A stretch of DNA of 64,000 bases, from assembly GCA_965220225.1 (NCBI GenBank), contig OZ244813.1, positions 1,955,385 through 2,019,384 on the forward strand. The letters run 5' to 3'. The notes beneath the pieces are model-generated. The model was not told the DNA's origin and ran no database searches. It saw only the letters and a list, made by a program, of their open reading frames with translations. Below, one piece after another: positions 1-64,000 of the stretch; within the stretch, counting starts at the first letter, position 1, and each line of letters opens with the position of its first letter. A program made the translations under genes and the position numbers. Origin of the DNA: Dehalococcoidia bacterium (lineage in GTDB: Bacteria > Chloroflexota > Dehalococcoidia > Lucifugimonadales > Australimonadaceae).

Positions 1-23
1 GTAGTGGCTCACTGAGCCACTAC
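1..23. repeat. Perfect hairpin, 10-bp stem and 3-nt loop (GTAGTGGCTC-ACT-GAGCCACTAC), at window edge
   Basis: Arms are exact reverse complements, read directly. Context is truncated by the window start and function is unknown. Confidence 0.5.
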
Positions 24-185
24 CGACAACCGCATCCAATCTGCGGGCTTGTCCAGAGGTATCCACCTCAGACATGCCCGCTGGCCGACCCTGTACTTGG
101 GGTGTGCGGCGTCATCCTCGCGGGAAGCGCCTGCCAGAACGACCGGGCCCGACGTTCCTCCCTGAATCGATCCGATCCCTTCCCT

Positions 186-219
186 CTTAACAGGACCTCC
201 ATCTTAACAGGACCTCCAT
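186..219. repeat. Perfect tandem duplication, 2 x 17 bp (CTTAACAGGACCTCCAT)
   Basis: Copies at 186-202 and 203-219 are identical and lie downstream of the transposase remnant. Confidence 0.9.
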
Positions 220-379
220 CGCTCTCTGCCACTGGGGCATTGCAAGCCCCAAAAGCCAGCGGCAGATACGCGCCCAAGGCTGGCATACAGCGCAATGACG
301 AAACCGCGACGTACAGGCTCTGTGGGATAGCCGTTCGCCGTCGGAAGCTCACCTTACGGATGTGGCGAGGGCAGGGTCA

Positions 380-640
380 ATGACACAGGCGTGCGCGTAA
401 CGGTACAAAGCTGTCCTCAGCGGGAGCTAGCAGACCATACTGCATCGTCTTGGTGGTGACGACCTGCTCTCCAAGCCCGTTGCGTGCGTCCATCGTGCGA
501 GGTTGTGGGCGATGACCTAGACGGCGAGCCATGCGGCGTTGGCGGCGAAGCGCCCGGATGGGAGGTGGTTGAGCCCGACCGCCGTACTTGAGGTGGCGGA
601 TGGCGTTCTCGATCTCGGCGTGACGGCGGTGTGATACGGT
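380..640 (-). pseudogene. IS1380-family transposase, C-terminal remnant only, with in-frame stop and frameshifts
   Basis: Minus-strand translation gives HAEIENAIRHLKYG, VGLNHLPSGRFAANAAWLAV-stop-VIAHNLARWTHATGL and GEQVVTTKT spread over different frames. These are blocks I recall as the conserved C-terminus of IS1380-type DDE transposases. The N-terminal ~350 aa is absent. Confidence 0.6.
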
Positions 641-653
641 ATCCTCGCTGCCC

Positions 654-3173
654 GTGTGGAGAGATGTACCCTTGCGCGTCCTTGCACCGTTTGCCCTACC
701 ACTAATCGTGCTCGCGCTTGTTGCATGCGAGTCTGCCCAGCCAACCGTTGTGGTTGTGGGAGCCGCGCGTCCCACGCCGACACCTACATCAAATCTCACA
801 CCTATTGTGCCAAGCGTCACCACAGCGCCACCTGGCATGTCAACAACTACGACGCCGATAACCGCGACTCCGACCACCGTACCGATGGTGGCTATACCGC
901 CAACTGCGACACCGATGACCGCGATACAGCCGACCACCACGCCAACGACCGTGACCACTGCACCTATGACGGCCACACCGCCAACTGCAACACCGGCGGC
1001 TGACACGCCGATCACTGCCACGCCAACAACAGCACAAGGGTTTGTTACTACACTCATGGCGATGCCATGGGCAGCCGCGCCGACACAGTGGGAGCAACTC
1101 GCAATCGAGGACCTCCGAGCAATAGCGGCTATCGATACAACCTCAGCCGCACTGATGCTCACGTTTCCATGGATAGCGGATGGTCTCACTGAGGCTGAGT
1201 CGGGTGCCATCTCTCGAGTGCAAGGTATCGCGGGTGAAGACGCGGAGTTGGCGTGGGCCGTGCTGAATCTGGGTTGGGTGTCGGACGATATGTCGTGGAT
1301 GGAGACACATGCTCTCAACAGTATCCGCGACCTCGCGAGAAGCGATCTTGCTTTGGCGCGGCAAGTCATCCGCCAACCTTTCGTTGCTCCGCCATTCCGG
1401 CAGAGGGACGAGTATGCACTAAAAGCCTTTTCCGATTTGTCGGAGGAGCCACCGGGCGTCACAAAGGGTGCCGAGTTGCTGCTCCAACTCGGCACCTATG
1501 AGTGGTTCAACGACGGACTGGACGATCGTGAGGCAGTACTCCTGTTTGCCATCGCCATCAGCCCCAAGGTTTTCCAGCAAGCCCTTCTCCAGGCTCACTA
1601 CGTGGAGTCAGCGGTCGTGCAGCTTCCCTTGGGTCGTCAGGTGGACATTACCGTAGTCAGACACACTCCGTTCCCCGAGGGTGATCGATCTCTCACGGCA
1701 CTGGAAGAGGGTATGCGGGCGATAGAAGATTTCATGGGAGTGCCATTCCCCGTAGGTGAGGTCATACTGATTGTCGCTGAGCCGGAGATATGGGAGATAG
1801 GAAGCGGAAGGTTTTTTGGCAGCTTGATTGGCGGCGCCCCAGAGCCTGCTTATCTGACGGCTTTCATCCTCTCGAGCTCCTCAGAGTCGGGCCCCGCCAG
1901 TGGTGCCCTCTATCACGAGATAAGCCATCACTACCCGCTGAGCGGACACCCGTGGCTATCGGAGGGTGCGGCCCAGTTCTTGGAGGCCTACACTCTGGAT
2001 CGGCTCGGCATGGAGAGCATCGACCGGCGGATAGCCCACCTCAATGAGGGTGGGTGTGGCAGGGAGAATATCGCAGCGCATATCCGCGAGTACGGAGGCG
2101 AACAGTGCACCTACTATCTGGGGGAACGTTTCTTCCATGCGGTATACCAGGTCTTAGGGCAGGATGCCGTAGCGGCGGCTCTGCGTGAACTCTATTTCCG
2201 CTCGATGCACTTCGAGTTTCTCGATGAGGACGCTATATACCACGCGTTTCGGGCCAATACTCCACCCGGAAGAATGGAGGATTTCAACGCTGTCTACCGG
2301 CGGCATCATGGAGGGTTTGCTATTGACTCGTCACCCGAGGTCAGTCTGGACCGTTCGGCTCTGTTCGCGCTCTACAATGCAGTTGGGGGCGAGCAATGGA
2401 AGGAGGATGGGAACTGGACGAGCTCCGCTCCCCTAGGCGCATGGTATGGTGTAAGCACTGAGGTCGGAGGGCGCGTTCGCTTACTCGACCTCAGTGCGAA
2501 TCAGTTGAATGGCCAGCTTCCGTCTACCCTTGGCAATCTCTCCGACCTCAGAGAGCTATGGTTTGACGATAACGAACTGACAGGGCCTATCCCGACTGAG
2601 TTGGGAACTCTCTCCGAACTCGTGGTTCTGAGTCTTGGTCGCAACCGACTGAGTGGACAGATACCGTCCGAGCTAGGGGACCTCCCGAAAGTAGGGGCGA
2701 TTTATCTTTTTGAGAATCAGTTGACGGGGGAGATTCCACCAAACTTGGGAAACGCTGCCAGTCTTCAGCAATTGGACTTGGTCTCCAATCGCCTTATTGG
2801 TACGATACCTGCACAGATTGGCCGTCTTTCCAACCTCAGATCGCTAGCGCTCAGTCAAAATCAGTTGAGTGGACAGATACCGCCAGAACTCGGAGGTCTC
2901 TTGAACCTCACTAGGTTGGACCTCCGGTCGAACCAACTCAGCGGAGCCATTCCGCACGAATTAGGGAATCTCACGGAGTTGGAAACGCTGAATCTCAGTG
3001 ACAACCAACTGAGCGGAGAGATACCCGCCGTGCTGGCGGGCCTCTCTAACCTCGGAGGACTCTATCTTGCAGGGAACCGATTCACAGGGTGCATACCTGA
3101 AGGGTTGCGCGACGTCCCGGATAACGACTTCGCCCAGCTCAGCCTACCTTTCTGTGGCATTGCTCCTTCGTAA
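654..3173 (+). CDS. Secreted lipoprotein: Thr/Pro-rich linker, HExxH metallopeptidase-like central region, C-terminal plant-type LRR domain (~10 repeats)
   Basis: Signal plus lipobox LIVLALVAC. TP-rich tract at aa 40-130. YHEISHH followed by SEGAAQF (HExxH...E). C-terminus has an LRRNT-like cap (WYGVSTEVGGRVRLLDLS) and 24-aa repeats LxxLxLxxNxLSGxIPxxLGxL. Confidence 0.85.
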   Translation: MWRDVPLRVLAPFALPLIVLALVACESAQPTVVVVGAARPTPTPTSNLTPIVPSVTTAPPGMSTTTTPITATPTTVPMVAIPPTATPMTAIQPTTTPTTVTTAPMTATPPTATPAADTPITATPTTAQGFVTTLMAMPWAAAPTQWEQLAIEDLRAIAAIDTTSAALMLTFPWIADGLTEAESGAISRVQGIAGEDAELAWAVLNLGWVSDDMSWMETHALNSIRDLARSDLALARQVIRQPFVAPPFRQRDEYALKAFSDLSEEPPGVTKGAELLLQLGTYEWFNDGLDDREAVLLFAIAISPKVFQQALLQAHYVESAVVQLPLGRQVDITVVRHTPFPEGDRSLTALEEGMRAIEDFMGVPFPVGEVILIVAEPEIWEIGSGRFFGSLIGGAPEPAYLTAFILSSSSESGPASGALYHEISHHYPLSGHPWLSEGAAQFLEAYTLDRLGMESIDRRIAHLNEGGCGRENIAAHIREYGGEQCTYYLGERFFHAVYQVLGQDAVAAALRELYFRSMHFEFLDEDAIYHAFRANTPPGRMEDFNAVYRRHHGGFAIDSSPEVSLDRSALFALYNAVGGEQWKEDGNWTSSAPLGAWYGVSTEVGGRVRLLDLSANQLNGQLPSTLGNLSDLRELWFDDNELTGPIPTELGTLSELVVLSLGRNRLSGQIPSELGDLPKVGAIYLFENQLTGEIPPNLGNAASLQQLDLVSNRLIGTIPAQIGRLSNLRSLALSQNQLSGQIPPELGGLLNLTRLDLRSNQLSGAIPHELGNLTELETLNLSDNQLSGEIPAVLAGLSNLGGLYLAGNRFTGCIPEGLRDVPDNDFAQLSLPFCGIAPS

Positions 3174-3230
3174 CCCGCCTGTGGAATTAGCGGAGTTGGG
3201 CTCTGCTGGGCATCCTCATCGGGTTCGCCT

Positions 3231-3515
3231 TTGGAGAAGTGCCTTGGAGCCTTCATCGGGTACTACTGCATCCTCCCCTCGGGTGAGGAGCCCGCCGCCG
3301 GCTTCCGGTGCCTGAGCCTCCCCTGGGAGCACAGCGACGAGGGCGGCGAGCTGACCATCGCAGCGGGCGAGGACGGCAGGACCATCCACATCTGGATAGA
3401 CCGGGACGCCAGGATCCCCTTCGGCAACTCCCTGCTCTTCGTCGATCTCACCGGCGTGGAGGGGGCGAAGGAGATTACCGACGACTATGCGCAGGGCCGC
3501 GTCACCGACGACTAG
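3231..3515 (+). CDS. Hypothetical small acidic protein
   Basis: 94-aa ORF with protein-like composition. No recognisable motif and no clear RBS. Confidence 0.3.
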   Translation: MEKCLGAFIGYYCILPSGEEPAAGFRCLSLPWEHSDEGGELTIAAGEDGRTIHIWIDRDARIPFGNSLLFVDLTGVEGAKEITDDYAQGRVTDD

Positions 3516-3968
3516 CCGGAGACAACGCTGGGCCGCCGTGTGACGGCGGTTGAAGCCGAGGCATGGAATAGCGATGTAGAAGGAGCGACAGGCGGCCCGA
3601 CGGCTGCCGGTCGTTCCCTACCGAGGACCTAACCCCGGAGCCTCCATGCGCACGGGGCACGGCAGGAGGTGTATCCTGTTTAGTATGAAGGGAGTGGGGC
3701 CATGAAGGGCCACCTGGTCATAGAATACCGAGGCCATCGACCGGGGCTGAACGGGCAGTACGCTGGTGAACATCAACATCGACGATGCAGAGCTGACAAG
3801 GCATCAGGCGAATACGATTCCCCTGCACGGGGACGCCAGAGCAACCATCGAGGCCCTCCTGCCCTTACTCGTGGAAGCAGGGGCCGGAGAGCGGTCGTCG
3901 CCCGTCGAGACGGTGGAGCGCCGCCCGCAGAGCCTCCCTACCGGGTGCACGAATGCGCCTTCGGAGCT

Positions 3969-4859
3969 ATGAATTCCGTACAACCAGAGAGGCAGAACAT
4001 GTGGAAGCAACACTTGATGGCGGTTCTGGTTGTCCTAGCTTCGTTATTCTCACTTCTGGCTTGCTCGGACGACGACGCTTCTGCGACCGTGTCTCCCACA
4101 GCATCTTCCAGTCCCACGGGTTACCCTCCGAGCGACCCCTCAGCAGCAACGCCTATTTCAACACCTCGGGCAACTCCCACTCGTCCGCCTAGTGCAACCC
4201 CGACGGCGACCGCCGCAGCTACCGCAACGCCCACCGCTACTTCGATCGCAGTAGGACAGGACTCGAGCCGCGCCCAGGCTATAGCGCCGCTCAAGGTGGA
4301 TGACCTCCAGGCATTCCTGTCCCAGCTATCTCCTGTAGAACAGGCTTGCCTCAATGACAATGACATAGGCCACCGTGAGCTTATGCAGATGACAGGGCTC
4401 TCTCCCGGCGGTTCTCCTCAGACCACCGCGACCATCATCAACTGCCTGCAAGACGAAACCATCCTGAGGCTGTTCCTGACGTCGCTTGTCGGACTGACTG
4501 AGCCGTTCAGCCCGGTGACCTCCATGTGCATCGAGGAGGGGCTCGTGCTCCTAGACCTTCGTCAGCTGTTGGCGCCTGCCGAAACGAGAGACGCCCCAGT
4601 CAATTCCCTGGCACTGGGGATGGTTGCGCTGAACGTCTCCGTTGTCTGTATGGACGACGACGAGTGGGACATCTATGCTTCAAGGCTTGGTATGCAGCCC
4701 AGGGACAGGGAGGGTGCGGCCTGCCTCTTCGAGGAGTTGGGCGGGCCAGCGAAGGTGGTAGAGGCCATGCAGGAAGCCAGCCTGGGCGAGGTGCCGGAAG
4801 AACTGGCCGAGGCGTTCGAAACATGCATCACGTTACCGCCGCTACGCCCACTTCATTGA
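3969..4859 (+). CDS. Hypothetical lipoprotein with Ser/Thr/Pro-rich linker
   Basis: Internal ATG at 3969 (or 3999) precedes MWKQHLMAVLVVLASLFSLLACSDD (signal plus lipobox). The upstream part of the 385-aa ORF is Arg/Gly-rich and unlikely to be coding. Confidence 0.7.
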   Translation: MNSVQPERQNMWKQHLMAVLVVLASLFSLLACSDDDASATVSPTASSSPTGYPPSDPSAATPISTPRATPTRPPSATPTATAAATATPTATSIAVGQDSSRAQAIAPLKVDDLQAFLSQLSPVEQACLNDNDIGHRELMQMTGLSPGGSPQTTATIINCLQDETILRLFLTSLVGLTEPFSPVTSMCIEEGLVLLDLRQLLAPAETRDAPVNSLALGMVALNVSVVCMDDDEWDIYASRLGMQPRDREGAACLFEELGGPAKVVEAMQEASLGEVPEELAEAFETCITLPPLRPLH

Positions 4860-5087
4860 CGTGGGCCACGCCGGTTCTTCCGTGTAGCCATCTGGAAGCA
4901 GACCACAACGAGGACGACGAGCAAGACCGGTATGACGATGTAAGAGATGATGCCGATAAGTGTGGTTACAACTTCGGACATTCCTAACCTCTGGCAGCCG
5001 CGTGGCTGATCTGCGCTGGAACGTGAACGCCGCTTGCTTCATGTTGCAGACGGTACAGGCGTGGGAGTCGCCAGACCCGTCAAGGTG

Positions 5088-6227
5088 TCACAGGCCAATG
5101 GCATAGAGCCGCCCGTCGCCGCAGGCTGCGTACATCACGTGCGCGTCCACCACCAGACGCCGCACAGGGGCGTAGCAAACGGGGCCGTAGTCGTCCAGCG
5201 TATCTCCTGATGCCGCGTCAAACGCGAAGACGATGCCGTCGGACGACCCTGCGTAGACCACGCCGTCTGAGACGACCGGAGGGGACGACAAATGTGCTCT
5301 GGGGTACCACCAGACCGCAAAGCCCGTCTGCGGGTCCAGCGCAGTAAGGCTTATGGGATAGCGGTCATTGCCTTTGGCATACATCGTCCCACCTGCTACT
5401 ACCACATCCGGCTCCAGACCATGCTTGGTGAACTCCCACAGCCCTTCGCCCGAGGACGGGTCGATGGCTTCGACCAGCACGTCTCCTTCGGAACCCAGCA
5501 CTTCGCCCACCGCATACAACGTGCCGTCCGCCAACGTTATGGTCGTGGGGGTTCCGGTCGTGCCGGACAGCCAACGCTCCCTTCCGGTGGCCGCGTCCAG
5601 AGCGACGACGGCGGCAGCACCTTCCAGCGCGTACACGGTGCCGCCGTCCACGATGGGCGTGTCCCATACCAACGGAAAGCCGTAAGTGCTTTGCCAGATG
5701 ACGTTGCCTGTTTCCACATCGAAGGCGGTGATGGGAGCGGAGTAGCCAGCGGCCACCACGGTCCCGCCAGACACCACCGGTTGAAAGGACACGGTTCCGT
5801 CTGTTGGCACTCGCCACTGCACGGAGCCGTCCGCGCTGTCGATGGCGACCAGGAACGTGCTGCCTTTGAGAGACGACCCCACGTAGACGATGCCGTCGTG
5901 CTCCGTTAGCGGGCTGTGGGTGGCGGGTGATTCTCCGTACTGCCAGAGCTGTTCACCCGTGACCGTGTCAATGGCGTGCACGTAGTGGCCCGCTGACGCG
6001 TACAGCATTCTGCCGCTTACCACCGGCGCATACGGCTCTACGCCCGTGTCGTACTGCCAGATCACTGCAGGGTGCAGCCCATCGGATGCCGTGGGCGTCG
6101 GCATGGGCGTCGCCGTTGCTGTTGGCATAGGCGGCATGGGCGTAGGGCTGGGTGTTGGCGTCGGCTCTGAGCAGGCGGCCAGCGCGAACGCTAGGAACGC
6201 CAGGAGCAGGACACGGGCTATGCGCAT
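5088..6227 (-). CDS. PQQ-like / BamB-like beta-propeller repeat lipoprotein
   Basis: Start at MRIARVLLLAFLAFALAACSEPTPTP (lipobox). Repeated Y(A/V)xxxxGxhxAhDxxTGxxxW units are typical of PQQ-type propeller blades. Confidence 0.8.
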   Translation of the reverse strand: MRIARVLLLAFLAFALAACSEPTPTPSPTPMPPMPTATATPMPTPTASDGLHPAVIWQYDTGVEPYAPVVSGRMLYASAGHYVHAIDTVTGEQLWQYGESPATHSPLTEHDGIVYVGSSLKGSTFLVAIDSADGSVQWRVPTDGTVSFQPVVSGGTVVAAGYSAPITAFDVETGNVIWQSTYGFPLVWDTPIVDGGTVYALEGAAAVVALDAATGRERWLSGTTGTPTTITLADGTLYAVGEVLGSEGDVLVEAIDPSSGEGLWEFTKHGLEPDVVVAGGTMYAKGNDRYPISLTALDPQTGFAVWWYPRAHLSSPPVVSDGVVYAGSSDGIVFAFDAASGDTLDDYGPVCYAPVRRLVVDAHVMYAACGDGRLYAIGL

Positions 6228-6343
6228 CTGGTGCCTCCGGCAACAGCGTACCATGCCGCCGCCGTGCACCCTGCCTTGCGGATGCGGCCCTGCTGGTGTT
6301 AGCGTTCCGCCCTTCATCCGACGTTTCATCCGGGGAGGAAGAC

Positions 6344-6610
6344 GTGTACGGCAGCATCGGCGATGTCGAGTACAGCCAGGAGACGTTGGGGCTTGGCAGC
6401 AGGCTTGCCTTGGAGGATGTCAGGCTGTGTCTGCGGGAGTGCACCACTTTGGACGCTCTCAGGGAATGGCTGTTGACACGGAGGAGCGAGACGAAGATGT
6501 CATGGCTGAGCACCGTCCCCCATGCGCTTGTCCCATCGGTGCTGGAAGTGCGTGACCTCTACCTGGGGCAGTTGCTGGATGCGCTCTCCGCACCGCAGGA
6601 GCAGTGGTAG
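6344..6610 (+). CDS. Hypothetical small protein (GTG start)
   Basis: GGAGGA lies 5 nt upstream of the GTG at 6344. The 88-aa product VYGSIGDVEYSQETLG... has ordinary composition. Divergent from the propeller gene. Confidence 0.35.
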   Translation: MYGSIGDVEYSQETLGLGSRLALEDVRLCLRECTTLDALREWLLTRRSETKMSWLSTVPHALVPSVLEVRDLYLGQLLDALSAPQEQW

Positions 6611-6980
6611 GCGGCTCCGTTGGGATGGGCAGGGCATACCGCACCCGCACGTCGTAAATCATCGTCGTCATCAGCAGGGAGGGGGATGCGAGCAACCGTA
6701 GAATCATCTGCTGTCCCCCTAGTTGCTCCCATCGTTCAACTTGTCCTGCAGGTCGATTCCATGGATGACAGTGTTCCCTATCCCTCATCCAGACAACGTG
6801 GCCGACACGTTCACCAAGTGCCTCCTGTGGGCGGGATTCAGTCCCCTCCGTGCCCAACGAATCGGCACGATAGCATATGGTGTTTGATGGAGCGTCTCTG
6901 CTTGACCGTGTGACCGTTAGGCTGGTACACCACCATCCGTTCTGTCTGGCGCAAGGCCAGTCGATAGAGAGGAGAACGCC

Positions 6981-7190
6981 ATGGAAGTGCAGGTGAACAA
7001 CGGAAAGTTCGTCGTCCTGACAGGGACGGAGAAGGGAGTCGGTGGTTCCGGCCCTGAGCGGGTCTACATCGAGTGGCGCGTGCTCACTGACGACGTGGCC
7101 GCCAGCCTGACACCTGCACAGGCGATGGGACTGGTGTCGGCCATCGTGCAGACGGCTGCGAAGACTACCCGACTGCAGGATGCAGGATGA
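6981..7190 (+). CDS. Hypothetical small protein
   Basis: GAGAGGAG RBS upstream of the ATG. 69 aa with no known motif. Confidence 0.5.
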   Translation: MEVQVNNGKFVVLTGTEKGVGGSGPERVYIEWRVLTDDVAASLTPAQAMGLVSAIVQTAAKTTRLQDAG

Positions 7191-7205
7191 CAGGCTCTGC
7201 CGCCT

Positions 7206-7490
7206 TCACGTCCGGTCGGTGATGCCCTCGCGTTCGCCGTTGCACCAGCGGAGCACCTCCGCCTCTATCTCGGCGGCAACGTCCTTCGGCGTCCGTGGCT
7301 TGGCCAAGCACCACCATGCGAACGGGGCAAGCGGCGGCCAGTTGATGGCTAACTCCCGAAGGCCAGGGTCGGCCTGACGGGACATCAGGCCATAGGTGCA
7401 GGCCATCGACACCATGGTCAGCATGTCACGGAGGTCGCTCACCATCTGGTCGTAGGTCCACAGCACCGTCCGGCCTCCAACGGCCAGCAT
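7206..7490 (-). CDS. Hypothetical protein
   Basis: 94-aa ORF convergent with 6981-7190. Composition is plausible and there is no motif. Confidence 0.35.
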   Translation of the reverse strand: MLAVGGRTVLWTYDQMVSDLRDMLTMVSMACTYGLMSRQADPGLRELAINWPPLAPFAWWCLAKPRTPKDVAAEIEAEVLRWCNGEREGITDRT

Positions 7491-7738
7491 GGGGCTGCGC
7501 CAGCCGCGCCAACCTCGTCGCCCACCCCAGCAAGAGATACGCTACCCACTCAGGAGCGGGTTCAACAGCGGGTAGCCACAGCCAGTCTATAGGGGCGTTC
7601 ATCCACGTACCATCTTTGGGGTTTACCCATTCACGGTTAGCGATAGCCACCAAGAGGTTGAGTGGCCAACCACTAAGGGGCTGCGGCCGCAGCCCCTTAA
7701 ATAGTAAAGGCCTCACACATGGCCGAAGCGACTGCCTC

Positions 7739-8101
7739 CTAGGTCGGGCAGGGTACCAAGCCGGTCTCTCGTCGGAGTGTGTCAGCAAGCACTCGATACT
7801 CATCCGCCTCGTCCAGTCGACCCTCGGCCTCCAAGTCACGAGCGCGGCTTTTGGCGAAGGGTACCGCCAAGGCCTTGCACCGCTCACAGATGGTACCAAC
7901 CCAAGAGCCACGCAGCCGGTCTTCCATGTAGCCATACACGTCTCTCCGGTCATGGTCACAGGTGTCTCCTCCGCAGAAAGCCCTCTCCTTGTCAGCATTG
8001 GGGTCGATCAGGTGCAGTTCTACCACTGTGCATGTCTTCATCTCATGCCTCCTTATCGTCGCTAGTGTCACCATCACGGTGCTATCGTCGTGAGCGTTCA
8101 T
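7739..8101 (-). CDS. Hypothetical Cys-containing protein
   Basis: 120-aa ORF containing CGGDTCDHD and CERC motifs. No family recognised. Confidence 0.5.
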   Translation of the reverse strand: MNAHDDSTVMVTLATIRRHEMKTCTVVELHLIDPNADKERAFCGGDTCDHDRRDVYGYMEDRLRGSWVGTICERCKALAVPFAKSRARDLEAEGRLDEADEYRVLADTLRRETGLVPCPT

Positions 8102-8221
8102 CTGTTCGCTCCTTCTTCCTTAAATGGCAAAGCACCACGCACATGCCTTCAGGCGGGGGAGGCCACCGCGTCTGCCGCGATGGCCTCCCCTGTACTGTCC
8201 CGGCCTGTCCGCCTTCGACCG

Positions 8222-8704
8222 TTAGAGCAACCTCGGCATCTCTGCCTGCTGTTGGCCTGCCGTATCAGCCCCGTTCGATGCCTGTGCTGACCCTTGCCCC
8301 CGCCGAGTCTGACGCCTGGCCGGTGGAGCAGGTCTCGCGTGGGCCGGATACCTGGGCTCGTCTTCCCACCGGGCTCTCGCCCTCTCGGTCACTGCCGGGA
8401 CCTCCTGCGCCAGCCCCGACAGGTCATGGTCGTCGAACGACTCGATGTGCGGGTCTGACTTCGGTTGCTGCACGCCGATCGTGGCCCTGCCTCCCTTGAT
8501 GGACACGACCACCTTCAGCTCCTCCGGTGGAGCAGCCTGCTCTCCGCCGGCGTCGGAACCCTGCGGTCCCTGTGCGGCCTCTCCGTCGGAGTTCTCCTCT
8601 CCGGTGACTGCGGCAGTCGTGTCCTCCGCCACATCGGCGAAGGGGCTGTCGTCGGCGCTCGGGGCATCCGAGCTGGCTGTTGCGGATGCAATCTCGTCAG
8701 GCAT
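8222..8704 (-). CDS. Hypothetical protein with acidic disordered N-terminus
   Basis: 160-aa ORF. N-terminal 60 aa are Asp/Glu/Ser/Ala-rich, followed by a folded-looking core (KVVVSIKGGRATIGVQ). Confidence 0.55.
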   Translation of the reverse strand: MPDEIASATASSDAPSADDSPFADVAEDTTAAVTGEENSDGEAAQGPQGSDAGGEQAAPPEELKVVVSIKGGRATIGVQQPKSDPHIESFDDHDLSGLAQEVPAVTERARARWEDEPRYPAHARPAPPARRQTRRGQGSAQASNGADTAGQQQAEMPRLL

Positions 8705-8753
8705 GTTCTCTCCTTCCTTGTTCTTCTCCGGCTGCGTTCACGTGCGCCGGTGA

Positions 8754-9140
8754 CTATGCCGCCCTCCTCGACGACTCTCTCCTGATCTCGCCGAGGGTCT
8801 GCGGCTCCCAGTAGAGGTCGCGCTCCACGGCGGGGACGTTGCCGAACACGGTCGCCTCCGCCAGCTCGGTGAGGTCGAAGTAGCCCAGCTCTGTCTCGAA
8901 CCCCTCGACGAGGCCGAAGCAGAGCCCGGTCTCGGTCTCCCACTCGGTGATGTACCAGCGCCAGCCGGTGTAGGGACTGAAGAGCTTCACCCTGGCGACG
9001 ACGGCATCGGGGTCGTCCGCGCCGTCAGTGGCGTCCAGGGGCGGGATCGTGGCGGCGAGCTCCTTCGTCATGAGCTTGTGCCTGCGGTAGCGATTGTGGT
9101 TGTCCTGCCAGATCGTTGTGGTTCCCTTGTCGTCAGACAT
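8754..9140 (-). CDS. DUF2958-family protein (common on ICEs and plasmids)
   Basis: VKLFSPYTGWRWYITEWETETGLCFGLVEGFETELGYFDLTELAE...VERDLYWEPQTLGEI matches the DUF2958 core as I recall it. Confidence 0.8.
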   Translation of the reverse strand: MSDDKGTTTIWQDNHNRYRRHKLMTKELAATIPPLDATDGADDPDAVVARVKLFSPYTGWRWYITEWETETGLCFGLVEGFETELGYFDLTELAEATVFGNVPAVERDLYWEPQTLGEIRRESSRRAA

Positions 9141-9183
9141 GACTTCTCCTTCTTCTTGCTTCTCTGGGATGGGTTCTGTGGGC

Positions 9184-9999
9184 CTACCCTTCGGACATTG
9201 CCTCGGTATCAGACCCCGGGATTCGATCCACCGCCTCCGGGGTGGCGTAGGCCGGGGTCACCGTGCCGAGGTCCATGTCCAGGTAGAGGCCCATGAAGGG
9301 GCAGGAGCCCGCCGCCATGCGGCGGACCACCTGTAGCACCAGTGATGCCATCATCTGGTTGATGGTGGGGTCCTGGTCGGTGAGGTCGAGGGCGGCAGCG
9401 CAGTCCACGTCCGGCGGCGTGGTCGACACGGCCGTCAACAGGTCGGGGCGCTGCAGCGTGGGCGCTGGCAGCAGCCGGCAGGTCTCGTCAACGAAGGCGG
9501 GCTCGTCCCAATCCTCCAGGTCGGCCACGTTGCCTATCAGCACCTGCCCCCAGTTGGTGTCGTTGCCCGCGTCGATGAGCCACCGGCCCCGGCCGTTCGG
9601 CAGGCTCTCGGCCATCGCCCTTCGTGCGGCCGCGTTGTCAGCACAGCCGATGATCAGGCAGTCGCCGTAGGTGGGCAGGCCGGGGTAGCGGTGCCCGTAG
9701 GCGTGGGAGCCGGACTCCCGGAACGGGTAGACTGAGTAGCCGATCGGACGCCGGTAGGCCCGAGCGAGCCGGTCCGCCAGAGCCTTGCTCTTGAACTGTC
9801 CCACGTCACCGGGGTGAAAATTCTGGCGCAGCAGGTTGTGGGGCTCGACCCGGTCGTGGTCGACCAGGACGATGGTGGCCTCCCGCCCCTGGAAGAGGCG
9901 GCAGAGGCCCTCGGCGACGAAGCCGCCGGTCCCGCCGCAGCCGACCACGGTGATCCACGGTCGTTCGAGCAGGAATGCGTTGTCCAGGTAGTAGGGCAT
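9184..9999 (-). CDS. ThiF/E1-like adenylyltransferase, PRTRC-type
   Basis: Rossmann motif VVGCGGTGGFVAEGL, LVDHDRVEPHNLLRQ, and GCADN. Gene order follows a JAB protein, as in PRTRC cassettes. Confidence 0.85.
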   Translation of the reverse strand: MPYYLDNAFLLERPWITVVGCGGTGGFVAEGLCRLFQGREATIVLVDHDRVEPHNLLRQNFHPGDVGQFKSKALADRLARAYRRPIGYSVYPFRESGSHAYGHRYPGLPTYGDCLIIGCADNAAARRAMAESLPNGRGRWLIDAGNDTNWGQVLIGNVADLEDWDEPAFVDETCRLLPAPTLQRPDLLTAVSTTPPDVDCAAALDLTDQDPTINQMMASLVLQVVRRMAAGSCPFMGLYLDMDLGTVTPAYATPEAVDRIPGSDTEAMSEG

Positions 10000-10005
10000 G
10001 CTCGG

Positions 10006-10677
10006 TTACCTCCCTGTTGTTCGAATGATGTCCAGCAGAGATTCCGGCTCCTCGCCGCTCAACCGGACGTCCGGGACCGGGCCGTCGAAGACCTGCGACC
10101 ACTCCACCGGAGCGAAGTGGCCGTAGACGCCGACCCGGAGACGGAGCTCGGGTCGGGCGGAGTGAAGGCGTCCCGCGACGCCGTAGATGCGGAAGCCCTG
10201 CTCGTCCCGGTCGTCGGTGGCCGAGAAGAAGGCGGAGAGGCTTCCGTGCGAGTGGAACTCGGCTACCACCCCGCTGGGGGGCTGGTAGATGAGGGACACC
10301 CGCGATCCGGCCTGCGGAGGGACCACGGGCCGGTAGGCGTGACCGTCCCAGCGGACGGCGAAGAACCGCTCCGTGTCCGGTGCGTCCTGGAACCAGCGCA
10401 GGCCCGCCTCGAGGATGCGGGACGGGATGCGGCCGTGGGGCAGCATCACCTTCTCGCTCACGGGTGCGAGCCCGCGAACGACGCAGGGGGCGATGAGCAC
10501 CCGCGCTGTCAGGTGGGCGCTCGCGGACTGGACGTACACGCCGCCCAAGCCCAGCACGTAGTCGTAGCCGATCCCCTGGACTCCGGCGAGCCCGGCGGGG
10601 TGGTTGACGAGGTGGCCCACCGGACTCGGCGGGGCGTCAGCGGTAGCCGCGTCTCCCTTCGGAGACCGCCATGACAT
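10006..10677 (-). CDS. JAB/MPN-domain metalloprotease, PRTRC protein A-like
   Basis: JAMM motif EFHSHGSLSAFFSATDDRDE. ATG at 10677 overlaps the upstream gene end by 41 nt; a later start is possible. Confidence 0.8.
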   Translation of the reverse strand: MSWRSPKGDAATADAPPSPVGHLVNHPAGLAGVQGIGYDYVLGLGGVYVQSASAHLTARVLIAPCVVRGLAPVSEKVMLPHGRIPSRILEAGLRWFQDAPDTERFFAVRWDGHAYRPVVPPQAGSRVSLIYQPPSGVVAEFHSHGSLSAFFSATDDRDEQGFRIYGVAGRLHSARPELRLRVGVYGHFAPVEWSQVFDGPVPDVRLSGEEPESLLDIIRTTGR

Positions 10678-11341
10678 GGGCCACCGTACACTGGGGAACC
10701 AGGTCCTCCATCGGGTACTCGGTTGTTCCATCGAGCTCCTCCCATAGGGTTTGCAGGTTGTCGGGGTGCTTCTTCGAGCGCTCATGGCTGTCGCCGGTGA
10801 GCGAGAAGAAGGACTGGAAGAACGATTCCGGTATCAGCCCGACCTCGTCGGGGTACCGGTGGCTGCCCGGACACGTCCTTCCGTCGCGGAAAACGTTGAA
10901 GGCCGGCATCCGGTAGAGCTGCTGCTCGGGATCGGACGGCCGCTCCGTTGCGGCGTAGACCCAGGGGGCGCGGCCCGGCGAGCAGACGAAGAGCAGTCCC
11001 GGCATCGGGATCTTCAGCCGGGCGGGAGGCTTGAACGCCTCCCGTTGCAGGGCGACCGGCCACACCTGCGGCGGCCGCCAGAGGCCGACCACCTGCCCGG
11101 TCTCGCCCTGGTTCCACCAGAGGGCGTCCGCCGGCAGCAGCCCGGAAGAGAACCCCAGGTGCTGGGTGAGCGCGCTCGCGATCCCGTCCGCCGAGACGGT
11201 CCTGACCCAGGCCGAGCCGGTCTCGAAGCAGCGCAGAAGCAGTGTCTCCTCGTAGACCTCCAGCTGCATCTTCAGGTCGTCTCTGGGCGCATCGTTCACG
11301 CCCGGCAGGGACCACCCGGTGACATCGGTGTCAACACTCAT
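10637..11341 (-). CDS. PRTRC protein B-like (position and size); possible E2-like component
   Basis: Start at MSVDTDVTGW (ATG 11341). Conserved-looking PMPGLLFVCSPG and RMPAFNVF. Assignment rests mainly on position between the F-position gene and the JAB gene. Confidence 0.55.
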   Translation of the reverse strand: MSVDTDVTGWSLPGVNDAPRDDLKMQLEVYEETLLLRCFETGSAWVRTVSADGIASALTQHLGFSSGLLPADALWWNQGETGQVVGLWRPPQVWPVALQREAFKPPARLKIPMPGLLFVCSPGRAPWVYAATERPSDPEQQLYRMPAFNVFRDGRTCPGSHRYPDEVGLIPESFFQSFFSLTGDSHERSKKHPDNLQTLWEELDGTTEYPMEDLVPQCTVAHVMAVSEGRRGYR

Positions 11342-12171
11342 GTTCCTTTGCCTCCTTTTCCTTCTTGAGGGAGCCGTCCCAGGACGAACTCCAGCATCGC
11401 GGTGAAGCGGGCGGGGAGGTCCTGCTCCAGCCAGTCGGTCAACCTGCCCACCGCGTCCATGAGGGCCTCGGCCTGCCACCACACCCCGGTGGCCTCTGCG
11501 ATCAGGTCGTCGTCCCAGGGGTCGGAGAAGCCGTTGTACTCCCCGTCGTCATAGCTGGCGTCGAGGAAGAAGTTGCCGGTCTCGGCCCAGATCCAGTTGC
11601 CTGCCTGCGCCGCCCCCTCGAACGGCGTTCCCTGCAACGCCGCGGTGAGGACGTCGAGGGGTATGCCGTCGCTGGGGATGCGTTCGAGGGTCTGTCGCGG
11701 GATGTGCTCGGCTGCGGCCTCCAGCCACGCCACCCGTATCCCGTCCGGCACCACGTAGCAGGCCTCGGGAGGTCTGGCCAGCAGCGCCAGGGACGAGAGC
11801 CCCTCGCGGTAGCGGTCCCACATCTCGTGGACGGCGTCGTAGCCGAAGCCGAACAGGTCGAAGGGGATGCCTCTGCGCAGCCAGGTGAAGGGAGGATCGT
11901 CCCCCTCGTCCCAGTAGAGGTCGAGGTATGCCCCGTAGAGGGGGAAGTGCCGCTCCTGGAAGAGCCGGGCGAAGCGCTCCACCCTCTCACGGACGTCGGG
12001 GGCCGCCAGCAACGCCTCTCCCTCATCGGGGAAGAGACGGTGCACCAGCCCCGCGAACCAGGCGTAGTCGTCGGCGTAGCCGATCAGCGTCACCAGCTCC
12101 CGCAGCGACGGCGGACGCCGCAGGAGCAGTGTCGCGAGCCCGCTCAGCCGAGCTGGGGCAGCAGCTTCCAT
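11338..12171 (-). CDS. Hypothetical protein in the PRTRC protein F position
   Basis: 277-aa ORF, translationally coupled (4-nt overlap) to the next gene. No motif recognised. Confidence 0.5.
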   Translation of the reverse strand: MEAAAPARLSGLATLLLRRPPSLRELVTLIGYADDYAWFAGLVHRLFPDEGEALLAAPDVRERVERFARLFQERHFPLYGAYLDLYWDEGDDPPFTWLRRGIPFDLFGFGYDAVHEMWDRYREGLSSLALLARPPEACYVVPDGIRVAWLEAAAEHIPRQTLERIPSDGIPLDVLTAALQGTPFEGAAQAGNWIWAETGNFFLDASYDDGEYNGFSDPWDDDLIAEATGVWWQAEALMDAVGRLTDWLEQDLPARFTAMLEFVLGRLPQEGKGGKGT

Positions 12172-12374
12172 CGCAGGGCTGAGGCGAGGCGTCCCGTGGT
12201 GGATGCGTAGTCCTGCGCCTGCGCGCAGGCCAGCTCCACCTCGGACTGTCGTGCGGCCGCGGCGTCCAGATCGAGGGAGCCGTCGGGCCGTGTGAGCTCC
12301 GCCGTGAGCTCGATGATCTTCAGGTCCGCAGGCGGCACCGCCGCCAGCAGACCCGCAAGCGTCCGGTTGTCCAT
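12144..12374 (-). CDS. Small hypothetical protein inside the PRTRC-like cassette
   Basis: ATG at 12374 (MDNRTLAGLL...) lies 2 nt after the stop of the Ubl gene. 76 aa. Confidence 0.45.
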   Translation of the reverse strand: MDNRTLAGLLAAVPPADLKIIELTAELTRPDGSLDLDAAAARQSEVELACAQAQDYASTTGRLASALRWKLLPQLG

Positions 12375-12375
12375 C

Positions 12376-12588
12376 TCACGCCTCCGCCGGGTGAACGGCA
12401 GAAGCGCCCTTGGTGCCGACCCGCCGCTGGAACTCGTAGACCGTGTCATCGCCGCGCTTGGTCTCCTTCACGGAGGCGTTGGCGATCTCCCCGTAGAAGT
12501 CGGCCAATGTCGCTTTCACCTGCTCGACGGTCATCTGGGGGTCCGGGTCCGGGAACTCGCGGTCGTCGTAGACGAATATGCGTGCCAT
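12376..12588 (-). CDS. Small ubiquitin-like (beta-grasp) protein, PRTRC protein C-like
   Basis: 70 aa: MARIFVYDDREFPDPDPQMTVEQVKATLADFYGEIANASVKETKRGDDTVYEFQRRVGTKG plus a 9-aa tail. Size, pattern and neighbourhood fit PRTRC protein C. Confidence 0.7.
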   Translation of the reverse strand: MARIFVYDDREFPDPDPQMTVEQVKATLADFYGEIANASVKETKRGDDTVYEFQRRVGTKGASAVHPAEA

Positions 12589-12670
12589 GGTTCATCTCCT
12601 TCTGCGTCTGTGCTGTGTGCTCTTGCCAACCGCGGGGAGGCCGCCGGGTTAGCGGCGGCCCTCCCGTGTT

Positions 12671-14968
12671 TCATGCGGCCTTGCGCCCCGCGCCGACCGG
12701 CTCTACATCGCGCTCCCGCTCCATGCCGAGCGCCCACTCGAACATGGAGAGGCTCGCGGGCTGGGGTTTGCGGCTCCGGCTCTTCGGCCTCGCCGGCCCC
12801 TCGGCCATGAACTCCGCCCAGGAGAACAGCGTCTGCCCTGACTCCGGGGACCCGTCGATGTGGCCGTTGTCGAGCACCGGCTCGATGCCGGAGGCCGTGC
12901 CGTCTACCGCAACCGTCTCCGGCTCGGTCTCCACGGCCTGCCAGCCGTCGTCGACCAGGTACTCTTCGGCCTCGGTCTCGGCGTCCCGCGCTGCCGCGAA
13001 GACCGCCTCCACCGTCTCCGCCTCATCCTCGTCGCCGTTCACGATCTTCCGCGCCAGCGCGAGCATGAGGTCGTCTCCGTCGTCGCCGTAGGCGGCCAGG
13101 CCGTCCTCCGGCAGTTCGCCCTCCACCGCCAGCGAAGACTGGAGTTTCTTCGCCACCAGCTTCAGGGCATCGGCCTGCAGGCTGTTCCTGTAGGCCATGA
13201 ACACCACCCGCACCGGCCGCGTCTGGCCGATGCGCCACGAGCGGCGGGACGCCTGCCGCATCGTGTAGACCGAGTAGTCCGTCTCGTACCAGCAGATGGT
13301 CGGGAAATCGATCAGGTCGAGCCCGGTCTGCACCAGCCTGGGATGGCAGATGAGGACGTCGAGTCCCTTCTCCACCTGCTCGGCGACCCACGCCTCGCGC
13401 CGGTCGGGCGCGACGGCATCGGCCTTCATCACCGCCACCCGGAACCCGTGCCGGGTGAGCATGCTCTCCATCCGGCCGGTGATGTCCCGCGTGCCGGTGT
13501 GCGTCGCGTACACCAGCACCCGGCGTCCCTCCAGGCGCTCCGCGGCCACGAGGTCGACGAGCGCCTGCTCCTTCGGGTAGGTCCGCTCCTCGGAGAGCGG
13601 AGGCACCCCCACGATGGGGAAGCCCGTCGCGGGGTCGAAGACGGTCTCGCCCCGTGTGCAGCCGTCCGGGTAGGCGAGCAGTGTCTGCAGGTACGTGGCC
13701 AGCAGCCGCTTGGAGCCGGTGGCCAGTGCCGCACCCAGCGCACTCTTCAGCGCCCCGTAGAGCATGTCGTAGGCCGAGCGCTGCGATAGGCCCGTGTGGT
13801 CCTGTTCGGAGTCCATGCGGGAGAGCAGGACCCGCTCCTCGTAGGGAGGCAGCCCGGACGCCACGTCCGAGAGCCGCAGGAAGATGGAGTTCCCGATGAG
13901 GTGGAAGAGTGCCGAGGGAGCGAGGCCGGGACGCTCACGCACCACCCTGCGGTAGCGGCGCCTCCGGCTGTTGCGCCCGTCCTCGACGGAGGAGTCGTCG
14001 TTCTTGTACACCGTCTCCTCGGTGAAGCCGTAGCGCTGGATCCACCGTCCCTCCTCGTTGTGCCGGAACTCGGTGCGGATCTCCGGGGAGAACCGGTAGA
14101 GGAGGTGGAAGAGGGTGCTGGCATAGCCGCCCATGAGCGTGCCCGAGAGGGTGAGCGAGCGGCCGCACGACTCCGCGAGCACGCCGGCGGCGATGCCCTG
14201 GGCGGAGCCGCGCGCCTTGAACTCATGCACCTCGTCGCCGATGAAGAGGTCGAAGAACCCCCGCATCCGGTGCTTGACGTAGTCTGCCAGGGGATAGCGG
14301 CGGGGGCCGGTGTTGTCGGCCTGCCACAACGGGGAGTTGCAGACGTCGCAGACGTGCCGCTTGCGGTTGAGGTCCGCCGTGGACAGAGGCACGCCCTCCC
14401 TGTCGAGCACCTGCGCGGCGCAGACGGGGCAGCAGGGGATGCGGAAGGGAGCGCCCGTCTCCTCGTCCCGCACGAGCCTGCCACCCGCCACGGCCCACCG
14501 CTCATTGACGGCGGGCTGCCAACGGTAGGCGAGCTTGGCCCGCTCGCGGGACATGACCGCGAAGAGGGGAGCGGCGCCGGGGAAGAGGCGGAGGCGCTCG
14601 AGGTCGGTGATGGAGGTGACGATGGCGGCGCGGGCGCCGGGGATGGTCTCCTCCACCTCGCGCTTCCACTTCCGCACGAGGTGCGGCGGGCAGAGCACCA
14701 GGACGCGCCTGAAGCCCGCCGCGTGGGCGGCGCTCGTTGCGATGAACGTCTTTCCGGTTCCCATCTCGCCGACGACGGTCGTGCCCTGGTGGGCCTGCAG
14801 CGAGAGGGCCGCGCCGCGTATGGCGTCGGCCTGTGCGCCGAGCGGCCTGCGCAGGAGCGCGGGGAGTGGAACGGCCTGCTCGGACGGCCGGTAGAGGGGC
14901 GGGTACGACTCCACCACCCGCTGGGCGATGGAGTCCCTGAACGTGTCGATGAAGGTCCCGAGGTTCAT
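12671..14968 (-). CDS. SNF2/DEAD-like superfamily-2 helicase with inserted zinc ribbon
   Basis: Walker A VVGEMGTGKTF and DEAH-like GDEVHEFK. C-terminal helicase motifs (YATHTGTRD, QASRRSWRIGQ). CCPVC...CDVC insertion. Start at MNLGTFIDTF (ATG 14968). Confidence 0.85.
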   Translation of the reverse strand: MNLGTFIDTFRDSIAQRVVESYPPLYRPSEQAVPLPALLRRPLGAQADAIRGAALSLQAHQGTTVVGEMGTGKTFIATSAAHAAGFRRVLVLCPPHLVRKWKREVEETIPGARAAIVTSITDLERLRLFPGAAPLFAVMSRERAKLAYRWQPAVNERWAVAGGRLVRDEETGAPFRIPCCPVCAAQVLDREGVPLSTADLNRKRHVCDVCNSPLWQADNTGPRRYPLADYVKHRMRGFFDLFIGDEVHEFKARGSAQGIAAGVLAESCGRSLTLSGTLMGGYASTLFHLLYRFSPEIRTEFRHNEEGRWIQRYGFTEETVYKNDDSSVEDGRNSRRRRYRRVVRERPGLAPSALFHLIGNSIFLRLSDVASGLPPYEERVLLSRMDSEQDHTGLSQRSAYDMLYGALKSALGAALATGSKRLLATYLQTLLAYPDGCTRGETVFDPATGFPIVGVPPLSEERTYPKEQALVDLVAAERLEGRRVLVYATHTGTRDITGRMESMLTRHGFRVAVMKADAVAPDRREAWVAEQVEKGLDVLICHPRLVQTGLDLIDFPTICWYETDYSVYTMRQASRRSWRIGQTRPVRVVFMAYRNSLQADALKLVAKKLQSSLAVEGELPEDGLAAYGDDGDDLMLALARKIVNGDEDEAETVEAVFAAARDAETEAEEYLVDDGWQAVETEPETVAVDGTASGIEPVLDNGHIDGSPESGQTLFSWAEFMAEGPARPKSRSRKPQPASLSMFEWALGMERERDVEPVGAGRKAA

Positions 14969-15297
14969 GGTCTGCTCCTTTCGTGGGGAGAGCCACGACC
15001 TCGGGGCCCGCGTCCCTGCTCCAACCTCCTCGCGGGGGCTTGAAGACAGGGCACACCCCTCCCGCCCGTACGGGAGGGGGTTAGGGAGTGCCGGGCGCAG
15101 GCGCCCTTTGGAGTTACCGTGGAGACACTCCCCGTTGTTCGCGTGCGCTGTCCCAGGCACGCACCGGTCGAGATGGGCGGGGCTCGCCCGACCGGTGGTG
15201 GGAGAGTCCCGTCAGGCGGCTCCGCAGGAGCCGTCCAAGAAGAAGACGGCCCGCTCCCGGTGGGAAGCGGACCCCCATTGTTGAGGCCTGTCTGCCG

Positions 15298-15675
15298 CTA
15301 CTCGCCGAGCTCTCGCCGGGCATCCTCGAGGGTGTTCCTGGCCTCGCTGACGAGGTTGCGGGCGTGGGAGAGGCGGTCGATGTACCGGTTCAGCCGCCGG
15401 GAACGGACCCGCGACTGTGCCGCGGTCAGCGACACCGGCCTGGCAAGCGATTCGTGGGCTTCCTTGATGAGCGTCTCGATGTATCGCTCGGCCGGCATTT
15501 CGGGCGTCCTGTGTACCTGGACGACCATTGGCTCGGTGTCGTCGCAGTCGGGGCAGAAGCCCGAGCTGACGGCGATGGTGCCGTACTCGTTCACGTGGGC
15601 GAGGGCCGGCTGCCGGTGTTCGCACACCGGGCAGACGCGGTCGGAGTCGATGCTCTCTTCGGGTTGGAATGTCAT
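15298..15675 (-). CDS. Small zinc-ribbon protein
   Basis: CPVCEH...CPDCDD (Cys4), then a helical C-terminus. 125 aa. Confidence 0.6.
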   Translation of the reverse strand: MTFQPEESIDSDRVCPVCEHRQPALAHVNEYGTIAVSSGFCPDCDDTEPMVVQVHRTPEMPAERYIETLIKEAHESLARPVSLTAAQSRVRSRRLNRYIDRLSHARNLVSEARNTLEDARRELGE

Positions 15676-15735
15676 GTCCGTACTCCTTGTGGTGAGTCCC
15701 GAGACCTCCGTTCCAGGAGACCTCTGGCCGGTCGA

Positions 15736-16071
15736 CTACGCCTTCTCCAGGTCGTTCATCCGCTGCAGGGCCATGACGACCTCGTCCAGCCTGCCGCGCA
15801 GGCGCATGCGCTCCGCCGGGTTCGGCGGCTCTCGTTTCAACTGCGCCTCCAGGGCGAAGCGCTCGCCGGTGAGCCAGGCGCAGAGGCCGCTCCACCGGAC
15901 CGCGCCGGGCAGGACGAACCTCATGTCCATCGCCACGGCCTCGTCGCACTCGGGACAGTGCGTCCCGTAGACGTACGCGCCGCTGCCGTCCTGGTAGACG
16001 TACAGCGTCGTCTCGACCTCGTGCTCGCACTGCGGGCACTCGACGGTCGCGGGGTATTCGTTGGGTCTCAT
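15736..16071 (-). CDS. Small zinc-ribbon protein
   Basis: Start MRPNEYPATVECPQCEH...CPECDE (Cys4). 111 aa. Confidence 0.6.
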   Translation of the reverse strand: MRPNEYPATVECPQCEHEVETTLYVYQDGSGAYVYGTHCPECDEAVAMDMRFVLPGAVRWSGLCAWLTGERFALEAQLKREPPNPAERMRLRGRLDEVVMALQRMNDLEKA

Positions 16072-16073
16072 GC

Positions 16074-16367
16074 TCACGATGCCCTCCTTTGATCTTCCTC
16101 TCGCGGTGCGCCGCACCGGACGCACTGGCGGACGTCCACGCCCGCGACGCGGAACGCGTGGCCGCCCCGGCAGCCCAGCGGCTGGACCGCAGCGACCCTG
16201 CCGTCGATGCCGCACCACGCGGAGCGGTCGCCGGCCTCGTAGCTGTAGAAGCCGCAGCCCCGCGCGCAGCGGAGGTCGAGGCCGGTTAGCTCGTCGTCCT
16301 CGACGACCTCCTCCAGCGTGAAGTTCCTCCCGCCACAGGCGGGACAGGTGATTCCCTTCAGGGTCAT
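16074..16367 (-). CDS. Small zinc-ribbon protein
   Basis: CPACGG...CARGC...CVRCG. 97 aa. Confidence 0.6.
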   Translation of the reverse strand: MTLKGITCPACGGRNFTLEEVVEDDELTGLDLRCARGCGFYSYEAGDRSAWCGIDGRVAAVQPLGCRGGHAFRVAGVDVRQCVRCGAPREEDQRRAS

Positions 16368-16395
16368 GGGGCCTCCTCCTTGGTCGTGTACGGGG

Positions 16396-16614
16396 CTACG
16401 CCGCCGCGGGGAGCGACTGGGCCGCCCGTGCCTCCAGCCTGGCGGCGCGGTAGCAGCCGCTCTCCGTGTGGTACGAGCGGACGGGGGTGGTAGCGATGCG
16501 CCCGTCGACGACGTCGACCGAGGCGGTCTGCGCGTACGGCTGGCCGGGCAGGATCGGCTCCTCGCACCGGGCGCACGTCAGGGGAAAGAGCGTGAGTGTG
16601 GGGTTGGGAGTCAT
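16396..16614 (-). CDS. Small Cys-containing protein
   Basis: 72 aa with CARCEE and a distal C. AGGAGAGGAG RBS precedes the ATG. Confidence 0.5.
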   Translation of the reverse strand: MTPNPTLTLFPLTCARCEEPILPGQPYAQTASVDVVDGRIATTPVRSYHTESGCYRAARLEARAAQSLPAAA

Positions 16615-16632
16615 CTCCTCTCCTTTCCTTTG

Positions 16633-16662
16633 AGGGGGATTCGGTTAAGGGGGATTCGGTCT
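16633..16662. repeat. Tandem 2 x 15 bp repeat (AGGGGGATTCGGTTA / AGGGGGATTCGGTCT) just upstream of gene 16396-16614
   Basis: Read directly; 13 of 15 positions identical. Lies between the methyltransferase stop and the next gene's RBS. Confidence 0.8.
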
Positions 16663-16734
16663 GGTGACAGCAGGCGGGGCCTGCCTCCGGTGGGAGGACA
16701 GGCCCCGTGGGTTCGTCTCCGTTCGGGGAGCAGG

Positions 16735-17778
16735 CTATGCGGCGATGTCGGTGATCTCGCCGTCGTCGAGGCCGAGGGCGACCACGGTGGTGCGCAGCTG
16801 CTCCCGCCATGTCTCGGTCTCCTCGGTCTCTTCGACCAGCACCATCTCCTTGGTGGTGCGGCCCTTGACGAGGATGCGGCGGCCCTCCGCCTCAAGGCAG
16901 AGGTTGTCGAGGAAGCCCGCCGCGACCAGCATCGCCATGTGCCCGCGGCGCAGCGGCATCAGCGGGCGGGTGCGGGTGTCGCCCCTCGGCCAGAGCGCGT
17001 CGTTGATCGCGGCGCTGGCCCACAGCCCGGAGCGCCGTGCCTCCGATGCGGCCGCTATCGGGTCGACGGTACGCGTGGTGAAGAGCACGTCCCCGTCAGG
17101 CAGGGGCGGGATCGTGAATTCCGTGTAGGCGCGGGAGGAGAGTTCGTCCAGCGAACCCGCCGCCCACTCCCGCACGCGCATCTCGGCGTGCACGTCGGTG
17201 TGCGGCTCCGTCTGGTGGCGGCCGATCAGCACCACCTGGTCGAACGCCTCCCGCTCCGGGTCGGGGAATGCCCAGCACCGGAGTTGCCGGTAGTGGGAGG
17301 AGAGGTAGCGGGCCGAGACCTCCAGCCGCTGGCGGGGCACGACGAAGACGAGCACTCCGTTGTCCGCCAGGTAGCGGGAGGCGTGCATCAGGAAGGCGTG
17401 CTCCGAGCGCTTCTCTTCGTTGTCATAGTCGTAAGGGGGATTGACATACAGCAGGCCGAACGCCCGGTTGGCGATGGAGGTCTGGAAGAGGTCGCTGGCC
17501 AGCACCCGGTGCAGGCGCTCCCCGGCCTCGGCGGCGCGGACGCGGTGGAGCTCCACGCCGTAGGTCTCGATGGGCATCGTGTTCGGCTGCGTGAGCCGTT
17601 CGGCGAGCTGCGCAACCGCCTCGCCCGCGCCGCAGCACGGGTCGAGGATGCGGAGCGTCTCCCCGCCGCGGCGGCGGGAGGCGTAGGTCATGGGAGCGTG
17701 GATCAGTCCCGCGATCAGGTCGACGACGCGGGGCGGCGTCGGGTAGAAGCCGCCCTTGGCCTGTCCTGCAAGTCTCAT
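16735..17778 (-). CDS. N6-adenine DNA methyltransferase (orphan, no cognate nuclease seen)
   Basis: SAM motif ILDPCCGAGEA and catalytic motif YVNPPYDYD. Confidence 0.8.
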   Translation of the reverse strand: MRLAGQAKGGFYPTPPRVVDLIAGLIHAPMTYASRRRGGETLRILDPCCGAGEAVAQLAERLTQPNTMPIETYGVELHRVRAAEAGERLHRVLASDLFQTSIANRAFGLLYVNPPYDYDNEEKRSEHAFLMHASRYLADNGVLVFVVPRQRLEVSARYLSSHYRQLRCWAFPDPEREAFDQVVLIGRHQTEPHTDVHAEMRVREWAAGSLDELSSRAYTEFTIPPLPDGDVLFTTRTVDPIAAASEARRSGLWASAAINDALWPRGDTRTRPLMPLRRGHMAMLVAAGFLDNLCLEAEGRRILVKGRTTKEMVLVEETEETETWREQLRTTVVALGLDDGEITDIAA

Positions 17779-18464
17779 GCTGCAACTCCTAGGTTGTGAT
17801 GGTTCGTGCCTTCGCCGGTGGCCTCGTCATCGGACGAAAACTCCGGTAGGGAGAGGATGCCGAGCGCGACCGCGCGGGAGAGGTCCTCCCGCAGCGACTC
17901 GGCGTCGGGCTTGCAGACGTGGGCGATGATGCCCACCGACTGCAGCGGGGTGATCTCCCCGTTCGAGACCCCCCGCCGCCAGAGCCACTCCGCCCAGGTG
18001 TGATGCAGGGGGAGCGGACTGCGCCGGTCGAGGAAGCGGTGGTGGAGCGCCGCCACGTTGTCGCCCTCGTGCGCGAGCAGGAGGAAGTTGTCCTGCCCTG
18101 AGGCGAACTCGGCCCACTTCGTGTAGACCAGCGCGTGCCAGCCGCCGCTCGCGGGCAGGCGGGCGATCTTGGTCGTCCACGTGCCCACGGTCTCCCGGGG
18201 GACGACGCAGCGCTGGTAGCCGCCGGAGAGCGCCATCCCGTCCGCGCCCTTGATGATGTGCGCGGGGTCGGGCGGCTGCTTCAGCAGCGAGGCCCAGATG
18301 GCCTTGAGCGCCGTCTGGGCGCCGACGATCGAGAGGAACCAGAGGCCGTCCGTATCGGGGTCCCTGGCGAAGGCGTCCGCAGTGGCGGAGAAGCCCCCGG
18401 CGGTGATGGTGTACAGCTCCGGCTCCGGGGCGGCGCCTGAAGCAGCTGGGTGCGTGTTCTGCAT
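17775..18464 (-). CDS. Hypothetical protein
   Basis: 229-aa ORF coupled by a 4-nt overlap to the methyltransferase gene. No motif recognised. Confidence 0.6.
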   Translation of the reverse strand: MQNTHPAASGAAPEPELYTITAGGFSATADAFARDPDTDGLWFLSIVGAQTALKAIWASLLKQPPDPAHIIKGADGMALSGGYQRCVVPRETVGTWTTKIARLPASGGWHALVYTKWAEFASGQDNFLLLAHEGDNVAALHHRFLDRRSPLPLHHTWAEWLWRRGVSNGEITPLQSVGIIAHVCKPDAESLREDLSRAVALGILSLPEFSSDDEATGEGTNHHNLGVAA

Positions 18465-18509
18465 GAGATGTCCTTTCGCGGAGAGATGTTCAGATCCGGT
18501 GGGTCGGGG

Positions 18510-19040
18510 TCAGGACTTGGAGGGGAGGATGCCCCGGTCCTTGAAGCTGACGAAGCAGTGGTCGCCGATGACGATGTGGTCGAGGAGCGCAAGGTCGAGC
18601 GTCCGCGCCGCCTGCTCCAGGTGCTTGGTGACAGCGATGTCCGCCGCGCTCGGGTCGGGGTCGCCGGAGGGATGGTTGTGGGCCATGATGAAGCTGGGGA
18701 CAGCGGCGACGACGGCAGGGCGCAGCACCTCGGCGGCCCTGACCATGACGGAACTGATGTTGCCCTGGTAGATGACGCGCTGGCCGACCAGGTGGTTCGC
18801 CGAGTCGAGCAGGAGAACGCGGATCTGCTCCTGGGCAAGCGCGCTCATCTCCTCCCCGAGCAGCCTATGCACGTCGTAGGACGTGGAGAGGACGGGGGGA
18901 GACTCCGGCCGCTCGGGCTGTGTCTCGATGCCGTAGCGCATGGCGATCTCACTGAGGACGAGCGTGTTGGAGCGCAGGGCGTCCAGCAGCGCCTTGGCTG
19001 CCTTGCCTGTAGGAATGATGGCGGGGTTGGCGGTGGTCAT
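18510..19040 (-). CDS. radC: RadC-like JAB-domain protein
   Basis: HNHPSGDPDPSAADIAVT JAMM motif. Size and N-terminal HhH-like region are typical of RadC. Confidence 0.85.
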   Translation of the reverse strand: MTTANPAIIPTGKAAKALLDALRSNTLVLSEIAMRYGIETQPERPESPPVLSTSYDVHRLLGEEMSALAQEQIRVLLLDSANHLVGQRVIYQGNISSVMVRAAEVLRPAVVAAVPSFIMAHNHPSGDPDPSAADIAVTKHLEQAARTLDLALLDHIVIGDHCFVSFKDRGILPSKS

Positions 19041-19080
19041 GGAGGGACTCCTTCAAGTGGGGTGAGTGGAGAGACGAAAG

Positions 19081-19112
19081 CGGGGCCGCCCCCGGCGATG
19101 GGGGCGGCCCCG
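19081..19112 (-). terminator. GC-rich hairpin (13-bp perfect stem, 6-nt loop) downstream of ssb
   Basis: CGGGGCCGCCCCC-GGCGAT-GGGGGCGGCCCCG. On the minus strand it is followed by CTTTCGTCTC, a weak U-tract. Confidence 0.45.
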
Positions 19113-19135
19113 TGGTGCGTTTCGTGGGGCTGGGA

Positions 19136-19549
19136 CTAGAAGGGGTCGACGCCCGCGGCGACGGCATGCCGCGCTGCGGCTTCCTCTTCATCGACGTGGC
19201 CGTTCTCATCCCCTGTGCGCTCGCCGTTGCGGGAGTCGAGGAAGACGACCTCCGAGGCCTGCACCTCGGTGCGGTAGCGCCGCTGTCCGTCCTCGGTCTC
19301 GTAGCTGCTGTGGGCCAGCGAGCCGCTCAGGTAGATGCGGTCGCCCTTGGCGACGTAGGTGTTGACCGCCTCGGCCTGCTTCGAGAAGCAGACGACCGAG
19401 TGCCAGTCGGTCTCCGTCTCGCCGTTCTGGCGGCGGCGGTCCGTCGCCACGCGGAACTTGGTGACGGCGGTGCCGCTGGGGGCGTACCGCATCTCCGGGT
19501 CCGTGCCGACGCGTCCGAGCAGTTCGATCCTGTTGATGGTCCTTGCCAT
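19136..19549 (-). CDS. ssb: Single-stranded DNA-binding protein
   Basis: OB-fold N-terminus MARTINRIELLGRVGTDPEMRY...DWHSVVCF and an acidic C-terminal tail ending DPF. Confidence 0.9.
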   Translation of the reverse strand: MARTINRIELLGRVGTDPEMRYAPSGTAVTKFRVATDRRRQNGETETDWHSVVCFSKQAEAVNTYVAKGDRIYLSGSLAHSSYETEDGQRRYRTEVQASEVVFLDSRNGERTGDENGHVDEEEAAARHAVAAGVDPF

Positions 19550-19686
19550 GGTGTGCCTCCTTGCACATGAAGCGTGGCGCGGCTGGGCCGCGCCCGGTTT
19601 GGTGAACAGCGGGGCCCGTCCCGCGATGGGACGGCCTCGTGCGCGCTCCTTGGGGGAGCGGCGGAGTCATGCGGAGCGGTGCTCCG

Positions 19687-19920
19687 TCAGTCCCTGCACG
19701 TGCAGTGTGGGCAGGCGGTCTGCAGCCGCCGGAAGAGCGCGTGCGCCCGCTCGACGGCGCGGCGTCCGTCCGCGCTCTCCTCCGGTGCGGGGAAGAGCCG
19801 CGCGATCTCCTCGATCTCCTCCTGGAGCTCCGGCTCGCCGGCCTCCTCCATGAGGAACCACAGGTCGGCGAGCCCTTCCTCCACCCGATCCATGAGCATC
19901 TGGTTGGTTGCCGTTGTCAT
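19687..19920 (-). CDS. Hypothetical small acidic protein
   Basis: 77-aa ORF between the Rad52-like gene and ssb on the same strand. Confidence 0.5.
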   Translation of the reverse strand: MTTATNQMLMDRVEEGLADLWFLMEEAGEPELQEEIEEIARLFPAPEESADGRRAVERAHALFRRLQTACPHCTCRD

Positions 19921-19962
19921 CGGTCTTCTCCTTCCGTGGGAGTGACAGGCAGCGCCCGCCGT

Positions 19963-20754
19963 TCAGGCGGCCGCCGGCAGGTCGGTCTCGTCCGCGGACG
20001 GGACTTCCTCGGGCTGGCTGACGGCGGGTTGTGCTTCTTTCGCCTGCTGAACCTTCCTCGCCGCGCCCTCGACGAGCCTCGTGAGCTCGGCGACGGGCAG
20101 GGAGTCCAAGTCCTTGCCCGTCTTGCTCCGCACGGCGGCGCGCATCTGCGCCTGGTCGTAGCCCTGGGCCACGCCGAGGTCGACGAGCGTCCGGCGCAGC
20201 GACGGCGCAAGCGCCTCCGCCTCTCCGTCGCCGTACAGGGAGTTGCCGAACCGCCCGCCGAAGCTCCGCAGCGCGCGCTTCAGCGCGTCGGTAACGGCGC
20301 CCTTGTACGCGGTCTCATGCCCCTCGGCCGTGTCGTCGGCCACCGTGTGGAAGCCGACGTCGGTGCGCGGCGACGCACCGGGCACGGTCACGCGCACCGC
20401 CGCCGCGTACGAGCAGGAGCGGTGCACCTGCCCGGTGTCAGAGTCCACGCGCTCGGTCACCCACTGCGTGACCTCGCCGACCATCTCGTACCCCCAGCCG
20501 CCGTATCCGAAGATCTGGTTGGCCTCATCGATGGCCGTGTGGCCCTCGATGTACGGGTACGTGCCGCCCTTCCGCCCCTTGCGGAAGGAGACCAGCCCCG
20601 GGTCGAGGGGCTTCTCCAGCTCCCCCATGACCTTCGGTGGGAGGCTGTCCCAGAGCAGGTCGTGGGGGCTGGCCGGGACCTCGTCCCGGTGGACGCCGTT
20701 GTTCGATCCGTCGTGTGTCGTTCCGTTCTGTGTCATCACTGCCTCCTGGGGCAT
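19963..20754 (-). CDS. Rad52/Rad22-type single-strand annealing protein
   Basis: VSFRKGRKGGTYPYIEGHTAIDEANQIFGYGGWGYE resembles the Rad52 N-terminal annealing core, as recalled from memory. Confidence 0.7.
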   Translation of the reverse strand: MPQEAVMTQNGTTHDGSNNGVHRDEVPASPHDLLWDSLPPKVMGELEKPLDPGLVSFRKGRKGGTYPYIEGHTAIDEANQIFGYGGWGYEMVGEVTQWVTERVDSDTGQVHRSCSYAAAVRVTVPGASPRTDVGFHTVADDTAEGHETAYKGAVTDALKRALRSFGGRFGNSLYGDGEAEALAPSLRRTLVDLGVAQGYDQAQMRAAVRSKTGKDLDSLPVAELTRLVEGAARKVQQAKEAQPAVSQPEEVPSADETDLPAAA

Positions 20755-20876
20755 CGTGTGTTTGGTGTCTTGTCGACGGGACGCGGGCTCCCCGTGGGGA
20801 GACCCGTGGGCGGGGTGAGCCGTCGCGCGTCGGGCATACGGCCTCCTTCGGTGTGGGATGCGGGGATGAGGAGCAC

Positions 20877-20924
20877 GCGGAGCGGAACCACCATCGCCTC
20901 TCAGTGCAGGTGGTTCCGCTCCGC
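20877..20924. repeat. Perfect 16-bp inverted repeat (GCGGAGCGGAACCACC / GGTGGTTCCGCTCCGC) with a 16-nt loop; G9 run at 20937-20945
   Basis: Read directly. Lies in the 190-bp gap between the primase stop and the Rad52-like start. Confidence 0.9.
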
Positions 20925-20945
20925 GTGTACGGGGATGGGGGGGGG

Positions 20946-21992
20946 CTACGCGACGGCCCGCGCTGCCTGCGTGAGCAGGCGCCGGAATGCCGCGTAGCCG
21001 TGGGGGCGCGTGGCGAGATCCGCTACGTCGGCGGTCCCGCGCGGCAGGGCGATGACCGCCGCCCTGCGCCCCAGCAGCTCGGTGAAACGCTCGGCCGCCG
21101 AGCGGCCTGCGTCGTCAGCGTCGAACGCGAGGAAGACGCGGGAGCAGCCCGGCAAGGCTGCAGCGATCCGCTCGGCACCCTGCGTGCCGAGCGCGGCGCA
21201 GGCCGGCACGCCCCAGTGGGCGAGCGTCAGCCAGTCGAACAGGCCCTCGGCCAGCACCACCCACGGTGGCGCAGGCCCGAGCCGCCCGGCGCCGAGCACC
21301 GGCTTGGGGCCGGGCAGCGCCTGGAACCGGGGCGAACGCTCCGGCTCCACAGCGCGTCCGGCGAGCCACCGGGCGCGCCCGCCGGCCGTGAGGTCGGGGA
21401 CGACGACCATGCCCGCGAACCGTTCGCCGTGCTCGACGAACAGCCCCGACCGCCTGAGGCGCTCAGGTGAGAACCCCGCCTCAGCGAGGTGGGCGCGCAG
21501 CCCGCCGCCCGGCGCGTAGCCGAGGCCGAGGCGGGCCGCCGTTCCGGGCAGGATGCCCCGCGAGCGCAGGTACGCCTGCGCTTCTGGGCTCTGCCGCAGC
21601 CGGCCGGCGTAGAACCGGGTGGCTGCGGTCAGCAGGGGAGGGTCAGGCGGTAGGAGGACGGCCGTGCGCCGGGGCGGGGTGACCGGCCCCGGACGCACGA
21701 CGGCGGCGCTGGTGTCGCTGCCAGCGCCGCCGTTCAGACGCCTGATCGCCTCAGGGAGGCTGAGGCCCTCCAGACGCCGCACGTAATCTAGCACGTCGCC
21801 GCCCTCGCCGCAGCCGAAGCAGAACCACCGCTCCGAGTCGGCGTACACCGTGAAACTGCCCTCCGATTCTTCGTGGAACGGGCAGACCCCCTGGCGGACG
21901 CGGCCGTGCCCACTCAGCTGCACACCGGATGCCTCAACGACGTCGCCCAAGGGGTGACGCCGCTTCAGCGCCGGCAGGTCGACCGTCGTCAT
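20946..21992 (-). CDS. DNA primase, CHC2 zinc finger plus Toprim domain
   Basis: CPFHEESEGSFTVYADSERWFCFGCGEGGD (CHC2). Toprim-like VLAEGLFD...FLAFDADDAG. Start at MTTVDLPALK (ATG 21992). Confidence 0.85.
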   Translation of the reverse strand: MTTVDLPALKRRHPLGDVVEASGVQLSGHGRVRQGVCPFHEESEGSFTVYADSERWFCFGCGEGGDVLDYVRRLEGLSLPEAIRRLNGGAGSDTSAAVVRPGPVTPPRRTAVLLPPDPPLLTAATRFYAGRLRQSPEAQAYLRSRGILPGTAARLGLGYAPGGGLRAHLAEAGFSPERLRRSGLFVEHGERFAGMVVVPDLTAGGRARWLAGRAVEPERSPRFQALPGPKPVLGAGRLGPAPPWVVLAEGLFDWLTLAHWGVPACAALGTQGAERIAAALPGCSRVFLAFDADDAGRSAAERFTELLGRRAAVIALPRGTADVADLATRPHGYAAFRRLLTQAARAVA

Positions 21993-22456
21993 GACGCCCC
22001 TCCAGCCAGCGGGCGGAGCCCGCGCAGGCTCCGCCGCGAGACCCGCTGCCCCGACTGCCAGCGCATGCCGAGCACGGCCAGAACCTCGAGCATGCCGTCC
22101 TCGCCGTCCGTGGGGGCGAGGACGGCGGCCCGTCCCGTGCCCGGGCTGTAGACGGCTGCGCCGCGTTCCGCGAAGCGCCGCCGCGCGAGGGAGATCCATT
22201 CGCCGTATGCCCACCGCGCCTCGGCCTCCGAGGCGTCTGCCGGATCGAGGTCCGCGAACGCGGCCATCGCCCCGTCGAGGTCGCCCGCCTGACGCTGCCG
22301 CCGCGCGTCGTGCACGGCCCGCGCCACGCTCCGGTCACGCTTCCCGCCGATGCTGGCAAGCAGCGCGTCGATCACCCGGCCCGCCAGCTCCTCCAGCCTC
22401 CGCTCCGGCCGTTCCGTCACCATCCGGTCGTTGAACCTCACCGTTGCCGTCGTCAT
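21989..22456 (-). CDS. Hypothetical protein
   Basis: Start MTTATVRFND (ATG 22456). 4-nt overlap with the primase start. Confidence 0.55.
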   Translation of the reverse strand: MTTATVRFNDRMVTERPERRLEELAGRVIDALLASIGGKRDRSVARAVHDARRQRQAGDLDGAMAAFADLDPADASEAEARWAYGEWISLARRRFAERGAAVYSPGTGRAAVLAPTDGEDGMLEVLAVLGMRWQSGQRVSRRSLRGLRPLAGGAS

Positions 22457-22692
22457 CGGGTCCTCCTTCTCGTTGTGGTCTTGTTCCTGTTGCCGGGTCC
22501 AGCGAGCCGCAGGAGCAGCAGCGCCGCCCATGCGAGGCCCGCCACGTTCAGCAGCACGACTTCGCCGCTGCCGGTCAGCGGCAGCGGCCCCATCACCACC
22601 AGCAGGACTACCGCCGCGATCGCGAACGGCCTCCTGCGCCGGCTCATGAATCCCACGGCCACCCTGATCAGAGTCCAGACGCTCATGCGCAC
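22453..22692 (-). CDS. Small membrane protein (two predicted TM helices)
   Basis: 79 aa with two hydrophobic stretches flanked by Arg-rich segments. Confidence 0.5.
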   Translation of the reverse strand: MRMSVWTLIRVAVGFMSRRRRPFAIAAVVLLVVMGPLPLTGSGEVVLLNVAGLAWAALLLLRLAGPGNRNKTTTRRRTR

Positions 22693-22767
22693 CTCCTTGG
22701 CGTTAAGCGCGAGAAGGGGCTGCGGGTCGTCCCGCAGCCCCTTCTCTTCGCTGATGTTGTTCGCTGC

Positions 22768-22956
22768 CTAGCAGCCGTCCTCGTTCTCGCTCCTGTGACA
22801 GTCGCGGCAGACCGAGAACCCGCGCGGGTACCGCACGGCCTCGTCGTCCGGCACCCCGCAGTACGCGCATTCCGGTGTGTACCGCACCGGTGCTTCCGCT
22901 CTCCTGCGTCGCCCGATGAGTCCCGTGACCTGTCGAATCAGTCCTCCGACGTGCAT
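22768..22956 (-). CDS. Small Cys-rich (zinc-binding?) protein
   Basis: Internal ATG at 22956: MHVGGLIRQV...CAYCG...CRDCH. 62 aa. Confidence 0.45.
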   Translation of the reverse strand: MHVGGLIRQVTGLIGRRRRAEAPVRYTPECAYCGVPDDEAVRYPRGFSVCRDCHRSENEDGC

Positions 22957-23558
22957 CGCGCACCTCCTCGTGGTGTCGCCCTCCGCCGGCATCCGTGGCG
23001 TCGGGCATGCTCGAATCGATGGTTGGCAAACGGACAGACTTCGCCCCCGGTGTGGATGCCTGACGCGGGAGACGGAGCGTTGGAGAAGTGCCCGGCCCAC
23101 GCGGTTCGAACGAGAGAGCGGCCGTGGCGGGAGACGTGCGGAACCTTCACCCTGCCGTGGGAGACGACGGCCGCACGGGCATGACGAGGCCAGCCTGGGG
23201 CGCATCCGCCGCAGACCGGCTCGAGACGTGGTCAGAGCGTTCGATGCACTCCAACCGCCAGATCCTGACCGGGGACGAAGGAATCATCGACTCCGCCATC
23301 CGGTCCGCGCTGCCTGCGAGGGAGTTCACACCCCGCGGCGGCAGCAGTTCCCTCGTGGGCGACCATCGGGAGACTCAGTCGATCCTTCTGGTCATGCCCG
23401 GGCTCAGGGATCACGCCCCCGGGTTTCTATGGTCGGAAACCCTGGTGAAAAGCCGAACATCGCGCCCATTGTGACGGAGACGGAACGTCAAGAAAGCTAC
23501 TTAAAGGACCCATCGGGCAAAGTGTTCACAACTTCTGCACACAGACCCGGGGGCGCGC

Positions 23559-24404
23559 TCACTCCCACCAGACCCCCAGCGTGCAGATGCGCCTGAGCAA
23601 CCGCACCCGCTCCCCCCTTGCCCGCGCCCGCCGGGCGTCGTGGAGCGCGGCCCTGCGCCAGTTGGTCTGACCGAGGCGGTCGAGGCCCCGCAGCGGGTAC
23701 GTCTCCGGCGGCAGCGTCATCCCGTGCTCTTCGAGCAGGGCCAGCTCCACCGTCAGCAAACGCTCGCGCTCCACCAGCCACGACAGTCCCTTGCCGGCCT
23801 GCGGGTGCGTGTCCTGCAGCTCCCGCCACTCGGCGATGAGCGGCCATGCGTCGCCGAACACGTCCGCGTCGTCCTCGGCCGGCTCGCGGGTCACGAGATC
23901 GGGGAACTCGCGCCTGAGCGTTCGCGTCCCCGCCCCGGGTGTGCCCCCCTGCGCCGCCGCAGCGCCCTGGGCTGACCCGTCGGTCCGCGCCCGCGCCACC
24001 TCCGCCTCCAGCCGCCTGAGCGCCCGGGCGGTCTCCTCCCGCAGCGCACTGACCACACACTGGACTGCCCGGACGGCCGCCTGCATCTCTTCCCCATGCG
24101 CCTCGACCACGCCCTCCAGGGATTCCAGACGCTGCTCCAGGCTGTCGTTGCGCTCCCGCTCCCGGTCGGCGGCCGAGCCGATGCCCTCCTGCAGCGCCTG
24201 CTCCAGCGCGCTCCTCACCCGCCGCGACAGCAGGCCCTCGTCGAGGCTGGCACTCAGTGTTCGGTGGTCGAGGCCCAGCACGTCCGCGGCGCCCTTGCGC
24301 CCGTGCTTCCGCTCCAACTCCTGCAACAGCGCCATGAGCCGGGTGAGCTGCAGCTTCTCCACGTTTTCGCTCTTCGCGTCGAACGCCGGCTTCCTCGGTT
24401 CCAT
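23559..24404 (-). CDS. Coiled-coil protein with N-terminal HTH-like segment
   Basis: 281 aa. GAADVLGLDHRTLSASL is HTH-like and is followed by long heptad-like Glu/Arg/Leu-rich stretches. It is the first gene of the minus-strand arm. Confidence 0.6.
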   Translation of the reverse strand: MEPRKPAFDAKSENVEKLQLTRLMALLQELERKHGRKGAADVLGLDHRTLSASLDEGLLSRRVRSALEQALQEGIGSAADRERERNDSLEQRLESLEGVVEAHGEEMQAAVRAVQCVVSALREETARALRRLEAEVARARTDGSAQGAAAAQGGTPGAGTRTLRREFPDLVTREPAEDDADVFGDAWPLIAEWRELQDTHPQAGKGLSWLVERERLLTVELALLEEHGMTLPPETYPLRGLDRLGQTNWRRAALHDARRARARGERVRLLRRICTLGVWWE

Positions 24405-24617
24405 CCCGCATGCCTCCTTTCAGGGTTCCCGTCCCGGTGGGTCCGGCCTCAGCCGTGCACCGGCCATGCCCGCCCAGGGGCAGCGTCTTGTGCACCCCTG
24501 CGGAGTCCTTGGCCGGTTTCACCGCATTCCAGGGCTCCTCCGTTGTCGACCCCTTGCTCCGTTCTTGCACCGGCAGCCGGAACGTGCCCTTGCGACGAAG
24601 TGTTCACTGGCGACCGT

Positions 24618-24818
24618 CCTGTAGGGGGCGCTCTGCCCGCGATTCACCTCTGCGGTCACCCTGCTTCCCCGCCCTCGACAGACGTCCTTCTCCTGTACAC
24701 CCCAAGGACAGCACTCGGAGAGCCGTTTCGGGAAGCGCCTGCAGGGCGCTCTCCTGTAGGGCCTCTTCCCACAGGGCTGCTTCCCATAGAGCCCCGCAGG
24801 GTTGGGATTTCCTATAGG
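24618..24818. promoter_or_regulatory. Divergent control region with repeated CCTGYAGGG(G)GCGCTCT units and an imperfect palindrome
   Basis: CCTGTAGGGGGCGCTCT at 24618, CCTGCAGGGCGCTCT at 24738, CCTGTAGG at 24753, CCTATAGG at 24811. Inverted repeat GGAAGCGCC-TGCAG-GGCGCTCTCC at 24731-24756. Confidence 0.35.
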
Positions 24819-24886
24819 CAGTTATGCGGAGACCCCTGGTTGTCCACACTCTCCTGTGGCCTCGCGATAGTGAATCGCCCCAAGCC

Positions 24887-25504
24887 ATGGGAGGTACCGT
24901 GCGACTGCAATCTTCCATCAGGGTCACGACCGGTAGGGCAGGACGGCTGCTGCCGCTGGCGATGGCGCTGCTGCTTGCGGCGCTGACCGCCGCAACCGCG
25001 AGCAACGCGGCCCTCGCCCAGGACGATGGGCTCAGCCTCGTCAACCACGACCGCGACTTCGTCGAGCGCAAGAAGGATGGGCGCTTCATAGCAAGGCCGG
25101 TCTTCGACAGGCAGGTCGTCGTCATCCACTACGGCATCCGCCACCCCGAAACCGGCGATTGGATCAGTCCCATGTACCGCGTGCAGTCAGACGGCAAGCG
25201 GCTGGACGACGGCTGGGAGTACTCGTGGGGATACCCCGTGGTGCGCGAGCAGCCGGAACTGGAACCAGACCGGGCGTTCCTGCTCGTGATGGCCGTCTCT
25301 GACGGCGGGGATACGCGGATGTTCCACGCCGTCATCCCCATCTACCGCTCATCCAGCCTGTGGGACCGCGTGCTCGACGCGCTGGACCCCGGCAGGTGGG
25401 GCCGCGCGTTCGCGCGATGGGTGGTCGAGGGCATCTACCGCGCGCTGTGCGGCGTCATCGAGCGGGCATCCGGCGCGGATGCCTGCACCGGGGCGAGCTT
25501 CTGA
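24887..25504 (+). CDS. Secreted hypothetical protein, first gene of the T4SS operon
   Basis: Start MGGTVRLQSS... with signal peptide LLPLAMALLLAALTAATASNAALAQ. Confidence 0.6.
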   Translation: MGGTVRLQSSIRVTTGRAGRLLPLAMALLLAALTAATASNAALAQDDGLSLVNHDRDFVERKKDGRFIARPVFDRQVVVIHYGIRHPETGDWISPMYRVQSDGKRLDDGWEYSWGYPVVREQPELEPDRAFLLVMAVSDGGDTRMFHAVIPIYRSSSLWDRVLDALDPGRWGRAFARWVVEGIYRALCGVIERASGADACTGASF

Positions 25505-26583
25505 TGAACGACCTCCTCACCGGCACCCCCGCTGAACTCACCTACGCACACGACATCGTCGTCCAGGCGTGGACGGCGGTTTGGGCCGTCGCTTCCGGTG
25601 CGCTCGTGGTCATAATCGGCTGGATCGGCCTGAACCTGATCGTGGGCGAGCACCTCGGCAGGCCGCAGGCGGGCTGGCGCGAGCTGGTACCCCGGCTCGT
25701 GCTCGGACTCGTCGCAGCCGCCTCGTCCCTCTGGTGGTGCGCTCTCGTGATCGACACCGCGGACGCGATCTCGGGCTTCATCGCATCGGCGCTCGGCTTC
25801 ACCGCATCTGACCTCCTCAGGGCATCGGCCGACACGCTGCTCGCGGCGCTCGAAGCGGGGAGCGTGGGTCTCGCCCTGCTGGTCGCCATGCTCTACCTCG
25901 TCTACGCCTTCTTCGTTCTCTACGTCGTCGTCCAGATGGTGCTTCGCATAGCGCTGATCGACCTGCTGCTGGCGCTCGCCCCCATCGCCCTGGGGCTCTG
26001 GATACTGCCCCACACGGCAGGGTGGGGGAGGCAGTGGCTGCGCCTGTTCATGACGGCGGTCTTCCAGCAGGCGATCCAGATCGTCGCGCTGTCGATGGGC
26101 TTCACCATGCTCAACGAGTTCGCGGGCATCGGCGCGTTCGAGCCCGCCCAGGACCTCATCTGGAAGCTCATCCTGTCCGCGGCGTTCATCTACCTCGCCA
26201 CGCGGGTGCCCTCCCTGCTCGGCAACTCGGGCACGTTCGACGCCTGGCTCCACACCCTCTACTTCGGCCTCTCGCTTCCCGGCACCGCGATGCGGGCGGC
26301 CCGCTCGGTGGGTCCGATGCTCGCGGGCGCGGTAGGAGGGCCGGGAGGCATGGCCGCTGGAGCGGCAGCCGTTGGGGGTATGGCGGGAGTCGCGAGCGGC
26401 ATCGGCAGCGCCGCGGCGGGAGCGGGAACATCCTCGGCCGCGGGAGCGGGGGCCGCGAGTGCGGCATCGGCTGCGGGCGCGGGGGCGGCGGGGGCAGGGG
26501 CGGGTGCTTCACGCTCCGCCGCCGATGCCGCGACCCCGTCCGGCCCGGGAGCGGGCGGGACTCCCAGGAGCAACGACGAGTAG
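25504..26583 (+). CDS. TrbL/VirB6-like polytopic membrane protein with Gly/Ala-rich tail
   Basis: ATG at 25504 overlaps the upstream TGA (TGATG). About 6 TM helices, then a C-terminal AGAGA low-complexity tail. Confidence 0.6.
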   Translation: MNDLLTGTPAELTYAHDIVVQAWTAVWAVASGALVVIIGWIGLNLIVGEHLGRPQAGWRELVPRLVLGLVAAASSLWWCALVIDTADAISGFIASALGFTASDLLRASADTLLAALEAGSVGLALLVAMLYLVYAFFVLYVVVQMVLRIALIDLLLALAPIALGLWILPHTAGWGRQWLRLFMTAVFQQAIQIVALSMGFTMLNEFAGIGAFEPAQDLIWKLILSAAFIYLATRVPSLLGNSGTFDAWLHTLYFGLSLPGTAMRAARSVGPMLAGAVGGPGGMAAGAAAVGGMAGVASGIGSAAAGAGTSSAAGAGAASAASAAGAGAAGAGAGASRSAADAATPSGPGAGGTPRSNDE

Positions 26584-26742
26584 TCCCTAGACACCCTCCG
26601 GTGCAGACCGTCATCTGCGCCGACCCGACATGCCCGGAAGGAGGCTGACCGATGTGCCAGTAGGACGGCCCGGAAGCGGAGCGAACCGGATCAACCTGAC
26701 CGGGCGAAGGAACGCCCGGCACACGAGAGGAGAGCGAACGGA

Positions 26743-27033
26743 ATGGAACAACTCACGCAAACGATCTCGAACCTGGTGGGGATCCTGCTGGGGCTGGTGG
26801 GCGCGGTCGGCGTCGGATTCTTCGTCTACGGCGCCTATCTCTACCTCACCGCCAGCGGCGCGCCTCATCAGATGGAGAAGGGGAAGACGGCCATGATGAC
26901 CGCCGTCGCGGGCATCGTGCTCGCCATGGTCGCCTACGGCGTCGTCGACCTCGTCATGAACGCAGTCGTCAACCCCGCCGTCACACCCACCGTTCCCGAT
27001 CCTGCAACTCCAACGCCCATTCCCGGCGGATAA
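26743..27033 (+). CDS. TrbC/VirB2-like pilin
   Basis: 96 aa with two hydrophobic helices separated by TASGAPHQMEKGKT, then a TP-rich tail. Size and position are typical. Confidence 0.65.
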   Translation: MEQLTQTISNLVGILLGLVGAVGVGFFVYGAYLYLTASGAPHQMEKGKTAMMTAVAGIVLAMVAYGVVDLVMNAVVNPAVTPTVPDPATPTPIPGG

Positions 27034-27058
27034 GCCGGAGCAACACAGGAGGATCGAC

Positions 27059-28810
27059 ATGCAAGCACACGAAGTACCCACCCATGTGCAGGCCGAGGAC
27101 AAGGTCCTGCTCTGGTTCACCTTCCCGCAGATCGTGGCGATCACGGCGGTGGGGGCGCTCGCCTATGGCATCTACCACTACCTGCCCTTCGGACCGCCGG
27201 AGTTCCGCATCGGCCTCGCGGTCATCTTCGCGCTGACCGGCCTCGCGGCGGTGGTGGGGAGGGTCGGAGGACGTCGGCTCCCCGCCGTGGCCGCCGACCT
27301 GCTGCGCTATCGGCTGGCCGGCCGGTGCTATGCCGGCGTCCCGGCCGAGATCGTGCGCAGCGAGCCGCCTGCGCCGCTCGACGACAGCCCCGGCCTGCTG
27401 CAGCACATAACCGAGAAGACACAGCGGCGGCTCCGCCGGATGCGCAGGGGGATGAAGGCCCGGCGGGTCCGCAGGAGCCGCGAGCGGCGGAACGGCCGCC
27501 GGGGGCCGGGGCCGCAGCGCTGGCTCCCCAGCCGCCGCAAACCCAAGGACCGGGGGAACGGCAGCGCGGGCCATACGGCCATGCGGCGCGTCTGCCTGCT
27601 CGGAGCCATAGTCCTGCTCGCGGTGACCGCGGTGGCCGCGTCCGGCCCGCCGACGCCGACACCCGAGCCGACGCCTGGACCGGGCACACCCTACCCGCAG
27701 ACCAGCCCCGACCGCTGGCGCAACGAGATCCACTACGACCATGTGGAACCCGTTCCGGGCAGACGGCTCTACGTCGAGCGGCTCTCCGTCTTCGAGGACA
27801 AGGCGACCGTCACACTGCGGGCCGCAGCCGACATCGAGCTGCAGGTGCAGGCGTTCGGCGGCCCCGAGGGCAGGGAACTCCACTTCTACGGCAGTGCGGT
27901 GGTCGATGCGGGGGAGACCATCTACTACACCCTTCCGCTCTCCGGCGACGCGCCGTCCTTCACCTTCGCCTGGGTCGACGAGCGCGGCCAGGCCGGGGGC
28001 GTCAGCATCGACAGCGAGCAGATCCCGCACCCGTTGCCGGTCGCAGAGGGCGAGTTGTGCGACATCAGCGTGACTGAAGTCCGCTGGAGCCCCGGCGCGC
28101 TCACCGGGAGGGTGGAAGCCGGCGAGTGCATACAGTCCGTCGAGCACCCCATCGACCTCGTCGTGGTCAACGGCGAGGAACACATCGCGGGTCCCATGGT
28201 CATGAAGACCCGCGTGACGGGCGTCTACGGCACCGCTACGGTCTCCTCCGGTGAGGAGAGCACGACCGTCCGGCTCGATCCGCCCGGCAGCGCGCTTTTC
28301 CGGCTGCCCGTCCCGGCGGGGAAGCGCCTGCACGAGTTGGGCATCGAGGCCGCCCTCGAAGCCGGCCTGCGGGGGAACGCGCCGCCGCTGGTGACGCTCA
28401 CCCTGATCCCGGAGCGGGAGGAGACCCGCCTGGTGCCGGTCCAGGTGCTGCGGCCCGGCACCAGCAAGACCGTGCGCGAGACGGTCACCGTCCAGAACAA
28501 GGACGGCACCACGTCCTCCCACGAGATCTCCGCGAGGCTCACCGTCCCCGCCGAGATCATCACCGTCGTGCCCTCCGTGCTGATCACGTATGAGGAGTAC
28601 ATCGCGGCGACGGTGAACCCCCGGGGGAGCGCCTACGGCACCAAGGAAGAGACCGTCGAACTGTCGTTCGCCGTCGGCGCGGACGCCCCCTACGCGCCAT
28701 TCGTTCCGCCCCCACGGGAGGAGGAGCCCCCGCCTCCCGTCCAGACGCCGGTCACCGAGGACGAGGGGAGGGGGCTGTTCGGCATCCTTGGATGGGAGTG
28801 GCCGTGGTGA
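27059..28810 (+). CDS. PrgI/VirB3-like N-terminal membrane domain joined to a large extracytoplasmic region
   Basis: N-terminus VPTHVQAEDKVLLWFTFPQIVAITAVGALAY... is a PrgI-like pattern. It is followed by an Arg-rich linker, a third hydrophobic segment (MRRVCLLGAIVLLAVTAVAASG) and ~380 aa of beta-rich sequence. Confidence 0.55.
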   Translation: MQAHEVPTHVQAEDKVLLWFTFPQIVAITAVGALAYGIYHYLPFGPPEFRIGLAVIFALTGLAAVVGRVGGRRLPAVAADLLRYRLAGRCYAGVPAEIVRSEPPAPLDDSPGLLQHITEKTQRRLRRMRRGMKARRVRRSRERRNGRRGPGPQRWLPSRRKPKDRGNGSAGHTAMRRVCLLGAIVLLAVTAVAASGPPTPTPEPTPGPGTPYPQTSPDRWRNEIHYDHVEPVPGRRLYVERLSVFEDKATVTLRAAADIELQVQAFGGPEGRELHFYGSAVVDAGETIYYTLPLSGDAPSFTFAWVDERGQAGGVSIDSEQIPHPLPVAEGELCDISVTEVRWSPGALTGRVEAGECIQSVEHPIDLVVVNGEEHIAGPMVMKTRVTGVYGTATVSSGEESTTVRLDPPGSALFRLPVPAGKRLHELGIEAALEAGLRGNAPPLVTLTLIPEREETRLVPVQVLRPGTSKTVRETVTVQNKDGTTSSHEISARLTVPAEIITVVPSVLITYEEYIAATVNPRGSAYGTKEETVELSFAVGADAPYAPFVPPPREEEPPPPVQTPVTEDEGRGLFGILGWEWPW

Positions 28811-29115
28811 GGCGGAGTGCTGCGGCACTCATCGTCCCCGGCGCGGCGGCGGTCTCCGCCGCCGCGCACCACGAGGAGGAGACGATGCTCGCGGCCTTCG
28901 ACGGCGCGCTGACCGCCATGGCCTACGCGGCGGCGGGACTCACGCTCTTCGCCATCGTCTGGGCTGGCTTCGTGCTCATGGCCGAGGGGAGCGACTCGCG
29001 CGGCGCGGGCCGCGCGCGCAACGCAGTCGCCGGGGCAGTCCTCGGACTGGTGGTCGTCCTCTCGGCGAAGGCCATAGCCCTCGTCCTGCGCAGCGGCATC
29101 GTCCCCATCCCCTAG
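28792..29115 (+). CDS. Second VirB2/TrbC-like small membrane protein
   Basis: 107 aa with a long signal-like N-terminus. Two hydrophobic helices flank MAEGSDSRGAGRARN. The start is uncertain. Confidence 0.5.
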   Translation: MGVAVVRRSAAALIVPGAAAVSAAAHHEEETMLAAFDGALTAMAYAAAGLTLFAIVWAGFVLMAEGSDSRGAGRARNAVAGAVLGLVVVLSAKAIALVLRSGIVPIP

Positions 29116-29141
29116 CAACACCACACGAAAGGAGCAATACC

Positions 29142-31364
29142 TTGCGCAACCTCGCCGAACGAACGAGGCGCCTCATCCCCCGCGCCCTGCGCCGGGCAGA
29201 CCCCGGTCCCGAGCAGCCGAAGGAGCCAAAACCCCCGCTGCCTCTGCCGCTCTGCTTCATGCTCTCCCACCTCGACGACGACGGCCCCGTCCGCCTCGAC
29301 GGCCTCAAGCTCGGGGTATTCGAGGTCATGGGGCTCGAGCTCGACGAGCCGAAGCTCGGCGCGTTCGCGGGCGCGCTCAACGCGCTCGACTTTCCCCTCC
29401 AGCTGCTGGTCCGCCAGCACCCGCCCGACCTCAGCCGCATGCGGGAGCGCCTGCACGAGGCGGAGCCGCCCGACCTGCCCCCGCAGACGCGCGCCGCGGC
29501 GGAGTCTCTGCGCGGCCTGCTCGGAGCGCTGGAACGCCGCGACGGCATCCTCGACCGGCGCTTCTACGCCGTCTGCCCGTTCGACCGCACCGGCGACCTG
29601 CGGGTCCTGCTGGGCAAGGCGGGTCTCGCGGCCCATCCCCTCAGCGCCCGCGCCCTGCGGCTCCTCCTGCTGGCATCCACCCTCGGCGGCTCCCCCGCCG
29701 ACCGGGACGAGGACGACCCCGTGGAGGTCACGGTCAACCGGCGCGAGGTCCGCGTCGGCGACCACCTCGTCCGCTCGCTCCACCTCGGGCGCTGGCCCCG
29801 CTCACTCGTTCCCGGTTTCCTCCAGGGGCTGATGGCCGCCGGGGCACCCATGGACCTCGCCATCCACCTGGGCCCCATCCCCGCCGAGCAAGCCGCGCGC
29901 ACGCTGGAGTGGCAGAAGGTGCGCTTCGAGTCCGCCCTCTCCCTCTCGCTGCGCAGGGGGCGCACGATGTCTCCCGAGGCCGAGATTGCCCTTGAGGACG
30001 TCACCCGGCTCCGCGACGACGTCCAGCGCGGGCGCGAGCGCCTCTTCCACGCATCCCTCTCCATCACGCTCCACGCGAGGGACGAGGAGACGCTCAAGGA
30101 GCTCACCCAGCGCGCCAGGGCCCACTTCGGCGCGACGCTCGGCAAGCTCGATACCCTCTCCTTCCGCCAGCGCGAGGGACTGCTCTCCACGCTCCCCATC
30201 GCGCTGAACAGCGTGGCCGCATGGCGCACGCTCGACACCTCGTCCATCGCCCGTCTCTTCCCCTTCTCGCCGCCCGACCTCGACACCCGCAGCGGCACGC
30301 TGTACGGCATCGACCTGCGCGCCTGCTCTTCCGTCGTCTACGACCCGTGGGATGGCACGCACCTCAATGCCAACACGGCGGTGCTGGCGCGCTCCGGCTC
30401 GGGCAAATCGTTCTCCACCAAGCTTGGCGTACTCCGGGGGCTGACGCGCGGGATCACCGCCTACGTCATCGACCCCGAGGGCGAGTACGCCGACATGGCG
30501 CGCGCCGCGGGCGGGCGCGTCCTGTCCCCCGGCGTCCCCGGGCAGGGCATGAACCCGTTCGTCATCGACAAGGGCGACGCCGAGGAGCTCCTGCTGCGCA
30601 TCGGCAGCCTGCGGCGGCTGATCGAGGTGATGGTCGGCGAGCGGCTCAGCGCCGAGCGCCGGGCCGCCCTCGACCACGCGCTCGCGGGCTACTACGCGGA
30701 GACGCGCGAGCGCACCGGCTTCAAGGACTTCTACGCCTACCTGCAGGTTGGAGAGTCGGAGGACCTGGCCCGGCTGCTCCGACCCTTTGCCACCGGCAGC
30801 CTCCGTCACCTCCTCTCCGACGAAGGCGACGACCTGCTCACCAACGAGGCGCTCGTCACCGTCTTCGACCTGCGCCTCCTCGAACCCGAGCTGCGCCCCG
30901 CAGCCGCCATGGTCTGCACCGAGACCGTCTGGGCGGCCGCCGCGCAGAACCCCAAGCCCCGCCTGCTCGTCGTTGACGAGGTCTGGTCGATCATGCAGCA
31001 CCCCGAGGGCGCGGCGTTCATGGTGTCGATGGCGAAACGCGCCAGGAAGCACCGGCTCGGCCTCCAGTTCATAACCCAGGACGTGCAGGACCTCCTCTCC
31101 GAGGACACCTCGCGCGCCATCACCGGCCACTCCGGCAGGGCGCTCCTGCAGAACGCCGCGTTCAAGCTCCTCCTCCAGCAGGACGCGGCAGCGATATCCA
31201 CCGTCGGCGACGCCTTCGACCTGCCGCCGGACCTCCAGCGCTGGCTCCTCTCGTGCCCGAGGGGCGACGGGCTCCTGCTCGCGCGCGGCGGGCGTTTCCC
31301 GGTCCGCATCGAGGCCACTCCGGAGGAGACCGAGGTCATCGAGTGGCGGCCCGGAAAGCATTAG
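29142..31364 (+). CDS. virB4: VirB4/TraC-type conjugative transfer ATPase
   Basis: Walker A ARSGSGKSFSTK and Walker B LLVVDEVWSIM. TTG at 29142 follows AAAGGAG. The upstream part of the 858-aa ORF overlaps the pilin gene in another frame. Confidence 0.85.
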   Translation: MRNLAERTRRLIPRALRRADPGPEQPKEPKPPLPLPLCFMLSHLDDDGPVRLDGLKLGVFEVMGLELDEPKLGAFAGALNALDFPLQLLVRQHPPDLSRMRERLHEAEPPDLPPQTRAAAESLRGLLGALERRDGILDRRFYAVCPFDRTGDLRVLLGKAGLAAHPLSARALRLLLLASTLGGSPADRDEDDPVEVTVNRREVRVGDHLVRSLHLGRWPRSLVPGFLQGLMAAGAPMDLAIHLGPIPAEQAARTLEWQKVRFESALSLSLRRGRTMSPEAEIALEDVTRLRDDVQRGRERLFHASLSITLHARDEETLKELTQRARAHFGATLGKLDTLSFRQREGLLSTLPIALNSVAAWRTLDTSSIARLFPFSPPDLDTRSGTLYGIDLRACSSVVYDPWDGTHLNANTAVLARSGSGKSFSTKLGVLRGLTRGITAYVIDPEGEYADMARAAGGRVLSPGVPGQGMNPFVIDKGDAEELLLRIGSLRRLIEVMVGERLSAERRAALDHALAGYYAETRERTGFKDFYAYLQVGESEDLARLLRPFATGSLRHLLSDEGDDLLTNEALVTVFDLRLLEPELRPAAAMVCTETVWAAAAQNPKPRLLVVDEVWSIMQHPEGAAFMVSMAKRARKHRLGLQFITQDVQDLLSEDTSRAITGHSGRALLQNAAFKLLLQQDAAAISTVGDAFDLPPDLQRWLLSCPRGDGLLLARGGRFPVRIEATPEETEVIEWRPGKH

Positions 31365-31399
31365 GCCGCCCTGAGTCAAGCAAGGAACAGGAGGTATCT

Positions 31400-33982
31400 A
31401 TGCAGACGCGACCGACTGACAAGAAGCCCGGACGCAGCGAACTCCAGCACCCCACGGTGCTGCTGGCAGTGACTCCGCCGCGCACCGGCGAGCGCACGCT
31501 GCTCGGCGTCGAGAACCTCCTCGCCTCGATTGCCGTACCTGAGCCGTTCTCGCTCGAGCTCGCGGGAGACGCCGACGGCGTCGGCCTCTTGGCCCGCTGC
31601 CACGACGGCCAGGTGATCCGCAGCCAACTCGCGGCCCACTACCCCCAGGCGCGCATCCACGAGGTCGCGCCGGAGGACGACCCGCTTCGCCTCGACGAGG
31701 GCGAGCAGGCGTGGACGGTGACGCTGCGCTCCGGCGGGCCCGAGTACGTGCCCCTGCGCACCTTCCGCGACGCCGACCTGACCGACCCTGGCTCCGACCC
31801 GCTCATCGCGCTGCTGGGCGCGCTGTCGGACCTCAACCACGGGGAGCGCATCACCGCGCGACTGCTGCTGCGCTCGCTCGGCCCCGGCTGGGCGGAGCAC
31901 CACCAGCGGCTCGCCCACGAGCGCCCCAACACCGGGGCAGCACAGCCCGCGTACAACCCCCAGGCCGCGGCCCCCGCCGGGAGCGGCCTCGGCATGGCCG
32001 TCCTCGGCATCGGCGCGTTCGCAGCCCTCAAGGGGTACGAGTGGGTGCAGGCGGGGGAGACGTGGAAGGCCGTTCTGCTCGGGCTCGGCATCATGGCCGG
32101 ACTGATCGCGGCCGGGTGGGTGAAGGCGCGCTTCTTCAAGCGCCCGCCCGTCCACGACCCGGCCCTGATCAAGGAGAAGGTCTCCCGCATCGCCTTCGAT
32201 GCGGAGGTCCAGGTTACCGTCATCCTGCCTCAGCACGGCTCCCCGGAGCGGGTCTCGGAGCTGTTGAACGCCGTGGCCGCAGCCTACCGCCACTACGACC
32301 ACCCCGCCGGGGCCAGCTTCGTCATGGGCAAGGCCGCCCCCGCCGCTCCCGCCGTGGCCCTCGCCCCTGCCGTCCCGGGACTGTTCGGCAGACGCAGCAT
32401 CCTCGGCGTGCGCGAGGTCGCGGCCCTCTGGCACCCGCCCGGCGCCGGCGACGAGACGCCCCTGGTGGAGCGCTCCGGCGCACGGGCGCTCAATCCCTCA
32501 GCCAGAGGCGTGAGCGGTGGCGCGCTCGTGGGCGAGACCACCGCCGGTAGGCACACGCCTATCCGCTTCCCCGGCGACCTGCTTAGACGGCACCATCTTT
32601 ACGTCGCCCGCACACGCATGGGCAAGTCCACCCTCATGCACCACCTCGTCGTCCACAAGATGCGCGAGAAGGCCGAGGGCAGAGACCCCGACGCCATCGT
32701 CGTCATAGACCCCCACGCCGACCTTGCGGGCGGGCTGCTCGAACACGTGCCGGAGTCCCTCACAGGCCGGGTGCGCCTCATCGACCTGGCGGACGACAGG
32801 GGTGCACCGGGCATAAACCTCCTGGACACCCGCATCTTCACCGACCGTGACCGGACAGCCGACTCTGTGGTGCGCGTGGCCCGCGGGCTCTGGGAGCAGT
32901 GGGGTCCCCGCATGCAATCGATACTCGAACAGACCGTCAAGACGCTCCATGAGGCCAACGACCACCCGGCGACAGACGAGGGAAGCCAGTACACGATCCT
33001 CCACGCGCTGAAGCTGCTCTCTGACGAGCCGTTCCGCAACAGCATCCTCAGGAAGGTCGAGGACCCCTACCTGCTGGAGTGGTGGGCGCGGGACTTCGGC
33101 GGCTGGCACCCCCAGTACCGCGCCGAGGCGCTGGCTCCGGTCCAGACACGCCTCTCCTACTACGCCTCGTCCAAGCGGGCGCGCGCCATCCTCGGCCAGT
33201 CGCGCTCCACCATCGACCTGCGCGAGACCATCTTCGGCGGCGGGATCCTGATCGTCTCCACCGCCCAGGGGCACGTCGGCCGCGATGTGGCCGCACTGGT
33301 GGGCGCGTCCCTGCTGAACCTCGTCGATTCGGTGATACGACAGCAGGGCGACCTGCCGTTGGAGAGACGCCGCGGAGCCCTGGTCGTCATCGACGAGATG
33401 CAGTCCATCCCCGGCGTCGACTACGAGTCGATGCTCTCGGAGCTCGGCAAGTTCGGCGCATCGTTCGTCCTCGCCACCCAGAGCCTCGCCAAGCTGGACG
33501 ACCTCTCGCGGACGATGCGGGACACCCTCCTTGCCAATGTGGGCTGCCTCGCCGTCTTCCAGGTGGCTGGGAGCGACGCGCGCCAGCTGGTCTGGGAACT
33601 GGGCAGGGACCGGGTGACCGAGGATGACATAACGTCGCTGCCCGTCCACCACTGCTACGTCAGGCCCACGGTGGGGAAGGAGCGGATGCCCGCCTTCTCG
33701 ATGATGGTCCGCAGGCCCGAGCCGGGAGACCCTGCCGTCGCCGCCCTCATCCGCGCCGAGTCCGCGGCGTACACCCTGACGGCCGACGATCTCTCGGACG
33801 CCGATGCCAGTGCGCACCGGAAGGTGCAGGACTTCAGGAAGAGGGCCGACGACCTGGAGCACGGCGGTCACGGACAGGCCGCGCCGCCGCGGAGCCCCGG
33901 AGGAGGGAAGCAGCCCGGCAACCAGGACCGTCCTGCCGGTCGTGACGCTCGCAGGCATGCGGCAGAGGAGGCGGAGGAATGA
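31400..33982 (+). CDS. Type IV coupling protein-like ATPase (VirD4/TraG/TcpA class)
   Basis: ATG at 31400 follows GGAGG. TM segment LGMAVLGIGAFAAL...GLGIMAGLIAAGW. P-loop ARTRMGKST and Walker B LVVIDEMQS. Confidence 0.75.
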   Translation: MQTRPTDKKPGRSELQHPTVLLAVTPPRTGERTLLGVENLLASIAVPEPFSLELAGDADGVGLLARCHDGQVIRSQLAAHYPQARIHEVAPEDDPLRLDEGEQAWTVTLRSGGPEYVPLRTFRDADLTDPGSDPLIALLGALSDLNHGERITARLLLRSLGPGWAEHHQRLAHERPNTGAAQPAYNPQAAAPAGSGLGMAVLGIGAFAALKGYEWVQAGETWKAVLLGLGIMAGLIAAGWVKARFFKRPPVHDPALIKEKVSRIAFDAEVQVTVILPQHGSPERVSELLNAVAAAYRHYDHPAGASFVMGKAAPAAPAVALAPAVPGLFGRRSILGVREVAALWHPPGAGDETPLVERSGARALNPSARGVSGGALVGETTAGRHTPIRFPGDLLRRHHLYVARTRMGKSTLMHHLVVHKMREKAEGRDPDAIVVIDPHADLAGGLLEHVPESLTGRVRLIDLADDRGAPGINLLDTRIFTDRDRTADSVVRVARGLWEQWGPRMQSILEQTVKTLHEANDHPATDEGSQYTILHALKLLSDEPFRNSILRKVEDPYLLEWWARDFGGWHPQYRAEALAPVQTRLSYYASSKRARAILGQSRSTIDLRETIFGGGILIVSTAQGHVGRDVAALVGASLLNLVDSVIRQQGDLPLERRRGALVVIDEMQSIPGVDYESMLSELGKFGASFVLATQSLAKLDDLSRTMRDTLLANVGCLAVFQVAGSDARQLVWELGRDRVTEDDITSLPVHHCYVRPTVGKERMPAFSMMVRRPEPGDPAVAALIRAESAAYTLTADDLSDADASAHRKVQDFRKRADDLEHGGHGQAAPPRSPGGGKQPGNQDRPAGRDARRHAAEEAEE

Positions 33983-35631
33983 GACACGGAGGATGCGAGG
34001 CCGACCTGCTGCGCACGCTGGCTGCGATGCCCTTCCTCGACCGCCAGGAGATGGTGGCCGTCACCGGCTGGTCCAGGGGCGCTGTCTACGAGGCCATGGA
34101 AAGGCTGGAGAGCGGCGGTCTCGCCGCCTGGGTGCCCCACGCCACTGAGCTCGTTCCCTCCACCCGGAGATTCCACCTCACTGCCGACGGGCTCGGCCGC
34201 CTCGTGAATGCGGCGGGTATCGGCCCGGACGAACTTGTCCACCGCCACCCCGTCTTCGGCACATGGCGGCGCATCCTCATGGAGCGGCTCGATGCCCTCG
34301 CCGCCATCTACCGGCTGACCGCGGCCATCGCCCACATCGCCTATCCCCTGCGCTTCCACTGGTACCGCGCCAGGCCCCTGGACGCCTCCATAGACCTTCC
34401 CGACGGGCGCATCGTTGGCATCGTTCGCCGAGGTCTTACCGCCGACAGGACCGGCTTCTCCCGGCGGATGCGGAAACTGGGCAACGGCCCGCTCCCGGGG
34501 GCCGTCCTCGTGCTCATGCCGGATGAGATCGGTCTGCGGCACGCCCGCAGGATGCTGACGGGCGTTCCCGTTCCGTTCTTCCTCGCCCTGGAGCGGGAGG
34601 CGGTCACAGCCGCCCCCGCTGACCCGGTGTGGGTCCCGCCAGCCGTCCACGCCGCCATCGACCTGCGCACAGCCGTCGACCGGGCTGAGGCGCGCAGCGA
34701 GCTTCCCCCGGAACCCGCCCTGGCCCGCGCCTCCGCGCCCGCCGACCCCGCCGTGGCGGGTCCGACCTGGAACATCCTCGACCACATGCTCCCCACCTAC
34801 CTCAAGCCCGGCGAGAAGCGCGCCGCCGACCTGGTCTCGGACTGGCCCTGGATCGTCCTCAAGGACCTGGCGGCGCTGCTGGGCGTATCGGCCCAGAGGG
34901 CCTCCGAACTGGTCAACCCCCTGGAAGGCTTTGGCCTCGTCACCCGGCCCGTTGCCAGGAGCGGACGTCTCGCCCTCACTGACCGGGGGCTCGCGATGCT
35001 GGCCCGCAGGGACCGCACCTCGGTGGGTATGACGAAGAAACGGTGGAGCGTGTCGGCGCGCGTGAGGGAGGCGAGCTTCGACTGGCGCAGCGTGTCGGGC
35101 GGCAGGAGCCGCCAGTTGCTCAGGCACATCGAACACACGGCCGCCGTCCACGCCTTCGTGGCGGCCCTGGCCAAACAGGCGGCCCTCACCGGCTGGGAGG
35201 TAGTCCAGCTCGACCCGCCCCGGAGGGCCTCCCGGTACTTCCGGCACGGCGACAGCCGCCGCTCCATCCACCCCGACGCCTTCGGCGTGCTGCGCAAGGA
35301 CGGCGTCACCTGGCCCTTCTTCCTGGAGTGGGAGCGCCGCGCGGTGCGGCCGGTGACGATGTCCGAGCGCCTCGCACCGTACCTGCGTTACTACGCATCG
35401 CACAGGCCCATCGACGACCACGGCGTCCGCCCCGACGTCCTGATCGTCTTCGACGACGAGACCGCAGCCGCCCACTTCCTACGCGTGGCGCGGGAGGAGA
35501 TGCAGGCGAGGCGGGTGACCGTCCCTCTGTGGGTGTCCCATGCCGCCGCCATAGACGAGATGGGGCCGCTGGGACGCGCTTGGCGCGGCCCCGGCCACAG
35601 GGAGTCCCCGCTCGAGCTCCCGCCACAGTGA
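33979..35631 (+). CDS. Replication-relaxation (Replic_Relax) family protein, probable relaxase
   Basis: Repeated wHTH-like units and a C-terminal block HTAAVHAFVAALA...HPDAFGVL...WPFFLEWERR typical of Replic_Relax. Coupled to the coupling-protein gene. Confidence 0.7.
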   Translation: MRHGGCEADLLRTLAAMPFLDRQEMVAVTGWSRGAVYEAMERLESGGLAAWVPHATELVPSTRRFHLTADGLGRLVNAAGIGPDELVHRHPVFGTWRRILMERLDALAAIYRLTAAIAHIAYPLRFHWYRARPLDASIDLPDGRIVGIVRRGLTADRTGFSRRMRKLGNGPLPGAVLVLMPDEIGLRHARRMLTGVPVPFFLALEREAVTAAPADPVWVPPAVHAAIDLRTAVDRAEARSELPPEPALARASAPADPAVAGPTWNILDHMLPTYLKPGEKRAADLVSDWPWIVLKDLAALLGVSAQRASELVNPLEGFGLVTRPVARSGRLALTDRGLAMLARRDRTSVGMTKKRWSVSARVREASFDWRSVSGGRSRQLLRHIEHTAAVHAFVAALAKQAALTGWEVVQLDPPRRASRYFRHGDSRRSIHPDAFGVLRKDGVTWPFFLEWERRAVRPVTMSERLAPYLRYYASHRPIDDHGVRPDVLIVFDDETAAAHFLRVAREEMQARRVTVPLWVSHAAAIDEMGPLGRAWRGPGHRESPLELPPQ

Positions 35632-35699
35632 ATGATGGCCGCAAGCGGGAGCGGCGCAGCTACCGCGCTCCCCCCCCACCGATAAGGAGAACGAAAGCA

Positions 35700-35981
35700 A
35701 TGCGTTCACATGGCATGAACCAAGCGAGAGACACCCGGAGGCGTCGAGGACGGAACGTGATCCGGCTGAACAGGACGGCCCTCTGGGAGCGGCTGACGCT
35801 GCTCAACCGCTCTCAGAACTGGCTCGCCCGGGAGATCGGGGTCAGTCCCAGCTACGTCTCAATGCTGGTCAACGGCGGGCGGACGCCCTCGGGGCGCATC
35901 TGCAAGCGGATGCTCAAGGCCCTCGGCCTGAATGACTTTCACCAGATCTTCAGATTGGAGGCGACAGATGACGAACCGTAA
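35700..35981 (+). CDS. XRE-family helix-turn-helix regulator
   Basis: SQNWLAREIGVSPSYVSMLVNGGRTPS is a classical HTH_3 motif. ATG at 35700 follows AAGGAGA. Confidence 0.7.
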   Translation: MRSHGMNQARDTRRRRGRNVIRLNRTALWERLTLLNRSQNWLAREIGVSPSYVSMLVNGGRTPSGRICKRMLKALGLNDFHQIFRLEATDDEP

Positions 35982-36303
35982 CGTTGAACCCCGTTTCCAG
36001 ATCTACTCCGGAATCACAATCGACGGACGCCCTCTGCCATACCAGAGCGGCGTGCTGCCGGAGGACTTCGCACTGCGCATCGAACGGCTGAAGGAGGCCA
36101 GCGGCCTCACCTGGAACGGCTTTGCCTTGGCCATCGGCGTCGACCGCCAGCAGGTCCGGCGGTGGCGCAAGGAGGGCGTCGAGCCCTCAGGAGGACCGAT
36201 GCTCTCCCTCTTCCGCTTCGCGGCCCAGATGCCCGGCGGTCTGGAAAACCTCATGGGCGAGGACTTCCAAGTGAAGCGCTGGGAGGAAGAAGAGGAGGGC
36301 TAA
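35968..36303 (+). CDS. Putative HTH protein
   Basis: LTWNGFALAIGVDRQQVRRWRKEGVEPSG is HTH-like. 111 aa with an acidic C-terminus. Confidence 0.5.
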   Translation: MTNRNVEPRFQIYSGITIDGRPLPYQSGVLPEDFALRIERLKEASGLTWNGFALAIGVDRQQVRRWRKEGVEPSGGPMLSLFRFAAQMPGGLENLMGEDFQVKRWEEEEEG

Positions 36304-36415
36304 CCCCAGTCCACGGATGCTGCCGGGCGCCGCCCAGTCCGTCCGCGCCGGCGGCCCCATTCCCAGACCAACGAGAGACCGGCGGCCATGCGAGACCCCG
36401 CCGCGACCGTGCAAC

Positions 36416-36637
36416 ATGAAAGCTGACGCCGCAGAGAACGAAGACAACAGACATAACAGCGCGGACGGGGACGAGACCCTGGCCGAGTTGATGGCGGGCT
36501 ACACCCCCAAGCAGCGGGAGACTCTTCTGAAGGGGCTCCGCATCCTTGCGGACGTGGCGGTCCGTGCCCACATCCAGCGGCAAGCGCCGGTATCCCGCGA
36601 TGCGTCCGACCACGACGGTGAGGAGGAGGAGGCATGA
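36416..36637 (+). CDS. Hypothetical small acidic protein
   Basis: Internal ATG at 36416 (MKADAAENED...). No motif. Confidence 0.4.
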   Translation: MKADAAENEDNRHNSADGDETLAELMAGYTPKQRETLLKGLRILADVAVRAHIQRQAPVSRDASDHDGEEEEA

Positions 36638-36719
36638 TGGTTACCTGTCCCACACCGCGCGATGGCGATGAGTTGCCGAGCTGTACCGTCAGGCGGTACA
36701 CTTTGCGGTATGGTAATAA

Positions 36720-37028
36720 GTGATGGAGACCGGCGTGCGGCGTTTCGCCGATGAGCACGGTGACGAGGTCAGGCTCACCGACGAGCGGCTCCGGCACATC
36801 CTGCGAAGGCACCCCGAGATGGCCTTCCAGTTGCACCGGTTCGCCGAGACCCTGGCCAGCCCCGACGCGGTGATCCCATCGAGGACCGGCGCGGGGGTCC
36901 ATCTCTACTACCGTCTCTACCCGGACCAACAGGGCAGGAACCGCTACCTCTGCCTGGTGGTGAAGAGAGGAACGGACGACTCCTTCGTCCTCACCGGCTA
37001 CCTGAGTCGAGGCATCAGAGGAGGGTGA
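36720..37028 (+). CDS. Putative toxin, DUF4258 / BECR-fold RNase-like
   Basis: LTDERLRHILRRHPEM... followed by a beta-rich core ending VLTGY. Partnered with a DUF2283-like gene, which is a known toxin-antitoxin pairing. Confidence 0.45.
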   Translation: MMETGVRRFADEHGDEVRLTDERLRHILRRHPEMAFQLHRFAETLASPDAVIPSRTGAGVHLYYRLYPDQQGRNRYLCLVVKRGTDDSFVLTGYLSRGIRGG

Positions 37029-37447
37029 TCATGACGAACAGAAAGGTGTTCATCTCGTTCGACCATGAGGGAGACATGCTTGAGGTGCTGTGGGGGCATC
37101 GCGAGGGGTACTTCACTCCCACTGACGACGAGCGCATCCTCAAGCGCCTCGACGACGACGGCGAGGTGATGGGGTTCCTCATCCACGAGATGAGCACACT
37201 CAGGGAGTCCAACTCCGTCGAGTTCGAGCTGGTGTCCGAGGTGCCCACTGATGATGTCGCCAACGTCACTGTCCGAGAAGCGGCTAACCGGCTGGGCGTG
37301 TCAGAACGCAGGATCCGCAAACTGGTTCGGGAGGGCAGGGTGCGCGGAGCGACCAAAAGCGGAGCCGATTGGCTGATTCCAACACCGGTCGAGTTGATTC
37401 CGGGAAAGCGGGGTCCCGTGGGGGTTGCGGGGCGGATCGACTCGTAA
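37025..37447 (+). CDS. DUF2283-like domain fused to a MerR/excisionase-type HTH (putative antitoxin)
   Basis: ISFDHEGDMLEVLWG...DDDGEVMGFLI matches the DUF2283 pattern. C-terminal VTVREAANRLGVSERRIRKLVREGRV is an HTH. Start overlaps the upstream stop (GTGA). Confidence 0.6.
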   Translation: MIMTNRKVFISFDHEGDMLEVLWGHREGYFTPTDDERILKRLDDDGEVMGFLIHEMSTLRESNSVEFELVSEVPTDDVANVTVREAANRLGVSERRIRKLVREGRVRGATKSGADWLIPTPVELIPGKRGPVGVAGRIDS

Positions 37448-37576
37448 AGGGGAACCAAGGGCTACTGTACTGCGAACTCTTCGGTTGGAGGTGGAACTGT
37501 AATCCAAGGAGTATGAGGCTTCGGCCTGCCCCAACTACTACGTCCGCCTAAACACCCATCGCGGCTTGGCCGGAGG

Positions 37577-37800
37577 TTGGACTGCGCATCAAGCCTGCCC
37601 AGGTTGCCGCGAACTGGTCCAACGCCGTCTACAGGTTTTCGACGATCTTCTTCCGGCAGCGCCTTCGGCTCCGGGAGTGACGCGGCGTCCTCGACTCTCT
37701 CGTCGCGCAACCAGGTGATGTCCAGGTTGACCTTGTCGCGCTTGATGAGGTCGCCGTAGGAGAACGAGTGGAAGTGCCCGTCTCCTGCCGCTCGTAGCGG
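37577..37800 (-). pseudogene. hsdM: 3'-terminal remnant of a type I restriction-modification methylase gene (hsdM) with stop and frameshift
   Basis: Minus strand reads FHSFSYGDLIKRDKVNLDITWLRDERVEDAASLPEPKALPEE, then after a frameshift IVENL-TAG-TALDQFAA. This is the conserved HsdM C-terminus; the ~450 aa N-terminal part is missing. Confidence 0.65.
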
Positions 37801-37828
37801 TTGGGGGGGTTGTAGCACGCCACGAATA

Positions 37829-38714
37829 GTTGTGGATAGCGGGCAGGCGTCATTCAGTTACAATCGACAGCCCGGATCACTACGACCACCTAAGTTGTGG
37901 ATAGCGGGCAGGCGTCATTCAGTTACACTTTCGCGGTTGGCGAGGTGCCGGACCGTGGGGTTGTGGACAGCGGGTAGGCGTCATTCAGTTACACTATACG
38001 ACGCCTCCCCCGGAGACGGAGCAAGTTGTGGACAGCGGGTAGGCGTCATTCAGTTACACTCAGACGAGCCATCGAGACCGCCAGGAGCAAGTTGTGGACA
38101 GCGGGTAGGCGTCATTCAGTTACACTGCAGGCCTTTCGTACGATGGCCGCTCTTCCGTTGTGGACAGCGGGTAGGCGTCATTCAGTTACACTGTCGTGCA
38201 CAGGTTGGCTCTTCCAGTGCGGTTGTGGACAGCGGGTAGGCGTCATTCAGTTACACTACTGCGGTGAGGCCTGATATTCGGGTCTAGTTGTGGACAGCGG
38301 GTAGGCGTCATTCAGTTACACTAGGGCCGCACATGCACTGATAGCGAGACTGTTGTGGACAGCGGGTAGGCGTCATTCAGTTACACTTAGGCCGATCTGC
38401 GATCGGCTGAAACGGACGTTGTGGACAGCGGGTAGGCGTCATTCAGTTACACTTCGCCCCCGGCGGTCTCGATGGCTCGTCTGGTTGTGGACAGCGGGTA
38501 GGCGTCATTCAGTTACACTAGGGCCGTACATGTACTGACAGTGAGACGGTTGTGGACAGCGGGTAGGCGTCATTCAGTTACACTGACTATGCGGTCTATT
38601 CGTCCACCACCCTGTTGTGGACAGCGGGTAGGCGTCATTCAGTTACACTTACTCCTTCTTCTTCTCGCCCTCTTTGCGGTTGTGGACAGCGGGTAGGCGT
38701 CATTCAGTTACACT
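37829..38714. CRISPR. CRISPR array: 14 x 36-bp repeats and 13 spacers of 29-30 bp; no cas genes in the window
   Basis: Consensus GTTGTGGACAGCGGGTAGGCGTCATTCAGTTACACT. Repeat starts: 37829, 37894, 37960, 38025, 38091, 38157, 38222, 38287, 38352, 38418, 38484, 38549, 38614, 38679. The first two repeats carry 3 and 2 substitutions; the other 12 are identical. Confidence 0.97.
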
Positions 38715-38748
38715 AGCTGCGCAGCGCTCCCAGCGGGCCTGCCGAACG

Positions 38749-38776
38749 AGCCCCGGGTTCCCGGGGCTGTTCTTTT
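38749..38776 (+). terminator. Intrinsic terminator-like hairpin plus T-tract 35 bp after the last repeat
   Basis: AGCCCCGG-GTTC-CCGGGGCT (8-bp perfect stem) followed by GTTCTTTT on the plus strand. Confidence 0.55.
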
Positions 38777-39244
38777 GAAGGGGCGGAGGGGCCTCGAGAC
38801 ACCATTAGATTCTCTCCCCTGAGAAGTAGCAGCTATCTCGCGCTTGAGGCTAGCGCGCCAGCGCCGCGAACCAAGTGTCGACCATCGCTGGCAGAGGCCA
38901 TCGCGAGTTTGCTGCAATTGGCAGTGCTCGGCGCGATAGGAGATGTGGCAGCTGACACGCGGGATACAATCCAATCGGCTGGAGAGTTGAAGAACGGCAT
39001 CAAGACTGTTGCGGTCGCCGTAGTAATTCCCATGGTCGATCGTCGCCGCCAGAGGACAAGAGGTTTGCGTCGCTCAGTTGCGGATTGCGACCCGGTGGCT
39101 GTGCCATCCGCTGGGCTTCGAACGAACATGGCCAAGCTTCTTCCACAGGGCGAGCTGAGGACCAGTCGCGTACCGCTTGACCTACGAAAGCCTGTTCTTG
39201 CATGATGCAGGGTATGACCCAATACGACCTCAGGCAGGACAATC

Positions 39245-39436
39245 ATGCCTAGGAACAGAAAGGCCATCACCTTCTCGCTACCCCCTGAGATGGAGGAGAA
39301 GGTCAGACAGTTCATTCAGGAGGAGGATCGCACGATGAGCGAGTTCTTGCGCGAGGCGATTCGCCTCTACATGGAAGAGCAGGAATGGCTGCGGCAGCAG
39401 CGCCAGCGGCGGTCTGAGGCCCGCCGGAACCGCTAG
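39245..39436 (+). CDS. Ribbon-helix-helix (CopG/RHH) protein, possible regulator or directionality factor
   Basis: KAITFSLPPEMEEKVRQFIQEEDRTMSEFLREAIRLYMEE is a typical RHH pattern. Lies 23 bp upstream of the recombinase gene. Confidence 0.7.
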   Translation: MPRNRKAITFSLPPEMEEKVRQFIQEEDRTMSEFLREAIRLYMEEQEWLRQQRQRRSEARRNR

Positions 39437-39459
39437 CGATTGGAAAGGAGGACGCACTG

Positions 39460-41199
39460 GTGGATCAGCACACCGACTACATGCCGGCGGCCCTGTACGC
39501 CAGGGTCTCCAGCGACAGGCAGGACGTGGACCTGTCTGTGTCCGCTCAGCTGAGGGCACTGAGGGACTACGCCGAGAAGAATGGGTACCTCGTCGCCCGC
39601 GAGTACGTGGACGAGGCCGAGAGCGGCCGCATCGCCGACCGGCCGGAATTCCGCAAGATGATCGACGAGGCTGCCAAGCCCGACGCGCCCTTCCGGGAGA
39701 TACTGGTCTGGAAGTTCTCCCGCTTCACGCGCAAGCGCGAGCACGCGGTCGCCTTCAAGTCGATGCTGCGCAAGAAGGGCATCAGGGTCGTCTCTATCAC
39801 CGAGCACGCCGACGATACGCCGACAGGCAAGCTGATGGAGGCGATCATCGAGAGCGTGGACGAGTTCTACTCGGAGAACCTTGCGCAGGAGGTCATGCGG
39901 GGGATGCGCGAGTCCGCCTCGCGCGGCTTCTGGATGCCCTCGATGGCGCCCTACGGCTACCGGAAGGTGCACGTGCAGGACGGAGCGAAGAAGCGCCCCA
40001 CCCTGGAAACCGTCGAGGGCCCGGCCAGCGTGGTCAAGCGGATATTCGACATGGCGGAGGCCGGGACTGGGATGATACAGATCGTCCGGGCCCTCAACGG
40101 CGAGGGGATCGCCAGCCCCGCAGGCAAGCTCTGGTCGAAGACGGCGATCCACAACATGCTGAAGAATGAGGCGTATACGGGGACACTGGTCTGGGGCACG
40201 AATGCCAAGGACAAGGCAGGCCCGGTGCGTGTGGAGCATGCGTTCCCCGGCATCGTCTCCAAGGCCCAGTTCGGCCGCGTGAATCGGCTGATGCGCTCCC
40301 GTGCGCCCGCAGTGACCCATCCCCGCCGGGTCGGGAGCACCTACCTGCTCAGTGGACTGGTCAAGTGCAAGGCGTGCAACAGGGCGTTCAGCGGGCATGA
40401 TGCCAAGAGCGGCCGGTTCTCCTACTACGTGTGCCAGTCCATCATGAAGCATGGCAAGGATGCGTGCGATTCACCGCGGATCAACGCGAGATGGTTCGAG
40501 GAGATGATCGTCGGCAAGATCCGCTCCAACATCCTGACCGATAGCAACATCCGGGCACTGGTGAAGGTCGTGGACGAGCAGATGGATGGCGTGGCGAGTG
40601 AGCAGCGCAAGCGGCTCGAGACCATCGATGATGAGCTCGAGGACGTGAAGCGGAAGCTGCGCCGAATCTGGCAGTTCATAGAGAACACGGGGATAGACAT
40701 GGCCGACGCCTCGGAACGCATCCAGGAGCACCGCGAGCGGCAGCGGCGGCTTGAGGCTTCGGCGGCTGAGGCGAGGGCGATCCTCGCCCAGCGCAGGGAA
40801 GCCCTGGACGACGTGGAGACGATAGCGGCCTACGCGCAGGACATGAGCGAGTTTCTGAAGGACAGCGAGTTGACGGAGCGCAGGGCCTTCATAGAGACCT
40901 TCGTCAAGGAGATTGTCGTCATGCCCGGGAAGGCCGTCGTCCGGTACACCGTGCCCATGCCGGACGATAGCCCCATCCCGGGGGGCAAGGCCGAGGATAT
41001 GGCCTTGAACGGCTCGGTTCTGTCTACCGTCACATCAGGTCCACCACCCTTGGGTCTTGATCGCGAACCGTTCGCCGAAAAGCGCAGTCTCCCAGTGGAG
41101 GCGCTCAGGGAGCCCGTCCAGGGACAACAGCGGCTGCGTGAAGGGACTGACAAGTCCTCCTCATTGCCGGGAGGCAACACGCCGTCAGCGCAACTATAG
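39460..41199 (+). CDS. Large serine recombinase (integrase)
   Basis: Resolvase catalytic domain ALYARVSSDRQD...SVSAQ. Recombinase domain. Zinc ribbon CKACNRAFSG...YYVCQS...CDS. C-terminal coiled coil. Confidence 0.9.
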   Translation: MDQHTDYMPAALYARVSSDRQDVDLSVSAQLRALRDYAEKNGYLVAREYVDEAESGRIADRPEFRKMIDEAAKPDAPFREILVWKFSRFTRKREHAVAFKSMLRKKGIRVVSITEHADDTPTGKLMEAIIESVDEFYSENLAQEVMRGMRESASRGFWMPSMAPYGYRKVHVQDGAKKRPTLETVEGPASVVKRIFDMAEAGTGMIQIVRALNGEGIASPAGKLWSKTAIHNMLKNEAYTGTLVWGTNAKDKAGPVRVEHAFPGIVSKAQFGRVNRLMRSRAPAVTHPRRVGSTYLLSGLVKCKACNRAFSGHDAKSGRFSYYVCQSIMKHGKDACDSPRINARWFEEMIVGKIRSNILTDSNIRALVKVVDEQMDGVASEQRKRLETIDDELEDVKRKLRRIWQFIENTGIDMADASERIQEHRERQRRLEASAAEARAILAQRREALDDVETIAAYAQDMSEFLKDSELTERRAFIETFVKEIVVMPGKAVVRYTVPMPDDSPIPGGKAEDMALNGSVLSTVTSGPPPLGLDREPFAEKRSLPVEALREPVQGQQRLREGTDKSSSLPGGNTPSAQL

Positions 41200-41259
41200 C
41201 CGGATTGAGCAGATTCTTCGTTCGCACTAAGTTAACAACAGCATGTATATTTATCGGCT

Positions 41260-42348
41260 ATGAGCGGGACTTCCACCGAGGGCACCTCTTGTCGTTCCGG
41301 CACGAGCGCGCGCTCGGAAGGCCAGGGACAGTGGTCCATCTACGCCCGGCTCGCTCTGGCGGCCGCAGCACTGACCACGGCAGTCATCGCGCTCCCGGGT
41401 TGCGGGAAGGACGACAGCACCCTCACTGTCTACTCCGGGCGAACACAGAGCCTCGTGCACCCCTTGCTCGAATCGTTCACCGAGGAGACAGGCACGCCCA
41501 TAGAGGTCAGGTATGCGGGTAGCTCAGCGATCGCGTCCACGATCCTCGAGGAAGGAGACAACACGCCGGCAGATGTGGTGTTCCTTCAGGACCCGGGTTC
41601 ATTGGGCGTCCTCGCGCAAGCGGGTTTCCTGGAGCAACTGCCGGAGGAACTTCTCAACAAGGTGGACAGCAGGTTCCGCTCACCGCAGGGGGAATGGGTA
41701 GGCACATCCGGCCGTGCACGTACGATCGTCTACAACACCTCCGTCATCGATCCTGAGACGGACCTGCCGGACTCGATACTGGACTTCGTTGACGATGAAT
41801 GGAAGGGGCGTGTCGGCTGGGCGCCGCTCAATGGTTCATTCCAGGCATTTGTGACGGGGCTTCGGGTACAGTGGGGAGAGGCCGTGACTCGAAAATGGCT
41901 TGAAGACATGAGAGACAACGACGCCCAAGCCTACCTCAACAACACCTCGACCGTGGCAGCAGTAGCGCGCGGTGAGGTGGATGTAGGGTTCGTGAACCAC
42001 TACTACCTTGAGCGCTTCCTCGAGGAGGAGGGACCTGGTTTCCGCGCTCGCAACTACTTCCTTGGGGAAGGAGACCCCGGCGCCCTCGTGCTGGTGGCCG
42101 GAGCAGCCATCCTGAAGCAGACGAACAATAGCGAGGCTGCGGAGCGCTTCATCGAATACCTCTTGTCAGAGGAAGCCCAGCGGTACTTCGCCGAGGAAAC
42201 CAAGGAGTACCCATTGGCCGCAGGGGTCCAACCCGAGGGAGACGTCCCCTCACTGGAGTCGCTGGACCCCCCGGACGTGGACCTGGGCAACCTTAGCGAC
42301 CTCCGGGGCACGCAAGCGCTGCTGCGCGATGTTGGCCTTCTCCAGTGA
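41260..42348 (+). CDS. ABC-type periplasmic solute-binding lipoprotein, Fe(III)/FbpA-AfuA-like; no permease or ATPase adjacent
   Basis: Lipobox IALPGCGKDD. LTVYSGRTQSLVHPLLESFTEETGTPIEVRYAGS and VVFLQDPG are typical of iron(III)-type SBPs. Confidence 0.7.
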   Translation: MSGTSTEGTSCRSGTSARSEGQGQWSIYARLALAAAALTTAVIALPGCGKDDSTLTVYSGRTQSLVHPLLESFTEETGTPIEVRYAGSSAIASTILEEGDNTPADVVFLQDPGSLGVLAQAGFLEQLPEELLNKVDSRFRSPQGEWVGTSGRARTIVYNTSVIDPETDLPDSILDFVDDEWKGRVGWAPLNGSFQAFVTGLRVQWGEAVTRKWLEDMRDNDAQAYLNNTSTVAAVARGEVDVGFVNHYYLERFLEEEGPGFRARNYFLGEGDPGALVLVAGAAILKQTNNSEAAERFIEYLLSEEAQRYFAEETKEYPLAAGVQPEGDVPSLESLDPPDVDLGNLSDLRGTQALLRDVGLLQ

Positions 42349-42402
42349 GAGACTCCGAACACCGAAGAGAGCGCTGCTGCTACACAGCGTGGTGAGGGGA
42401 CC

Positions 42403-43785
42403 ATGACAACCGGGAAGACGGGAATAGCGCCGCGGCGGATCGCCATCGTGGGCGGGGGCGTCTCGGGGCTCGGCGCTGCCTGGGCGCTCCATCATCACCC
42501 GGACCGCTTCGATTTCCGGCTGTTCGAGGCCCAGGAACAGATCGGCGGCAACGCGGTTACAGTCGATATGCCGCAAGACGACGGCAGTTCGATCCCTTTC
42601 GACATCTCCGTCACCGCCTGCATCCCCTCGGTGTACCACCACATCCTGCTGCTGATGCAGAAGTTCGGCATCGATCTGGTCGATACCAGGTTCAGCTACA
42701 GCGTGATGTACGGTGGCCACGTATACGCCCACGACCTCGATTCCGACATCAGGGAGCAGTTGCAGCCCGAGATCGCGAAGTTCCAGAAGCTCTTGAGACG
42801 GCTGCGCTGGTTCGGTGGGCTCACTCGTTCCCAGTCAAAGTTCCTGAACGCACTCAACCCGTTCAACTACATCAGTATGGGCACGCTGCTGAACCTGGGG
42901 GGATTCTCCGGAGACTTCCGATACAAGGTACTGAAGCCCATGTTCGTCAATTTCCTCATGGCGACGAACGTGTTCGATATGCCCGCAGCGCTCTTCTCGA
43001 GGTATCTCGAGTTCTTCGATATCGAGAAGGCTACTCCCATGCAGACGTGGGACCAGGGGACGAGGCGCGTCTACGAGAACCTGTCAGCCAACTTCCGCGA
43101 CAAGATCTACCTGAACAGACCTGTTCGCAAAGTGTACCGGCGAACGGATAGCGTCGTTGTCGAGGACCAGGATAGTGTGCAAGAGACGTTCGACGACGTG
43201 ATATTCGCATGTAACGCGAACCAGACGCTGATGATCCTGGACGAACCCACGTTTCTCGAACGCTACATCCTCTCGTCGATACGTTACGAGAGTGAACTGC
43301 ACAACCACACGGTCGTTCACTCTGACTCGTCTGTTCTTCCAGACAACGAAGTGAAGGCCTTGACCACACGGAGCAACCACATAGAACAGTACGGCGCACG
43401 GCCGGACAACTATGAGATCACGTACATCATGCACAACCAGCAGCCATGGGCCAGCCGGTCCGACAAACCCTGCCTGGTGACCTACAACCCGATCAGCCCC
43501 ATCGATGAAAGAAAGATCGTCAAGAAGTGGTGGTTCCAGCACATCGTCCATGACGTGCGTCACGTCGTACTGCTCGTTAACCTGTTCCGCTGCATCCAGG
43601 GCAAGAGGCGAACGTGGCACTGTGGAGCTCATACCCTGGTCAACAGCCAGGAGACCTGCTTCGTCTCCGGGCTCGCCACTGCGAGACAGATTGGCGCCGA
43701 ATACCCCTTCGACGATCCTGCGGCGAAGCGGTCGTTCAACTACTACGGGAGCATCATGTACGGCTGGCGCTTCAGGAAGGCGTAG
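42403..43785 (+). CDS. FAD/NAD(P)-binding oxidoreductase (amine-oxidase-like fold)
   Basis: N-terminal dinucleotide motif IAIVGGGVSGLGAAWAL...FEAQEQIGGN. Confidence 0.75.
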   Translation: MTTGKTGIAPRRIAIVGGGVSGLGAAWALHHHPDRFDFRLFEAQEQIGGNAVTVDMPQDDGSSIPFDISVTACIPSVYHHILLLMQKFGIDLVDTRFSYSVMYGGHVYAHDLDSDIREQLQPEIAKFQKLLRRLRWFGGLTRSQSKFLNALNPFNYISMGTLLNLGGFSGDFRYKVLKPMFVNFLMATNVFDMPAALFSRYLEFFDIEKATPMQTWDQGTRRVYENLSANFRDKIYLNRPVRKVYRRTDSVVVEDQDSVQETFDDVIFACNANQTLMILDEPTFLERYILSSIRYESELHNHTVVHSDSSVLPDNEVKALTTRSNHIEQYGARPDNYEITYIMHNQQPWASRSDKPCLVTYNPISPIDERKIVKKWWFQHIVHDVRHVVLLVNLFRCIQGKRRTWHCGAHTLVNSQETCFVSGLATARQIGAEYPFDDPAAKRSFNYYGSIMYGWRFRKA

Positions 43786-43844
43786 CGCTGAATGCTCCTG
43801 AGGGTGCTTGCCCGGCGTCTTTTCCGGGTGGTACCGTGCGTCAC

Positions 43845-44597
43845 ATGATGATGGCACTCGCTCCATCTATCCGAACGGCAGTGGGTCGCAGATTGTCGAT
43901 CAGCGTGCTGGCGTTGGGGTTCCTCTTCCTGGCAGCCGCGTGTGAATCGGAACCCACGCCGACCCCTGAGTTGTCGGTGGATGAGGTGCTTTCCGGTGCG
44001 GCGGAAGAATTGGCTGCACTGTCGACGGCGAAATTCCAGATGACTGACGAGATGGAATCAGGAGCGAAGTTCTTCGAGATGACTCTGAAGAGCGTGGAAG
44101 GAGAAGTCAAAACCCCCGACAGCTTCAGGATGCTGGTGGAGTTGGTGAACCCCGGTCTTGGATTCGTGGAGGTCGGAATGCTGGCGGTCGGGGACCAGGC
44201 GTACATGCAGTTCTCCGCGGACGCTCCGTGGCTCCCCCTGCCGCTGGACCAGGTACCCTTCAACTTCGGAGGGATAGGCGTTACCTTGAGCGAGATACTG
44301 CCCAGAATCAAGAACGCAGAGATCACAGGCCGGGAGTCTGTAGAAGGCGGGCGGGCGGTTCGTATAGACGGGGATATCGTCTCTGAGGATATGTCCGGTC
44401 TCATCACGGATGTGGCCTCCGGCCATGCGATCACGTTGTCCGTGTGGATCGACGAGGTCTCGCATGCCCTGCGTCAGCTCAGGATAGACGGCAGGCTCTA
44501 CGATGAAGATGCGCCGGAGACGACGCGGCTGGTGATCATCAGGGACATCAACTCCCCTGTCGATATCCAACTTCCAGAGACAGCCTCAGGGTCGTGA
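43845..44597 (+). CDS. LppX/LprAFG-family (LprG-like) lipid-binding lipoprotein
   Basis: Start MMMALAP... with lipobox FLAAAC. The body resembles the LppX_LprAFG fold pattern. 4-nt overlap with the downstream MFS gene, as in lprG-p55. Confidence 0.6.
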   Translation: MMMALAPSIRTAVGRRLSISVLALGFLFLAAACESEPTPTPELSVDEVLSGAAEELAALSTAKFQMTDEMESGAKFFEMTLKSVEGEVKTPDSFRMLVELVNPGLGFVEVGMLAVGDQAYMQFSADAPWLPLPLDQVPFNFGGIGVTLSEILPRIKNAEITGRESVEGGRAVRIDGDIVSEDMSGLITDVASGHAITLSVWIDEVSHALRQLRIDGRLYDEDAPETTRLVIIRDINSPVDIQLPETASGS

Positions 44598-46090
44598 GCA
44601 CTGCCAGGTCCGGCCTCCAATCCCTGAGATCTTCCCAGACTGTGGTGCTGGGGATCATCTGCCTGGGGGTATTCTCGACTGCCCTGGACCAGACCGTGGT
44701 GGTCGCCGCCCTGCCTGCGGTGATGGTGGACCTGGAGATCCCTCTTACCGACCTGGACAGGGCGTCCTGGATCGTAACCGGATACTTGATCAGCTACACC
44801 GTAGCGATGCCACTGGCAGGGCGTCTGTCCGACGTCTACGGCCGCGTCCGGATGTTCCACGCGGCATTGATCGTCTTCTCCATCGGGTCGGCGTTCGTGG
44901 CACTTGCGCCGAACTTCGAGTGGGTAGTATCCGCCAGAGTGGTCCAGGCCTTCGGAGGCGGCGCCACGGTCCCCATAGGCCTCGCCATGGCTGTGGCCGC
45001 TGTTTCGCCGGAGAAAAGAGGATTGGCGATAGGGCTCGTGGCGGCCTCGGCTGAAGCCGGGTCCGTGCTGGGTCCTCTCTACGGAGGGGCCATCATCGAG
45101 TTGCTGGGCTGGCGTTGGATATTCTGGCTGGACATCCCCCAGAGCCTCTTCCTGATAGCGCTTCTGGCCATCCTGCCGAACCGTGCCAACCCTGCGGCAA
45201 AGATGGACTACTTCGGGGCGCTCGTGCTCGGAGCAGCCCTCACCGTCCTCAGTATCGGCCTGTCGCAGAGAGCGATCTTCTCCGGAGAATCCCTCCTCCC
45301 GTATGTCCTGATAGCCCTTGGGGTCGGGCTGGTCCTCCTGTTGGTCCTGTTCGAGCGACGCACGACCCAGCCCCTGCTGGCATCGTTCCTGTATACCTCC
45401 AGGGCGTTCCTGTCCTCCAACATCACGCAGTTCCTCGTGGGAGTTGCGTTGATCATCTCACTGGTAGCCGTGCCCCTCATGGCCGGCACCGTCATGGAGA
45501 AGAGGGCGTGGGAGAGCGCCCTTCACCTGGTCCGTCTTACGGCCGCCATTCCGGTTGGAGCCGTTGTTGGAGGCTACATCCTGCGTTGGACGGGAGTGAG
45601 GACGGTGTGTATCACCGGCCTCGCGTTCATAGGAACGGGTCTGCTGTTCATGAGTGGTTGGGAGACGGAGGTGGAGGAGCTCAGGCTGACCGTGCCTCTG
45701 GTCATGGCGGGTCTGGGGTTCGGGCTGGTCATTCCTCCCATAGGCGTCAGCGCTTTGAGCGCAGCACCCAGTCACTACTGGGGAGCGGCGGCATCGTTGA
45801 TCACCGCATCGCGCATGGTGGGGATGGCGTTGGGGCTGGCGACCTTGTCCGCCTGGGGCATCGAGCGCTTCTACAGTCTGACCGCTGACGTGACGATCGG
45901 GTCGACGTTCGAGGAGACCGAGGCCCCCTTGATCGAAGCGGGAGTGACCGTGTTCCAGAACCTCTTCATGATCTCAGGGTTCCTTGCCCTGTTGGCCATC
46001 CTCCCGGCCCTGCTCATGCGAGTGGAAGATGTCGAAGAGGAGGCTTCCCCTGAGGGCAGCCGCTGGCCTACATCCCTGCCTGAAACATGA
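44594..46090 (+). CDS. MFS transporter, DHA2-like (14 TM)
   Basis: ALDQTVVVAALP, GRLSDVYGR motif and ~14 hydrophobic segments. Confidence 0.85.
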   Translation: MSTARSGLQSLRSSQTVVLGIICLGVFSTALDQTVVVAALPAVMVDLEIPLTDLDRASWIVTGYLISYTVAMPLAGRLSDVYGRVRMFHAALIVFSIGSAFVALAPNFEWVVSARVVQAFGGGATVPIGLAMAVAAVSPEKRGLAIGLVAASAEAGSVLGPLYGGAIIELLGWRWIFWLDIPQSLFLIALLAILPNRANPAAKMDYFGALVLGAALTVLSIGLSQRAIFSGESLLPYVLIALGVGLVLLLVLFERRTTQPLLASFLYTSRAFLSSNITQFLVGVALIISLVAVPLMAGTVMEKRAWESALHLVRLTAAIPVGAVVGGYILRWTGVRTVCITGLAFIGTGLLFMSGWETEVEELRLTVPLVMAGLGFGLVIPPIGVSALSAAPSHYWGAAASLITASRMVGMALGLATLSAWGIERFYSLTADVTIGSTFEETEAPLIEAGVTVFQNLFMISGFLALLAILPALLMRVEDVEEEASPEGSRWPTSLPET

Positions 46091-46208
46091 CGTGTTCAGG
46101 TGCAGACACGAGGGTGGGATCGGCGAGCGAATCCCGTATCCTAGATAGCATCCGGATCGTTCCAGGGAGTTGCCCACCCCGAGCCGTCCGGGCAGGGAGC
46201 GCCATTCG

Positions 46209-47285
46209 ATGACAACCCGGCGTGCAGAGCCTGACAACGTCCAGTTGCCTTCCCCGTTTCCCGAGGGTTGGTACTTCATTGCAAGCCGCAAGGCCATACA
46301 GAAGGCCAGGCTCATCCAGAAGACCTGGATGGGCGAGAACATCGTCGTCTGGTGCGATGACGAGGGGCGCATCTGCGCCTCCGGGGCTTACTGTCCGCAC
46401 CTTGGCTCCGATCTGGGGCCCGCTGCCGGAGGGCGCGTACGTGAGGGTCGGCTCGTCTGTCCCTTCCACGGCTTCGAGTACGATGCAACCGGCCAGTGCG
46501 TCGCCACTCCCTATGCTCCCCCGCCCCGGGCCGCGCGGTTACGCGTCTTTGAGACGCAGGAGATAGCCGGACTGATCTTCGGTTGGTGGGGGATCGATGG
46601 GCGGGAGTCGCAATGGCGCCTGCCCACCGACCTGTCAGACCAGACCGGCTGGAGCGCCCTCTCGGTCCGTACCCTCCGCTTCCCCGGGCATCCCCAGGAT
46701 ACGACGGAGAACTCGGTGGACCTGGCCCACCTGCTCTTCGTCCACGGGTACGGCAACGTAGACCGCGTCGGAGAGGTGTCGGTAGACGGGGCCTACTTCC
46801 GGAGCGACTTCGATTTCAGGCGCAACTACAGGATAGCCAGGATCCTGCCCTTCAATCTGGACGTCTCCACCAACACCCACATCTTCGGACTCGGCTACTC
46901 GTTCGTGGTGATCCGTGAGAAGTCCATCGGCATGGATATGCGTCTGTGGGTGCTGTCGACGCCTGTCGACGGCACGCTCATCGACCTGTCGCTGGTCTCT
47001 CAGGTGCGGGAGATCCGCAACCCGAAACGCCGGGTAGCCGGCCTGGGGTTCCTCCCCGTAGGACTGCGCGCGCCGCTCATGAACCGGTTCATCGCCGCGC
47101 AGCAGGAGCAGGACGTTCTCCGGGACGTGGTCATCTGGAGCCGCAAGCGGTACCGCTCTCTCCCGCGCCTGAGCCGTGCCGACGGGGAGATCATGACCTT
47201 TCGCGCGTACTGTGCCCAGTTCTACCTCGGCCCACAAGACCCCACGGCCCCACTCCCTCATCCGTTGGAGCGGACTGTACAATAG
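46209..47285 (+). CDS. Rieske [2Fe-2S] non-haem iron oxygenase
   Basis: CPHLGSDLG...CPFHGFEY Rieske motif. ATG at 46209. Confidence 0.8.
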   Translation: MTTRRAEPDNVQLPSPFPEGWYFIASRKAIQKARLIQKTWMGENIVVWCDDEGRICASGAYCPHLGSDLGPAAGGRVREGRLVCPFHGFEYDATGQCVATPYAPPPRAARLRVFETQEIAGLIFGWWGIDGRESQWRLPTDLSDQTGWSALSVRTLRFPGHPQDTTENSVDLAHLLFVHGYGNVDRVGEVSVDGAYFRSDFDFRRNYRIARILPFNLDVSTNTHIFGLGYSFVVIREKSIGMDMRLWVLSTPVDGTLIDLSLVSQVREIRNPKRRVAGLGFLPVGLRAPLMNRFIAAQQEQDVLRDVVIWSRKRYRSLPRLSRADGEIMTFRAYCAQFYLGPQDPTAPLPHPLERTVQ

Positions 47286-47384
47286 CGCGCCGGTACACCA
47301 GGCCTGCTCCAATGGAAGGATCGTACCATCGGATGCGGAGGCGACAGCGCTTCGTTCAGTAGAGATCAAGGGGGAAGGTGAGGC

Positions 47385-49868
47385 ATGAGCAACCTACTCG
47401 GCAGGATGAGTTGGCTGGTCACGGTCCGCCCCTGGCTGACGCTTCTCGTCCTCCTCATCGTCACCGTCGTGATGGTTATGGGGACGCAGCAACGTCTGCC
47501 GCCTACGGAGGGCGCAAGCGTTGCCTTCCTTCCTCCCGGTCATCCCATCGCTGAAGCAACACAAGAGATAGATGACCGGTTCGGGGACTCCGGCGAAGTG
47601 ATAGTTGTAACACTCGTCTTTCGTGGGGAGGCGCTTACGCCGGGGGGCCTCTCCCAGATGGATAGCCTGTTGGATGAGATCGTCCAGGACCCGGGCGTCG
47701 GCGACCTGTTGGCGCCTGGCGATCCGGTCGTTGCGCCATCGTCGCTGATCGGCGCCGTGCTTCAGTTGGACAGTTTCGAGTCGGTCACGCAGGAACAGAT
47801 CGACTCCGCACGCAACGTCCCCGGGATCGGGGAGGCGCTTGCTGAGATGACTGGCACCGACACCGACGGCACGCTCGTTGCGATCGCTATCGTGCGTCTG
47901 CGCGACACGGGCGACGAGCGCGTTGGCGATGCCGAACGGAGGATCAGCGAGCTGGCTGCAGGGGACGAGGGTGCGTCGCGTGTGAGCAGCCTGTCGTCGG
48001 CGGTCATCGAGGATGCGTACAAGAAGGCCACAGAGGAGGGGATGGGGCCGCTGATCGGGCTGGCGCTGTTGCTGATCGCCGCTCTGCTCCTGCTCTTCAC
48101 CCGCGCGCTGTCGGATATGTTGCTGACTCTGCTGGGGCTTATCGTCGCGATCATGTGGGTTGTCGGCGCTGAGGGCTGGCTTGGGCCGAATGGACTCGGC
48201 GTGATAGGCCCTCCCAGCTCACTCACCGCGATGGTGCCCGTCATCATCATCAGCCTCACGGTGGACTACGCGATCCAGGCGATCTCTCACTACCGGGAGC
48301 AGCGGCTCGCGGGCGAGCCCGTTGTCCGAGCGGTGCAGATCGGTCTGCGGAACGTCACGGTCCCACTGACGTTGGCCGCAGTCACGACGATCGTCAGCTT
48401 GTTGGCAACCCTGTTCTCGCCGATAGGTGTGATAGGAGACTTCGGCGTCGTCGCGGGTATGGGTGTGGGGTTGAGCCTGATAGTGATGCTGACGCTGGTC
48501 CCGGCGGCCCGGACGATCCTGGACCGGCGTCGCGAGGCACGCGGCACGTTGCGGCAGCCTCGCCCGCTTTCGAATGCGCTGCCCGGCGTCCCGCGGCTGG
48601 CGGAGGTGCTCGGAAGACGGGTGACGCGCCAACCGGCACCCTACATCATCGTCGTGCTCGCGGTGACGATCGCGCTGGGGTTCGCGGCTACCGACCTCAA
48701 ATCGGAGTTCAGCATCCGCGATGTCCTTCCCCGAGGCGGGACCATCGTGGCTGACATGGAAACACTTGACGCGACCGTCGGCGGTTCGACGGAGATGGCC
48801 AGCGTGCTGGTGAAGGCCGAGGCTACGGAGACCCGCACACTCCTGAACCTGCAGGACCTCAGGACCGCTTTCCAGGACGAGCAACGGCGCCCGCGCGCAG
48901 CGGCAGGGCCACTCCTGGCGTCGTACGAGTCGCTCCTGGAAGACTGGACTACCGACAGCGGGCAGCCCGGCGACAACTACGACCGGGAGCTTGCGGCTCT
49001 CTTCAACGAGGCTTCCTCGGGAGTGCAGCTCGATCCGGCCCTGATGCAGGAGCTCCTGGACAAGCTGGGAGAGAGGGAACCCGGGGTCACCCACGGCCTG
49101 GTCAACGATCCGAACGGCATCGACACCATCCTGTTGCAGTTCCCGACCTACTCGAACGATCCGGGAGCAACCAAGACACTTCAGGGCGATCTCGAAGCGC
49201 TCTGGGCTGGAGACGATACCGCTCTCACGGTGCTTTCGGAGACCGTCGTCTCGATCGGGGTTACGGATGCCATCACCGACCGGCAGACAGAGGCGATCAG
49301 CACTACTATCGCGGCGGCGCTGACCGTCCTCGCTGTCTTCTTCTGGCTGACGGCACGCCAACCGGCGCTGGCAGTCATCGCGGTCGGGCCCATCGTGCTC
49401 GTCCTCGTCTCGGTGCTGGGCACCATGGCGCTGCTGGGCATCCCGTACTCACTCGTCACGTCGATCATCACGGCGCTCTCGATAGGGATAGGCGTGGACT
49501 ACACCATCCACGTGATCCATCGCTACCGAGATGAGTTCACTCGCACCCGCAATCCGGAGAGTGCGGCGGTCCGGACGCTCGCGACAACGGGTTCGGCGCT
49601 CTTGGGTTCCGCGATGACGACTGCGCTGGGATTCGGAGTGCTGATCGCTTCGCCCTTGCTTGCTTCTCAGCAGTTCGGCATCACGGCGACCATCACCATC
49701 GTTTACTCTCTGATCGTCTCCGTGCTCTTGGTACTGCCGGCGATGGTGGTCTGGGGCGCGTACCAGAACATGCGACTGCGCTCCATGGTGGAGCGCCAGT
49801 GGGCCGAGCTCGACGTGGCGATAGAGGGCATACATCAGCGCAATGAACCAGGGCAAAGCTCGTCGTAA
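47385..49868 (+). CDS. MMPL/RND-superfamily transporter
   Basis: 827 aa. Two 6-TM bundles, each preceded by a large soluble loop. DYAIQ and GVDYTIH motifs typical of the MMPL/SSD class. Confidence 0.85.
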   Translation: MSNLLGRMSWLVTVRPWLTLLVLLIVTVVMVMGTQQRLPPTEGASVAFLPPGHPIAEATQEIDDRFGDSGEVIVVTLVFRGEALTPGGLSQMDSLLDEIVQDPGVGDLLAPGDPVVAPSSLIGAVLQLDSFESVTQEQIDSARNVPGIGEALAEMTGTDTDGTLVAIAIVRLRDTGDERVGDAERRISELAAGDEGASRVSSLSSAVIEDAYKKATEEGMGPLIGLALLLIAALLLLFTRALSDMLLTLLGLIVAIMWVVGAEGWLGPNGLGVIGPPSSLTAMVPVIIISLTVDYAIQAISHYREQRLAGEPVVRAVQIGLRNVTVPLTLAAVTTIVSLLATLFSPIGVIGDFGVVAGMGVGLSLIVMLTLVPAARTILDRRREARGTLRQPRPLSNALPGVPRLAEVLGRRVTRQPAPYIIVVLAVTIALGFAATDLKSEFSIRDVLPRGGTIVADMETLDATVGGSTEMASVLVKAEATETRTLLNLQDLRTAFQDEQRRPRAAAGPLLASYESLLEDWTTDSGQPGDNYDRELAALFNEASSGVQLDPALMQELLDKLGEREPGVTHGLVNDPNGIDTILLQFPTYSNDPGATKTLQGDLEALWAGDDTALTVLSETVVSIGVTDAITDRQTEAISTTIAAALTVLAVFFWLTARQPALAVIAVGPIVLVLVSVLGTMALLGIPYSLVTSIITALSIGIGVDYTIHVIHRYRDEFTRTRNPESAAVRTLATTGSALLGSAMTTALGFGVLIASPLLASQQFGITATITIVYSLIVSVLLVLPAMVVWGAYQNMRLRSMVERQWAELDVAIEGIHQRNEPGQSSS

Positions 49869-49876
49869 GGAGGCTC

Positions 49877-50914
49877 ATGCAACTTCGCAAGCTACCCAGC
49901 GGACTGAAGGCCGCATACCGCGGGTCGGACGTCCAACGTCGCGTGGAACGATTCGATGGATGGACGGACAGGGCGTCCGCAGAGGACACCGCCCCGTCGG
50001 GCTACGACCACGTCGAAACCGTCAGGGAATACTACGACCTCTGCAATGAGTTCATGGTGTTCGGCTGGAGCGAGTCCCTCCACTTCGCGCCGCTGTCGCC
50101 CGAGGAGAGCCTCGAGGACTCCCAGACCCGACACCAGCGGCTGATGATCGACAAGCTGGAGTTGCAAGAGGGCATGACGGTGATCGATGTCGGTTGCGGG
50201 ATAGGCGGCCCGATGCGCCGTGTCGCCCGGGAGGCCGGTGTCAGGGTCGTCGGTGTGAATACCAGCAAGGTCCAGTTGGGGAAGGCGAGGTCGTTGAACG
50301 CCGAGGCGGGGCTCGACCACCTGGTCGACTACCTCGAGTGCAGTTTCATGGACATGGGCGCTATCGCGAACGACACGTTCGACCGGGGGTACGCGATCGA
50401 ATCGACGTGCCATGCGCCGGACAAGGCGGGCGCGTTCGCTGAGATATACCGCGTGCTGAAACCCGGAGCCCTCTTCTGGGGTCAGGAGATGTGCATGACG
50501 GACAGGTTCGACCCCGGCGACAGCCGGCACCGGGCCATCAAGAGGGACCTGATGCACGGCATCGCGCTCAAGGACATCGCGACTACGGACGAGGTGGACC
50601 AGGCCCTCGAAGCGGCAGGATTTCAGGTCATGGAGGGCAGGGACCGTGCCGTTGCGGAGAGCGGTCCGACCACGCCGTGGTATCACCCCATGGAGACGCG
50701 GGGCAAGACGCGGAACAGCCCCCTGCGCAGGATTCCGTTGGGCCGGAAGGCGTACATCGGGGTATCCAGGCTGGCCGAGGTGTTGGGCGTATTCCCGAAA
50801 GGGTCCGCGGACGTCGTCAGGCTGATGGACCGCACCGCCAGGGCCTACGTCGCAGGCGGCAGGGCCGGGGTCTTCACGCCGTTGTACTGCTTCCTGGCCC
50901 GCAAGCCCCTGTAG
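49877..50914 (+). CDS. SAM-dependent C-methyltransferase, sterol 24-C-methyltransferase (ERG6/SMT)-like
   Basis: YYDLCNEFMVFGWSESLHFA, VIDVGCGIGGP, YAIESTCHAPDK, EIYRVLKPG and MTDRFDPGDSRHRAI line up with the ERG6/SMT signature blocks recalled from memory. Confidence 0.75.
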   Translation: MQLRKLPSGLKAAYRGSDVQRRVERFDGWTDRASAEDTAPSGYDHVETVREYYDLCNEFMVFGWSESLHFAPLSPEESLEDSQTRHQRLMIDKLELQEGMTVIDVGCGIGGPMRRVAREAGVRVVGVNTSKVQLGKARSLNAEAGLDHLVDYLECSFMDMGAIANDTFDRGYAIESTCHAPDKAGAFAEIYRVLKPGALFWGQEMCMTDRFDPGDSRHRAIKRDLMHGIALKDIATTDEVDQALEAAGFQVMEGRDRAVAESGPTTPWYHPMETRGKTRNSPLRRIPLGRKAYIGVSRLAEVLGVFPKGSADVVRLMDRTARAYVAGGRAGVFTPLYCFLARKPL

Positions 50915-50941
50915 GCCTTCTTTCCGCTCTCCTGAGCGCCG

Positions 50942-52975
50942 TCAGGCTACCAGGGGTATCTCGCGCCGCAGCTCGGCGATGCGGAACTTCAGCTTCTTGT
51001 TCGGCTTCATCGACGGGACCGGGTTGAACTTGAGCTTGTAGTCCCCGGGGGACACTTCGATGTTGAAGTAGTGCGCGACCATCAGCACGTTGATCGCCAG
51101 CTGCAGTTCCATCCAACGGGTGCCGAGGCAGGTGTGCGTGCCCAGCCCGTAGGGGGCGTACCCGGGACTGAGGTGCTCGTTGCGCGGCGCCTTGTAGCGG
51201 TCGATGTCGAAGGTGAAGGGGTCGGGGAAGACCTCCTTCATGTAGTGCGTCGCCGTGGTCGCGATGAAGACCTGTGACCCCACCGGCAGTTCGTAGTCCT
51301 CCACCACGCACGTGTTCATCACGTTCCGGATGGACATCGGAACGATGGGGTATATCCGCACGGTCTCCATCAGGAAGCGGTGCGTGACGTCTATCGCCTG
51401 CAGGGTGAAGTCCGCGCCGTCCGGGTCGCCGTTCTCGAAGAGGGCGTCGGCTTCACGCTGCAGATCCCGGTAGAGTTCGGGCTGCGACGCCATGGCGTAG
51501 AGTGCGAAACTGAACGCGTCGCCAAGGTACACGCTGGCGATCAGCGCCGCCGAAAGCTGGAAGCGCAGGGTCGTCTCCGGCACGAACTGCGGATCGCTTG
51601 CGTGCAGGCTGAGCCAGTCGTCCGCGAGGTCTCTTGGAGAACCGGCCCGTTGCGCGGGCGTATGGACGCTCTGGACCCGCTCCAGGAGGGTATCCACGGC
51701 CTTTGCCCGGCGTTTCATGCCCGGAGTGCGGAGCATGAACTTGGGCAGGGCCTTCATGATGTGGGTGAGGAGCGCTCGCTCCTTGTACTTCGCCAGGTCG
51801 TCGAAAATGTCCTGGGAATCGACGCTGACGAAGAGCGGCGAGAGTTGCGCGTTGATCATCTGCCGGCTCATGCTCGTCGCGGGGTACGAGTCTCCGACCT
51901 TCCAGCCCGACATGTGTTTCCGGGCATGGCGGTAGAGGATATTCAGCTGTCCTTCCAGCCTCCCGCGGGAGTACGCCGGTGACATGGCCTTCCGGAGCCG
52001 GAAATGATCTGCCCCATCCATGGAAGGCATCACGCCGTTCGCCCCATAGACCTTCTCGAAGTCGGAGAAGTAGTCCTTGGCTCTCAGGTACATGCGCCCG
52101 TGCCGGTGCACCCAGTGGTTCGTGGCTGTCCCGGCGAGGAAGATCATCGGTTTCTTGAACGGCGGATGTATCTTGAACACCGGGCCGTACTCCTTTGCGA
52201 GGTCCGCAAAGAGCGCCGCGATGTTGCCGCTGCGAAGATGGGGGCTGAACAGCATCTTGCGCAGCGAGACGTTCGGGATCTTCTTCGTGAAGGCGGAGCG
52301 CCGAAGTAGCGGACCGGCGATGTTCTGGGAGACCGCCTCGGCTATGGAGCGGCCTATCAGGTCCATCCTGCAGATCGCCTGGATGCGCTGCTCTATCTCG
52401 TCGTCGAGTTGGAACATGAACCGGAAGACGTCGCACGTATCGATGAGCGCGATGATGATGACGTCTCTCGGGTCGGGTATCTCGTTGTTGAAGATGACCT
52501 TGGTGATGCGCGTTCTGACGAACTGGGCCGCGGTGCCATCCGTGGACGTGTTGGACAACTCGGCCTGCAGAACGTTGCGGGACAACGTCCAGAATTCGCC
52601 GTCATGGTGTTCCAGGATGTTCAGGTCAACGAGGCGGTCCAACGTCAGGTCGACGACGGATTCTGCACGCGGGGCGAGCCGTTCTATCCAGTACTGGGTG
52701 TTGTGCTGGGCCGGTTCGCTTGCGATCTCCTTCAGGATGGGGTCCAGGGCAGGGTCGCCCGTTTCCGTCCGGTCAACGATGAACAGACTCTCGACGTCTG
52801 TGTCGATGCGGCCCATGAGCGAGAGTTCCGCGAGTACGGCGCCGGCGACGGTGCAGTTCAGGTCCCAGCCGGGAACCTGATGAAAGTAACCGCTCTCCTC
52901 GTTGAGGAGCATCAGGATGAGCTCTTCCGGCAGGCTTAGCGCCTGGGTTGTCACACCTTCGGTGGAAAGAGTCAT
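50942..52975 (-). CDS. Fusion protein: N-terminal GPP34/GOLPH3-family domain plus C-terminal cytochrome P450
   Basis: N-terminus LPEELILMLLNEESGYF...AGAVLAELSLMGRI (GPP34 pattern). C-terminus ETVR (ExxR) and haem loop YGLGTHTCLG. ATG at 52975 follows GGAGACCGAGG; an alternative GTG lies at 53002. Confidence 0.8.
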   Translation of the reverse strand: MTLSTEGVTTQALSLPEELILMLLNEESGYFHQVPGWDLNCTVAGAVLAELSLMGRIDTDVESLFIVDRTETGDPALDPILKEIASEPAQHNTQYWIERLAPRAESVVDLTLDRLVDLNILEHHDGEFWTLSRNVLQAELSNTSTDGTAAQFVRTRITKVIFNNEIPDPRDVIIIALIDTCDVFRFMFQLDDEIEQRIQAICRMDLIGRSIAEAVSQNIAGPLLRRSAFTKKIPNVSLRKMLFSPHLRSGNIAALFADLAKEYGPVFKIHPPFKKPMIFLAGTATNHWVHRHGRMYLRAKDYFSDFEKVYGANGVMPSMDGADHFRLRKAMSPAYSRGRLEGQLNILYRHARKHMSGWKVGDSYPATSMSRQMINAQLSPLFVSVDSQDIFDDLAKYKERALLTHIMKALPKFMLRTPGMKRRAKAVDTLLERVQSVHTPAQRAGSPRDLADDWLSLHASDPQFVPETTLRFQLSAALIASVYLGDAFSFALYAMASQPELYRDLQREADALFENGDPDGADFTLQAIDVTHRFLMETVRIYPIVPMSIRNVMNTCVVEDYELPVGSQVFIATTATHYMKEVFPDPFTFDIDRYKAPRNEHLSPGYAPYGLGTHTCLGTRWMELQLAINVLMVAHYFNIEVSPGDYKLKFNPVPSMKPNKKLKFRIAELRREIPLVA

Positions 52976-53163
52976 CAGCCTCGGTCTCCGAGCATGCCTC
53001 ACACCTTCGGGTCACTTATGCCCGTAACCAAGTTAGTATGACTCCCGAAATTGGGGGGTGTCAACGCAGAAAAGACGCCAGCTTCTGTCGCCACCCGGGA
53101 GCGCGTATCAGTGCGGGACGGGTCGGTTGGCTGCGTGGCCCGGCATACGGAGCCAGCGGCTCC

Positions 53164-54405
53164 TTACGCGTACGTGGCGAGCACTCGCTCGATGTCTGCG
53201 TGAGCGACGCTGGGGCCTGCCTCCTGGGGAACATACTTCTTCGGGGCGCCGTTCACGAACCCTCTGCTTGGCTCCACGGGCAGCCCGACCGGCTCGCCGA
53301 ACCTGTCGTGAAACACGTTCATGGGGTCGCCGCCATCCTCGACGATGGCCATCTGTTCCCTCAGCATCTTGCGGAACATGATGATGCCCTTGTCTGACTC
53401 ACCGAGTTTCTCGAGGTCGCGGCGTGCCACCGGCCCCTGGCTGACCCAGGCCATATAGTCCTGGTTGAAGGTGACATCGGTGATGAATCGCCCGTCTTCG
53501 CCTACCAATGGGTTGTAGTAGTACGGTACCGGGTCCTGCTGCGGCACTACCACGCCCTCGGCTGCGCGGAAGATGTAGATGGATACGTGCAGCGTGTTCT
53601 CGTCATCGACGGGCACACGGAACTGCATCGTGATCTTCTGAGGAGAACCGACCTGCAGGATGTTGGGAAACAGGATAGGGTGTCCCACTTTCCAGAGATC
53701 GTGGTCTTCGCCGAGTCCGCGCAGCACGCGTCGCTTGATGATGCCGTGTTCGAACTGTTCGAACCGGATCCGCTCATGCGGCGCGGACTCGCCGCGCACG
53801 TCCACGGTCTTGCCTGCGGCAAGCTGCTGGTAACGGGTCCAGTAGGAGTGCAACCACTCGGTATGCACGGGATCGAGGGAGTTCTCCTGGCACTGGAGCC
53901 AGTTGCAGGGAAGCTCGGTGAGCGCGATGTCGCACGCGACATTGTCGGCTGCCAGCGGCTCCCAGAGAGGCAGGACCGGCGCCGGGGACGGCCCCAGGTA
54001 GGCGAACACCAGCCCGCGGAGTTCCTGCACGGGGTAGCCGGCAACCTTCACTTTCTCCTTGAAGCGCCCGTCCGGGTGGACGGTCTCCTCGAAGGGCTGC
54101 TCGATGCACTGGCCGGTCTCGTCCATCATCCAGCCGTGGTACATGCAGCGCAGGCCGTGCTCCTCGGGGATGCCGTAGGAGAGGTCGACGCGGCGGTGCG
54201 GGCAGAAGCGTTCGATGAGGCCGAGGGTGCCGGACCTGTCCCTGTAGAGGACGAGGTCCTCACCGAGGACGCGGACGGCTTTCGTGGGGCGGTCGACGAG
54301 TTCGCCCGCGGCGGCGATGGGGTGCCAGTAGCGGCGCATGAGATCGCCCATCGGGGTCCCGGCCCCTACTCGGGTCAACTTCTCGTTCTGTTCGGTGCTC
54401 AGCAT
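53164..54405 (-). CDS. Rieske oxygenase, alpha-subunit-like (KshA/ring-hydroxylating class)
   Basis: CPHRRVDLSYG...CMYHGWMMD. Mononuclear iron region DPVHTEWLH. Start MLSTEQNEKL (ATG 54405). Confidence 0.85.
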   Translation of the reverse strand: MLSTEQNEKLTRVGAGTPMGDLMRRYWHPIAAAGELVDRPTKAVRVLGEDLVLYRDRSGTLGLIERFCPHRRVDLSYGIPEEHGLRCMYHGWMMDETGQCIEQPFEETVHPDGRFKEKVKVAGYPVQELRGLVFAYLGPSPAPVLPLWEPLAADNVACDIALTELPCNWLQCQENSLDPVHTEWLHSYWTRYQQLAAGKTVDVRGESAPHERIRFEQFEHGIIKRRVLRGLGEDHDLWKVGHPILFPNILQVGSPQKITMQFRVPVDDENTLHVSIYIFRAAEGVVVPQQDPVPYYYNPLVGEDGRFITDVTFNQDYMAWVSQGPVARRDLEKLGESDKGIIMFRKMLREQMAIVEDGGDPMNVFHDRFGEPVGLPVEPSRGFVNGAPKKYVPQEAGPSVAHADIERVLATYA

Positions 54406-54562
54406 CGCCGTCTCTCCTGATGCGGATCCGCGTTGCCAATCCCTGGGACTCGTCCACGGCAACTATACCACCCGGATATACGGTGGACGCACGCTCCCGG
54501 CTGCGGTTGGGCGAGCGGTGCAATAAACTCCTCCAACGAGATCTTCCACAAGGAGACGTTCG

Positions 54563-55849
54563 ATGCTTTCCCAGGAAGACAACGACCTGCTTACGCGGAC
54601 GGGGCCCGGGACACCCGCAGGGAACCTGCTTCGGCGGTATTGGCAGCCGGTGGCGTTGTCGGAGGAGTTGACCGAGGATGGGCCGCCCCTGGTGGTGCGA
54701 GTCATGGGCGAAGACCTCGCGCTCTTCCGCGACGAGTTCGGGCGCCTTGGCCTGCTCGGTCTTCGATGCCCTCACCGAGGGACCGACCTGAGCTACGGGC
54801 GGATCGAGGACGGCGGTCTCCGCTGCGTCTACCACGGGTGGCTGTTCGACATCCACGGCAACTGCCTCGATCAGCCAGGCGAACCCGAGTGGAGCCGGTT
54901 CGCGGACAAGGTACGGCACCGCTCATATCCGTGCATCCAGCGAGGCGGGCTGGTCTTCGCCTACATGGGGCCGGGAGAACCTCCCGAACTGCCGGACTAC
55001 GAATGCCTGGGCCTTCCCGAGGAGAACGTTCTCGTCACCAAGTTCTACCACGAGTGCAACTACCTGCACGGGCACGAGGGGAACATCGACCCACAGCACC
55101 TTGCCACGCTTCACTACGTGCTCCCCGATGAGGTGGCCGACGCTGGCGTGCGATGGGACGCGAAGGGTATCGACGTGGCGCCCCGGATCGAGGTGGAGGA
55201 GACGGACTACGGTATCCGCATCTACTCGGGACGCGACCTCGACGATGACCACGACTACGTGCGCATCACCAACTACGTTTACCCGGCCGCTGTCGCGTTC
55301 CCTGCCTTGCGTCCGCCGGACATAACCGGCGCGCCTATCGGAACGGCGGTCGGTGCAGGCTTCTACGGCGTCAACTGGCAGGTGCCGATAGACGACACCC
55401 ACCACTGGAAGTACATGCTGCTTGTATCGCCGAACGGTCCGCTTGCGAAGGAGCGCATCGGGCCGGTTATCCTCGCCGACATGGGCCCGGGCTATGCCCA
55501 CGTACGCGACCGCTCCAACCGTTACCTCCAGGACCGTGCCGAGATGAAGCGGACGACGTTTCTCGGTATGGGCGCCAGTTTCGCATTGCAGGACAAGTTC
55601 GCTGTCGAAGCACAGGGCGACATCCAGGACAGGACAGTCGAGCACCTGGGCTACGCCGACAAGCCCGTAGCTCTCTCGCGGCGCCTGCTGCTCCGGGCCA
55701 TCCGGGAAGTGGAGGAGGGCGGCGAGGCGCCCCACGTCGTGCGGGACCCTGCGCAGAACCGGATGGAACACCTGCGCGTCTATGAGGCGGTCATCCCCAA
55801 GACCGAGGAGTGGAACTCCATCTGGCAACGCGACGCTGCGGCAGGCTGA
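54563..55849 (+). CDS. Rieske oxygenase, alpha-subunit-like; paralogue of 53164-54405
   Basis: CPHRGTDLSYG...CVYHGWLFD. The N-terminus MLSQEDNDLLTRTGPGTPAGNLLRRYWQPVA parallels the divergent neighbour. Confidence 0.85.
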   Translation: MLSQEDNDLLTRTGPGTPAGNLLRRYWQPVALSEELTEDGPPLVVRVMGEDLALFRDEFGRLGLLGLRCPHRGTDLSYGRIEDGGLRCVYHGWLFDIHGNCLDQPGEPEWSRFADKVRHRSYPCIQRGGLVFAYMGPGEPPELPDYECLGLPEENVLVTKFYHECNYLHGHEGNIDPQHLATLHYVLPDEVADAGVRWDAKGIDVAPRIEVEETDYGIRIYSGRDLDDDHDYVRITNYVYPAAVAFPALRPPDITGAPIGTAVGAGFYGVNWQVPIDDTHHWKYMLLVSPNGPLAKERIGPVILADMGPGYAHVRDRSNRYLQDRAEMKRTTFLGMGASFALQDKFAVEAQGDIQDRTVEHLGYADKPVALSRRLLLRAIREVEEGGEAPHVVRDPAQNRMEHLRVYEAVIPKTEEWNSIWQRDAAAG

Positions 55850-55905
55850 CCGGACTGCTAGAATCCGCCGCGCCAGCAGGCGAGATTCGACCGGGAGTGG
55901 AGTGT

Positions 55906-56658
55906 ATGGCGATAGCGTCGCCGGAACAGTTCGAGAGCCAGATGGCGCGTCTCATCTGGGAGGTTCGTTGGAAGGAGCACAACTCCTTCGATATCTGGCT
56001 GCAGAACCACATGTGCCGTGAGGGGGCCGCCGTCTTCGCGCTGGAGCACACAGTCTTTGCCGACGAGTTTCCCCGCTGGTTCGGCAGCATCATCGGCAAT
56101 TGCCCTGCGCTCGACGTCCGTCAATACATGATCGAGAACATGTACGTCGAGGAAGTGACCGACCCAACGATCGAAACCGGTCACTATGAGAGCATGGTGG
56201 ACTTCTCGGTAGCACTTGGCTTCCAGCGGGACTACGTCTATGCCTACAAGGGACGCCCGTACACGAAGATGGCGCTGGCGTACTGGGAGCGTGCAAGCCG
56301 GGCATGGCCGTGGCTGGAGGCATTCGCGACGGTCGCCGGGCTGGAAGCGGCGCGTGGCCCGGCGGTAGCAAGGCTTGGCAACATCGCATCGCTGAACCGC
56401 AAGGTGTGGGAACCCCTTGGACTGCCGGACGAGGCACTCTCCCATTGGTCGGCGGGGGAGAAAGCGGACTTCCCTGAAGGCGGACACGGAGACATGACGC
56501 TCAAGATACTGGCGAAGTACGCAGACGACGCCCCCAAGCAAGCGATGGTGCTGGACCTGCTCCGCGAGACGATGCAGATACGCTGGTTCCACTTCGACCA
56601 GATTGGCCGTGACGCGCTCATCGCGTCCGGCGTCGACCCTGCCAGCGTGAGGCGGTAA
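55906..56658 (+). CDS. Haem-oxygenase-like / TenA-PqqC-like iron-containing redox protein
   Basis: All-helical, with HxxxE-type patterns (ALEHTVFADEF, ENMYVEEV). The assignment is tentative. Confidence 0.5.
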   Translation: MAIASPEQFESQMARLIWEVRWKEHNSFDIWLQNHMCREGAAVFALEHTVFADEFPRWFGSIIGNCPALDVRQYMIENMYVEEVTDPTIETGHYESMVDFSVALGFQRDYVYAYKGRPYTKMALAYWERASRAWPWLEAFATVAGLEAARGPAVARLGNIASLNRKVWEPLGLPDEALSHWSAGEKADFPEGGHGDMTLKILAKYADDAPKQAMVLDLLRETMQIRWFHFDQIGRDALIASGVDPASVRR

Positions 56659-56663
56659 CCGCA

Positions 56664-57401
56664 GTGGCGGGAGACCGTCCGCGCGGCGCCATCGTCACGG
56701 GGGGTGCAGCCGGTATAGGGCTGGGCATCGTCCAGCGCCTCCTCGATGACGGGATGAACGTCCTCGCAGCCGACCGCAACCCCGAGGCATGCGATGCTGC
56801 GCGCCGCCTGCTCGAGGGGCGCCCGGTGCACGTGATGACGGCGGATGTGTCCGTTGAGGAACAGGTCCGCGAGGTCATGGACGAGGCGCTCGTGCACTTC
56901 GGACGCATCGATCTCCTCTGCAACAACGCCGGCGTGCGGCACATCGCTCCGCTCGCTGACATTCCTCTCGCCGATTGGCGTGAGTCCTTCAGGGTGAACG
57001 TCGATGCTGTGCTGATGACCGCCCGCGCGGCGCTGCCCGCGATGCGGGAACAGGGAGGCGGCGCCATCGTCAACATCGGTTCCATCAGTGGCGTCGCTCC
57101 CTACGCAGAGGGTGGTGCATACGCGGCCTCCAAGGCGGCGCTCACGATGCTGACCAAGGTGCTGTCGATGGAGTTCGGCCCGCTGGGTATCCGTGTGAAC
57201 TGCATCGCGCCCGGGTCGATCGAGCGGGAAGGCAGCGGCACGCTCTCTTCCTCTCACATCCCCATCGGGCGGGCTGGTGCGCCTCATGACGTGGCGTCGC
57301 TCGTCTCGTATCTCGCCTCGGACGAGGCGTCATATCTCAACGGCGCGGTCATCGTACTGGATGGCGGCGCGACGGCAGGCCGGACGAGGCCCGAACGCTG
57401 A
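56664..57401 (+). CDS. Short-chain dehydrogenase/reductase (SDR)
   Basis: VTGGAAGIGLGI and the catalytic YAASKAAL. GTG start. Confidence 0.9.
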   Translation: MAGDRPRGAIVTGGAAGIGLGIVQRLLDDGMNVLAADRNPEACDAARRLLEGRPVHVMTADVSVEEQVREVMDEALVHFGRIDLLCNNAGVRHIAPLADIPLADWRESFRVNVDAVLMTARAALPAMREQGGGAIVNIGSISGVAPYAEGGAYAASKAALTMLTKVLSMEFGPLGIRVNCIAPGSIEREGSGTLSSSHIPIGRAGAPHDVASLVSYLASDEASYLNGAVIVLDGGATAGRTRPER

Positions 57402-57402
57402 G

Positions 57403-58056
57403 ATGTTGAACGTCGACGGCAAGCAGATACCCGAAACACTCGATGAGTTGGTCGATCCGTCATGGACGTGCCTGCTCATCCACGACGTACAGAACGACTA
57501 CTGCGCGCCAGGAGGGAAGCTCTTCTCGAAGTTCGAGGAGTCACTCGCAGTCTCCACGAGGAGAACCGTGGAGCGCATAGCGATGCTGGCACAGGCCGCC
57601 CGCAGCGCGGGCGTGCGCGTCATCTACACGAGGGCAAGCCATCTTCCGGACGCCTCGGACGAGTCGCCCGTACACCTGAGGCACCTGCTCGCCAATCAGC
57701 AGCGGGGGGCCGAACCGAACGTCGTACTGGGAAGCTGGGGGCACGCGGTTGTGGACGAGCTTGCACCTCAACCGGGCGACCTCGAGATCGACAAGTACGC
57801 TTTCAGCGCGTTTCAGGGTACGCCGCTGGACAAGCTCCTGCGGTCGTTCTCCGCACGAACGCTCGTGCTGACCGGCGTCGCCAGCCACTCCGGGATACTC
57901 ACGACCGCCCGGTTCGCGCTCACGCTCGACTACTTCACCGCGATCCCCCGGGAGTGCGTAGCGGGCATGAACCGTGCGCAGCACGAGGCAGCCATGACCC
58001 TGCTGGCGCCTGACCTCGTATCGGTCGACGACGTCCTCGCCGTGTGGAGCGGATAG
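57403..58056 (+). CDS. Isochorismatase-family hydrolase
   Basis: LLIHDVQNDYC and KYAFSAFQGTPLDKLLR...LVLTGVAS. Confidence 0.75.
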   Translation: MLNVDGKQIPETLDELVDPSWTCLLIHDVQNDYCAPGGKLFSKFEESLAVSTRRTVERIAMLAQAARSAGVRVIYTRASHLPDASDESPVHLRHLLANQQRGAEPNVVLGSWGHAVVDELAPQPGDLEIDKYAFSAFQGTPLDKLLRSFSARTLVLTGVASHSGILTTARFALTLDYFTAIPRECVAGMNRAQHEAAMTLLAPDLVSVDDVLAVWSG

Positions 58057-60131
58057 CCGTTCTCGTGGCGTGCGTCGTTGGCATAGACGTTGGGGGCACG
58101 TTCACCGACTGCGTGGTCGTGGACGATGCGGGACGCGTCTGGATGGACAAGGCCTTCACGACACCGTCCAACTTGACCGAGGGCATCGTTGCGGCGCTTG
58201 CAAACGTCTGCGACCGCCTCGGTATGGATGTCGATGCCGTCCTTTCGGATGCGAGCGTGTTTGCGCTGGGCACGACGAGTCTCATCAACCGGGTCGTATC
58301 GAGGCGTGGGGCCAGGGTGGGGTTCATCACCACGCAGGGCCACGAGGACGCGGTGCGGATAGGCCGGGTGCTCTCGCGCTCGGAGGGGCTGCCCGAGCAG
58401 TTGCACTACGACGTGGCAGCCTGGAACAAGCCCGAGCCCTTGTTCGTGGAGGGCGGTGTGCGCGGCATCGCCGAGCGCGTTGACGCCGCGGGCGCTGTCG
58501 TCGCTCCGCTCGACGAGCCGGGACTGCTGCAGGCGATCGCTGAGCTACGCGATAAGGGTGTGGACTCCATCGCAGTGATGTTCCTCTGGTCATTCCTCAA
58601 CCCCCTGCACGAGCTGCAGGCGCGGGAGCTCATCGAGCGCGCGGCGCCCGGTCTGCCGGTGAACATATCGAGTGACATCGCGCCGACTCTCGGCGAGTTC
58701 GAGCGCGCGAACACGACGCTGATGAATGCCTATCTCGCCCCGGGCGCCGAGAGGGACTTCGCCGAGATCGATGGACGGCTGCGTGAGCGCGGCCTGCGCC
58801 AGCCGCTGCTGCTTATGCAGTCCAACGGGGGACTGGCTGCCAGCGAGGAATTGCGGCGCAGACCGGTTACGGGCCTGGCGGCGGGCCCGGTCGGGGGCGT
58901 CGTGGGTGTGCAGCGTCTCGCCGCAGCCCTCGGCGTGCAGAACGCTATCTGCACGGACATGGGCGGCACGAGCTTCGACGTCGGCCTCATCGTGGACGGC
59001 CAGCCCCGCTTCTCCGGCGAGAGCGTTGTCGAGCGTCACCGGCTCCGCGTTCCTACCGTTGAAGTGACGTCGATAGGGGCGGGGGGCGGCAGCATCGCCT
59101 CAGTGGATGAGTTCGGAGAGTTGCACGTTGGCCCCCAGAGTGCGGGTTCCACGCCCGGCCCCGTCTGCTACGGCGCAGGAGGCGCAGAACCGACCGTCAC
59201 GGATGCGAACGTCGTCCTTGGCCGGATCGGCCCTGAGTCATTCTGGAGCGGAAGGCGTACGCTGGACAGGGAAGCGGCCTTGGCCGCGATCGCGGAGCAT
59301 GTTGCGCGCCCACTGGGCATGGACCCGGTGCGCGCCGCGCTTGGCATCGTCGAAATCGTCGATGCCCGCATGGCCGACCTGCTGCGCACCATGACCATCT
59401 CGACGGGATACGACCCTCGAGAGTTCACTCTCTTCGCGTACGGAGGGGCCGGCCCTGTCCATGTAGGGGCGTACGCACGCCAGCTGGGAGTCTCGAAGGT
59501 CTACGTGCCGCTCTATGCACCGGTGCAGTCGGCGTTCGGCATCGCTACCGGAGAGTTCCGGCGGCATCAGACCCGGGCAGTGCCGATGCGAGAGCCGTAC
59601 CAGACCGAGGACATACGGGAGACCTGTGCCGCGATGGAGGCAGCGATGCGTACGGACTGGGAAGCCGCCGCCCTCGATCCGGACGCTGTGGGTTTCCAGC
59701 GCTTCGTTGACATGAGGTTCCGCCACCAGGTCCACGAGATACGAGTACCGCTTTCGGCGGAGGACACAGCCGAGCGCCTCGTCGAACGGTTCTTCGCAAG
59801 CTATGAGCAGGCGTTCGGCAGAGGAAGCGCGGTCGCGGGGTCGCCGACAGAGATCGTGACCTTCCATCTCGTCTCGACCCTGCCCGCCGCTGTTCACAGC
59901 CTGACACACAGTGCAGACACTGCGACCGGTGCGCCTGCGGCCGCGTCGACCCGCAACGTCTACTTCGACGAGCAGCCCACCGTGACCCCCGTGTTCGCGC
60001 TGGCCGACCTGGGACCCGGGGCGAGGATGGAGGGCCCGCTCATAGTCGAATCGCCGAACACAACCGTCGTCGTGCACGCAGGGCAAACAGTTGAGGTCGA
60101 CGGATACTCCAACCTCGGTATAACAGTGTAG
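58044..60131 (+). CDS. Hydantoinase/oxoprolinase A-type subunit
   Basis: IGIDVGGTFTDCVVVD N-terminus. Length 695 aa. Confidence 0.85.
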   Translation: MERIAVLVACVVGIDVGGTFTDCVVVDDAGRVWMDKAFTTPSNLTEGIVAALANVCDRLGMDVDAVLSDASVFALGTTSLINRVVSRRGARVGFITTQGHEDAVRIGRVLSRSEGLPEQLHYDVAAWNKPEPLFVEGGVRGIAERVDAAGAVVAPLDEPGLLQAIAELRDKGVDSIAVMFLWSFLNPLHELQARELIERAAPGLPVNISSDIAPTLGEFERANTTLMNAYLAPGAERDFAEIDGRLRERGLRQPLLLMQSNGGLAASEELRRRPVTGLAAGPVGGVVGVQRLAAALGVQNAICTDMGGTSFDVGLIVDGQPRFSGESVVERHRLRVPTVEVTSIGAGGGSIASVDEFGELHVGPQSAGSTPGPVCYGAGGAEPTVTDANVVLGRIGPESFWSGRRTLDREAALAAIAEHVARPLGMDPVRAALGIVEIVDARMADLLRTMTISTGYDPREFTLFAYGGAGPVHVGAYARQLGVSKVYVPLYAPVQSAFGIATGEFRRHQTRAVPMREPYQTEDIRETCAAMEAAMRTDWEAAALDPDAVGFQRFVDMRFRHQVHEIRVPLSAEDTAERLVERFFASYEQAFGRGSAVAGSPTEIVTFHLVSTLPAAVHSLTHSADTATGAPAAASTRNVYFDEQPTVTPVFALADLGPGARMEGPLIVESPNTTVVVHAGQTVEVDGYSNLGITV

Positions 60132-60141
60132 GAGGAGCGGC

Positions 60142-62199
60142 ATGACTTCACTCGACCCGGTTACGTTCGAGATCCTCCGGCACCGCCTGGTCACCATCGT
60201 GAACGAGGGGGCCATTTCGCTCCGGAACGTGTCCGGATCGCCGACCGTCGCACTGTCGAACGACTGTAACGTTGCCCTGCTGAACGACAGGGGCGAGGCC
60301 GTCGTTGTCGGTCCCACCATAGTGACGCACGCTCTCGCCTGCAGCTACGCCTGCAACTACGTGGACGAGCACTGTGCGGCGAACCCCGGCATCAATCCCG
60401 GCGATATGTTCTTCACCAACGACCCCTACGTTGCCACGCCGCACCAGACGTGCACGGTCGTGGTCGCACCCATGTTCGCAGGTGAGACGCGGCTCGGATG
60501 GACGGGCGCGGGCATCCACGTGGCCGACGCCGGTGGCTCGACGCCGGGGCAGGTCTCGCTGGGTGCGCAGTCGGTCTGGGACGAGGGTCTGCCCATGCCT
60601 CCGGTGCGGATGGTGGAGGGTGGTGTCCTCCGCAGCGATATCGAAGCCGACTGGCTGCGCCGCTCGCGGACGGCTGCCCAGAATGCCATAGACCTGCGGG
60701 CCAAGATTGCGGCGAACACGGTGATGCAGCAGCGTGTCATGGAATTGGCCGACCGGTACGGACCGGACACGGTGGCTGCCACGATGGAGCGCATCATCGA
60801 TTCGGTCGAGGCGCGGCTGCGCGGCATCCTCCGTGACATCCCCGATGGCTCATGGTCGGAGGAGACCTACCTGGACTATTTCGACCGCGGGCAGGTCGAG
60901 ATATACGCATGCCGGTTGACGCTCACTAAGCAGGGCGACTCGCTCGTGTTCGACTTCTCCGGCTCCTCGCGGCAGGCGCCGGGGGTGATCAATGTCACGC
61001 GCCCCGCTCTGGAGGGGTATGTGGTGCGGGCGGTCATGGCCACGTTCGGCTACGCGGTACCACTCTGCCCGGCTGGCGTGGCGCGTGTCTGCGACGTGCG
61101 GGCGGAACGTGGCTCGTTCGTCGACTGCGACTGGCCGGCAGGGGTCTGCAAGGGGACGACGTCAGGTACGTACGCGGTCTTCCATGCAGTTACCAGTTGC
61201 ATCAGTCGGATGCTTGCCGACGGCGGGATGCCGGACCGCGCCATCACGACGTGGCGCTCGCACATGCCGCTGTTCGATTTCGCCGCGTTCGACGCCCAGG
61301 GCAACCGGTTCGCAGGCGTGTTCACGGACTGCGGACTCGGGCAGGGCAGCGGCGCTCGGGGCGCCCAGGACGGTATCGACACTGGCTCGGGAAGCGAACC
61401 CGAGGTCACGGTGCCGAACGTCGAGACGAACGAATTGCGCTACCCGTGGCTCTACCTGTTCAGGAGGCAGGGCCGCGATTCGGCTGGCGCCGGTATGCGA
61501 CGGGGCGGCGTTGGCATCGAGGTCGGACTCACACCGCACGGCGTCGACGAGATAGGTTCGCTCGTCTTTCACAGCCATGGACTGGACTGCCCGAGCAGCC
61601 CGCCCTTCGACGGCGGGTACCCGGGCAGCGCCAACGTTCTGCGGGTGTTCAGACAGGCAGGCGCCGCTACCCCGGATCTTGCCTTGGCAGCCGATGCCGA
61701 GACCCCGCCGTCCTTCGGGCGCACGGCATTGCGGGACGGAGACGTGCTGTATTGCAGCGGGGCGGGAGGCAGCGGATGGGGCGACCCCTTGGAGAGACCG
61801 GCATCAGCAGTCGCTGCGGAGGTGGAGTCGGGCTTGTTGTCGGCCGCCGCCGCGGCGCAGCTCTATGGCGTGGTGCTCGACTCCGGTGAGAGCGTGGACG
61901 AGGCCTCTACCAACGAGCGCCGCGCCGGGATGCGGCGGCAGCGCTTGGAGGCAGCCGATGCCGATCCTGAAGTGACGCGGGCCATAGGCGCTCTGCCTCA
62001 GACCTGTCCCCGCTGCAGCGAGAGCCTTGCAAGAGGCGTCAAGGTCATCGAGGTGGACTGGACTGATCTGGGTGCGCCCTATGCCCCGTTCACCGGCACA
62101 GGGTTCCGCCTGCTTGCGGGCGTCTGCCGGGCATGCGGCGCCTTCGTTGCGTCGCGCAACTACTTGCCTCCGGAGCTTGCCGTACCGGCGCCGGGCTAG
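60142..62199 (+). CDS. Hydantoinase B/oxoprolinase-type subunit with C-terminal CxxC...CxxC tail
   Basis: LDPVTFEILRHRL start typical of Hydantoinase_B. Tail CPRCSE...CRACGAF. Confidence 0.85.
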   Translation: MTSLDPVTFEILRHRLVTIVNEGAISLRNVSGSPTVALSNDCNVALLNDRGEAVVVGPTIVTHALACSYACNYVDEHCAANPGINPGDMFFTNDPYVATPHQTCTVVVAPMFAGETRLGWTGAGIHVADAGGSTPGQVSLGAQSVWDEGLPMPPVRMVEGGVLRSDIEADWLRRSRTAAQNAIDLRAKIAANTVMQQRVMELADRYGPDTVAATMERIIDSVEARLRGILRDIPDGSWSEETYLDYFDRGQVEIYACRLTLTKQGDSLVFDFSGSSRQAPGVINVTRPALEGYVVRAVMATFGYAVPLCPAGVARVCDVRAERGSFVDCDWPAGVCKGTTSGTYAVFHAVTSCISRMLADGGMPDRAITTWRSHMPLFDFAAFDAQGNRFAGVFTDCGLGQGSGARGAQDGIDTGSGSEPEVTVPNVETNELRYPWLYLFRRQGRDSAGAGMRRGGVGIEVGLTPHGVDEIGSLVFHSHGLDCPSSPPFDGGYPGSANVLRVFRQAGAATPDLALAADAETPPSFGRTALRDGDVLYCSGAGGSGWGDPLERPASAVAAEVESGLLSAAAAAQLYGVVLDSGESVDEASTNERRAGMRRQRLEAADADPEVTRAIGALPQTCPRCSESLARGVKVIEVDWTDLGAPYAPFTGTGFRLLAGVCRACGAFVASRNYLPPELAVPAPG

Positions 62200-63239
62200 A
62201 CGTGGACGATCTTCATGTTGGCGACGTCCGGCGTTGTGACGCCGAGGTCGTTCCAGCTGTCCCCGCCGTCGTCGCTCGTGAAGAGGCGGCCTGAGCGGGT
62301 GGCCAGGAAGACGCGCCCCGGCGTCTGGGGGTCGACGGCTATCGCTTCCGGGAACCCTCGCGCCGCCTCTTCGCCAGCGTTCAACTCGTGCCAGGTCTGA
62401 CCGGCGTCGCGCGAACGGATGAGGTTCGCTTCGGCGCCTGACTCGCGGGCACGCCACTGGCCGGGATTGCCGTTCGCCACCGCCGAGTACATGACAGACG
62501 GATCGGCCGGGTCGTAGGCGAAGGCGACCGAGTACTCGTTCTGGAACTCCAGTGCGATGGGCAGCCAGTTGTCCCCGCCGTCGAGGCTCCGGTAGAGGCT
62601 GCGCCCGGACGCCTTGCCGGACCGCATCCCCTCGCCCCCGCTCGATATGTAGATGTGGCTGGTGTCGCGGGGGTCGGTGATGATGGCGTGTACGTCCTCG
62701 TCGAGTCCGTTGTCGAGGAGTCGCCACGTTGTACCGCCGTCCGTGGTCTTGAGCATGTACCCCACCTGCAGGGCGGCGTAGATGGTGTTGGGGTCGTGGG
62801 AGTCGACAGTGATGTCGCGCACGTGAGGCTCGACGATGGGGACGGGGTAGCCTATGCTGGCGACCGTCGGGAAGTTGCGGAGAGACTCGATCTCCGTCCA
62901 CGTCGCTCCGCCGTCGGCGCTCTTCCACATGCTGATGGGCTCGCAACCCGCGTAGACCGTCTGGGGGTCATGCGGGTCGACGGTGACGCAGCGCACCTTC
63001 CCGGGCGCGACCCTGCCGTAAGAAGGCTTCGACCAGTGCGCGCCCGCGTCCTCGCTGCACCAGACGCCATCGCCGCGGGTGCCGGCAAGCACACGCCTGG
63101 GGTTATCCGGCGACGGTTCGACCTCCGTCACCTCCCAGCCCTTGAGGTCGTGGCTGGCGATGGCCCACCCCCCGCCATCCTCTGCAACCGTTAGTACTCC
63201 GTTGCGTGTTCCCAGGTAGAGGACTGTTCCCATGATCAT
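62196..63239 (-). CDS. BNR/Asp-box repeat beta-propeller protein
   Basis: Repeated SxDxGxTW-type boxes (DAGAHW, DGGATW, DGGTTW, DGGDNW, DAGQTW, DGGDSW). Confidence 0.75.
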   Translation of the reverse strand: MIMGTVLYLGTRNGVLTVAEDGGGWAIASHDLKGWEVTEVEPSPDNPRRVLAGTRGDGVWCSEDAGAHWSKPSYGRVAPGKVRCVTVDPHDPQTVYAGCEPISMWKSADGGATWTEIESLRNFPTVASIGYPVPIVEPHVRDITVDSHDPNTIYAALQVGYMLKTTDGGTTWRLLDNGLDEDVHAIITDPRDTSHIYISSGGEGMRSGKASGRSLYRSLDGGDNWLPIALEFQNEYSVAFAYDPADPSVMYSAVANGNPGQWRARESGAEANLIRSRDAGQTWHELNAGEEAARGFPEAIAVDPQTPGRVFLATRSGRLFTSDDGGDSWNDLGVTTPDVANMKIVHV

Positions 63240-63469
63240 TCCTCCTCATTCGTTCGGTGCGAGCGTACCGGAAAAGCCTGAGCTGCGCTATACGCCCCCG
63301 TCCGTGCGACTCGACGCAGGCAAGTTGCCTGCCCTATAGCGGGAATGTACACTCGCGCTGCTCCCAGCAGGCCACGCTGTGTGGCTCGGTGCAGATTCGT
63401 CCGTGCGGTAACCGTGAAGCCGTCAGCAGTAGGCGCGTAAGGCCTGCAACGAGCGGAAGGAGGATGCGT

Positions 63470-64000
63470 ATGGCCGAGATACTAGGGCTGGGAACGACTG
63501 ACTACCCCCGACTGCGTTCGCCCGATCCCCAGATGACTGGCCCGTTCAAGGGGAACCTCAACGGCTCACACCTGCCGGAGGAGAGGAAAGACCCCAGGAA
63601 CTGGCCGGCAGAGATGCAGGCCGAATGGGGCGACGACGAGGGACTTGCGTGTGGCCAGGGGGCGCGGGCCAACCAGATCGAGCAGTTCACGAAACTGCGC
63701 GCGGAACTGGACGCGTTCAATCCGGACTTCATCCTGGTGTGGTCGAAGGACAGCAGGGAGAGCCTGCGCAACTTCTGCGTGCCGCAGTTCTGGATCCAGG
63801 CGCAGGACGTTACGCACGCCAAGATATTCCAGGGCCCCGGCGGCCGTGATGCCGGGGAGACCTTCTTCGGCCAGGACTTCGACCGCGAGGTTGACGTTCC
63901 CGGCCATCCGGAGGGAGCCCGGTACCTGATGAGAGGGCTCCAGCAGGCGGGGTTCGACCCCGCGTACTCGACCGAGATCATGCACCCCACGGGACTCGCG
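63470..64000 (+). CDS. Partial CDS running off the window end; possibly LigB-type extradiol dioxygenase-like
   Basis: Hand translation from the ATG at 63470 (GGAAGGAGG upstream) is open to the window end: MAEILGLGTTDYPRLRSP.... It is not in the ORF track because no stop is reached. The family call is weak. Confidence 0.45.
   Translation, partial: MAEILGLGTTDYPRLRSPDPQMTGPFKGNLNGSHLPEERKDPRNWPAEMQAEWGDDEGLACGQGARANQIEQFTKLRAELDAFNPDFILVWSKDSRESLRNFCVPQFWIQAQDVTHAKIFQGPGGRDAGETFFGQDFDREVDVPGHPEGARYLMRGLQQAGFDPAYSTEIMHPTGLA

Follow-up and report, generated by a model that had tools for sequence, protein, structure and literature searches.

A predicted ubiquitin-like conjugation module carried as optional cargo by a Dehalococcoidia integrative conjugative element

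What role could a compact set of genes for ubiquitin-like chemistry play on a conjugative element? The question is raised by a 64,000-nucleotide stretch of a Dehalococcoidia (Chloroflexota) genome, hereafter the window, in which six tightly packed ORFs occupy positions 9184-12588 of the minus strand (Table 1). A preliminary description had read these ORFs as a PRTRC-type cassette without ParB and suggested a counter-defence function. The six co-directional ORFs, their coordinates, and the quoted motifs PGLLFVCSPG, HSHGSLSAFFSATDDRDE, and VVGCGGTGG were all recovered. The explanation that we favor, with slightly better than even confidence, is that the cassette belongs to an eight-gene accessory module, which encodes a pathway for conjugation and deconjugation of a ubiquitin-like protein (Ubl) and is carried as conflict cargo.

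The carrier is an integrative conjugative element (ICE) of approximately 30 kb, whose ORFs, by domain search, include VirB4, a coupling protein, TrbL/VirB6, a T4SS pilin, and a Replic_Relax relaxase. Its transfer machinery is a monoderm-type T4SS, in line with the Gram-positive style proposed earlier. The reported lack of a ParB homologue also holds: no ParB domain was found in the ICE ORFs tested by domain search, and tblastn with a PRTRC ParB query gave no match here or in 80 related loci.

Genes and limits of the module

The six cassette frames have GC3 values of 0.80-0.89, each gene was detected in 74-80 of 80 related Dehalococcoidia loci, and substitutions relative to these loci are most frequent at the third codon position, followed by the first and then the second, the 76-aa gene included. 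These are real genes under purifying selection, present in about 75 of the 80 loci.

The functional unit comprises eight genes (8222-12588, minus strand), that is, the six cassette genes and those encoding a DUF2958 protein and a 160-aa protein. The DUF2958 gene, found in 76 of the 80 cassette loci, is present in all three cassette-bearing loci ascertained through the neighboring SNF2 gene and in none of those without the cassette. The 160-aa gene (78 of 80 loci) occurs in the SNF2-ascertained loci only alongside the cassette, and its product has no family match in Pfam, NCBIfam, PADLOC, or PHROG. The cassette is indeed flanked by the SNF2 helicase and DUF2958 genes, the former being found in related elements both with and without the module.

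Two GC-rich stem-loops with similar stem sequences mark the module edges. The upstream hairpin I1 has a centroid fold of -25.8 kcal/mol, with a z-score of only -1.4, and in cassette-less sister loci the similarity ends at the SNF2 stop codon or at or just past this hairpin. Since it has no U-tract, a terminator role can only be suggested for it. The downstream hairpin I2, with 15-nt arms that are 93% complementary, is conserved at 87% identity in L093 and L112, two loci that carry the cassette.

Table 1. Features of the module and its borders (positions in the window)
Feature	Position	Strand	Remarks
SF2/SNF2-like helicase	12671-15160	-	ResIII + Helicase_C domains; ICE backbone gene directly upstream, outside the module
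GC-rich stem-loop, upstream edge	12628-12671	-	Inverted repeat I1, directly past the SNF2 stop codon
Ubiquitin-like protein, 70 aa	12376-12588	-	Prok_Ub PF14454, 2e-15
Acidic protein, 76 aa	12144-12374	-	Conserved module member, no family match
All-alpha acidic protein, 277 aa	11338-12171	-	Predicted helical model
E2-like conjugating enzyme, 234 aa	10637-11341	-	Prok-E2_D PF14460, 4e-15
JAB/JAMM metallopeptidase with N-terminal extension	10006-10677	-	Prok-JAB PF14464, 5e-06
E1-like adenylating enzyme, 271 aa	9184-9999	-	ThiF PF00899, 5e-13
DUF2958 protein, 128 aa	8754-9140	-	PF11171, 1e-07
Acidic protein, 160 aa, partly low-complexity	8222-8704	-	Module member by co-occurrence
GC-rich stem-loop, downstream edge	8156-8190	-	Inverted repeat I2, past the 160-aa gene

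Components and predicted chemistry

The Ubl matches the PRTRC_C model TIGR03738 with 48.0 bits (cut-off 45.95, 1e-12). Among 75 orthologues, the segment RRVGTKG, ending at Gly61, is invariant and is followed by variable tails of 3-15 residues; nothing follows GPKG in the Pseudanabaena homologue, and in PRTRC_C of Caballeronia nine more residues follow GAKG. Because GTKG is invariant ahead of variable tails and the cyanobacterial homologue stops at KG, the Ubl appears to be made as a precursor.

The next gene, encoding the 76-aa protein, starts with an ATG one base past the Ubl stop codon, with GGAGG upstream, and was found in 74 of the 80 loci with identity of 70-99% and substitutions of 0.156/0.115/0.317 at the three codon positions. 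Its product has no match in Pfam, NCBIfam, PADLOC, or PHROG, and hhalign shows no relation to PRTRC_E, PRTRC_F, or an 83-aa protein of Pseudanabaena; a small gene also stands at this position in the cyanobacterial operon. The 277-aa gene overlaps the 76-aa gene by 28 nt. Its product is all-alpha, and the confidently predicted structure (pLDDT 92) has no match in PDB or BFVD. Comparison with PRTRC_F (PF14456) by hhalign yields a probability of 0.2%, that is, no detectable relation. The 254-aa protein of the cyanobacterial operon is a homologue, and the family, whose conserved positions are chiefly Pro, Phe, Gly, and Trp, is an obligate partner of Prok-E2_D operons in this lineage. The 277-aa protein may serve as a specificity, scaffold, or E3-like factor. 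Both it and the 76-aa protein are obligate partners in the module; enzyme-like invariant residues are absent from both, and the two are most likely scaffold or target-selection factors.

The E2-like gene, in ATGA overlap with the 277-aa gene and with AAGGAGG upstream, encodes a protein scoring 56 bits against Prok-E2_D (cut-off 25) and 57 bits against PRTRC_B (cut-off 131, 1.5e-15). Residues P146, N149, G154, C157, G159, and H192 are invariant across Dehalococcoidia, Chlorohelix, Pseudanabaena, and Caballeronia. The cysteine singled out earlier, C120 of PGLLFVCSPG, is not conserved beyond the Dehalococcoidia clade; the family-wide cysteine is C157, which together with N149 and H192 is predicted to be catalytic. 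In the best local hhalign alignment with human UBE2D2, weak at an E-value of 0.054, N149 and C157 lie over N77 and C85; the E2 fold is predicted from this motif alignment and the Pfam match, and a search for solved relatives found none.

The JAB ORF spans 10006-10785, which leaves the start of the gene uncertain; translation likely begins at the ATG at 10677 or at a GTG near 10620. The protein scores 53 bits against PRTRC_A (cut-off 102, 3e-14), and its motif E103...H171-S-H-x7-S-x2-D is conserved in the Chlorohelix, Pseudanabaena, and Caballeronia homologues. The E1 consists of a single ThiF/MoeB-type domain without a rhodanese domain and scores 101 bits against PRTRC_ThiF (cut-off 145, 5e-29). 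The adenylation residues, whose loss the preliminary description had named as evidence against its reading, are all retained on alignment; the family-wide invariants are G20xGGxG25, D47, D49, N55, R58, Q59, K70, D121, R126, D143, and N146. The sole family-wide invariant cysteine, C200, may be the thioester site, judging from its invariance and position. The family profile matches UBA5 (3e-10), as well as UBA6, ThiF, TcdA, Uba1, Cap2, BubCD, and MoeB. The Ubl, E2, JAB, and E1, whose profile matches lie well beyond chance, form a complete, minimal, and apparently working set with intact catalytic motifs.

These motifs suggest the following pathway. The JAB metallopeptidase would trim the variable tail of the 70-aa precursor, exposing Gly61, which the ThiF-type E1 would adenylate at the expense of ATP. 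The Ubl would then be held as a thioester, probably on Cys200, and passed to Cys157 of the Prok-E2_D enzyme, where Asn149 and His192 would complete a UBC-like active site. Finally, the E2 would hand the Ubl to lysines on target proteins, and JAB could also reverse the mark. It is very improbable that no protein is tagged and that the E1 and the beta-grasp protein constitute a ThiS/MoaD-like carrier serving either sulfur transfer or acyl-adenylate chemistry with a small molecule or peptide as substrate. The single MoeB/ThiF-type domain and the secondary matches to ThiF, MoeB, TcdA, and MccB would suit such a carrier, but the operon encodes a JAMM peptidase and an E2 whose Cys and His are invariant, the E1 lacks a rhodanese domain, the Ubl matches Prok_Ub rather than ThiS or MoaD, and the scan of ICE ORFs revealed neither a sulfurtransferase nor a biosynthetic partner.

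The cargo slot and the proposed role

Sister elements were ascertained via the neighboring SNF2 gene, and about 21 loci had enough downstream sequence; only three of them contain the module. Across sister elements, the slot is occupied by Cas9-Cas1-Cas2 plus an array (L103), type IIG restriction genes (Eco57I-type methylase genes in L113 and, together with a PLD-SNF2 helicase, in L114), or a ParB_N/HTH_ParB protein (L107), or is empty. The module is optional swappable cargo at the element edge rather than part of the ICE backbone, as seen in this sample of a few sister loci. Among plasmid matches to the system, 21 of 38 are conjugative; no match was found among 50,697 phage genomes, and no PHROG family matched the module. 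The system thus occurs only on plasmids and ICEs and is absent from phages. Of its components, only the generic E1 Rossmann region matched PADLOC defence models.

As the module occupies a slot that is swapped with CRISPR-Cas9 or restriction genes in sister elements, its most likely function is Ubl tagging of competitor proteins (of a phage or a rival mobile element) or host proteins during conflict. Less certain than the chemistry, a role as conflict cargo of conjugative elements rather than in transfer is our best guess; the slot evidence fits defence and counter-defence alike.

The gene order also fits a role in establishment, which we consider a less likely alternative. Expressed early from an incoming ICE, the module would tag or de-tag recipient proteins, such as defence factors, for survival of the element. 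It lies downstream of, and co-directional with, genes for SSB, RadC, Rad52, primase, an orphan DUF6094 methyltransferase, and the SNF2-like helicase, and no U-tract terminator was found between it and the SSB, RadC, methyltransferase, and SNF2 genes. Plasmid leading regions are typified by SSBs and orphan methyltransferases (PMC11541004), but that paper mentions neither ThiF nor ubiquitin, and the leading-region position of the module is putative with respect to oriT and transfer direction. The confinement to plasmids and ICEs and the lack of a match to known defence models also favor establishment; an SNF2-related gene is likewise located near the canonical PRTRC on pNK84, though SNF2 genes of different lineages are alike in generic helicase motifs only. 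The counter-defence role earlier drawn from the establishment genes is weakened because the module is optional after the SNF2 hairpin, even among close backbones, and the slot of sister elements holds CRISPR-Cas9 or type IIG restriction-modification genes.

The dispensability of the module for closely related elements further argues against a core maintenance role. Reversible marking of the element's own ParB-like, helicase, relaxase, or replication proteins in partition, excision, or copy number control, or an addiction module, is unlikely, more so than establishment. The pairing of a writer and an eraser suits regulation, canonical PRTRC was defined together with a ParB homologue, a ParB-like protein fills the slot in L107, and addiction or protection roles were proposed by Iyer et al. 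(2006). On the other hand, ParB is absent here and from all 80 related loci, and no component was recognized as toxin-like.

Comparison with known systems

In proteobacteria, operons of the 6d class are annotated as PRTRC. The class was named by Iyer, Burroughs, and Aravind (2006; PMC1779556), whose description of type 6d agrees with the cassette feature by feature, the alpha-hel2 family excepted. The cassette is a diverged member of this 6d/PRTRC class. In profile searches, the models nearest to C, B, A, and ThiF are the corresponding PRTRC models of NCBIfam, in line with the initial reading, but strict PRTRC membership fails, since only C passes its cut-off and the F and E models match none of the cassette proteins; ParB is absent as well. 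Similarly, of the proposed C-F-B-A-ThiF layout, the order C-(small)-helical-B-A-ThiF stands, but the helical protein is not F. A host outside the proteobacteria is no surprise: 6d operons were already listed in Bacillus, cyanobacteria, and Bacteroides (PMC1779556), and annotations of PRTRC B exist for Deinococcus plasmids too. In the literature searched, we found no paper tying PRTRC to ubiquitin-like chemistry and no biochemical step demonstrated for any 6d-class member.

With PRTRC (TIGR03734-03742; for example, Caballeronia sp. NK8 pNK84), the cassette shares the order Ubl (C)-helical-E2 (B)-JAB (A)-ThiF, a Ubl ending in G-x-K-G plus a tail, and conjugative or mobilizable carriers with an SF2/SNF2-type helicase gene nearby. 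It differs in its lack of ParB and of proteins E and F, in A, B, and ThiF scores far under the curated cut-offs, in a helical protein from another, unannotated family, in the additional 76-aa gene between the Ubl and helical protein genes, and in its co-travellers DUF2958 and the 160-aa protein. With type 6d (Prok_Ub, Prok-E2_D, Prok-JAB, alpha-hel2), it shares the conserved terminal Gly of the Ubl, an E2 that lacks the HPN His but has a conserved Cys and, downstream, an invariant His, the N-terminal extension of the JAB, and an E1 that stands alone, whereas PF14456 is unmatched. The 6d operons of cyanobacterial plasmids (Nostoc PCC 7120, Pseudanabaena pPg_05) have the same six-gene layout, small gene included, but here the host belongs to Chloroflexota, the carrier is an ICE instead of a plasmid, and the Ubl tail would need processing, whereas the cyanobacterial Ubl stops at Gly.

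Protein conjugation was shown experimentally for classes 6B (type II CBASS), 6C (Bil), and 6E (Bub), and all three act in anti-phage immunity. The logic of a Ubl or substrate, E1, E2, and peptidase is common to Bil (BilABCD; type II is 6C), Bub (6E), CBASS Cap2/Cap3 (6B), and the cassette. PADLOC matches of the cassette do not go past the E1 Rossmann region. The cassette E1 is single-domain, in contrast to the multidomain BilD and the E1-E2 fusion Cap2; its E2 belongs to family D rather than C or BilB; its predicted catalytic residues are cysteines, whereas Bub relies on Ser/Tyr oxyester chemistry; and it has no CapH/CapP-type regulator. Finally, unlike Bil, Bub, and CBASS, the system represented by this cassette is confined to plasmids and ICEs.

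Gene content of the cassette and its mobile element

The six minus-strand genes of the cassette encode, in order, a ubiquitin-like protein (Ubl), a 76-aa and a 277-aa protein, an E2-like protein of 234 aa, a JAB protease and a ThiF-like E1. All six ORFs were found exactly where the preliminary description had placed them; the cassette is real and had been rightly recognized. Shine-Dalgarno sequences are present, and the genes are closely spaced or overlap: one base separates the Ubl and 76-aa genes, the 76-aa and 277-aa genes overlap by 28 nt, the 277-aa gene runs into the E2 gene through an ATGA overlap, and 6 nt lie between JAB and E1, the start of JAB being the only uncertain one. In every gene tested, including that of the 76-aa protein, substitutions relative to the window are most frequent at third codon positions, followed by first and second positions. 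A sigma-70 promoter scan returned no sites. The low lysine content of the E1, JAB and helical proteins was considered as a signature of self-protection and rejected, because the whole high-GC element is lysine-poor.

More than 1000 homologues of the E2 protein were found at E<=0.001, with the top 120 clusters all at least 78% identical, and a scan of one genome per species yielded 212 relatives. The best 80 of these 212 all come from Dehalococcoidia, Chloroflexota or SAR202 metagenome-assembled genomes, except for one short contig binned as Gammaproteobacteria. About 75 of these 80 loci preserve the gene order Ubl, 76-aa, 277-aa, E2, JAB, E1, DUF2958, 160-aa, the gaps being mostly contig ends. 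In one locus (L028), the JAB frame is interrupted immediately ahead of the HSH motif, with the adjoining genes intact; the break reflects either decay of this copy or an error in sequencing. The E2 search also retrieved a second copy (P0011), 97% identical to that of the window. Several complete Dehalococcoidia genomes, for instance OZ244715, OZ242009, and OZ244064, contain two copies of the cassette, from which it follows that genomes accumulate elements of this family.

The cassette lies in an island of approximately 8-36 kb with a GC content of 0.66-0.73, versus 0.60-0.65 outside. The island consists of two divergent arms of replication and transfer genes and is bounded on the right by a large serine recombinase, likely the integrase, with metabolic genes of the chromosome beyond it; we therefore class the island as an integrative conjugative element (ICE). 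No direct repeats were seen flanking the recombinase gene. Recognizable outer-membrane components are absent from the transfer apparatus, which would fit a monoderm host.

Positions of the main features in the window, and gene content downstream of SNF2 in related loci (numbered in their own coordinates)
Feature	Position	Strand	Content
Hairpin closing the module	8156-8190		stem similar to that of the GC-rich hairpin
Eight-gene unit	8222-12588	minus	Ubl, 76-aa, 277-aa, E2, JAB, E1, DUF2958, 160-aa
JAB start	ATG 10677 or GTG near 10620	minus	ORF opens at 10785
GC-rich hairpin	12628-12671
SNF2 gene	12671-15160	minus	SF2/SNF2-like helicase
DUF6094-family methyltransferase	16735-17778	minus
Replication arm of the ICE	24.4-8.2 kb	minus	DnaG-type primase, Rad52, SSB, RadC, DUF6094 methyltransferase, zinc-ribbon proteins, SF2/SNF2-like helicase, then the module
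Transfer arm of the ICE (Pfam)	24.8-35.6 kb	plus	TrbL/VirB6-like protein, T4SS pilin, VirB4-type ATPase, coupling protein, Replic_Relax relaxase
Overlapping gene pair	36720-37447		PBECR2 (Barnase/EndoU/RelE-like) nuclease-domain protein; HTH_17/AbiEi-like DNA-binding protein
CRISPR-like array	37822-38714		14 copies of a 36-nt repeat, GTTGTGGACAGCGGGTAGGCGTCATTCAGTTACACT, period 65-66
Large serine recombinase	39460-41199		579 aa; Resolvase, Recombinase, Zn_ribbon_recom domains; right edge of the island
Sterol-flavoured chromosomal flank	46170-54462		Rieske/KshA_C oxygenase; MMPL protein with a sterol-sensing-domain match; P450-GPP34 fusion; Rieske/LigXa_C protein
Methyltransferase of the flank	49877-50914		CMAS and Sterol_MT_C
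Locus L103	2988-9123		Cas9 (HNH_4, RuvC_III, Cas9_a), Cas1, Cas2, array of ~24 repeats; directly downstream of SNF2, in the module slot
Locus L107	5919-7883		654-aa ParB_N/HTH_ParB protein, no Ubl cassette; SNF2 59% identical, more distant sister element
Locus L113			Eco57I-type protein
Locus L114			PLD-SNF2 helicase and Eco57I-type methylase

Several other genes of the region deserve mention. The CRISPR-like array is located between the relaxase arm and the serine recombinase gene and so is probably within the element; a Pfam scan of the larger ORFs of the window detected no cas genes, and the repeat is absent from every related locus fetched. The overlapping nuclease-domain and DNA-binding pair at the edge of the ICE could be a toxin-antitoxin system. 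The DUF6094-family methyltransferase, with mad2 as its best PADLOC match (3.6e-15), is retained in 61 of the 80 loci together with a 229-aa protein of no known function, and none of the ICE ORFs scanned matched a restriction-enzyme family. The sterol-flavoured gene set in the chromosomal flank is unusual for a Dehalococcoidia genome.

Conserved residues and family membership

The sequence RRVGTKG of the Ubl is invariant in 75 orthologues and is followed by an unconserved tail of 3-15 residues. The cyanobacterial Ubl ends exactly at GPKG, whereas PRTRC protein C has GAKG followed by nine residues. Together, the invariant GTKG, the variable tails and the ends of the homologues point to Gly61 as the putative mature C-terminus, exposed by processing. 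The E1 (271 aa) consists of the ThiF domain alone. Four distant lineages share the GxGGxG motif, D47, D49, N55, R58, Q59, K70, D121 of the CxDN motif, and R126 without exception, and these are the ATP- and Mg-binding positions of MoeB/ThiF-type enzymes; the adenylation residues on which the preliminary description had made its reading depend are thus present. C200, the sole invariant cysteine of the E1 family, falls in the region corresponding to the crossover loop, and the family profile matches UBA5, UBA6, ThiF, TcdA, Uba1, Cap2, BubCD, and MoeB in PDB.

The predicted active-site cysteine of the E2 has to be reassigned. C120, in the PGLLFVCSPG segment noted initially, is invariant only inside the Dehalococcoidia clade, and the family-wide cysteine is C157, which is conserved in four distant lineages along with P146, N149, G154, G159, and H192. 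The resulting P-x-x-N-x4-G-R-x-C pattern resembles the HPN...G-x-I-C motif of UBC proteins, with P-x-x-N in place of H-P-N, and the best local hhalign alignment to human UBE2D2, a weak one (E 0.054), places N149 and C157 over N77 and C85. A sequence search of PDB gave no meaningful relative of the E2, and nothing was obtained by hhalign against the BilB sequence from the Bil preprint. The JAMM motif of the JAB protease, E...HSHx7SxxD, is kept in all lineages compared. Judging from these intact motifs, it is quite probable that the tail of the Ubl precursor would be trimmed, that the Ubl would then be adenylated, carried as a thioester first on E1 and then on E2, and conjugated to lysines, and that JAB would reverse the conjugation. 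A sulfur-carrier role, which the Ubl and E1 might otherwise bring to mind, is unlikely for an operon that also holds an E2 and a JAB.

Matches of the four recognizable proteins to Pfam and to the NCBIfam models of the PRTRC
Protein	Pfam	PRTRC model	Bits versus cut-off	Comment
Ubl	Prok_Ub, 2e-15	C, TIGR03738	48.0 vs 45.95	above; E 1e-12
E2	Prok-E2_D, 4e-15, 56 bits vs cut-off 25	B, TIGR03737	57.2 vs 131.45	below; best and only match
JAB	Prok-JAB, 5e-06	A, TIGR03735	52.9 vs 101.8	below; best and only match
E1	ThiF, 5e-13	ThiF, TIGR03736	101.3 vs 144.75	below; best match

The proposed assignment to a PRTRC of layout C-F-B-A-ThiF holds in part. The curated cut-off is passed by protein C alone; the B, A, and ThiF models are the best matches of their proteins but stay below their cut-offs, and F and E are absent. 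The PRTRC F model (TIGR03742 / PF14456 alpha-hel2) does not match the 277-aa or 76-aa protein at E<=10, nor any of 96 members of the 277-aa family scanned at E<=0.1, while the Caballeronia F protein used as positive control scores 176 bits. The profile of the 277-aa family aligns to that of PRTRC_F with an hhalign probability of 0.2%. A reading of the 277-aa protein, the 76-aa protein or both as a diverged or split PRTRC_F was rejected on these NCBIfam, Pfam and profile-profile negatives. Likewise, the PRTRC E model (TIGR03741; positive control, 92.6 bits) is matched by no ORF of the module, and the possibility that the 76-aa or 160-aa family corresponds to PRTRC_E was rejected, as hhalign against Caballeronia E was not significant.

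The 76-aa and 277-aa proteins have no match in Pfam, NCBIfam, PADLOC, or PHROGs. The 277-aa family comprises 500 cluster representatives at E<=1e-3 and takes in the equivalently placed proteins of the Chlorohelix and cyanobacterial operons, at an hhalign probability of 97%; two distant members are encoded directly before Prok-E2_D genes, and Prok-JAB, ThiF or both come later in the same direction. Conservation in the family is strongest, for the most part, at Pro, Phe, Gly, and Trp positions, together with a few polar residues (H115, R146, and D204), and we suggest that the protein could act in scaffolding or selection instead of catalysis. A model from a shallow alignment of 52 close homologues was unusable (pLDDT 52) and was replaced by a deep-alignment model of high confidence, which is all-alpha and has no neighbour in PDB or BFVD. 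A new family and fold may have to be defined for it.

The slot downstream of SNF2 and the possible role of the module

The 80 loci were found via the E2 and thus cannot show whether the module is optional; metagenome contigs were therefore searched with the protein of the SNF2 gene, which belongs to the ICE backbone immediately upstream. Some 21 of the loci retrieved extend 4 kb or more beyond SNF2; the module is present in only three of them, each time with the DUF2958 and 160-aa genes. In the others, nucleotide similarity to the window does not go past the SNF2 stop codon or the GC-rich hairpin that comes just after it. The sequence that follows encodes a CRISPR-Cas system (L103), Eco57I-type proteins (L113 and L114) or a ParB-domain protein (L107), and others have an apparent end of the element. 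The second hairpin is conserved in the module-bearing loci. Given the hairpins at its boundaries and the co-travelling DUF2958 and 160-aa genes, the unit is therefore one of eight genes, and it behaves as exchangeable cargo of a slot that holds defence genes in some sister elements. It is curious that a ParB occurs without the cassette in L107, canonical PRTRC being defined by ParB.

With much less certainty than for the chemistry, we favour a conflict function for the module because of this cargo behaviour and the company in the slot. Maintenance linked to ParB becomes a less likely role, since the module is dispensable and ParB is absent here: no ParB domain was found in any ICE ORF scanned with Pfam, and tblastn with the PRTRC ParB of pNK84 (TIGR03734) was empty in the window and in the 80 loci with 10-kb flanks, bearing out the lack of ParB stated in the preliminary description.

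More distant relatives are found on plasmids of cyanobacteria, Chlorohelix, Deinococcus, Pseudomonas, Ralstonia, and Burkholderiales, with 21 of the 38 E2-matched plasmids typed as conjugative, and none occur in 50,697 phage genomes. The idea of counter-defence, raised in the preliminary description, stays alive: the module is restricted to plasmids and ICEs, is absent from phages and PADLOC, and has the same orientation as the SSB, methyltransferase, and SNF2 genes. The same observations leave room for competition between mobile elements. Within the conflict function favoured here, a bolder and rather doubtful proposal is that the module is the first Ubl conjugation system dedicated to conjugative elements, in which the 277-aa and 76-aa proteins would form a new E3-like target selector aiming the Ubl at recipient defences or rival elements, so that the ICE wins contests of entry or exclusion.

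Relation to operon type 6d and other conjugation systems

Five classes of bacterial E1/E2/JAB operons were defined by bioinformatics in 2006, including the type '6d' of Iyer, Burroughs and Aravind, for which these authors listed beta- and delta-proteobacteria, Bacillus, Anabaena, and Bacteroides as hosts and speculated on addiction or protection roles (PMC1779556). The host range of the present cassette is no surprise for this class. Features of 6d include a small beta-grasp Ubl with a highly conserved C-terminal Gly, a stand-alone E1-like protein without rhodanese, an alpha-helical protein between Ubl and E2, an E2 with a conserved Cys and an absolutely conserved His downstream of it in the absence of the classical HPN His, and a JAB carrying a JAB-N domain with conserved Arg and Trp (PMC1779556). 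The Ubl with its conserved Gly, the stand-alone E1 without rhodanese, and the E2 with C157 and H192 and no HPN His are seen here, and the predicted catalytic pattern of the E2 fits the 6d description (PMC1779556). The JAB has an N-terminal extension of about 100 residues, in which the Arg/Trp pair has no confident placement in a six-sequence alignment. The protein between Ubl and E2 is predicted to be all-alpha, but does not match PF14456, and its homology to the proteobacterial counterpart is undetectable.

Plasmid pPg_05 of Pseudanabaena has the same six-gene layout as the window, Ubl(69)-83aa-254aa-E2-JAB-ThiF, after an SSB gene, whereas the canonical PRTRC of Caballeronia pNK84 is ParB-E-C-F-B-A-ThiF with an SNF2-related gene 2 kb upstream. 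An orthologous link between the cassette-adjacent SNF2 genes of Dehalococcoidia, Caballeronia, and Chlorohelix was rejected, as these share generic helicase motifs or nothing.

Among the other classes, 6C is type II Bil, 6E is Bub, and 6B is type II CBASS, which uses the Cap2 E1-E2 fusion; protein conjugation has been demonstrated for all three, and a part in anti-phage immunity for Bil and CBASS. The NCBIfam model name of class 6A is now anti-phage. Against the PADLOC models of Bil, CBASS type II, 6A-MBL, and Bub, residues 11-82 of the E1 match Cap2 'E1-E2' models and nothing more, and the Ubl, 76-aa, 277-aa, E2, and JAB proteins have no PADLOC match; the NCBIfam 6A-MBL model cap2_3 gives 43.8 bits versus a cut-off of 320. 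In the literature searched, 6D/PRTRC comes up in annotation only, at times wrongly, and no paper there studies its function or links PRTRC to ubiquitin-like chemistry; a study of plasmid leading regions does not mention PRTRC (PMC11541004).

The cassette is a diverged member of a known, functionally unexplored class and so not a new kind of system. New here are the corrected active-site cysteine, the eight-gene unit with sharp boundaries, the likely catalytic residues, a separate accessory-protein family without known fold, and evidence that a module absent from phages is optional cargo in a slot common to CRISPR-Cas and restriction systems. The locus also flags the 277-aa protein as one with a confident model and no known structural relative. 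These results offer a handle for telling whether 6D serves immunity, counter-immunity or plasmid-plasmid competition, and they reveal a large branch of 6D in Chloroflexota and cyanobacteria with accessory proteins of its own.

Follow-up and report, generated by a model that had tools for sequence, protein, structure and literature searches.

The 64-kb stretch of DNA that was analysed, referred to here as the window, carries an ICE of about 33 kb with approximate limits at positions 8200 and 41,200, and its backbone is common to the related ICE loci L022-L032. The edges correspond to a step in GC content at about 8 kb and to the metabolic genes that lie past 41.2 kb, and the GC content of the element is 66-73%, compared with 59-65% in most of the flanking 2-kb bins. 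The ICE encodes DUF2958, ThiF/JAB/E2, an SNF2-like helicase, a methyltransferase, RadC, SSB, Rad52 and a primase, together with the transfer proteins TrbL/VirB6, VirB4/TraC, a coupling protein and a Replic_Relax relaxase. Pfam assignments include TraC/AAA_10, TrwB_AAD_bind, Replic_Relax and TrbL, and the T4SS ATPase, coupling protein, relaxase and integrase occur in one contiguous block.

A CRISPR array of 14 repeats of 36 nt and 13 spacers of 29-30 nt is located at positions 37829-38714 (+ strand). Searching with the repeat GTTGTGGACAGCGGGTAGGCGTCATTCAGTTACACT and allowing up to three mismatches yielded 14 matches on the + strand, starting at 37829, 37894, 37960 and onwards to 38679 and ending at 38714, while none of 100 shuffled controls gave any repeat match. 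Twelve of the 14 copies are perfect and those at 37829 and 37894 carry three and two mismatches, respectively, exactly as stated in a preliminary description of this DNA. The two variant repeats (37829-37929, + strand) lie at the trailer end and have T9 and C16 in common, while A35 occurs in the first only; C16 and A35 are the states found in the cas-linked relatives L002, L018 and L026, and L026 also carries a variant repeat at its cas-distal end. Since the variant bases are common to both trailer repeats, the array appears to have grown in a polarised manner.

The crRNA sense corresponds to the + strand, on which the repeat reads GTTGTGGA..., and this assignment is based on the tracrRNA anti-repeat and lower-stem geometry of the cas-linked relatives and on a terminator downstream from the array. 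The - strand was first suggested as the sense strand by the degenerate repeats at the left, and was ruled out by the tracrRNA terminator and the lower-stem motif, for which the GTTGTGG orientation is sense. The repeat folds no better than shuffled sequences, and an unstructured 36-nt repeat with spacers of about 30 nt is as found in type II-C arrays; it shows no hairpin of the kind suited to Cas6- or Cas12-type processing. The last repeat is followed by a leader-like stub of about 35 nt (38715-38749, + strand), on the side where canonical loci have cas2. It shows 16-19 identities over 35 positions with the leaders of L026, L002 and L008, which exhibit 19-21 of 35 among themselves, and the similarity ends where cas2 would start, dropping beyond that point to the background level of about 25%. 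An intrinsic terminator, AGCCCCGG-GTTC-CCGGGGCT and then GTTCTTTTGA, is positioned 35 nt past the last repeat (38749-38778, + strand), and hairpins of this kind separate the array from cas2 in L018, L012 and L003. A search of the repeats for a consensus sigma-70 promoter was negative; each repeat ends in a -10-like TACACT, and of the TG of an extended -10 it retains the G only.

The array forms part of a cargo insertion of about 1.7 kb (37448-39172) that is absent from related ICEs. Abutting the trailer end of the array is the decayed 3' remnant of an hsdM gene of a type I restriction-modification system (37462-37818, - strand), with one frameshift and one in-frame stop, and the rightmost 390 bp or so of the insertion (38779-39172) have no coding signature, Rfam family or homologue that we could find. 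No intact ORF with a coding signature is present in the insertion, and neither flank of the array has a homologue at any related locus; for the hsdM remnant, a similarity search for a donor locus returned only distant HsdM fragments with 47-67% identity. The left border of the insertion is an ICE backbone gene encoding an excisionase-like HTH_17 protein (37025-37447, + strand), and the right border is an operon extending to the right end of the ICE (39177-41199, + strand), consisting of a conserved promoter (TTGACC-18-CATGAT), an RHH gene (39245-39436, + strand) and a gene for a large serine recombinase with the Pfam domains Resolvase, Recombinase and Zn_ribbon_recom (39460-41199, + strand).

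These borders define a cargo hotspot. Its flanks are 89-96% identical to those in ICEs of other genomes, while the 1.7-kb segment occurs in the window only, and in nine close relatives (L022-L025 and L028-L032) the hotspot is empty or carries other cargo and in no case an array. With conserved backbone genes on both sides and the serine recombinase distal to it, the array lies inside the ICE, as had been proposed earlier. The preliminary description also gave its position correctly as preceding the RHH and serine recombinase genes, although what it took for a toxin-antitoxin-like pair on the other side is a PBECR2 nuclease together with HTH_17, both conserved parts of the ICE backbone. Its picture of an array well maintained on the ICE has to be abandoned in favour of a single insertion event, accompanied by an hsdM pseudogene fragment. 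The location of this hotspot, in a very abundant ICE family with more than 3000 relaxase homologues, is a by-product that helps to make the idea testable.

By its repeat sequence the array is assigned to a type II-C family, dependent on Cas9 and tracrRNA, that is spread among MAGs of Chloroflexota/Dehalococcoidia, Binatia and Planctomycetota. The repeat termini are the same in 21 loci, and the genes adjoining the repeats encode Cas9 (HNH_4, RuvC_III, Cas9_a), Cas1 and Cas2, such that the canonical locus of the family consists of cas9-cas1-cas2 with an array and a divergently transcribed tracrRNA, which is the type II-C arrangement. The closest cas-linked repeats match that of the window at 33 of 36 positions (L002/L027 and L026), 32 (L008) and 31 (L018); all of these arrays adjoin Cas9 and Cas1, and Cas2 is also annotated in L026 and L027. 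A scan of JGI metagenomes for the subfamily repeat gave no matches. The Cas9 proteins of the family, in Chloroflexota, Binatia and Planctomycetota, are compact, with 1026-1197 aa, and a defined repeat and tracrRNA family for such compact Cas9s is a further by-product of this work.

No complete type II-C locus, with adjacent cas9, cas1 and cas2 and a tracrRNA gene, is present in the window. PADLOC, run on all 137 ORFs of 150 aa or more from the six frames, matched 44 families at E<=1e-3; no Cas model occurred among the best 25, and the other matches were weaker than an E value of 1.5e-5. A tblastn search of the 64-kb window with five Cas9, three Cas1 and two Cas2 queries gave a best E value of 0.03, and both results agree with the earlier claim that Cas genes are lacking. 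A tracrRNA was sought in the window with an nhmmer tracrRNA profile, a motif search, a BLAST search for the anti-repeat and a duplex scan of the whole window, all with negative results; the strongest duplex outside the array, at -41.8 kcal/mol, falls within a coding gene. Rfam and tRNA scans of the window also yielded nothing. A repeat-like sequence at 39054-39079 (19 of 26 positions) was considered as a tracrRNA or a fifteenth repeat and rejected, having a background-level score and no lower-stem motif or scaffold. Moreover, the relaxase of the window is encoded on a contig of 2,938,702 bp, and none of the Cas9 proteins in the 120 best clusters could be assigned to that contig; the present host may therefore lack an effector.

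In nine loci of the family a conserved tracrRNA, comprising an anti-repeat, the lower-stem motif UUCAYAMCAAG and a terminator, is encoded upstream from cas9. Paired with the foreign tracrRNAs of L026, L027 and L008, the window repeat forms duplexes of -57.6, -52.1 and -51.8 kcal/mol, compared with -60.0, -52.6 and -47.9 kcal/mol for the cognate repeats. The values for the window repeat are thus within 0.5-2.4 kcal/mol of the cognate ones, or better, whereas distant subfamilies yield about -25 kcal/mol.

The 13 spacers, in number and size as described previously, are not all independent of one another. Spacers 4 and 10 derive from one 30-bp protospacer in opposite orientations, being identical over 22 of 22 nt and then differing at wobble positions only, and spacers 8 and 11 are 86% identical with the differences confined to third-codon positions. 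Because both pairs differ at wobble positions only, the spacers probably target protein-coding genes, and such synonymous-only differences count in favour of the spacers being genuine. The preliminary description had proposed tracing them in plasmid, ICE, phage and metagenome collections, and no target was found: there were no matches in GenBank phages or PLSDB plasmids, in IMG/VR with exact and codon-degenerate patterns, or in JGI metagenomes with a degenerate pattern. Nor were there matches elsewhere in the 64-kb window or, at the nucleotide and peptide levels, to related ICE and cas loci, including their cas9, cas1 and cas2 genes. No spacer is common to the array and any other related locus examined, and hybrid arrays were not encountered.

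We propose that this is an orphan array of the Cas9-class type II-C that would be used in trans through a Cas9:tracrRNA complex of the host. Of its identity and location, taken alone, we are highly confident, while the whole account we judge to lie only just on the probable side. The array may have been captured recently, with its short leader stub and a fragment of the neighbouring hsdM, from a cas9-cas1-cas2-array locus or a defence island of a related bacterium, probably a member of the Chloroflexota, and have landed in the cargo hotspot between HTH_17 and the RHH/serine recombinase operon of the ICE. Recent capture, or recent activity, is suggested by the identity of the 12 leader-side repeats while the ICE backbones differ by 4-6%. 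The array has the same orientation as the ICE genes upstream from it and a terminator of its own at its end, and therefore a pre-crRNA could arise by read-through or, alternatively, from the repeat-end TACACT serving as a -10-like promoter, as in Neisseria and Campylobacter II-C arrays. Given that the ICE encodes neither cas9, cas1 and cas2 nor a tracrRNA, the crRNAs would act only where the cell supplies a compatible Cas9:tracrRNA. The close match between the pairing of the window repeat and that of the cognate repeats favours such use in trans over an unrecognised effector, and the borrowing of host Cas machinery that was suggested at the outset is still the best reading. In a compatible host, Cas9 guided by the 13 spacers would cleave the mobile elements from which the spacers originated, at protein-coding genes apparently sampled in two allelic variants, and the ICE-host pair would be protected or competitors excluded.

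A plausible competing explanation, which we place well short of even chances, is that the array is a non-functional passenger, a piece recently recombined from a CRISPR locus or defence island of a host and now hitch-hiking in the hotspot, used by no Cas9 and destined to decay. This would account for the lack of an array in all nine close ICE relatives examined, for the frameshifted hsdM fragment that accompanies it, for the cutting away of cas2 about 35 nt past the last repeat, and for the absence from the window of a tracrRNA; the lack of a cognate Cas9 traceable to the source contig among the 120 best clusters and the failure to find spacer targets in the collections searched point the same way. 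The hsdM fragment and the absence from the nine relatives fit an accidental passenger equally well. On the other hand, no decay is visible, all spacers being intact and the 12 repeats on the leader side not differing from one another; the array is co-directional with the ICE operon and retains its own terminator, and L020, an independent ICE of the family, likewise has an array in the same orientation downstream from its coupling protein and relaxase genes. Intactness could be explained by recent capture alone, however, and a passenger is therefore hard to separate from a captured array that is used in trans.

The other explanations receive much less support from the locus. An unrecognised effector encoded by the ICE, raised earlier as an alternative, could in principle be sought among the ORFs without a Pfam assignment (27059-28810, encoding 583 aa, 23559-24404, 24824-25504, 17775-18464, 11338-12171 and 36317-36637), but we consider it very unlikely since the repeat is 31-33/36 identical to those of a family linked to Cas9 and tracrRNA, lacks a hairpin of the Cas6 or Cas12 type, and lies in an insertion devoid of any intact ORF with a coding signature. 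Moreover, in a comparison that covered the unannotated ORFs of the transfer module, the 583-aa protein, an ORF of about 111 aa after HTH_3 and one of about 200 aa before TrbL recurred in array-less relatives. Somewhat less remote, yet improbable, is a role as a recombination handle, in which homology between the array and host CRISPR loci would permit recombination between repeats, leading to alternative integration or to the capture or mobilisation of host spacers or cas genes. Such a role has been discussed for plasmids (PMC9071438), in L002/L027 a full cas9-cas1-cas2-array locus has related ICE backbone genes as its immediate neighbours, and the hotspot cassette resembles the product of an illegitimate or homologous exchange with a defence island, but junction evidence in the form of spacers common to other loci or of hybrid arrays was not seen. 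It is also highly improbable that the array is an anti-defence decoy, whose crRNAs would load the Cas9 of a recipient and dilute the host guides directed against the ICE, or would carry anti-cas spacers. The repeat is fully compatible with foreign tracrRNAs, and anti-cas spacers in orphan arrays have a precedent cited in PMC9071438, although comparison of the window spacers with the related loci, as nucleotides and as peptides, gave no match to cas9, cas1 or cas2 or to anything else there.

If use in trans through host Cas9 applies, the window would offer a clear example of an ICE carrying a type II (Cas9) array without its protein or tracrRNA. The idea of borrowed immunity would thereby reach beyond plasmids and viruses to ICEs in uncultured bacteria of soil and sediment, and CRISPR memory would be seen to move apart from its machinery. 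A broader version of the proposal, which we offer tentatively and consider rather unlikely in its full form, is that the array constitutes a portable type II-C memory without effector or tracrRNA, inactive in hosts that lack Cas9, among them perhaps the present one, and active after conjugation into a recipient with a matching Cas9:tracrRNA, where it would re-arm the recipient Cas9 against competitors of the ICE. The hotspot would then serve for the exchange of memory cassettes between the ICE and the defence islands of its hosts.

Mobile elements are already known to carry orphan arrays, and the array described here is a well-documented instance. Archaeal viruses reportedly carry mini-CRISPR arrays of one or two spacers that match the host repeat and are used against competitors, in work attributed to Medvedeva and colleagues in 2019. 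Like these, the ICE is a mobile element with an array only, whereas its array has 13 spacers. On conjugative plasmids orphan arrays have been documented in hundreds and are enriched on conjugative replicons, and they have been proposed either to use host Cas proteins in trans or to be remnants (Pinilla-Redondo et al., NAR 2022; PMC9071438). The present case resembles them in that a conjugative element without cas genes carries a lone array. It differs in that the element is an integrated ICE, from an uncultured lineage that probably belongs to the Chloroflexota, in that the array, being of type II-C, also requires a tracrRNA that is absent, and in that, with 13 spacers, it is not especially short.

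Among ICEs, CampyICE1 of Campylobacter carries a degenerate type II-C CRISPR-Cas9 system (van Vliet et al. 2021; PMC8743540), and the two have in common ICE-borne type II-C components, families of spacer variants and a proposed role in warfare on competing mobile elements. CampyICE1 has kept cas9 while lacking cas1 and cas2, and its spacers were mapped to plasmids, whereas the ICE of the window carries the array only and none of its spacers was mapped. The II-C arrays of Neisseria meningitidis and Campylobacter jejuni (PMC5965381) also show 36-nt repeats with a GTTGT start and a -10-like TACAAT/TACACT end, an array convergent with cas9-cas1-cas2, as in the cas-linked relatives studied here, and a tracrRNA-repeat duplex with lower stem, bulge and upper stem. 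Unlike these, the window has no cas genes or tracrRNA in cis and its repeat-internal promoters are putative, only the G of the extended -10 TG being kept. For the isolated type I-F arrays of Pseudomonas aeruginosa, which are horizontally transferred, function in trans has been shown experimentally (bioRxiv 2026; PMC13142298). There the host provides a cognate cas operon, whereas the array of the window is of type II-C and its use in trans is inferred, but both are arrays separated from cas genes and associated with mobile elements, laterally moved as portable memory, and carry a leader resembling that of a cas-adjacent array.

The repeat search and shuffle control bore out the array of the preliminary description: the 36-nt repeat GTTGTGGACAGCGGGTAGGCGTCATTCAGTTACACT occurs in 14 copies at 37829–38714 on the + strand, with a spacing of 65–66 nt, and gave no matches in 100 shuffles. 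Twelve of the 14 repeats are perfect, those at 37829 and 37894 carry three and two substitutions, respectively, and together they delimit 13 spacers of 29–30 nt; no significant fold was found for the repeat on either strand. The spacers had been described as unique and, although none matches elsewhere in the window, they include two related pairs. Spacers 4 (38061–38090) and 10 (38454–38483) represent the same 30-bp protospacer with identical boundaries but read in opposite directions; a stretch of 22 identical nt is followed by differences confined to every third base (three wobble positions). Spacers 8 (38323–38351) and 11 (38520–38548) are 86% identical, with five differences all at third-codon positions, and both encode the peptide GRTCTDSET. 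Since both pairs differ only at third-codon positions, the spacers were sampled from protein-coding genes, as two allelic variants carried by the same kinds of element, and the pattern looks like genuine adaptive memory. The inversion of spacers 4 and 10 within the same boundaries is unusual for acquisition directed by a PAM; an occasional inverted integration may account for it.

The search for targets in plasmid, ICE, phage and metagenome collections that the preliminary description had proposed yielded none in any collection searched. The spacers gave no match to the fetched ICEs and cas loci, at the nucleotide or peptide level, or to GenBank phages, PLSDB plasmids, IMG/VR or JGI metagenomes, nor did spacers of related arrays match the ICE of the window. 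For lineages of soil and sediment that are uncultured, such a result is unsurprising.

A scan of 185,579 species-representative genomes, using only the repeat termini and spacing, placed the repeat in a 36-nt family, GTTGTGGA[T/C]...AGTTACA[C/A]T, with 21 loci in metagenome-assembled genomes of Chloroflexota/Dehalococcoidia, Candidatus Binatia, Planctomycetota, Krumholzibacteriia and Thermodesulfobacteriota. The nearest repeats in the scan are those of L002 from Dehalococcoidia (33/36), L008 and L020 from Chloroflexota (32/36 each) and L018 (31/36), while a further 33/36 repeat occurs in 25 copies at a chromosomal II-C locus, L026, in the circular 2.94-Mb genome of a related organism. Wherever flanks were available, related arrays adjoin genes for a 1026–1197-aa Cas9 (HNH_4, RuvC_III, Cas9_a) and a Cas1 of about 300 aa, and a 109-aa Cas2 is additionally annotated in L026 and L027, the latter taken together with L002 as one locus. 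The arrays converge with cas9-cas1-cas2, with hairpins between array and cas2, and by their gene content these loci are classed as type II-C operons. The relatives of the window repeat at 31–33/36 (L002, L008, L018 and L026) are all cas-adjacent. Short arrays of the same family, with five and three pattern-matching repeats, lie on Binatia chromosomes at L001 1833–2195 and L005 4088–4254, apparently with no Cas9-sized ORF within about 4 kb, and they may be further orphan mini-arrays.

Every cas-linked locus with flanks carries a conserved small-RNA gene immediately upstream of cas9 and divergent from it. The RNA comprises a 20–23-nt inverted copy of repeat positions 14–36, a motif UUCAYAMCAAG that pairs with repeat positions 1–7 (GUUGUGG), YCGCAGG with a hairpin and, at most loci, a terminator-like GC-rich hairpin with a T-run after it. 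With the usual lower-stem, bulge and upper-stem geometry, this is the predicted tracrRNA (L008 5235–5345, L018 5705–5835, L012 6601–6735, L006 5856–5990 and L011 5863–5997 and, on the − strand, L003 320–452, L013 1045–1181, L026 9856–9967 and L027 9857–9968), and the geometry implies that the crRNA sense strand has the GTTGTGG orientation, i.e. the + strand of the window. The tracrRNA family partners a compact Cas9 (1026–1197 aa) in Chloroflexota, Binatia, Planctomycetota and others.

No such gene was detected in the window. A profile of seven tracrRNAs (nhmmer --max) matched only the array repeats, all other matches having E >= 19, the lower-stem/nexus motif is absent and BLAST found no anti-repeat. 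When both strands of the entire window were scanned with RNAduplex, the lowest energy was −41.8 kcal/mol, within a coding gene, against a background of −23.6 ± 3.8 and −48 to −60 kcal/mol for true tracrRNAs. The window repeat pairs with the foreign tracrRNAs of L026 (−57.6 versus −60.0 kcal/mol for the cognate repeat), L027 (−52.1 versus −52.6) and L008 (−51.8 versus −47.9), compared with only about −25 kcal/mol for repeats of distant subfamilies, and two of its three differences from the L026/L027 repeats are C-to-U changes that retain pairing as G:U.

The preliminary reading that the window lacks cas genes was upheld. With all 137 six-frame ORFs of 150 aa or longer as queries, the 25 PADLOC families listed of the 44 matched (E <= 1e-3) include mad2/mad8, a DnaG-like primase model, E1-E2, a DpdE/ZorD-like helicase and a methyltransferase and contain no Cas model, and the best tblastn E value with Cas9, Cas1 and Cas2 proteins from five related loci was 0.03. 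The relaxase of the window is identical (550/550) to a protein recorded on a single 2,938,702-bp contig. The 120 best Cas9 homologues in the family, which extend to 39% identity, include none that could be assigned to this contig by its length, a procedure that gave the correct lengths for L008 and L002, and the ICE-bearing replicon probably has no cognate Cas9.

Two variant repeats lie at the left end of the array, equivalent to the cas-distal end where the variant repeat of L026 is located. They share T9 and C16, with A35 additionally in the first copy, and C16 and A35 are states present in L002, L018 and L026. We infer that spacers were added at the right end of the array, at least 11 of them after the leader-proximal repeat took its present sequence. 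The first 35 nt or so past the last repeat match the L026, L002 and L008 leaders at 16–19 of 35 positions, those leaders matching one another at 19–21; further on, where these loci carry cas2, similarity falls to background. A leader-like stub is therefore suggested rather than strongly indicated, and an intrinsic terminator follows on the + strand 35 nt past the last repeat.

GC3-based gene calling and Pfam scans delimited the ICE to about 8.2–41.2 kb, with a core GC content of 66–73% against 59–65% in most flanking DNA. The gene products are, in sequence, DUF2958, a ThiF/JAB/E2 module, an SNF2-like helicase, a DUF6094 methyltransferase, RadC, SSB, Rad52, primase, TrbL/VirB6, a 583-aa protein without assignment, VirB4/TraC, a coupling protein, a Replic_Relax relaxase, HTH_3, a PBECR2 nuclease and HTH_17; the array comes next, followed by genes for an RHH protein and a large serine recombinase (39460–41199). 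The array thus lies inside the element, as originally proposed, with conjugation genes on its left and the RHH and recombinase genes on its right. Accessory sets occur at 9184–11482 (ThiF/JAB/prokaryotic-E2, ubiquitin-like) and 18510–22214 (RadC-SSB-Rad52-primase), and the PADLOC models mad2 and mad8 each matched two ORFs. To the left of the ICE are genes for an LRR protein and a BamB-like protein and, near the window edge at 181–220, 2.4 copies of a 17-bp tandem repeat, TCCATCTTAACAGGACC. Metabolic genes to the right of 41.2 kb encode a solute-binding protein, amine oxidase and MFS protein, together with KshA-like and LigXa-like Rieske oxygenases, an MMPL/sterol-sensing transporter, a methyltransferase with a sterol-methyltransferase C-terminal domain and a GPP34-cytochrome P450 fusion; the region 41260–56658 may be a steroid or sterol-modifying locus. 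Rfam and tRNA scans of the window were empty.

The ICE family is very abundant, given more than 3000 relaxase homologues, many at 64–96% identity, and one relative bears the name Chloroflexota. The relative L022, whose relaxase is 96% identical, aligns with the window over the ICE backbone (23976–37422, 95.8%), the RHH and recombinase genes (39258–41046, 93.5%) and the chromosome (42395–44822, 91%), and in place of the array segment it carries 1.65 kb (13440–15087) encoding a 450-aa protein without Pfam match. The site is empty in L024 (4423–4510), where the HTH_17 gene lies only about 25–90 nt from the RHH promoter, while L023 (13468–14274), L025, L028 (11468–13854), L029 (11467–15900), L030 and L031 hold other, unrelated inserts: a 1243-aa fn3/BNR protein in L029 and 0.6–2.4 kb of unannotated DNA in the others. 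No array was present there in L022–L025 or L028–L032, the L032 sequence stopping within the site. On these comparisons, the HTH_17–RHH promoter intergenic site is a hypervariable cargo hotspot of the ICE family.

The insertion in the window (37448–39172) starts at the HTH_17 stop (37447) and ends immediately short of the conserved −35 element of the RHH promoter (39177). Its first part is what remains of the 3′ end of a type I restriction-modification hsdM gene (37462–37818, − strand), which abuts the trailer end of the array and carries one frameshift and one in-frame stop; it was identified from EcoKI M residues 462–504 and 25 HsdM-type fragments (E 1e-9 to 1e-16), and it suggests that the array cassette came from a defence island. 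The array, leader stub and terminator follow and then about 390 bp (38779–39172), reaching the RHH promoter, with no coding signature, Rfam family or homologue in the fetched loci; a weak repeat-like stretch at 39054–39079 (19/26) was rejected as a tracrRNA or fifteenth repeat, since it lacks the lower-stem motif and a scaffold and scores at background. Identity of the 12 leader-side repeats, set against a 4–6% divergence of ICE backbones, suggests recent capture or recent activity.

Related arrays also occur beside ICE-type genes: L020 encodes a coupling protein (72% identity) and relaxase (46%) followed by a same-orientation array at the contig end, and in L002/L027 cas9-cas1-cas2-array abuts homologues of the ICE helicase (73%), Zn-ribbon protein (71%) and methyltransferase (69%), with RadC and SSB beyond the last. 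Moreover, in two genomes a defence cluster (DUF499 (HEPN_Swt1), DUF1156) adjoins ICE-family genes, beside cas9 at the helicase end in L027 (1–14300, with NYN and SNF2/NOV_C) and at the recombinase end in L024 (6800–12635, with HEPN and NTP_transf_2). Such a cluster may be carried by the ICE or mark surroundings in which it prefers to integrate.

We interpret the array as an orphan type II-C array and recent hotspot cargo of the ICE. The borrowing of host Cas machinery, proposed in the preliminary description, is the most likely mode, given the pairing with foreign tracrRNAs, and on balance we lean towards action in trans through a compatible chromosomal Cas9:tracrRNA. Expression would then occur by read-through from co-directional ICE genes or, alternatively, from the TACACT that closes each repeat and resembles a −10 box; repeat-end promoters have been described for Neisseria and Campylobacter II-C arrays (PMC5965381), and a consensus scan called none within the window repeats. 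The main rival, a non-functional and recently recombined passenger, is rather less probable but a serious possibility, as the same insertion contains an hsdM pseudogene, the window lacks a tracrRNA, the array is unique among the ICE relatives compared and a host Cas9 is untraceable. Service by an unrecognised effector, the alternative raised in the preliminary description, is very unlikely because Cas9 and tracrRNA are firmly linked with the repeat family, the unannotated transfer-module ORFs recur in array-less relatives and the insertion brought no intact gene.

Orphan arrays are often found on plasmids (207 among about 17,800, with enrichment on conjugative ones), and both use in trans and recombination have been proposed for them (PMC9071438). 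In the ICE CampyICE1, a degenerate II-C system retains cas9 (PMC8743540) and, in Pseudomonas aeruginosa, isolated arrays move horizontally and work with the host system (PMC13142298). The present array is of the same known kind as these; its particular points are that it is type II-C, and hence also without a tracrRNA, that its carrier is an ICE of an abundant, uncultured and probably Chloroflexota-associated family, and that it has a clear history of hotspot insertion.

What the first reader, a model, noticed from the sequence alone, without database searches (positions are those of the whole stretch)
38061..38548. Two pairs of related spacers differ only at every third nucleotide; one pair is inverted with identical boundaries
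Spacer 8 (38323-38351, AGGGCCGCACATGCACTGATAGCGAGACT) and spacer 11 (38520-38548, AGGGCCGTACATGTACTGACAGTGAGACG) are 24/29 identical. They differ at positions 8, 14, 20, 23 and 29, all in the same codon phase. All five changes are synonymous in one frame (GRTCTDSET) and also in one frame of the opposite strand. Spacer 10 (38454-38483) is the reverse complement of spacer 4 (38061-38090), with identical 30-nt boundaries. Those two differ at positions 2, 5 and 8, again period 3 and synonymous. So the array keeps spacers against two diverged alleles of two conserved protein-coding targets, as expected from an arms race with a family of related elements. Capture of exactly the same 30-nt window in both orientations is unusual for PAM-oriented adaptation.
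Basis: seen in the sequence. Interest (0 to 1): 0.8.

Follow-up and report, generated by a model that had tools for sequence, protein, structure and literature searches.

The report
Orphan Cas9-type CRISPR array on ICE
A mobile conjugative element in a Dehalococcoidia bacterium carries a Cas9-type (II-C) CRISPR array with no cas genes. Four of its 13 spacers record repeat captures of the same two gene sites from diverged versions of an unknown invader, one of them inserted backwards, which is a neat but largely ordinary trace of a CRISPR arms race.

Summary
The array lies at 37829-38714 (14 repeats of 36 nt, 13 spacers). Sp8 and sp11 match at 24/29 positions. Sp4 matches the reverse complement of sp10 at 27/30 with identical ends. 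All 8 differences fall in one codon phase (P≈5e-4).

The array is type II-C. Its oldest repeat is 36/36 identical to the repeat of a metagenomic cas9-cas1-cas2 locus (L135). The repeat carries a conserved -10-like 3' end and is predicted to pair with that locus's tracrRNA.

The window has no cas gene and no tracrRNA. The array is variable cargo in an ICE slot that holds other things in related ICEs.

Across 605 spacers of 31 related arrays, same-window, same-orientation diverged pairs recur (at least 5 more). The inverted pair is unique.

No target was found in any searchable collection. The target gene, the PAM and the cause of the inversion therefore remain unresolved. My preferred reading is an orientation slip at integration (about 40%). 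A mirror-image PAM is the main rival (about 30%).

The sp4/sp10 differences cluster in sp4's PAM-proximal seed, which fits escape followed by re-capture.

Verdict: a new member of a known kind, of moderate interest.

The parts
37829..38714 (+). Cas-less type II-C CRISPR array: 14 repeats of 36 nt and 13 spacers of 29-30 nt. The crRNA sense is the + strand.
   Evidence: parse the array. The oldest repeat is 36/36 identical to the L135 repeat next to cas9-cas1-cas2. Orientation follows from the tracrRNA geometry in L135.
37829..37929 (+). The two oldest, degenerate repeats (37829-37864 ...ACAAT with T9, C16; 37894-37929 ...ACACT with T9, C16) and spacer 1. This is the trailer end of the array.
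   Evidence: A degenerate repeat also sits at the cas-distal end in L028, L012, L092, L083 and L123. The stepwise order of repeat mutations shows growth at the right end.
38061..38090 (+). Spacer 4 (allele A of target 2, the older capture). Its three differences from sp10 lie at positions 23, 26 and 29, in the PAM-proximal seed.
38454..38483 (+). Spacer 10: the same 30-nt window as spacer 4 but reverse-complemented (allele B, the younger capture). The differences fall at its positions 2, 5 and 8, the PAM-distal end.
38323..38351 (+). Spacer 8 (allele A of target 1, the older capture).
38520..38548 (+). Spacer 11 (allele B of target 1, same orientation and ends as spacer 8). The 5 differences are all at third codon positions.
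38715..38722 (+). Leader-proximal 8-mer AGCTGCGC beside the newest repeat. It resembles the 8-mer between array and cas2 in cas-linked relatives (ACCTGCGC, GCCTGCGC) and may be a remnant leader-anchoring sequence.
   Evidence: This is weak: 6-7 of 8 positions match and the rest of the flank is not homologous.
38749..38778 (+). Intrinsic-terminator-like hairpin plus T-run, 35 nt after the last repeat on the crRNA strand.
37462..37818 (-). Relic of a class I SAM-dependent DNA methyltransferase (HsdM-like C-terminus) abutting the trailer end of the array.
   Evidence: tblastn (E = 2e-7). There was no Pfam hit.

Best explanation
The region is a type II-C (Cas9-type) CRISPR array without cas genes or tracrRNA. 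It is carried as cargo in the variable slot of an integrative conjugative element of a Dehalococcoidia (Chloroflexota) bacterium, between an HTH_17 gene and the RHH plus large serine recombinase genes.

How it likely works. Each repeat ends in a -10-like hexamer (TACACT), so crRNAs are probably started inside each spacer on the + strand. They would pair through the repeat with a tracrRNA and load into a Cas9 supplied in trans by the host or a recipient cell. New spacers were added at the right-hand end by a Cas9-Cas1-Cas2 machinery that measures about 30 bp from a PAM.

The spacer pairs. Because the PAM fixes the window, independent captures from diverged relatives of the same invader give spacers with identical ends that differ only at synonymous third codon positions (sp8 then sp11; sp4 then sp10). 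For target 2, the younger allele differs from the older one only at the three wobble positions inside sp4's PAM-proximal seed. That would let it escape sp4. The same 30-bp prespacer was then captured again but, in my preferred reading, ligated into the array the wrong way round by the symmetric Cas1-Cas2 integrase (an orientation slip).

Shown here: the array anatomy, the type, the lack of cas genes, the cargo status, the polarity, and the period-3 statistics. Inferred: action in trans, repeat promoters, escape, and the cause of the inversion.

Sub-confidences: type II-C orphan array on an ICE about 0.9; pairs are alleles of coding targets about 0.85; orientation slip as the cause of the inversion about 0.4.
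For: Type. The nearest repeats lie beside cas9 (TIGR01865, E = 1.6e-196), cas1_NMENI and cas2 with no csn2 or cas4. The array is antisense to the cas genes and 50-55 nt from the cas2 stop. The L135 repeat is 36/36 identical to the window's oldest repeat, and the L133 repeat is 35/36. An anti-repeat followed by hairpins and a terminator lies upstream of cas9. Cofolding the window's main repeat with the L135 tracrRNA candidate gives -93.2 kcal/mol, against -96.5 for L135's own repeat and -66 for a shuffled control. Repeat positions 31, 32, 34 and 36 (T-A-n-A-n-T) are invariant in 32 distinct family repeats. Repeat-embedded promoters are known for II-C (PMC5965381). A + strand terminator-like hairpin follows the array.

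Orphan and cargo status. No Cas domain appears in any ORF of the ICE or near the array, and there is no anti-repeat in the window. Syntenic ICEs have an empty slot or other cargo there.

Polarity. Degenerate repeats sit at the cas-distal end in the window and in 5 relatives. The window's repeat mutations are nested from left to right. The II-C leader lies at the transcription-distal, cas-proximal end (bioRxiv 10.1101/2025.06.12.659244).

Coding alleles. 8 of 8 differences are in one phase, P = 4.7e-4, and 7 of 8 are transitions. Analogous pairs occur in L114, L131 and L129.

Slip. The ends and the length (30 nt) are identical, which follows automatically if one measured prespacer is inserted either way. 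Spacer length in this array otherwise varies between 29 and 30. An isolated type II integrase inserts pre-processed prespacers independently of the PAM. The array has lost all but about 8 nt of the native leader.
Against: No protospacer was found, so neither the PAM nor the coding nature of the targets was seen directly. A flipped spacer without a PAM on its new 3' side would be useless, yet it has been retained. Selection in nature favours functional spacers, which favours the mirror-PAM rival. The rate of orientation errors in II-C adaptation is unknown. There is one flipped pair against about 6 same-orientation pairs, so the numbers are small. No Cas9 of this family was seen on a 2,938,702-bp contig among the clusters I could inspect. 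Whether the present host can use the array is therefore unknown. Repeat promoters and the terminator are sequence predictions only.
Confidence: 0.45

Rival explanations
1. Mirror-image PAM. The target site carries the Cas9 PAM on both sides at the same distance (5'-rcPAM-N30-PAM-3'). The same 30-bp window is then a legitimate protospacer on either strand. Sp10 would be a correctly oriented, functional spacer against the opposite strand. Because its seed lies on the end that is identical in both alleles, it would cover both the old and the escape allele.
For: Retention of sp10 in a natural array is easier to explain if it is functional. In sp10 the three allele differences sit at positions 2, 5 and 8, which are PAM-distal and partly upstream of the likely transcription start. 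Its seed matches both alleles. Short or GC-rich II-C PAMs would make double-sided sites not very rare in a roughly 61% GC target.
Against: It needs an exact coincidence of two PAM-measured windows, although spacer length in this array varies between 29 and 30. No other such pair occurs among 605 family spacers. The PAM is unknown and no target was recovered.
Confidence: 0.3
2. Guide-defined (primed) re-capture. Cas9 loaded with the sp4 crRNA binds the seed-mutated escape allele without cutting it. The bound complex marks exactly that protospacer for the integrase, which would explain the identical ends. Orientation control is lost because the normal PAM-end hand-off is bypassed.
For: Two of the 13 spacers re-sample exactly a site already held in the array. 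Priming-like clustering around a pre-existing II-C protospacer has been reported in Flavobacterium columnare (PMC8092290). The allele B differences lie exactly in the sp4 seed (P = 2/120 for clustering at one end).
Against: Known type II priming needs cleavage by a perfectly matching spacer and yields nearby sites, not the identical site. The sp8/sp11 pair kept its orientation. PAM-fixed windows already explain the identical ends. There is no direct evidence.
Confidence: 0.1
3. Array-to-array copying. Sp10 was not taken from the invader. It came from an allele B spacer already sitting in another II-C array (for example the host's), excised or sampled at the repeat-spacer junctions and re-integrated in reverse. 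That trivially preserves the ends.
For: CRISPR loci are themselves acquisition hot spots in a II-C host. Exact spacer duplications occur within related arrays (L129_48/53/64, 73/75, 74/76; L060; L105; L114).
Against: Adaptation-independent duplications keep their orientation (PMC8860593). Every duplicate I saw in the family is in the same orientation. No donor array with this spacer was found among 631 other spacers.
Confidence: 0.05
4. Artefact or chance. The inverted spacer is an assembly error, or the similarities are coincidental.
For: None specific. The window comes from an assembly I cannot inspect at read level.
Against: 27/30 identity has a chance probability of about 2e-12. An inversion of exactly one spacer between direct repeats is not a typical misassembly. 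The three differences, all at wobble positions, show an independent origin rather than a mis-joined copy of sp4.
Confidence: 0.03

Closest known systems
Type II-C CRISPR-Cas loci (Neisseria meningitidis, Campylobacter jejuni type)
   Same: 36-nt unstructured repeat and spacers of about 30 nt. A -10-like hexamer at the repeat 3' end. In cas-linked relatives only cas9-cas1-cas2 are present, the array is antisense to the cas genes, and a tracrRNA lies beside cas9. The repeat is identical to that of a bona fide locus (PMC5965381).
   Different: There is no cas9, cas1, cas2 or tracrRNA in the ICE or the window. The native leader is reduced to about 8 similar bases. The host is a high-GC Dehalococcoidia lineage. 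The PAM is unknown.
Orphan or isolated CRISPR arrays moved by mobile elements (plasmid orphan arrays, NAR 2021 PMC9071438; Pseudomonas aeruginosa isolated type I-F CR3, PMC13142298)
   Same: A cas-less array on or moved by a conjugative element. It is presumed to use a resident Cas machinery in trans and to carry immune memory between cells. It continued to grow after separating from its parent locus: 12 identical derived repeats against 2 ancestral ones.
   Different: This array is type II-C rather than type I or IV, so it also needs a compatible tracrRNA. It sits on an ICE with a serine recombinase rather than a plasmid or prophage. Function in trans was not tested.
In-trans adaptation of the type VI-B array by type II-C machinery in Flavobacterium columnare (PMC8092290)
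   Same: An array lacking its own cas1-cas2 is filled by a II-C adaptation module. The same PAM-defined protospacers appear in the opposite guide orientation in one array relative to the other.
   Different: There the opposite orientation is systematic between two different arrays and serves an RNA-targeting effector. Here a single spacer is inverted within one II-C-type array.
'Flipped' spacers in type I adaptation (for example the Cas4-dependent orientation control cited)
   Same: A correctly measured prespacer inserted in the reverse orientation, giving identical ends.
   Different: This is documented in type I systems by deep sequencing, usually when Cas4 or PAM-end processing is impaired. 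It is not documented for II-C. Here it is inferred from one natural pair.

Membership tests
Type II-C CRISPR array | Repeat belongs to a repeat family found next to cas9-cas1-cas2 with no csn2 or cas4 | tested here: met
   The L135 repeat is 36/36 identical to the window repeat at 37829-37864. L133 is 35/36, and L028 and L012 are 33/36 to the main repeat. All are flanked by Cas9 (TIGR01865), Cas1 (cas1_NMENI) and Cas2 only.
Type II-C CRISPR array | 36-nt repeats separated by spacers of about 30 nt | tested here: met
   14 repeats of 36 nt and spacers of 29-30 nt. The family mode is 30 nt.
Type II-C CRISPR array | cas9, cas1 and cas2 adjacent to the array | tested here: not met
   No Cas domain in any ORF of the ICE or near the array with Pfam or PADLOC. 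It is therefore an orphan array of II-C type, not a complete II-C system.
Type II-C CRISPR array | tracrRNA with an anti-repeat complementary to the repeat | tested here: inconclusive
   No anti-repeat in the 64-kb window. Relatives have one upstream of cas9. The window repeat is predicted to pair with the L135 candidate almost as well as L135's own repeat does. Whether the host encodes one is unknown.
Type II-C CRISPR array | Promoter element embedded in each repeat, with crRNA transcribed towards the cas-proximal end | tested here: inconclusive
   T-A-n-A-n-T at repeat positions 31-36 is invariant in 32 family repeats, and a + strand terminator-like hairpin follows the array. The sigma-70 scan found no full -35/-10 promoter in the repeats. 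No RNA data are available.
Type II-C CRISPR array | Protospacers flanked by a 3' PAM | not testable with these tools
   No protospacer was recovered in phages, plasmids, IMG/VR, JGI metagenomes or fetched loci.
MGE-borne orphan (isolated) CRISPR array | Lies inside a mobile element and is absent from the same site in related elements | tested here: met
   The array lies between the T4SS, relaxase and HTH genes and the large serine recombinase of an element with about 70% GC. L002-L006 share the flanking genes, but the slot is empty or holds other cargo.
MGE-borne orphan (isolated) CRISPR array | Uses a resident Cas machinery in trans for interference and adaptation | not testable with these tools
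   Only indirect signs are available. 12 identical derived repeats imply continued spacer uptake after the repeat diverged, and pairing with a tracrRNA is predicted. No Cas9 cluster member was seen on a contig of the window's length.
Spacers derived from protein-coding targets (allelic pairs) | Differences between related spacers restricted to one codon phase and synonymous | tested here: met
   8 of 8 differences in phase 2, P = 4.7e-4, synonymous in two frames.
Spacers derived from protein-coding targets (allelic pairs) | Protospacers map inside annotated or conserved ORFs | tested here: inconclusive
   Only chance hits were found (L001, L127, L128). Each fails at wobble positions or in ORF context.

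The most novel reading that the evidence does not exclude
The inverted pair records a real property of II-C adaptation into a leader-poor, ICE-borne array. After an invader escaped sp4 through three synonymous seed mutations, the very same protospacer was re-captured, possibly marked by the mismatched sp4-Cas9 complex, and inserted in reverse. This moved the seed onto the invariant end, so that one spacer covers both alleles. That would mean guide-defined prespacer boundaries and relaxed, or even adaptive, orientation choice in a Cas9 system working in trans on a mobile array.
Probability: 0.1. Interest if true: 0.75.

Novelty: new member of a known kind. Interest (0 to 1): 0.4.

Why it matters
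If the reading is right, an ICE in an uncultured, environmentally widespread Dehalococcoidia lineage ferries a ready-made Cas9 immune memory between cells that own the matching cas9 and tracrRNA. That extends the 'portable array' idea, shown so far for type I and IV systems, to tracrRNA-dependent type II-C.

The allelic spacer pairs are a natural record of invader diversification and of escape through synonymous seed mutations.

The single inverted, same-window spacer is a rare natural data point on how orientation is set in II-C adaptation. That mechanism is explicitly described as undetermined. One pair with no recovered target proves nothing on its own, but it defines a clean experiment.

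Tried and rejected
1. Target searches.
- The whole array against GenBank phages and PLSDB plasmids in blastn 'distant' mode gave only E≈3 chance hits.
- Codon-degenerate protospacer patterns for both pairs were run in IMG/VR and JGI metagenomes. They returned three hits (L001, L127, L128). All were rejected as chance because wobble positions, amino acids or ORF context do not fit.
- Exact 20-mers of sp7, sp12 and sp13 in IMG/VR gave nothing.
- Spacers against the window itself gave no match with up to 7 mismatches, so there is no self-target, and no similar peptide in six frames.
- Spacers against related ICE segments and all fetched loci gave nothing.

2. Rfam found no CRISPR-DR family or any other RNA.

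3. The idea that a cas-like effector hides in the ICE or in the equivalent slot of relatives was rejected. The 450-aa cargo protein of L005 and L006 has no Pfam or PADLOC hit.

4. A type VI-B (Cas13b) identity for the repeat was considered, because many GTTGTGGA... arrays end in ...ACAAC. It was rejected because the nearest and identical repeats sit beside cas9, and the family 3' end is TAnAnT rather than ACAAC.

5. The strict repeat pattern in GTDB genomes and two repeat halves in IMG/VR gave no hits. The window itself is in neither searchable DNA collection.

6. I tried to show that the window's genome encodes the cognate Cas9 by looking for a cluster member on a 2,938,702-bp contig. None was seen, which is inconclusive.

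7. I tested whether the host is the same species as the Cas9-bearing L028 and L012 genomes. It is not: no MMPL homologue from those contigs appears among hits of 71% identity or more.

8. Homology of the array flanks to the native leader or trailer is limited to about 8 nt next to the last repeat.

9. TRF periods of 262 and 327 nt were considered as signs of segmental duplication of the array. They are explained by repeat identity alone, because no further spacer pairs are related.
Full report
**1. The observation**

Window 37829-38714 (+) holds 14 copies of a 36-nt repeat, GTTGTGGACAGCGGGTAGGCGTCATTCAGTTACACT. They are separated by 13 spacers of 29-30 nt. The two left-most repeats are degenerate and the other twelve are identical.

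- Sp8 and sp11 are 24/29 identical, with differences at positions 8, 14, 20, 23 and 29.
- Sp4 equals the reverse complement of sp10 at 27 of 30 positions, with zero offset and equal length. The differences are at sp4 positions 23, 26 and 29.
- No other spacer pair in the array is related, and no spacer matches elsewhere in the window with up to 7 mismatches.

Such identities have chance probabilities near 1e-9 and 2e-12. All eight differences falling in one codon phase has P = 4.7e-4. Seven of the eight are transitions.

The differences are synonymous both in frame +3 and in the antisense frame that shares the same third positions. The coding strand therefore cannot be deduced.

**2. What the array is**

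Nothing in the window identifies it directly. Rfam gives no hit. There is no anti-repeat. No ORF of the element or the flanks has a Cas domain.

A periodic search for the repeat's first 8 bases in GTDB species representatives returned 120 arrays. The closest repeats, at 32-33 of 36 positions, are in Dehalococcoidia and Chloroflexota MAGs. There the array lies 50-55 nt from the stop of cas2 in a cas9-cas1-cas2 operon with no csn2 or cas4, and it is antisense to the cas genes. Cas9 matches TIGR01865 at E = 1.6e-196 and Cas1 matches cas1_NMENI.

Following Cas9 homologues into ENA assemblies gave closer matches.
- L133 has a repeat that is 35/36 identical to the window's oldest repeat.
- L135 (Cas9 P0143) has a repeat that is 36/36 identical to it.

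In L028, L121, L074, L133 and L135 a 17-23-nt perfect anti-repeat was found outside the array. It lies just upstream of cas9 in L028, L133 and L135. In L135 it is followed by hairpins and a terminator-like stem with a T-run. This geometry fixes GTTGTGG as the 5' end of the repeat in the crRNA, so window spacers read 5'->3' on the + strand with the PAM-proximal end at their 3' end.

The window's derived repeat differs from the L135 repeat at positions 9, 16 and 35.
- Position 9 is bulged in the predicted duplex.
- Position 16 (C->U) gives a G.U wobble.
- Position 35 is at the distal end of the duplex.

It cofolds with the L135 tracrRNA candidate at -93.2 kcal/mol. L135's own repeat gives -96.5 and a shuffled repeat gives -66.

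Across 32 distinct repeats of the family, positions 31, 32, 34 and 36 (T-A-n-A-n-T) are invariant although the search did not constrain them. This matches the repeat-embedded promoters described for N. meningitidis and C. jejuni II-C arrays (PMC5965381). A terminator-like hairpin follows the last repeat on the + strand.

I therefore file the array as type II-C in kind, but as an orphan. The defining adjacent cas genes and tracrRNA are absent from the window.

**3. Context**

The array sits in an element of about 70% GC, against 60-65% for the flanks. The element encodes the following:
- VirB4/TraG-like and coupling ATPases, TrbL and a Replic_Relax protein;
- a primase, SSB, Rad52 and RadC;
- a ThiF/JAB/E2 trio and a DUF6094 methyltransferase;
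- a PBECR2/HTH_17 pair;
- at its right end, an RHH gene and a large serine recombinase.

This is an ICE.

Elements with 90% or more identical recombinases share the flanking genes. L002 and L006 also share the host insertion site. Between the HTH_17 gene and the RHH gene they carry nothing (L003/L004), small genes (L002) or a 450-aa unknown protein (L005/L006). The array is thus variable cargo.

Its left flank is a relic of an HsdM-like methyltransferase. Its right flank keeps only about 8 bases resembling the native leader-proximal sequence.

The host is Chloroflexota/Dehalococcoidia, judging by the names attached to close MMPL homologues. It is not the same species as the Cas9-bearing L028 and L012 genomes. 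I saw no Cas9 cluster member on a contig of the window's length. Whether the present host can use the array is therefore open.

**4. Polarity**

Degenerate repeats lie at the cas-distal end in five cas-linked relatives, and at the left end in the window.

The window's repeat mutations are nested from left to right:
- repeat 1: ...ACAAT with T9 and C16;
- repeat 2: ...ACACT with T9 and C16;
- repeats 3-14: ...ACACT with C9 and T16.

This is what copying of the leader-proximal repeat at the right end would produce. It agrees with the II-C arrangement, in which the leader is at the transcription-distal, cas-proximal end.

It follows that sp4 predates sp10 and sp8 predates sp11. At least 11 spacers entered after the repeat had diverged from the L135 form.

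**5. How ordinary are the pairs?**

I compared 605 spacers of 31 arrays of this repeat family all against all, in both orientations.

Diverged pairs with the same window and the same orientation recur:
- W8/11;
- L114_7/19 (differences at 7, 10, 13, 25, all in one phase);
- L131_54/70 (7 of 9 differences in one phase);
- L129_80/81, L129_50/61 and L129_12/15.

There are also slipped pairs (L034_16/19, L129_29/39, L129_3/31) and exact duplicates.

Repeated capture of the same PAM-defined site from variant alleles is therefore a normal feature of these arrays and needs no special explanation. An inverted pair with identical ends occurs only once, in the window (sp4/sp10).

**6. The inverted pair**

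The three differences are the three wobble positions nearest the 3' end of sp4 (23, 26, 29), out of ten wobble positions. Clustering of this kind at either end has P = 2/120.

In a Cas9 guide these positions are in the PAM-proximal seed. The younger allele would therefore escape sp4 while keeping the protein unchanged.

In sp10 the same differences fall at positions 2, 5 and 8. That is the PAM-distal end, and it is partly upstream of the transcription start expected by analogy with N. meningitidis (my inference from established II-C biology). If sp10 had a PAM, it would match both alleles in its seed.

Four mechanisms can give identical ends in both orientations:
- (a) one measured prespacer inserted the wrong way round by the twofold-symmetric Cas1-Cas2;
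- (b) a PAM on both sides at mirror distance;
- (c) guide-defined re-capture;
- (d) copying from another array.

The literature I read says that orientation control in II-C is not understood, and that isolated type II integrase inserts pre-processed prespacers independently of the PAM. It also says that adaptation-independent spacer duplications keep their orientation, and that II-C shows priming-like clustering around an existing protospacer.

I prefer (a) at about 40%. Identical ends and identical length follow automatically from it, whereas (b) needs an exact coincidence in an array whose spacer length varies between 29 and 30. The array has also lost its native leader. Mechanism (b), at about 30%, is favoured by the retention of sp10 in nature. 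Without the protospacer neither can be tested.

**7. Targets**

No protospacer was found in any of the following:
- GenBank phages and PLSDB plasmids;
- IMG/VR;
- JGI metagenomes;
- the window, the related ICE segments or any fetched locus.

The three pattern hits are chance.

Mean spacer GC is 61%. The wobble GC of the four spacers is about 40-70%. That is unlike this ICE family, whose GC3 is about 0.8-0.9. Together with the absence of similar peptides in the ICE, this argues that the targets are other elements. The finding's central biological claim, conserved coding targets in a family of related elements, remains a well-supported inference rather than a demonstration.

**8. Comparison and verdict**

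The closest known things are:
- II-C arrays with repeat-embedded promoters;
- orphan or isolated arrays mobilised by plasmids and other mobile elements and used in trans (PMC9071438; PMC13142298);
- in-trans filling of a cas1-less array by II-C machinery with reversed guide orientation (PMC8092290).

The window adds a II-C example on an ICE of an uncultured Dehalococcoidia lineage. I did not find a described II-C precedent for this in the papers searched. It also adds a single natural inverted same-window spacer.

I rate it a new member of a known kind, interest 0.4. The period-3 pairs are real but ordinary. The inversion is genuinely unusual but unresolved.

Noticed in passing
window 37462-37818 (-): A relic of a class I SAM-dependent DNA methyltransferase (HsdM-like C-terminal tail) abuts the trailer end of the array. 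The reading frame appears interrupted after the conserved LPEP motif (read by eye, not tested). This suggests the array was captured together with a scrap of a defence island.
   Followed up: partly
window 37448-39244, versus L002 7399-9785, L003 4457-4544, L005 7231-9785, L006 8185-9785: The slot between the HTH_17 gene and the RHH plus serine recombinase genes is a cargo hot spot in this ICE family. It is empty, or holds several small genes, a 450-aa protein with no Pfam or PADLOC hit, or the CRISPR array.
   Followed up: partly
L135 (ENA ERZ23496164 scaffold_4373), about 606-743 (-): A candidate tracrRNA is transcribed divergently from cas9. Its anti-repeat is perfect for repeat positions 14-36, then pairs with a bulge to positions 1-13, and is followed by hairpins and a terminator-like stem with a T-run.
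   Followed up: partly
window 28691-28720 (ICE gene 27059-28810): Spacer 20 of the chromosomal II-C array in L131 matches this ICE gene at 22 of 30 positions, 17 of them contiguous. This is marginal after multiple testing, but it hints that chromosomal arrays of this family may target relatives of this ICE.
   Followed up: partly
window 9184-11548 (-): ThiF, Prok-JAB and Prok-E2 (ubiquitin-like conjugation) genes lie in a row on the ICE, next to a DUF2958 gene and upstream of an 846-aa SNF2/ResIII helicase at 12671-15211.
   Followed up: no
window 36720-37447 (+): An overlapping gene pair encodes a PBECR2 (barnase/EndoU/RelE-like nuclease) protein and an HTH_17 protein directly upstream of the array. 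It looks like a toxin-antitoxin or regulator pair and is conserved in all related ICEs.
   Followed up: no
L129 (reverse strand 4-6692) and L131 (reverse strand 1016-6691): These are very long II-C arrays (at least 101 and 85 spacers). L129 has exact internal spacer duplications, including blocks (L129_73/75 and 74/76; L129_48/53/64), and L131 has one (L131_1/6). Gene callers placed spurious ORFs inside them.
   Followed up: no
L135 reverse strand 5-568: This array has the repeat identical to the window's oldest repeat, but its spacer lengths are loose (28-32 nt) compared with 29-30 nt in the window.
   Followed up: no
loci L007-L126: Many unrelated phyla share 36-nt repeats that start GTTGTGGATTG. 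Some end in ...TTACACT or ...TACAAT (II-C-like) and others in ...ACAAC (resembling Cas13b repeats, from memory). The shared 5' end across types recalls the II-C/VI-B repeat similarity discussed for Flavobacterium.
   Followed up: no
window 624-3173 (+): An 849-aa protein with C-terminal leucine-rich repeats lies in the lower-GC left part of the window, outside the ICE.
   Followed up: no
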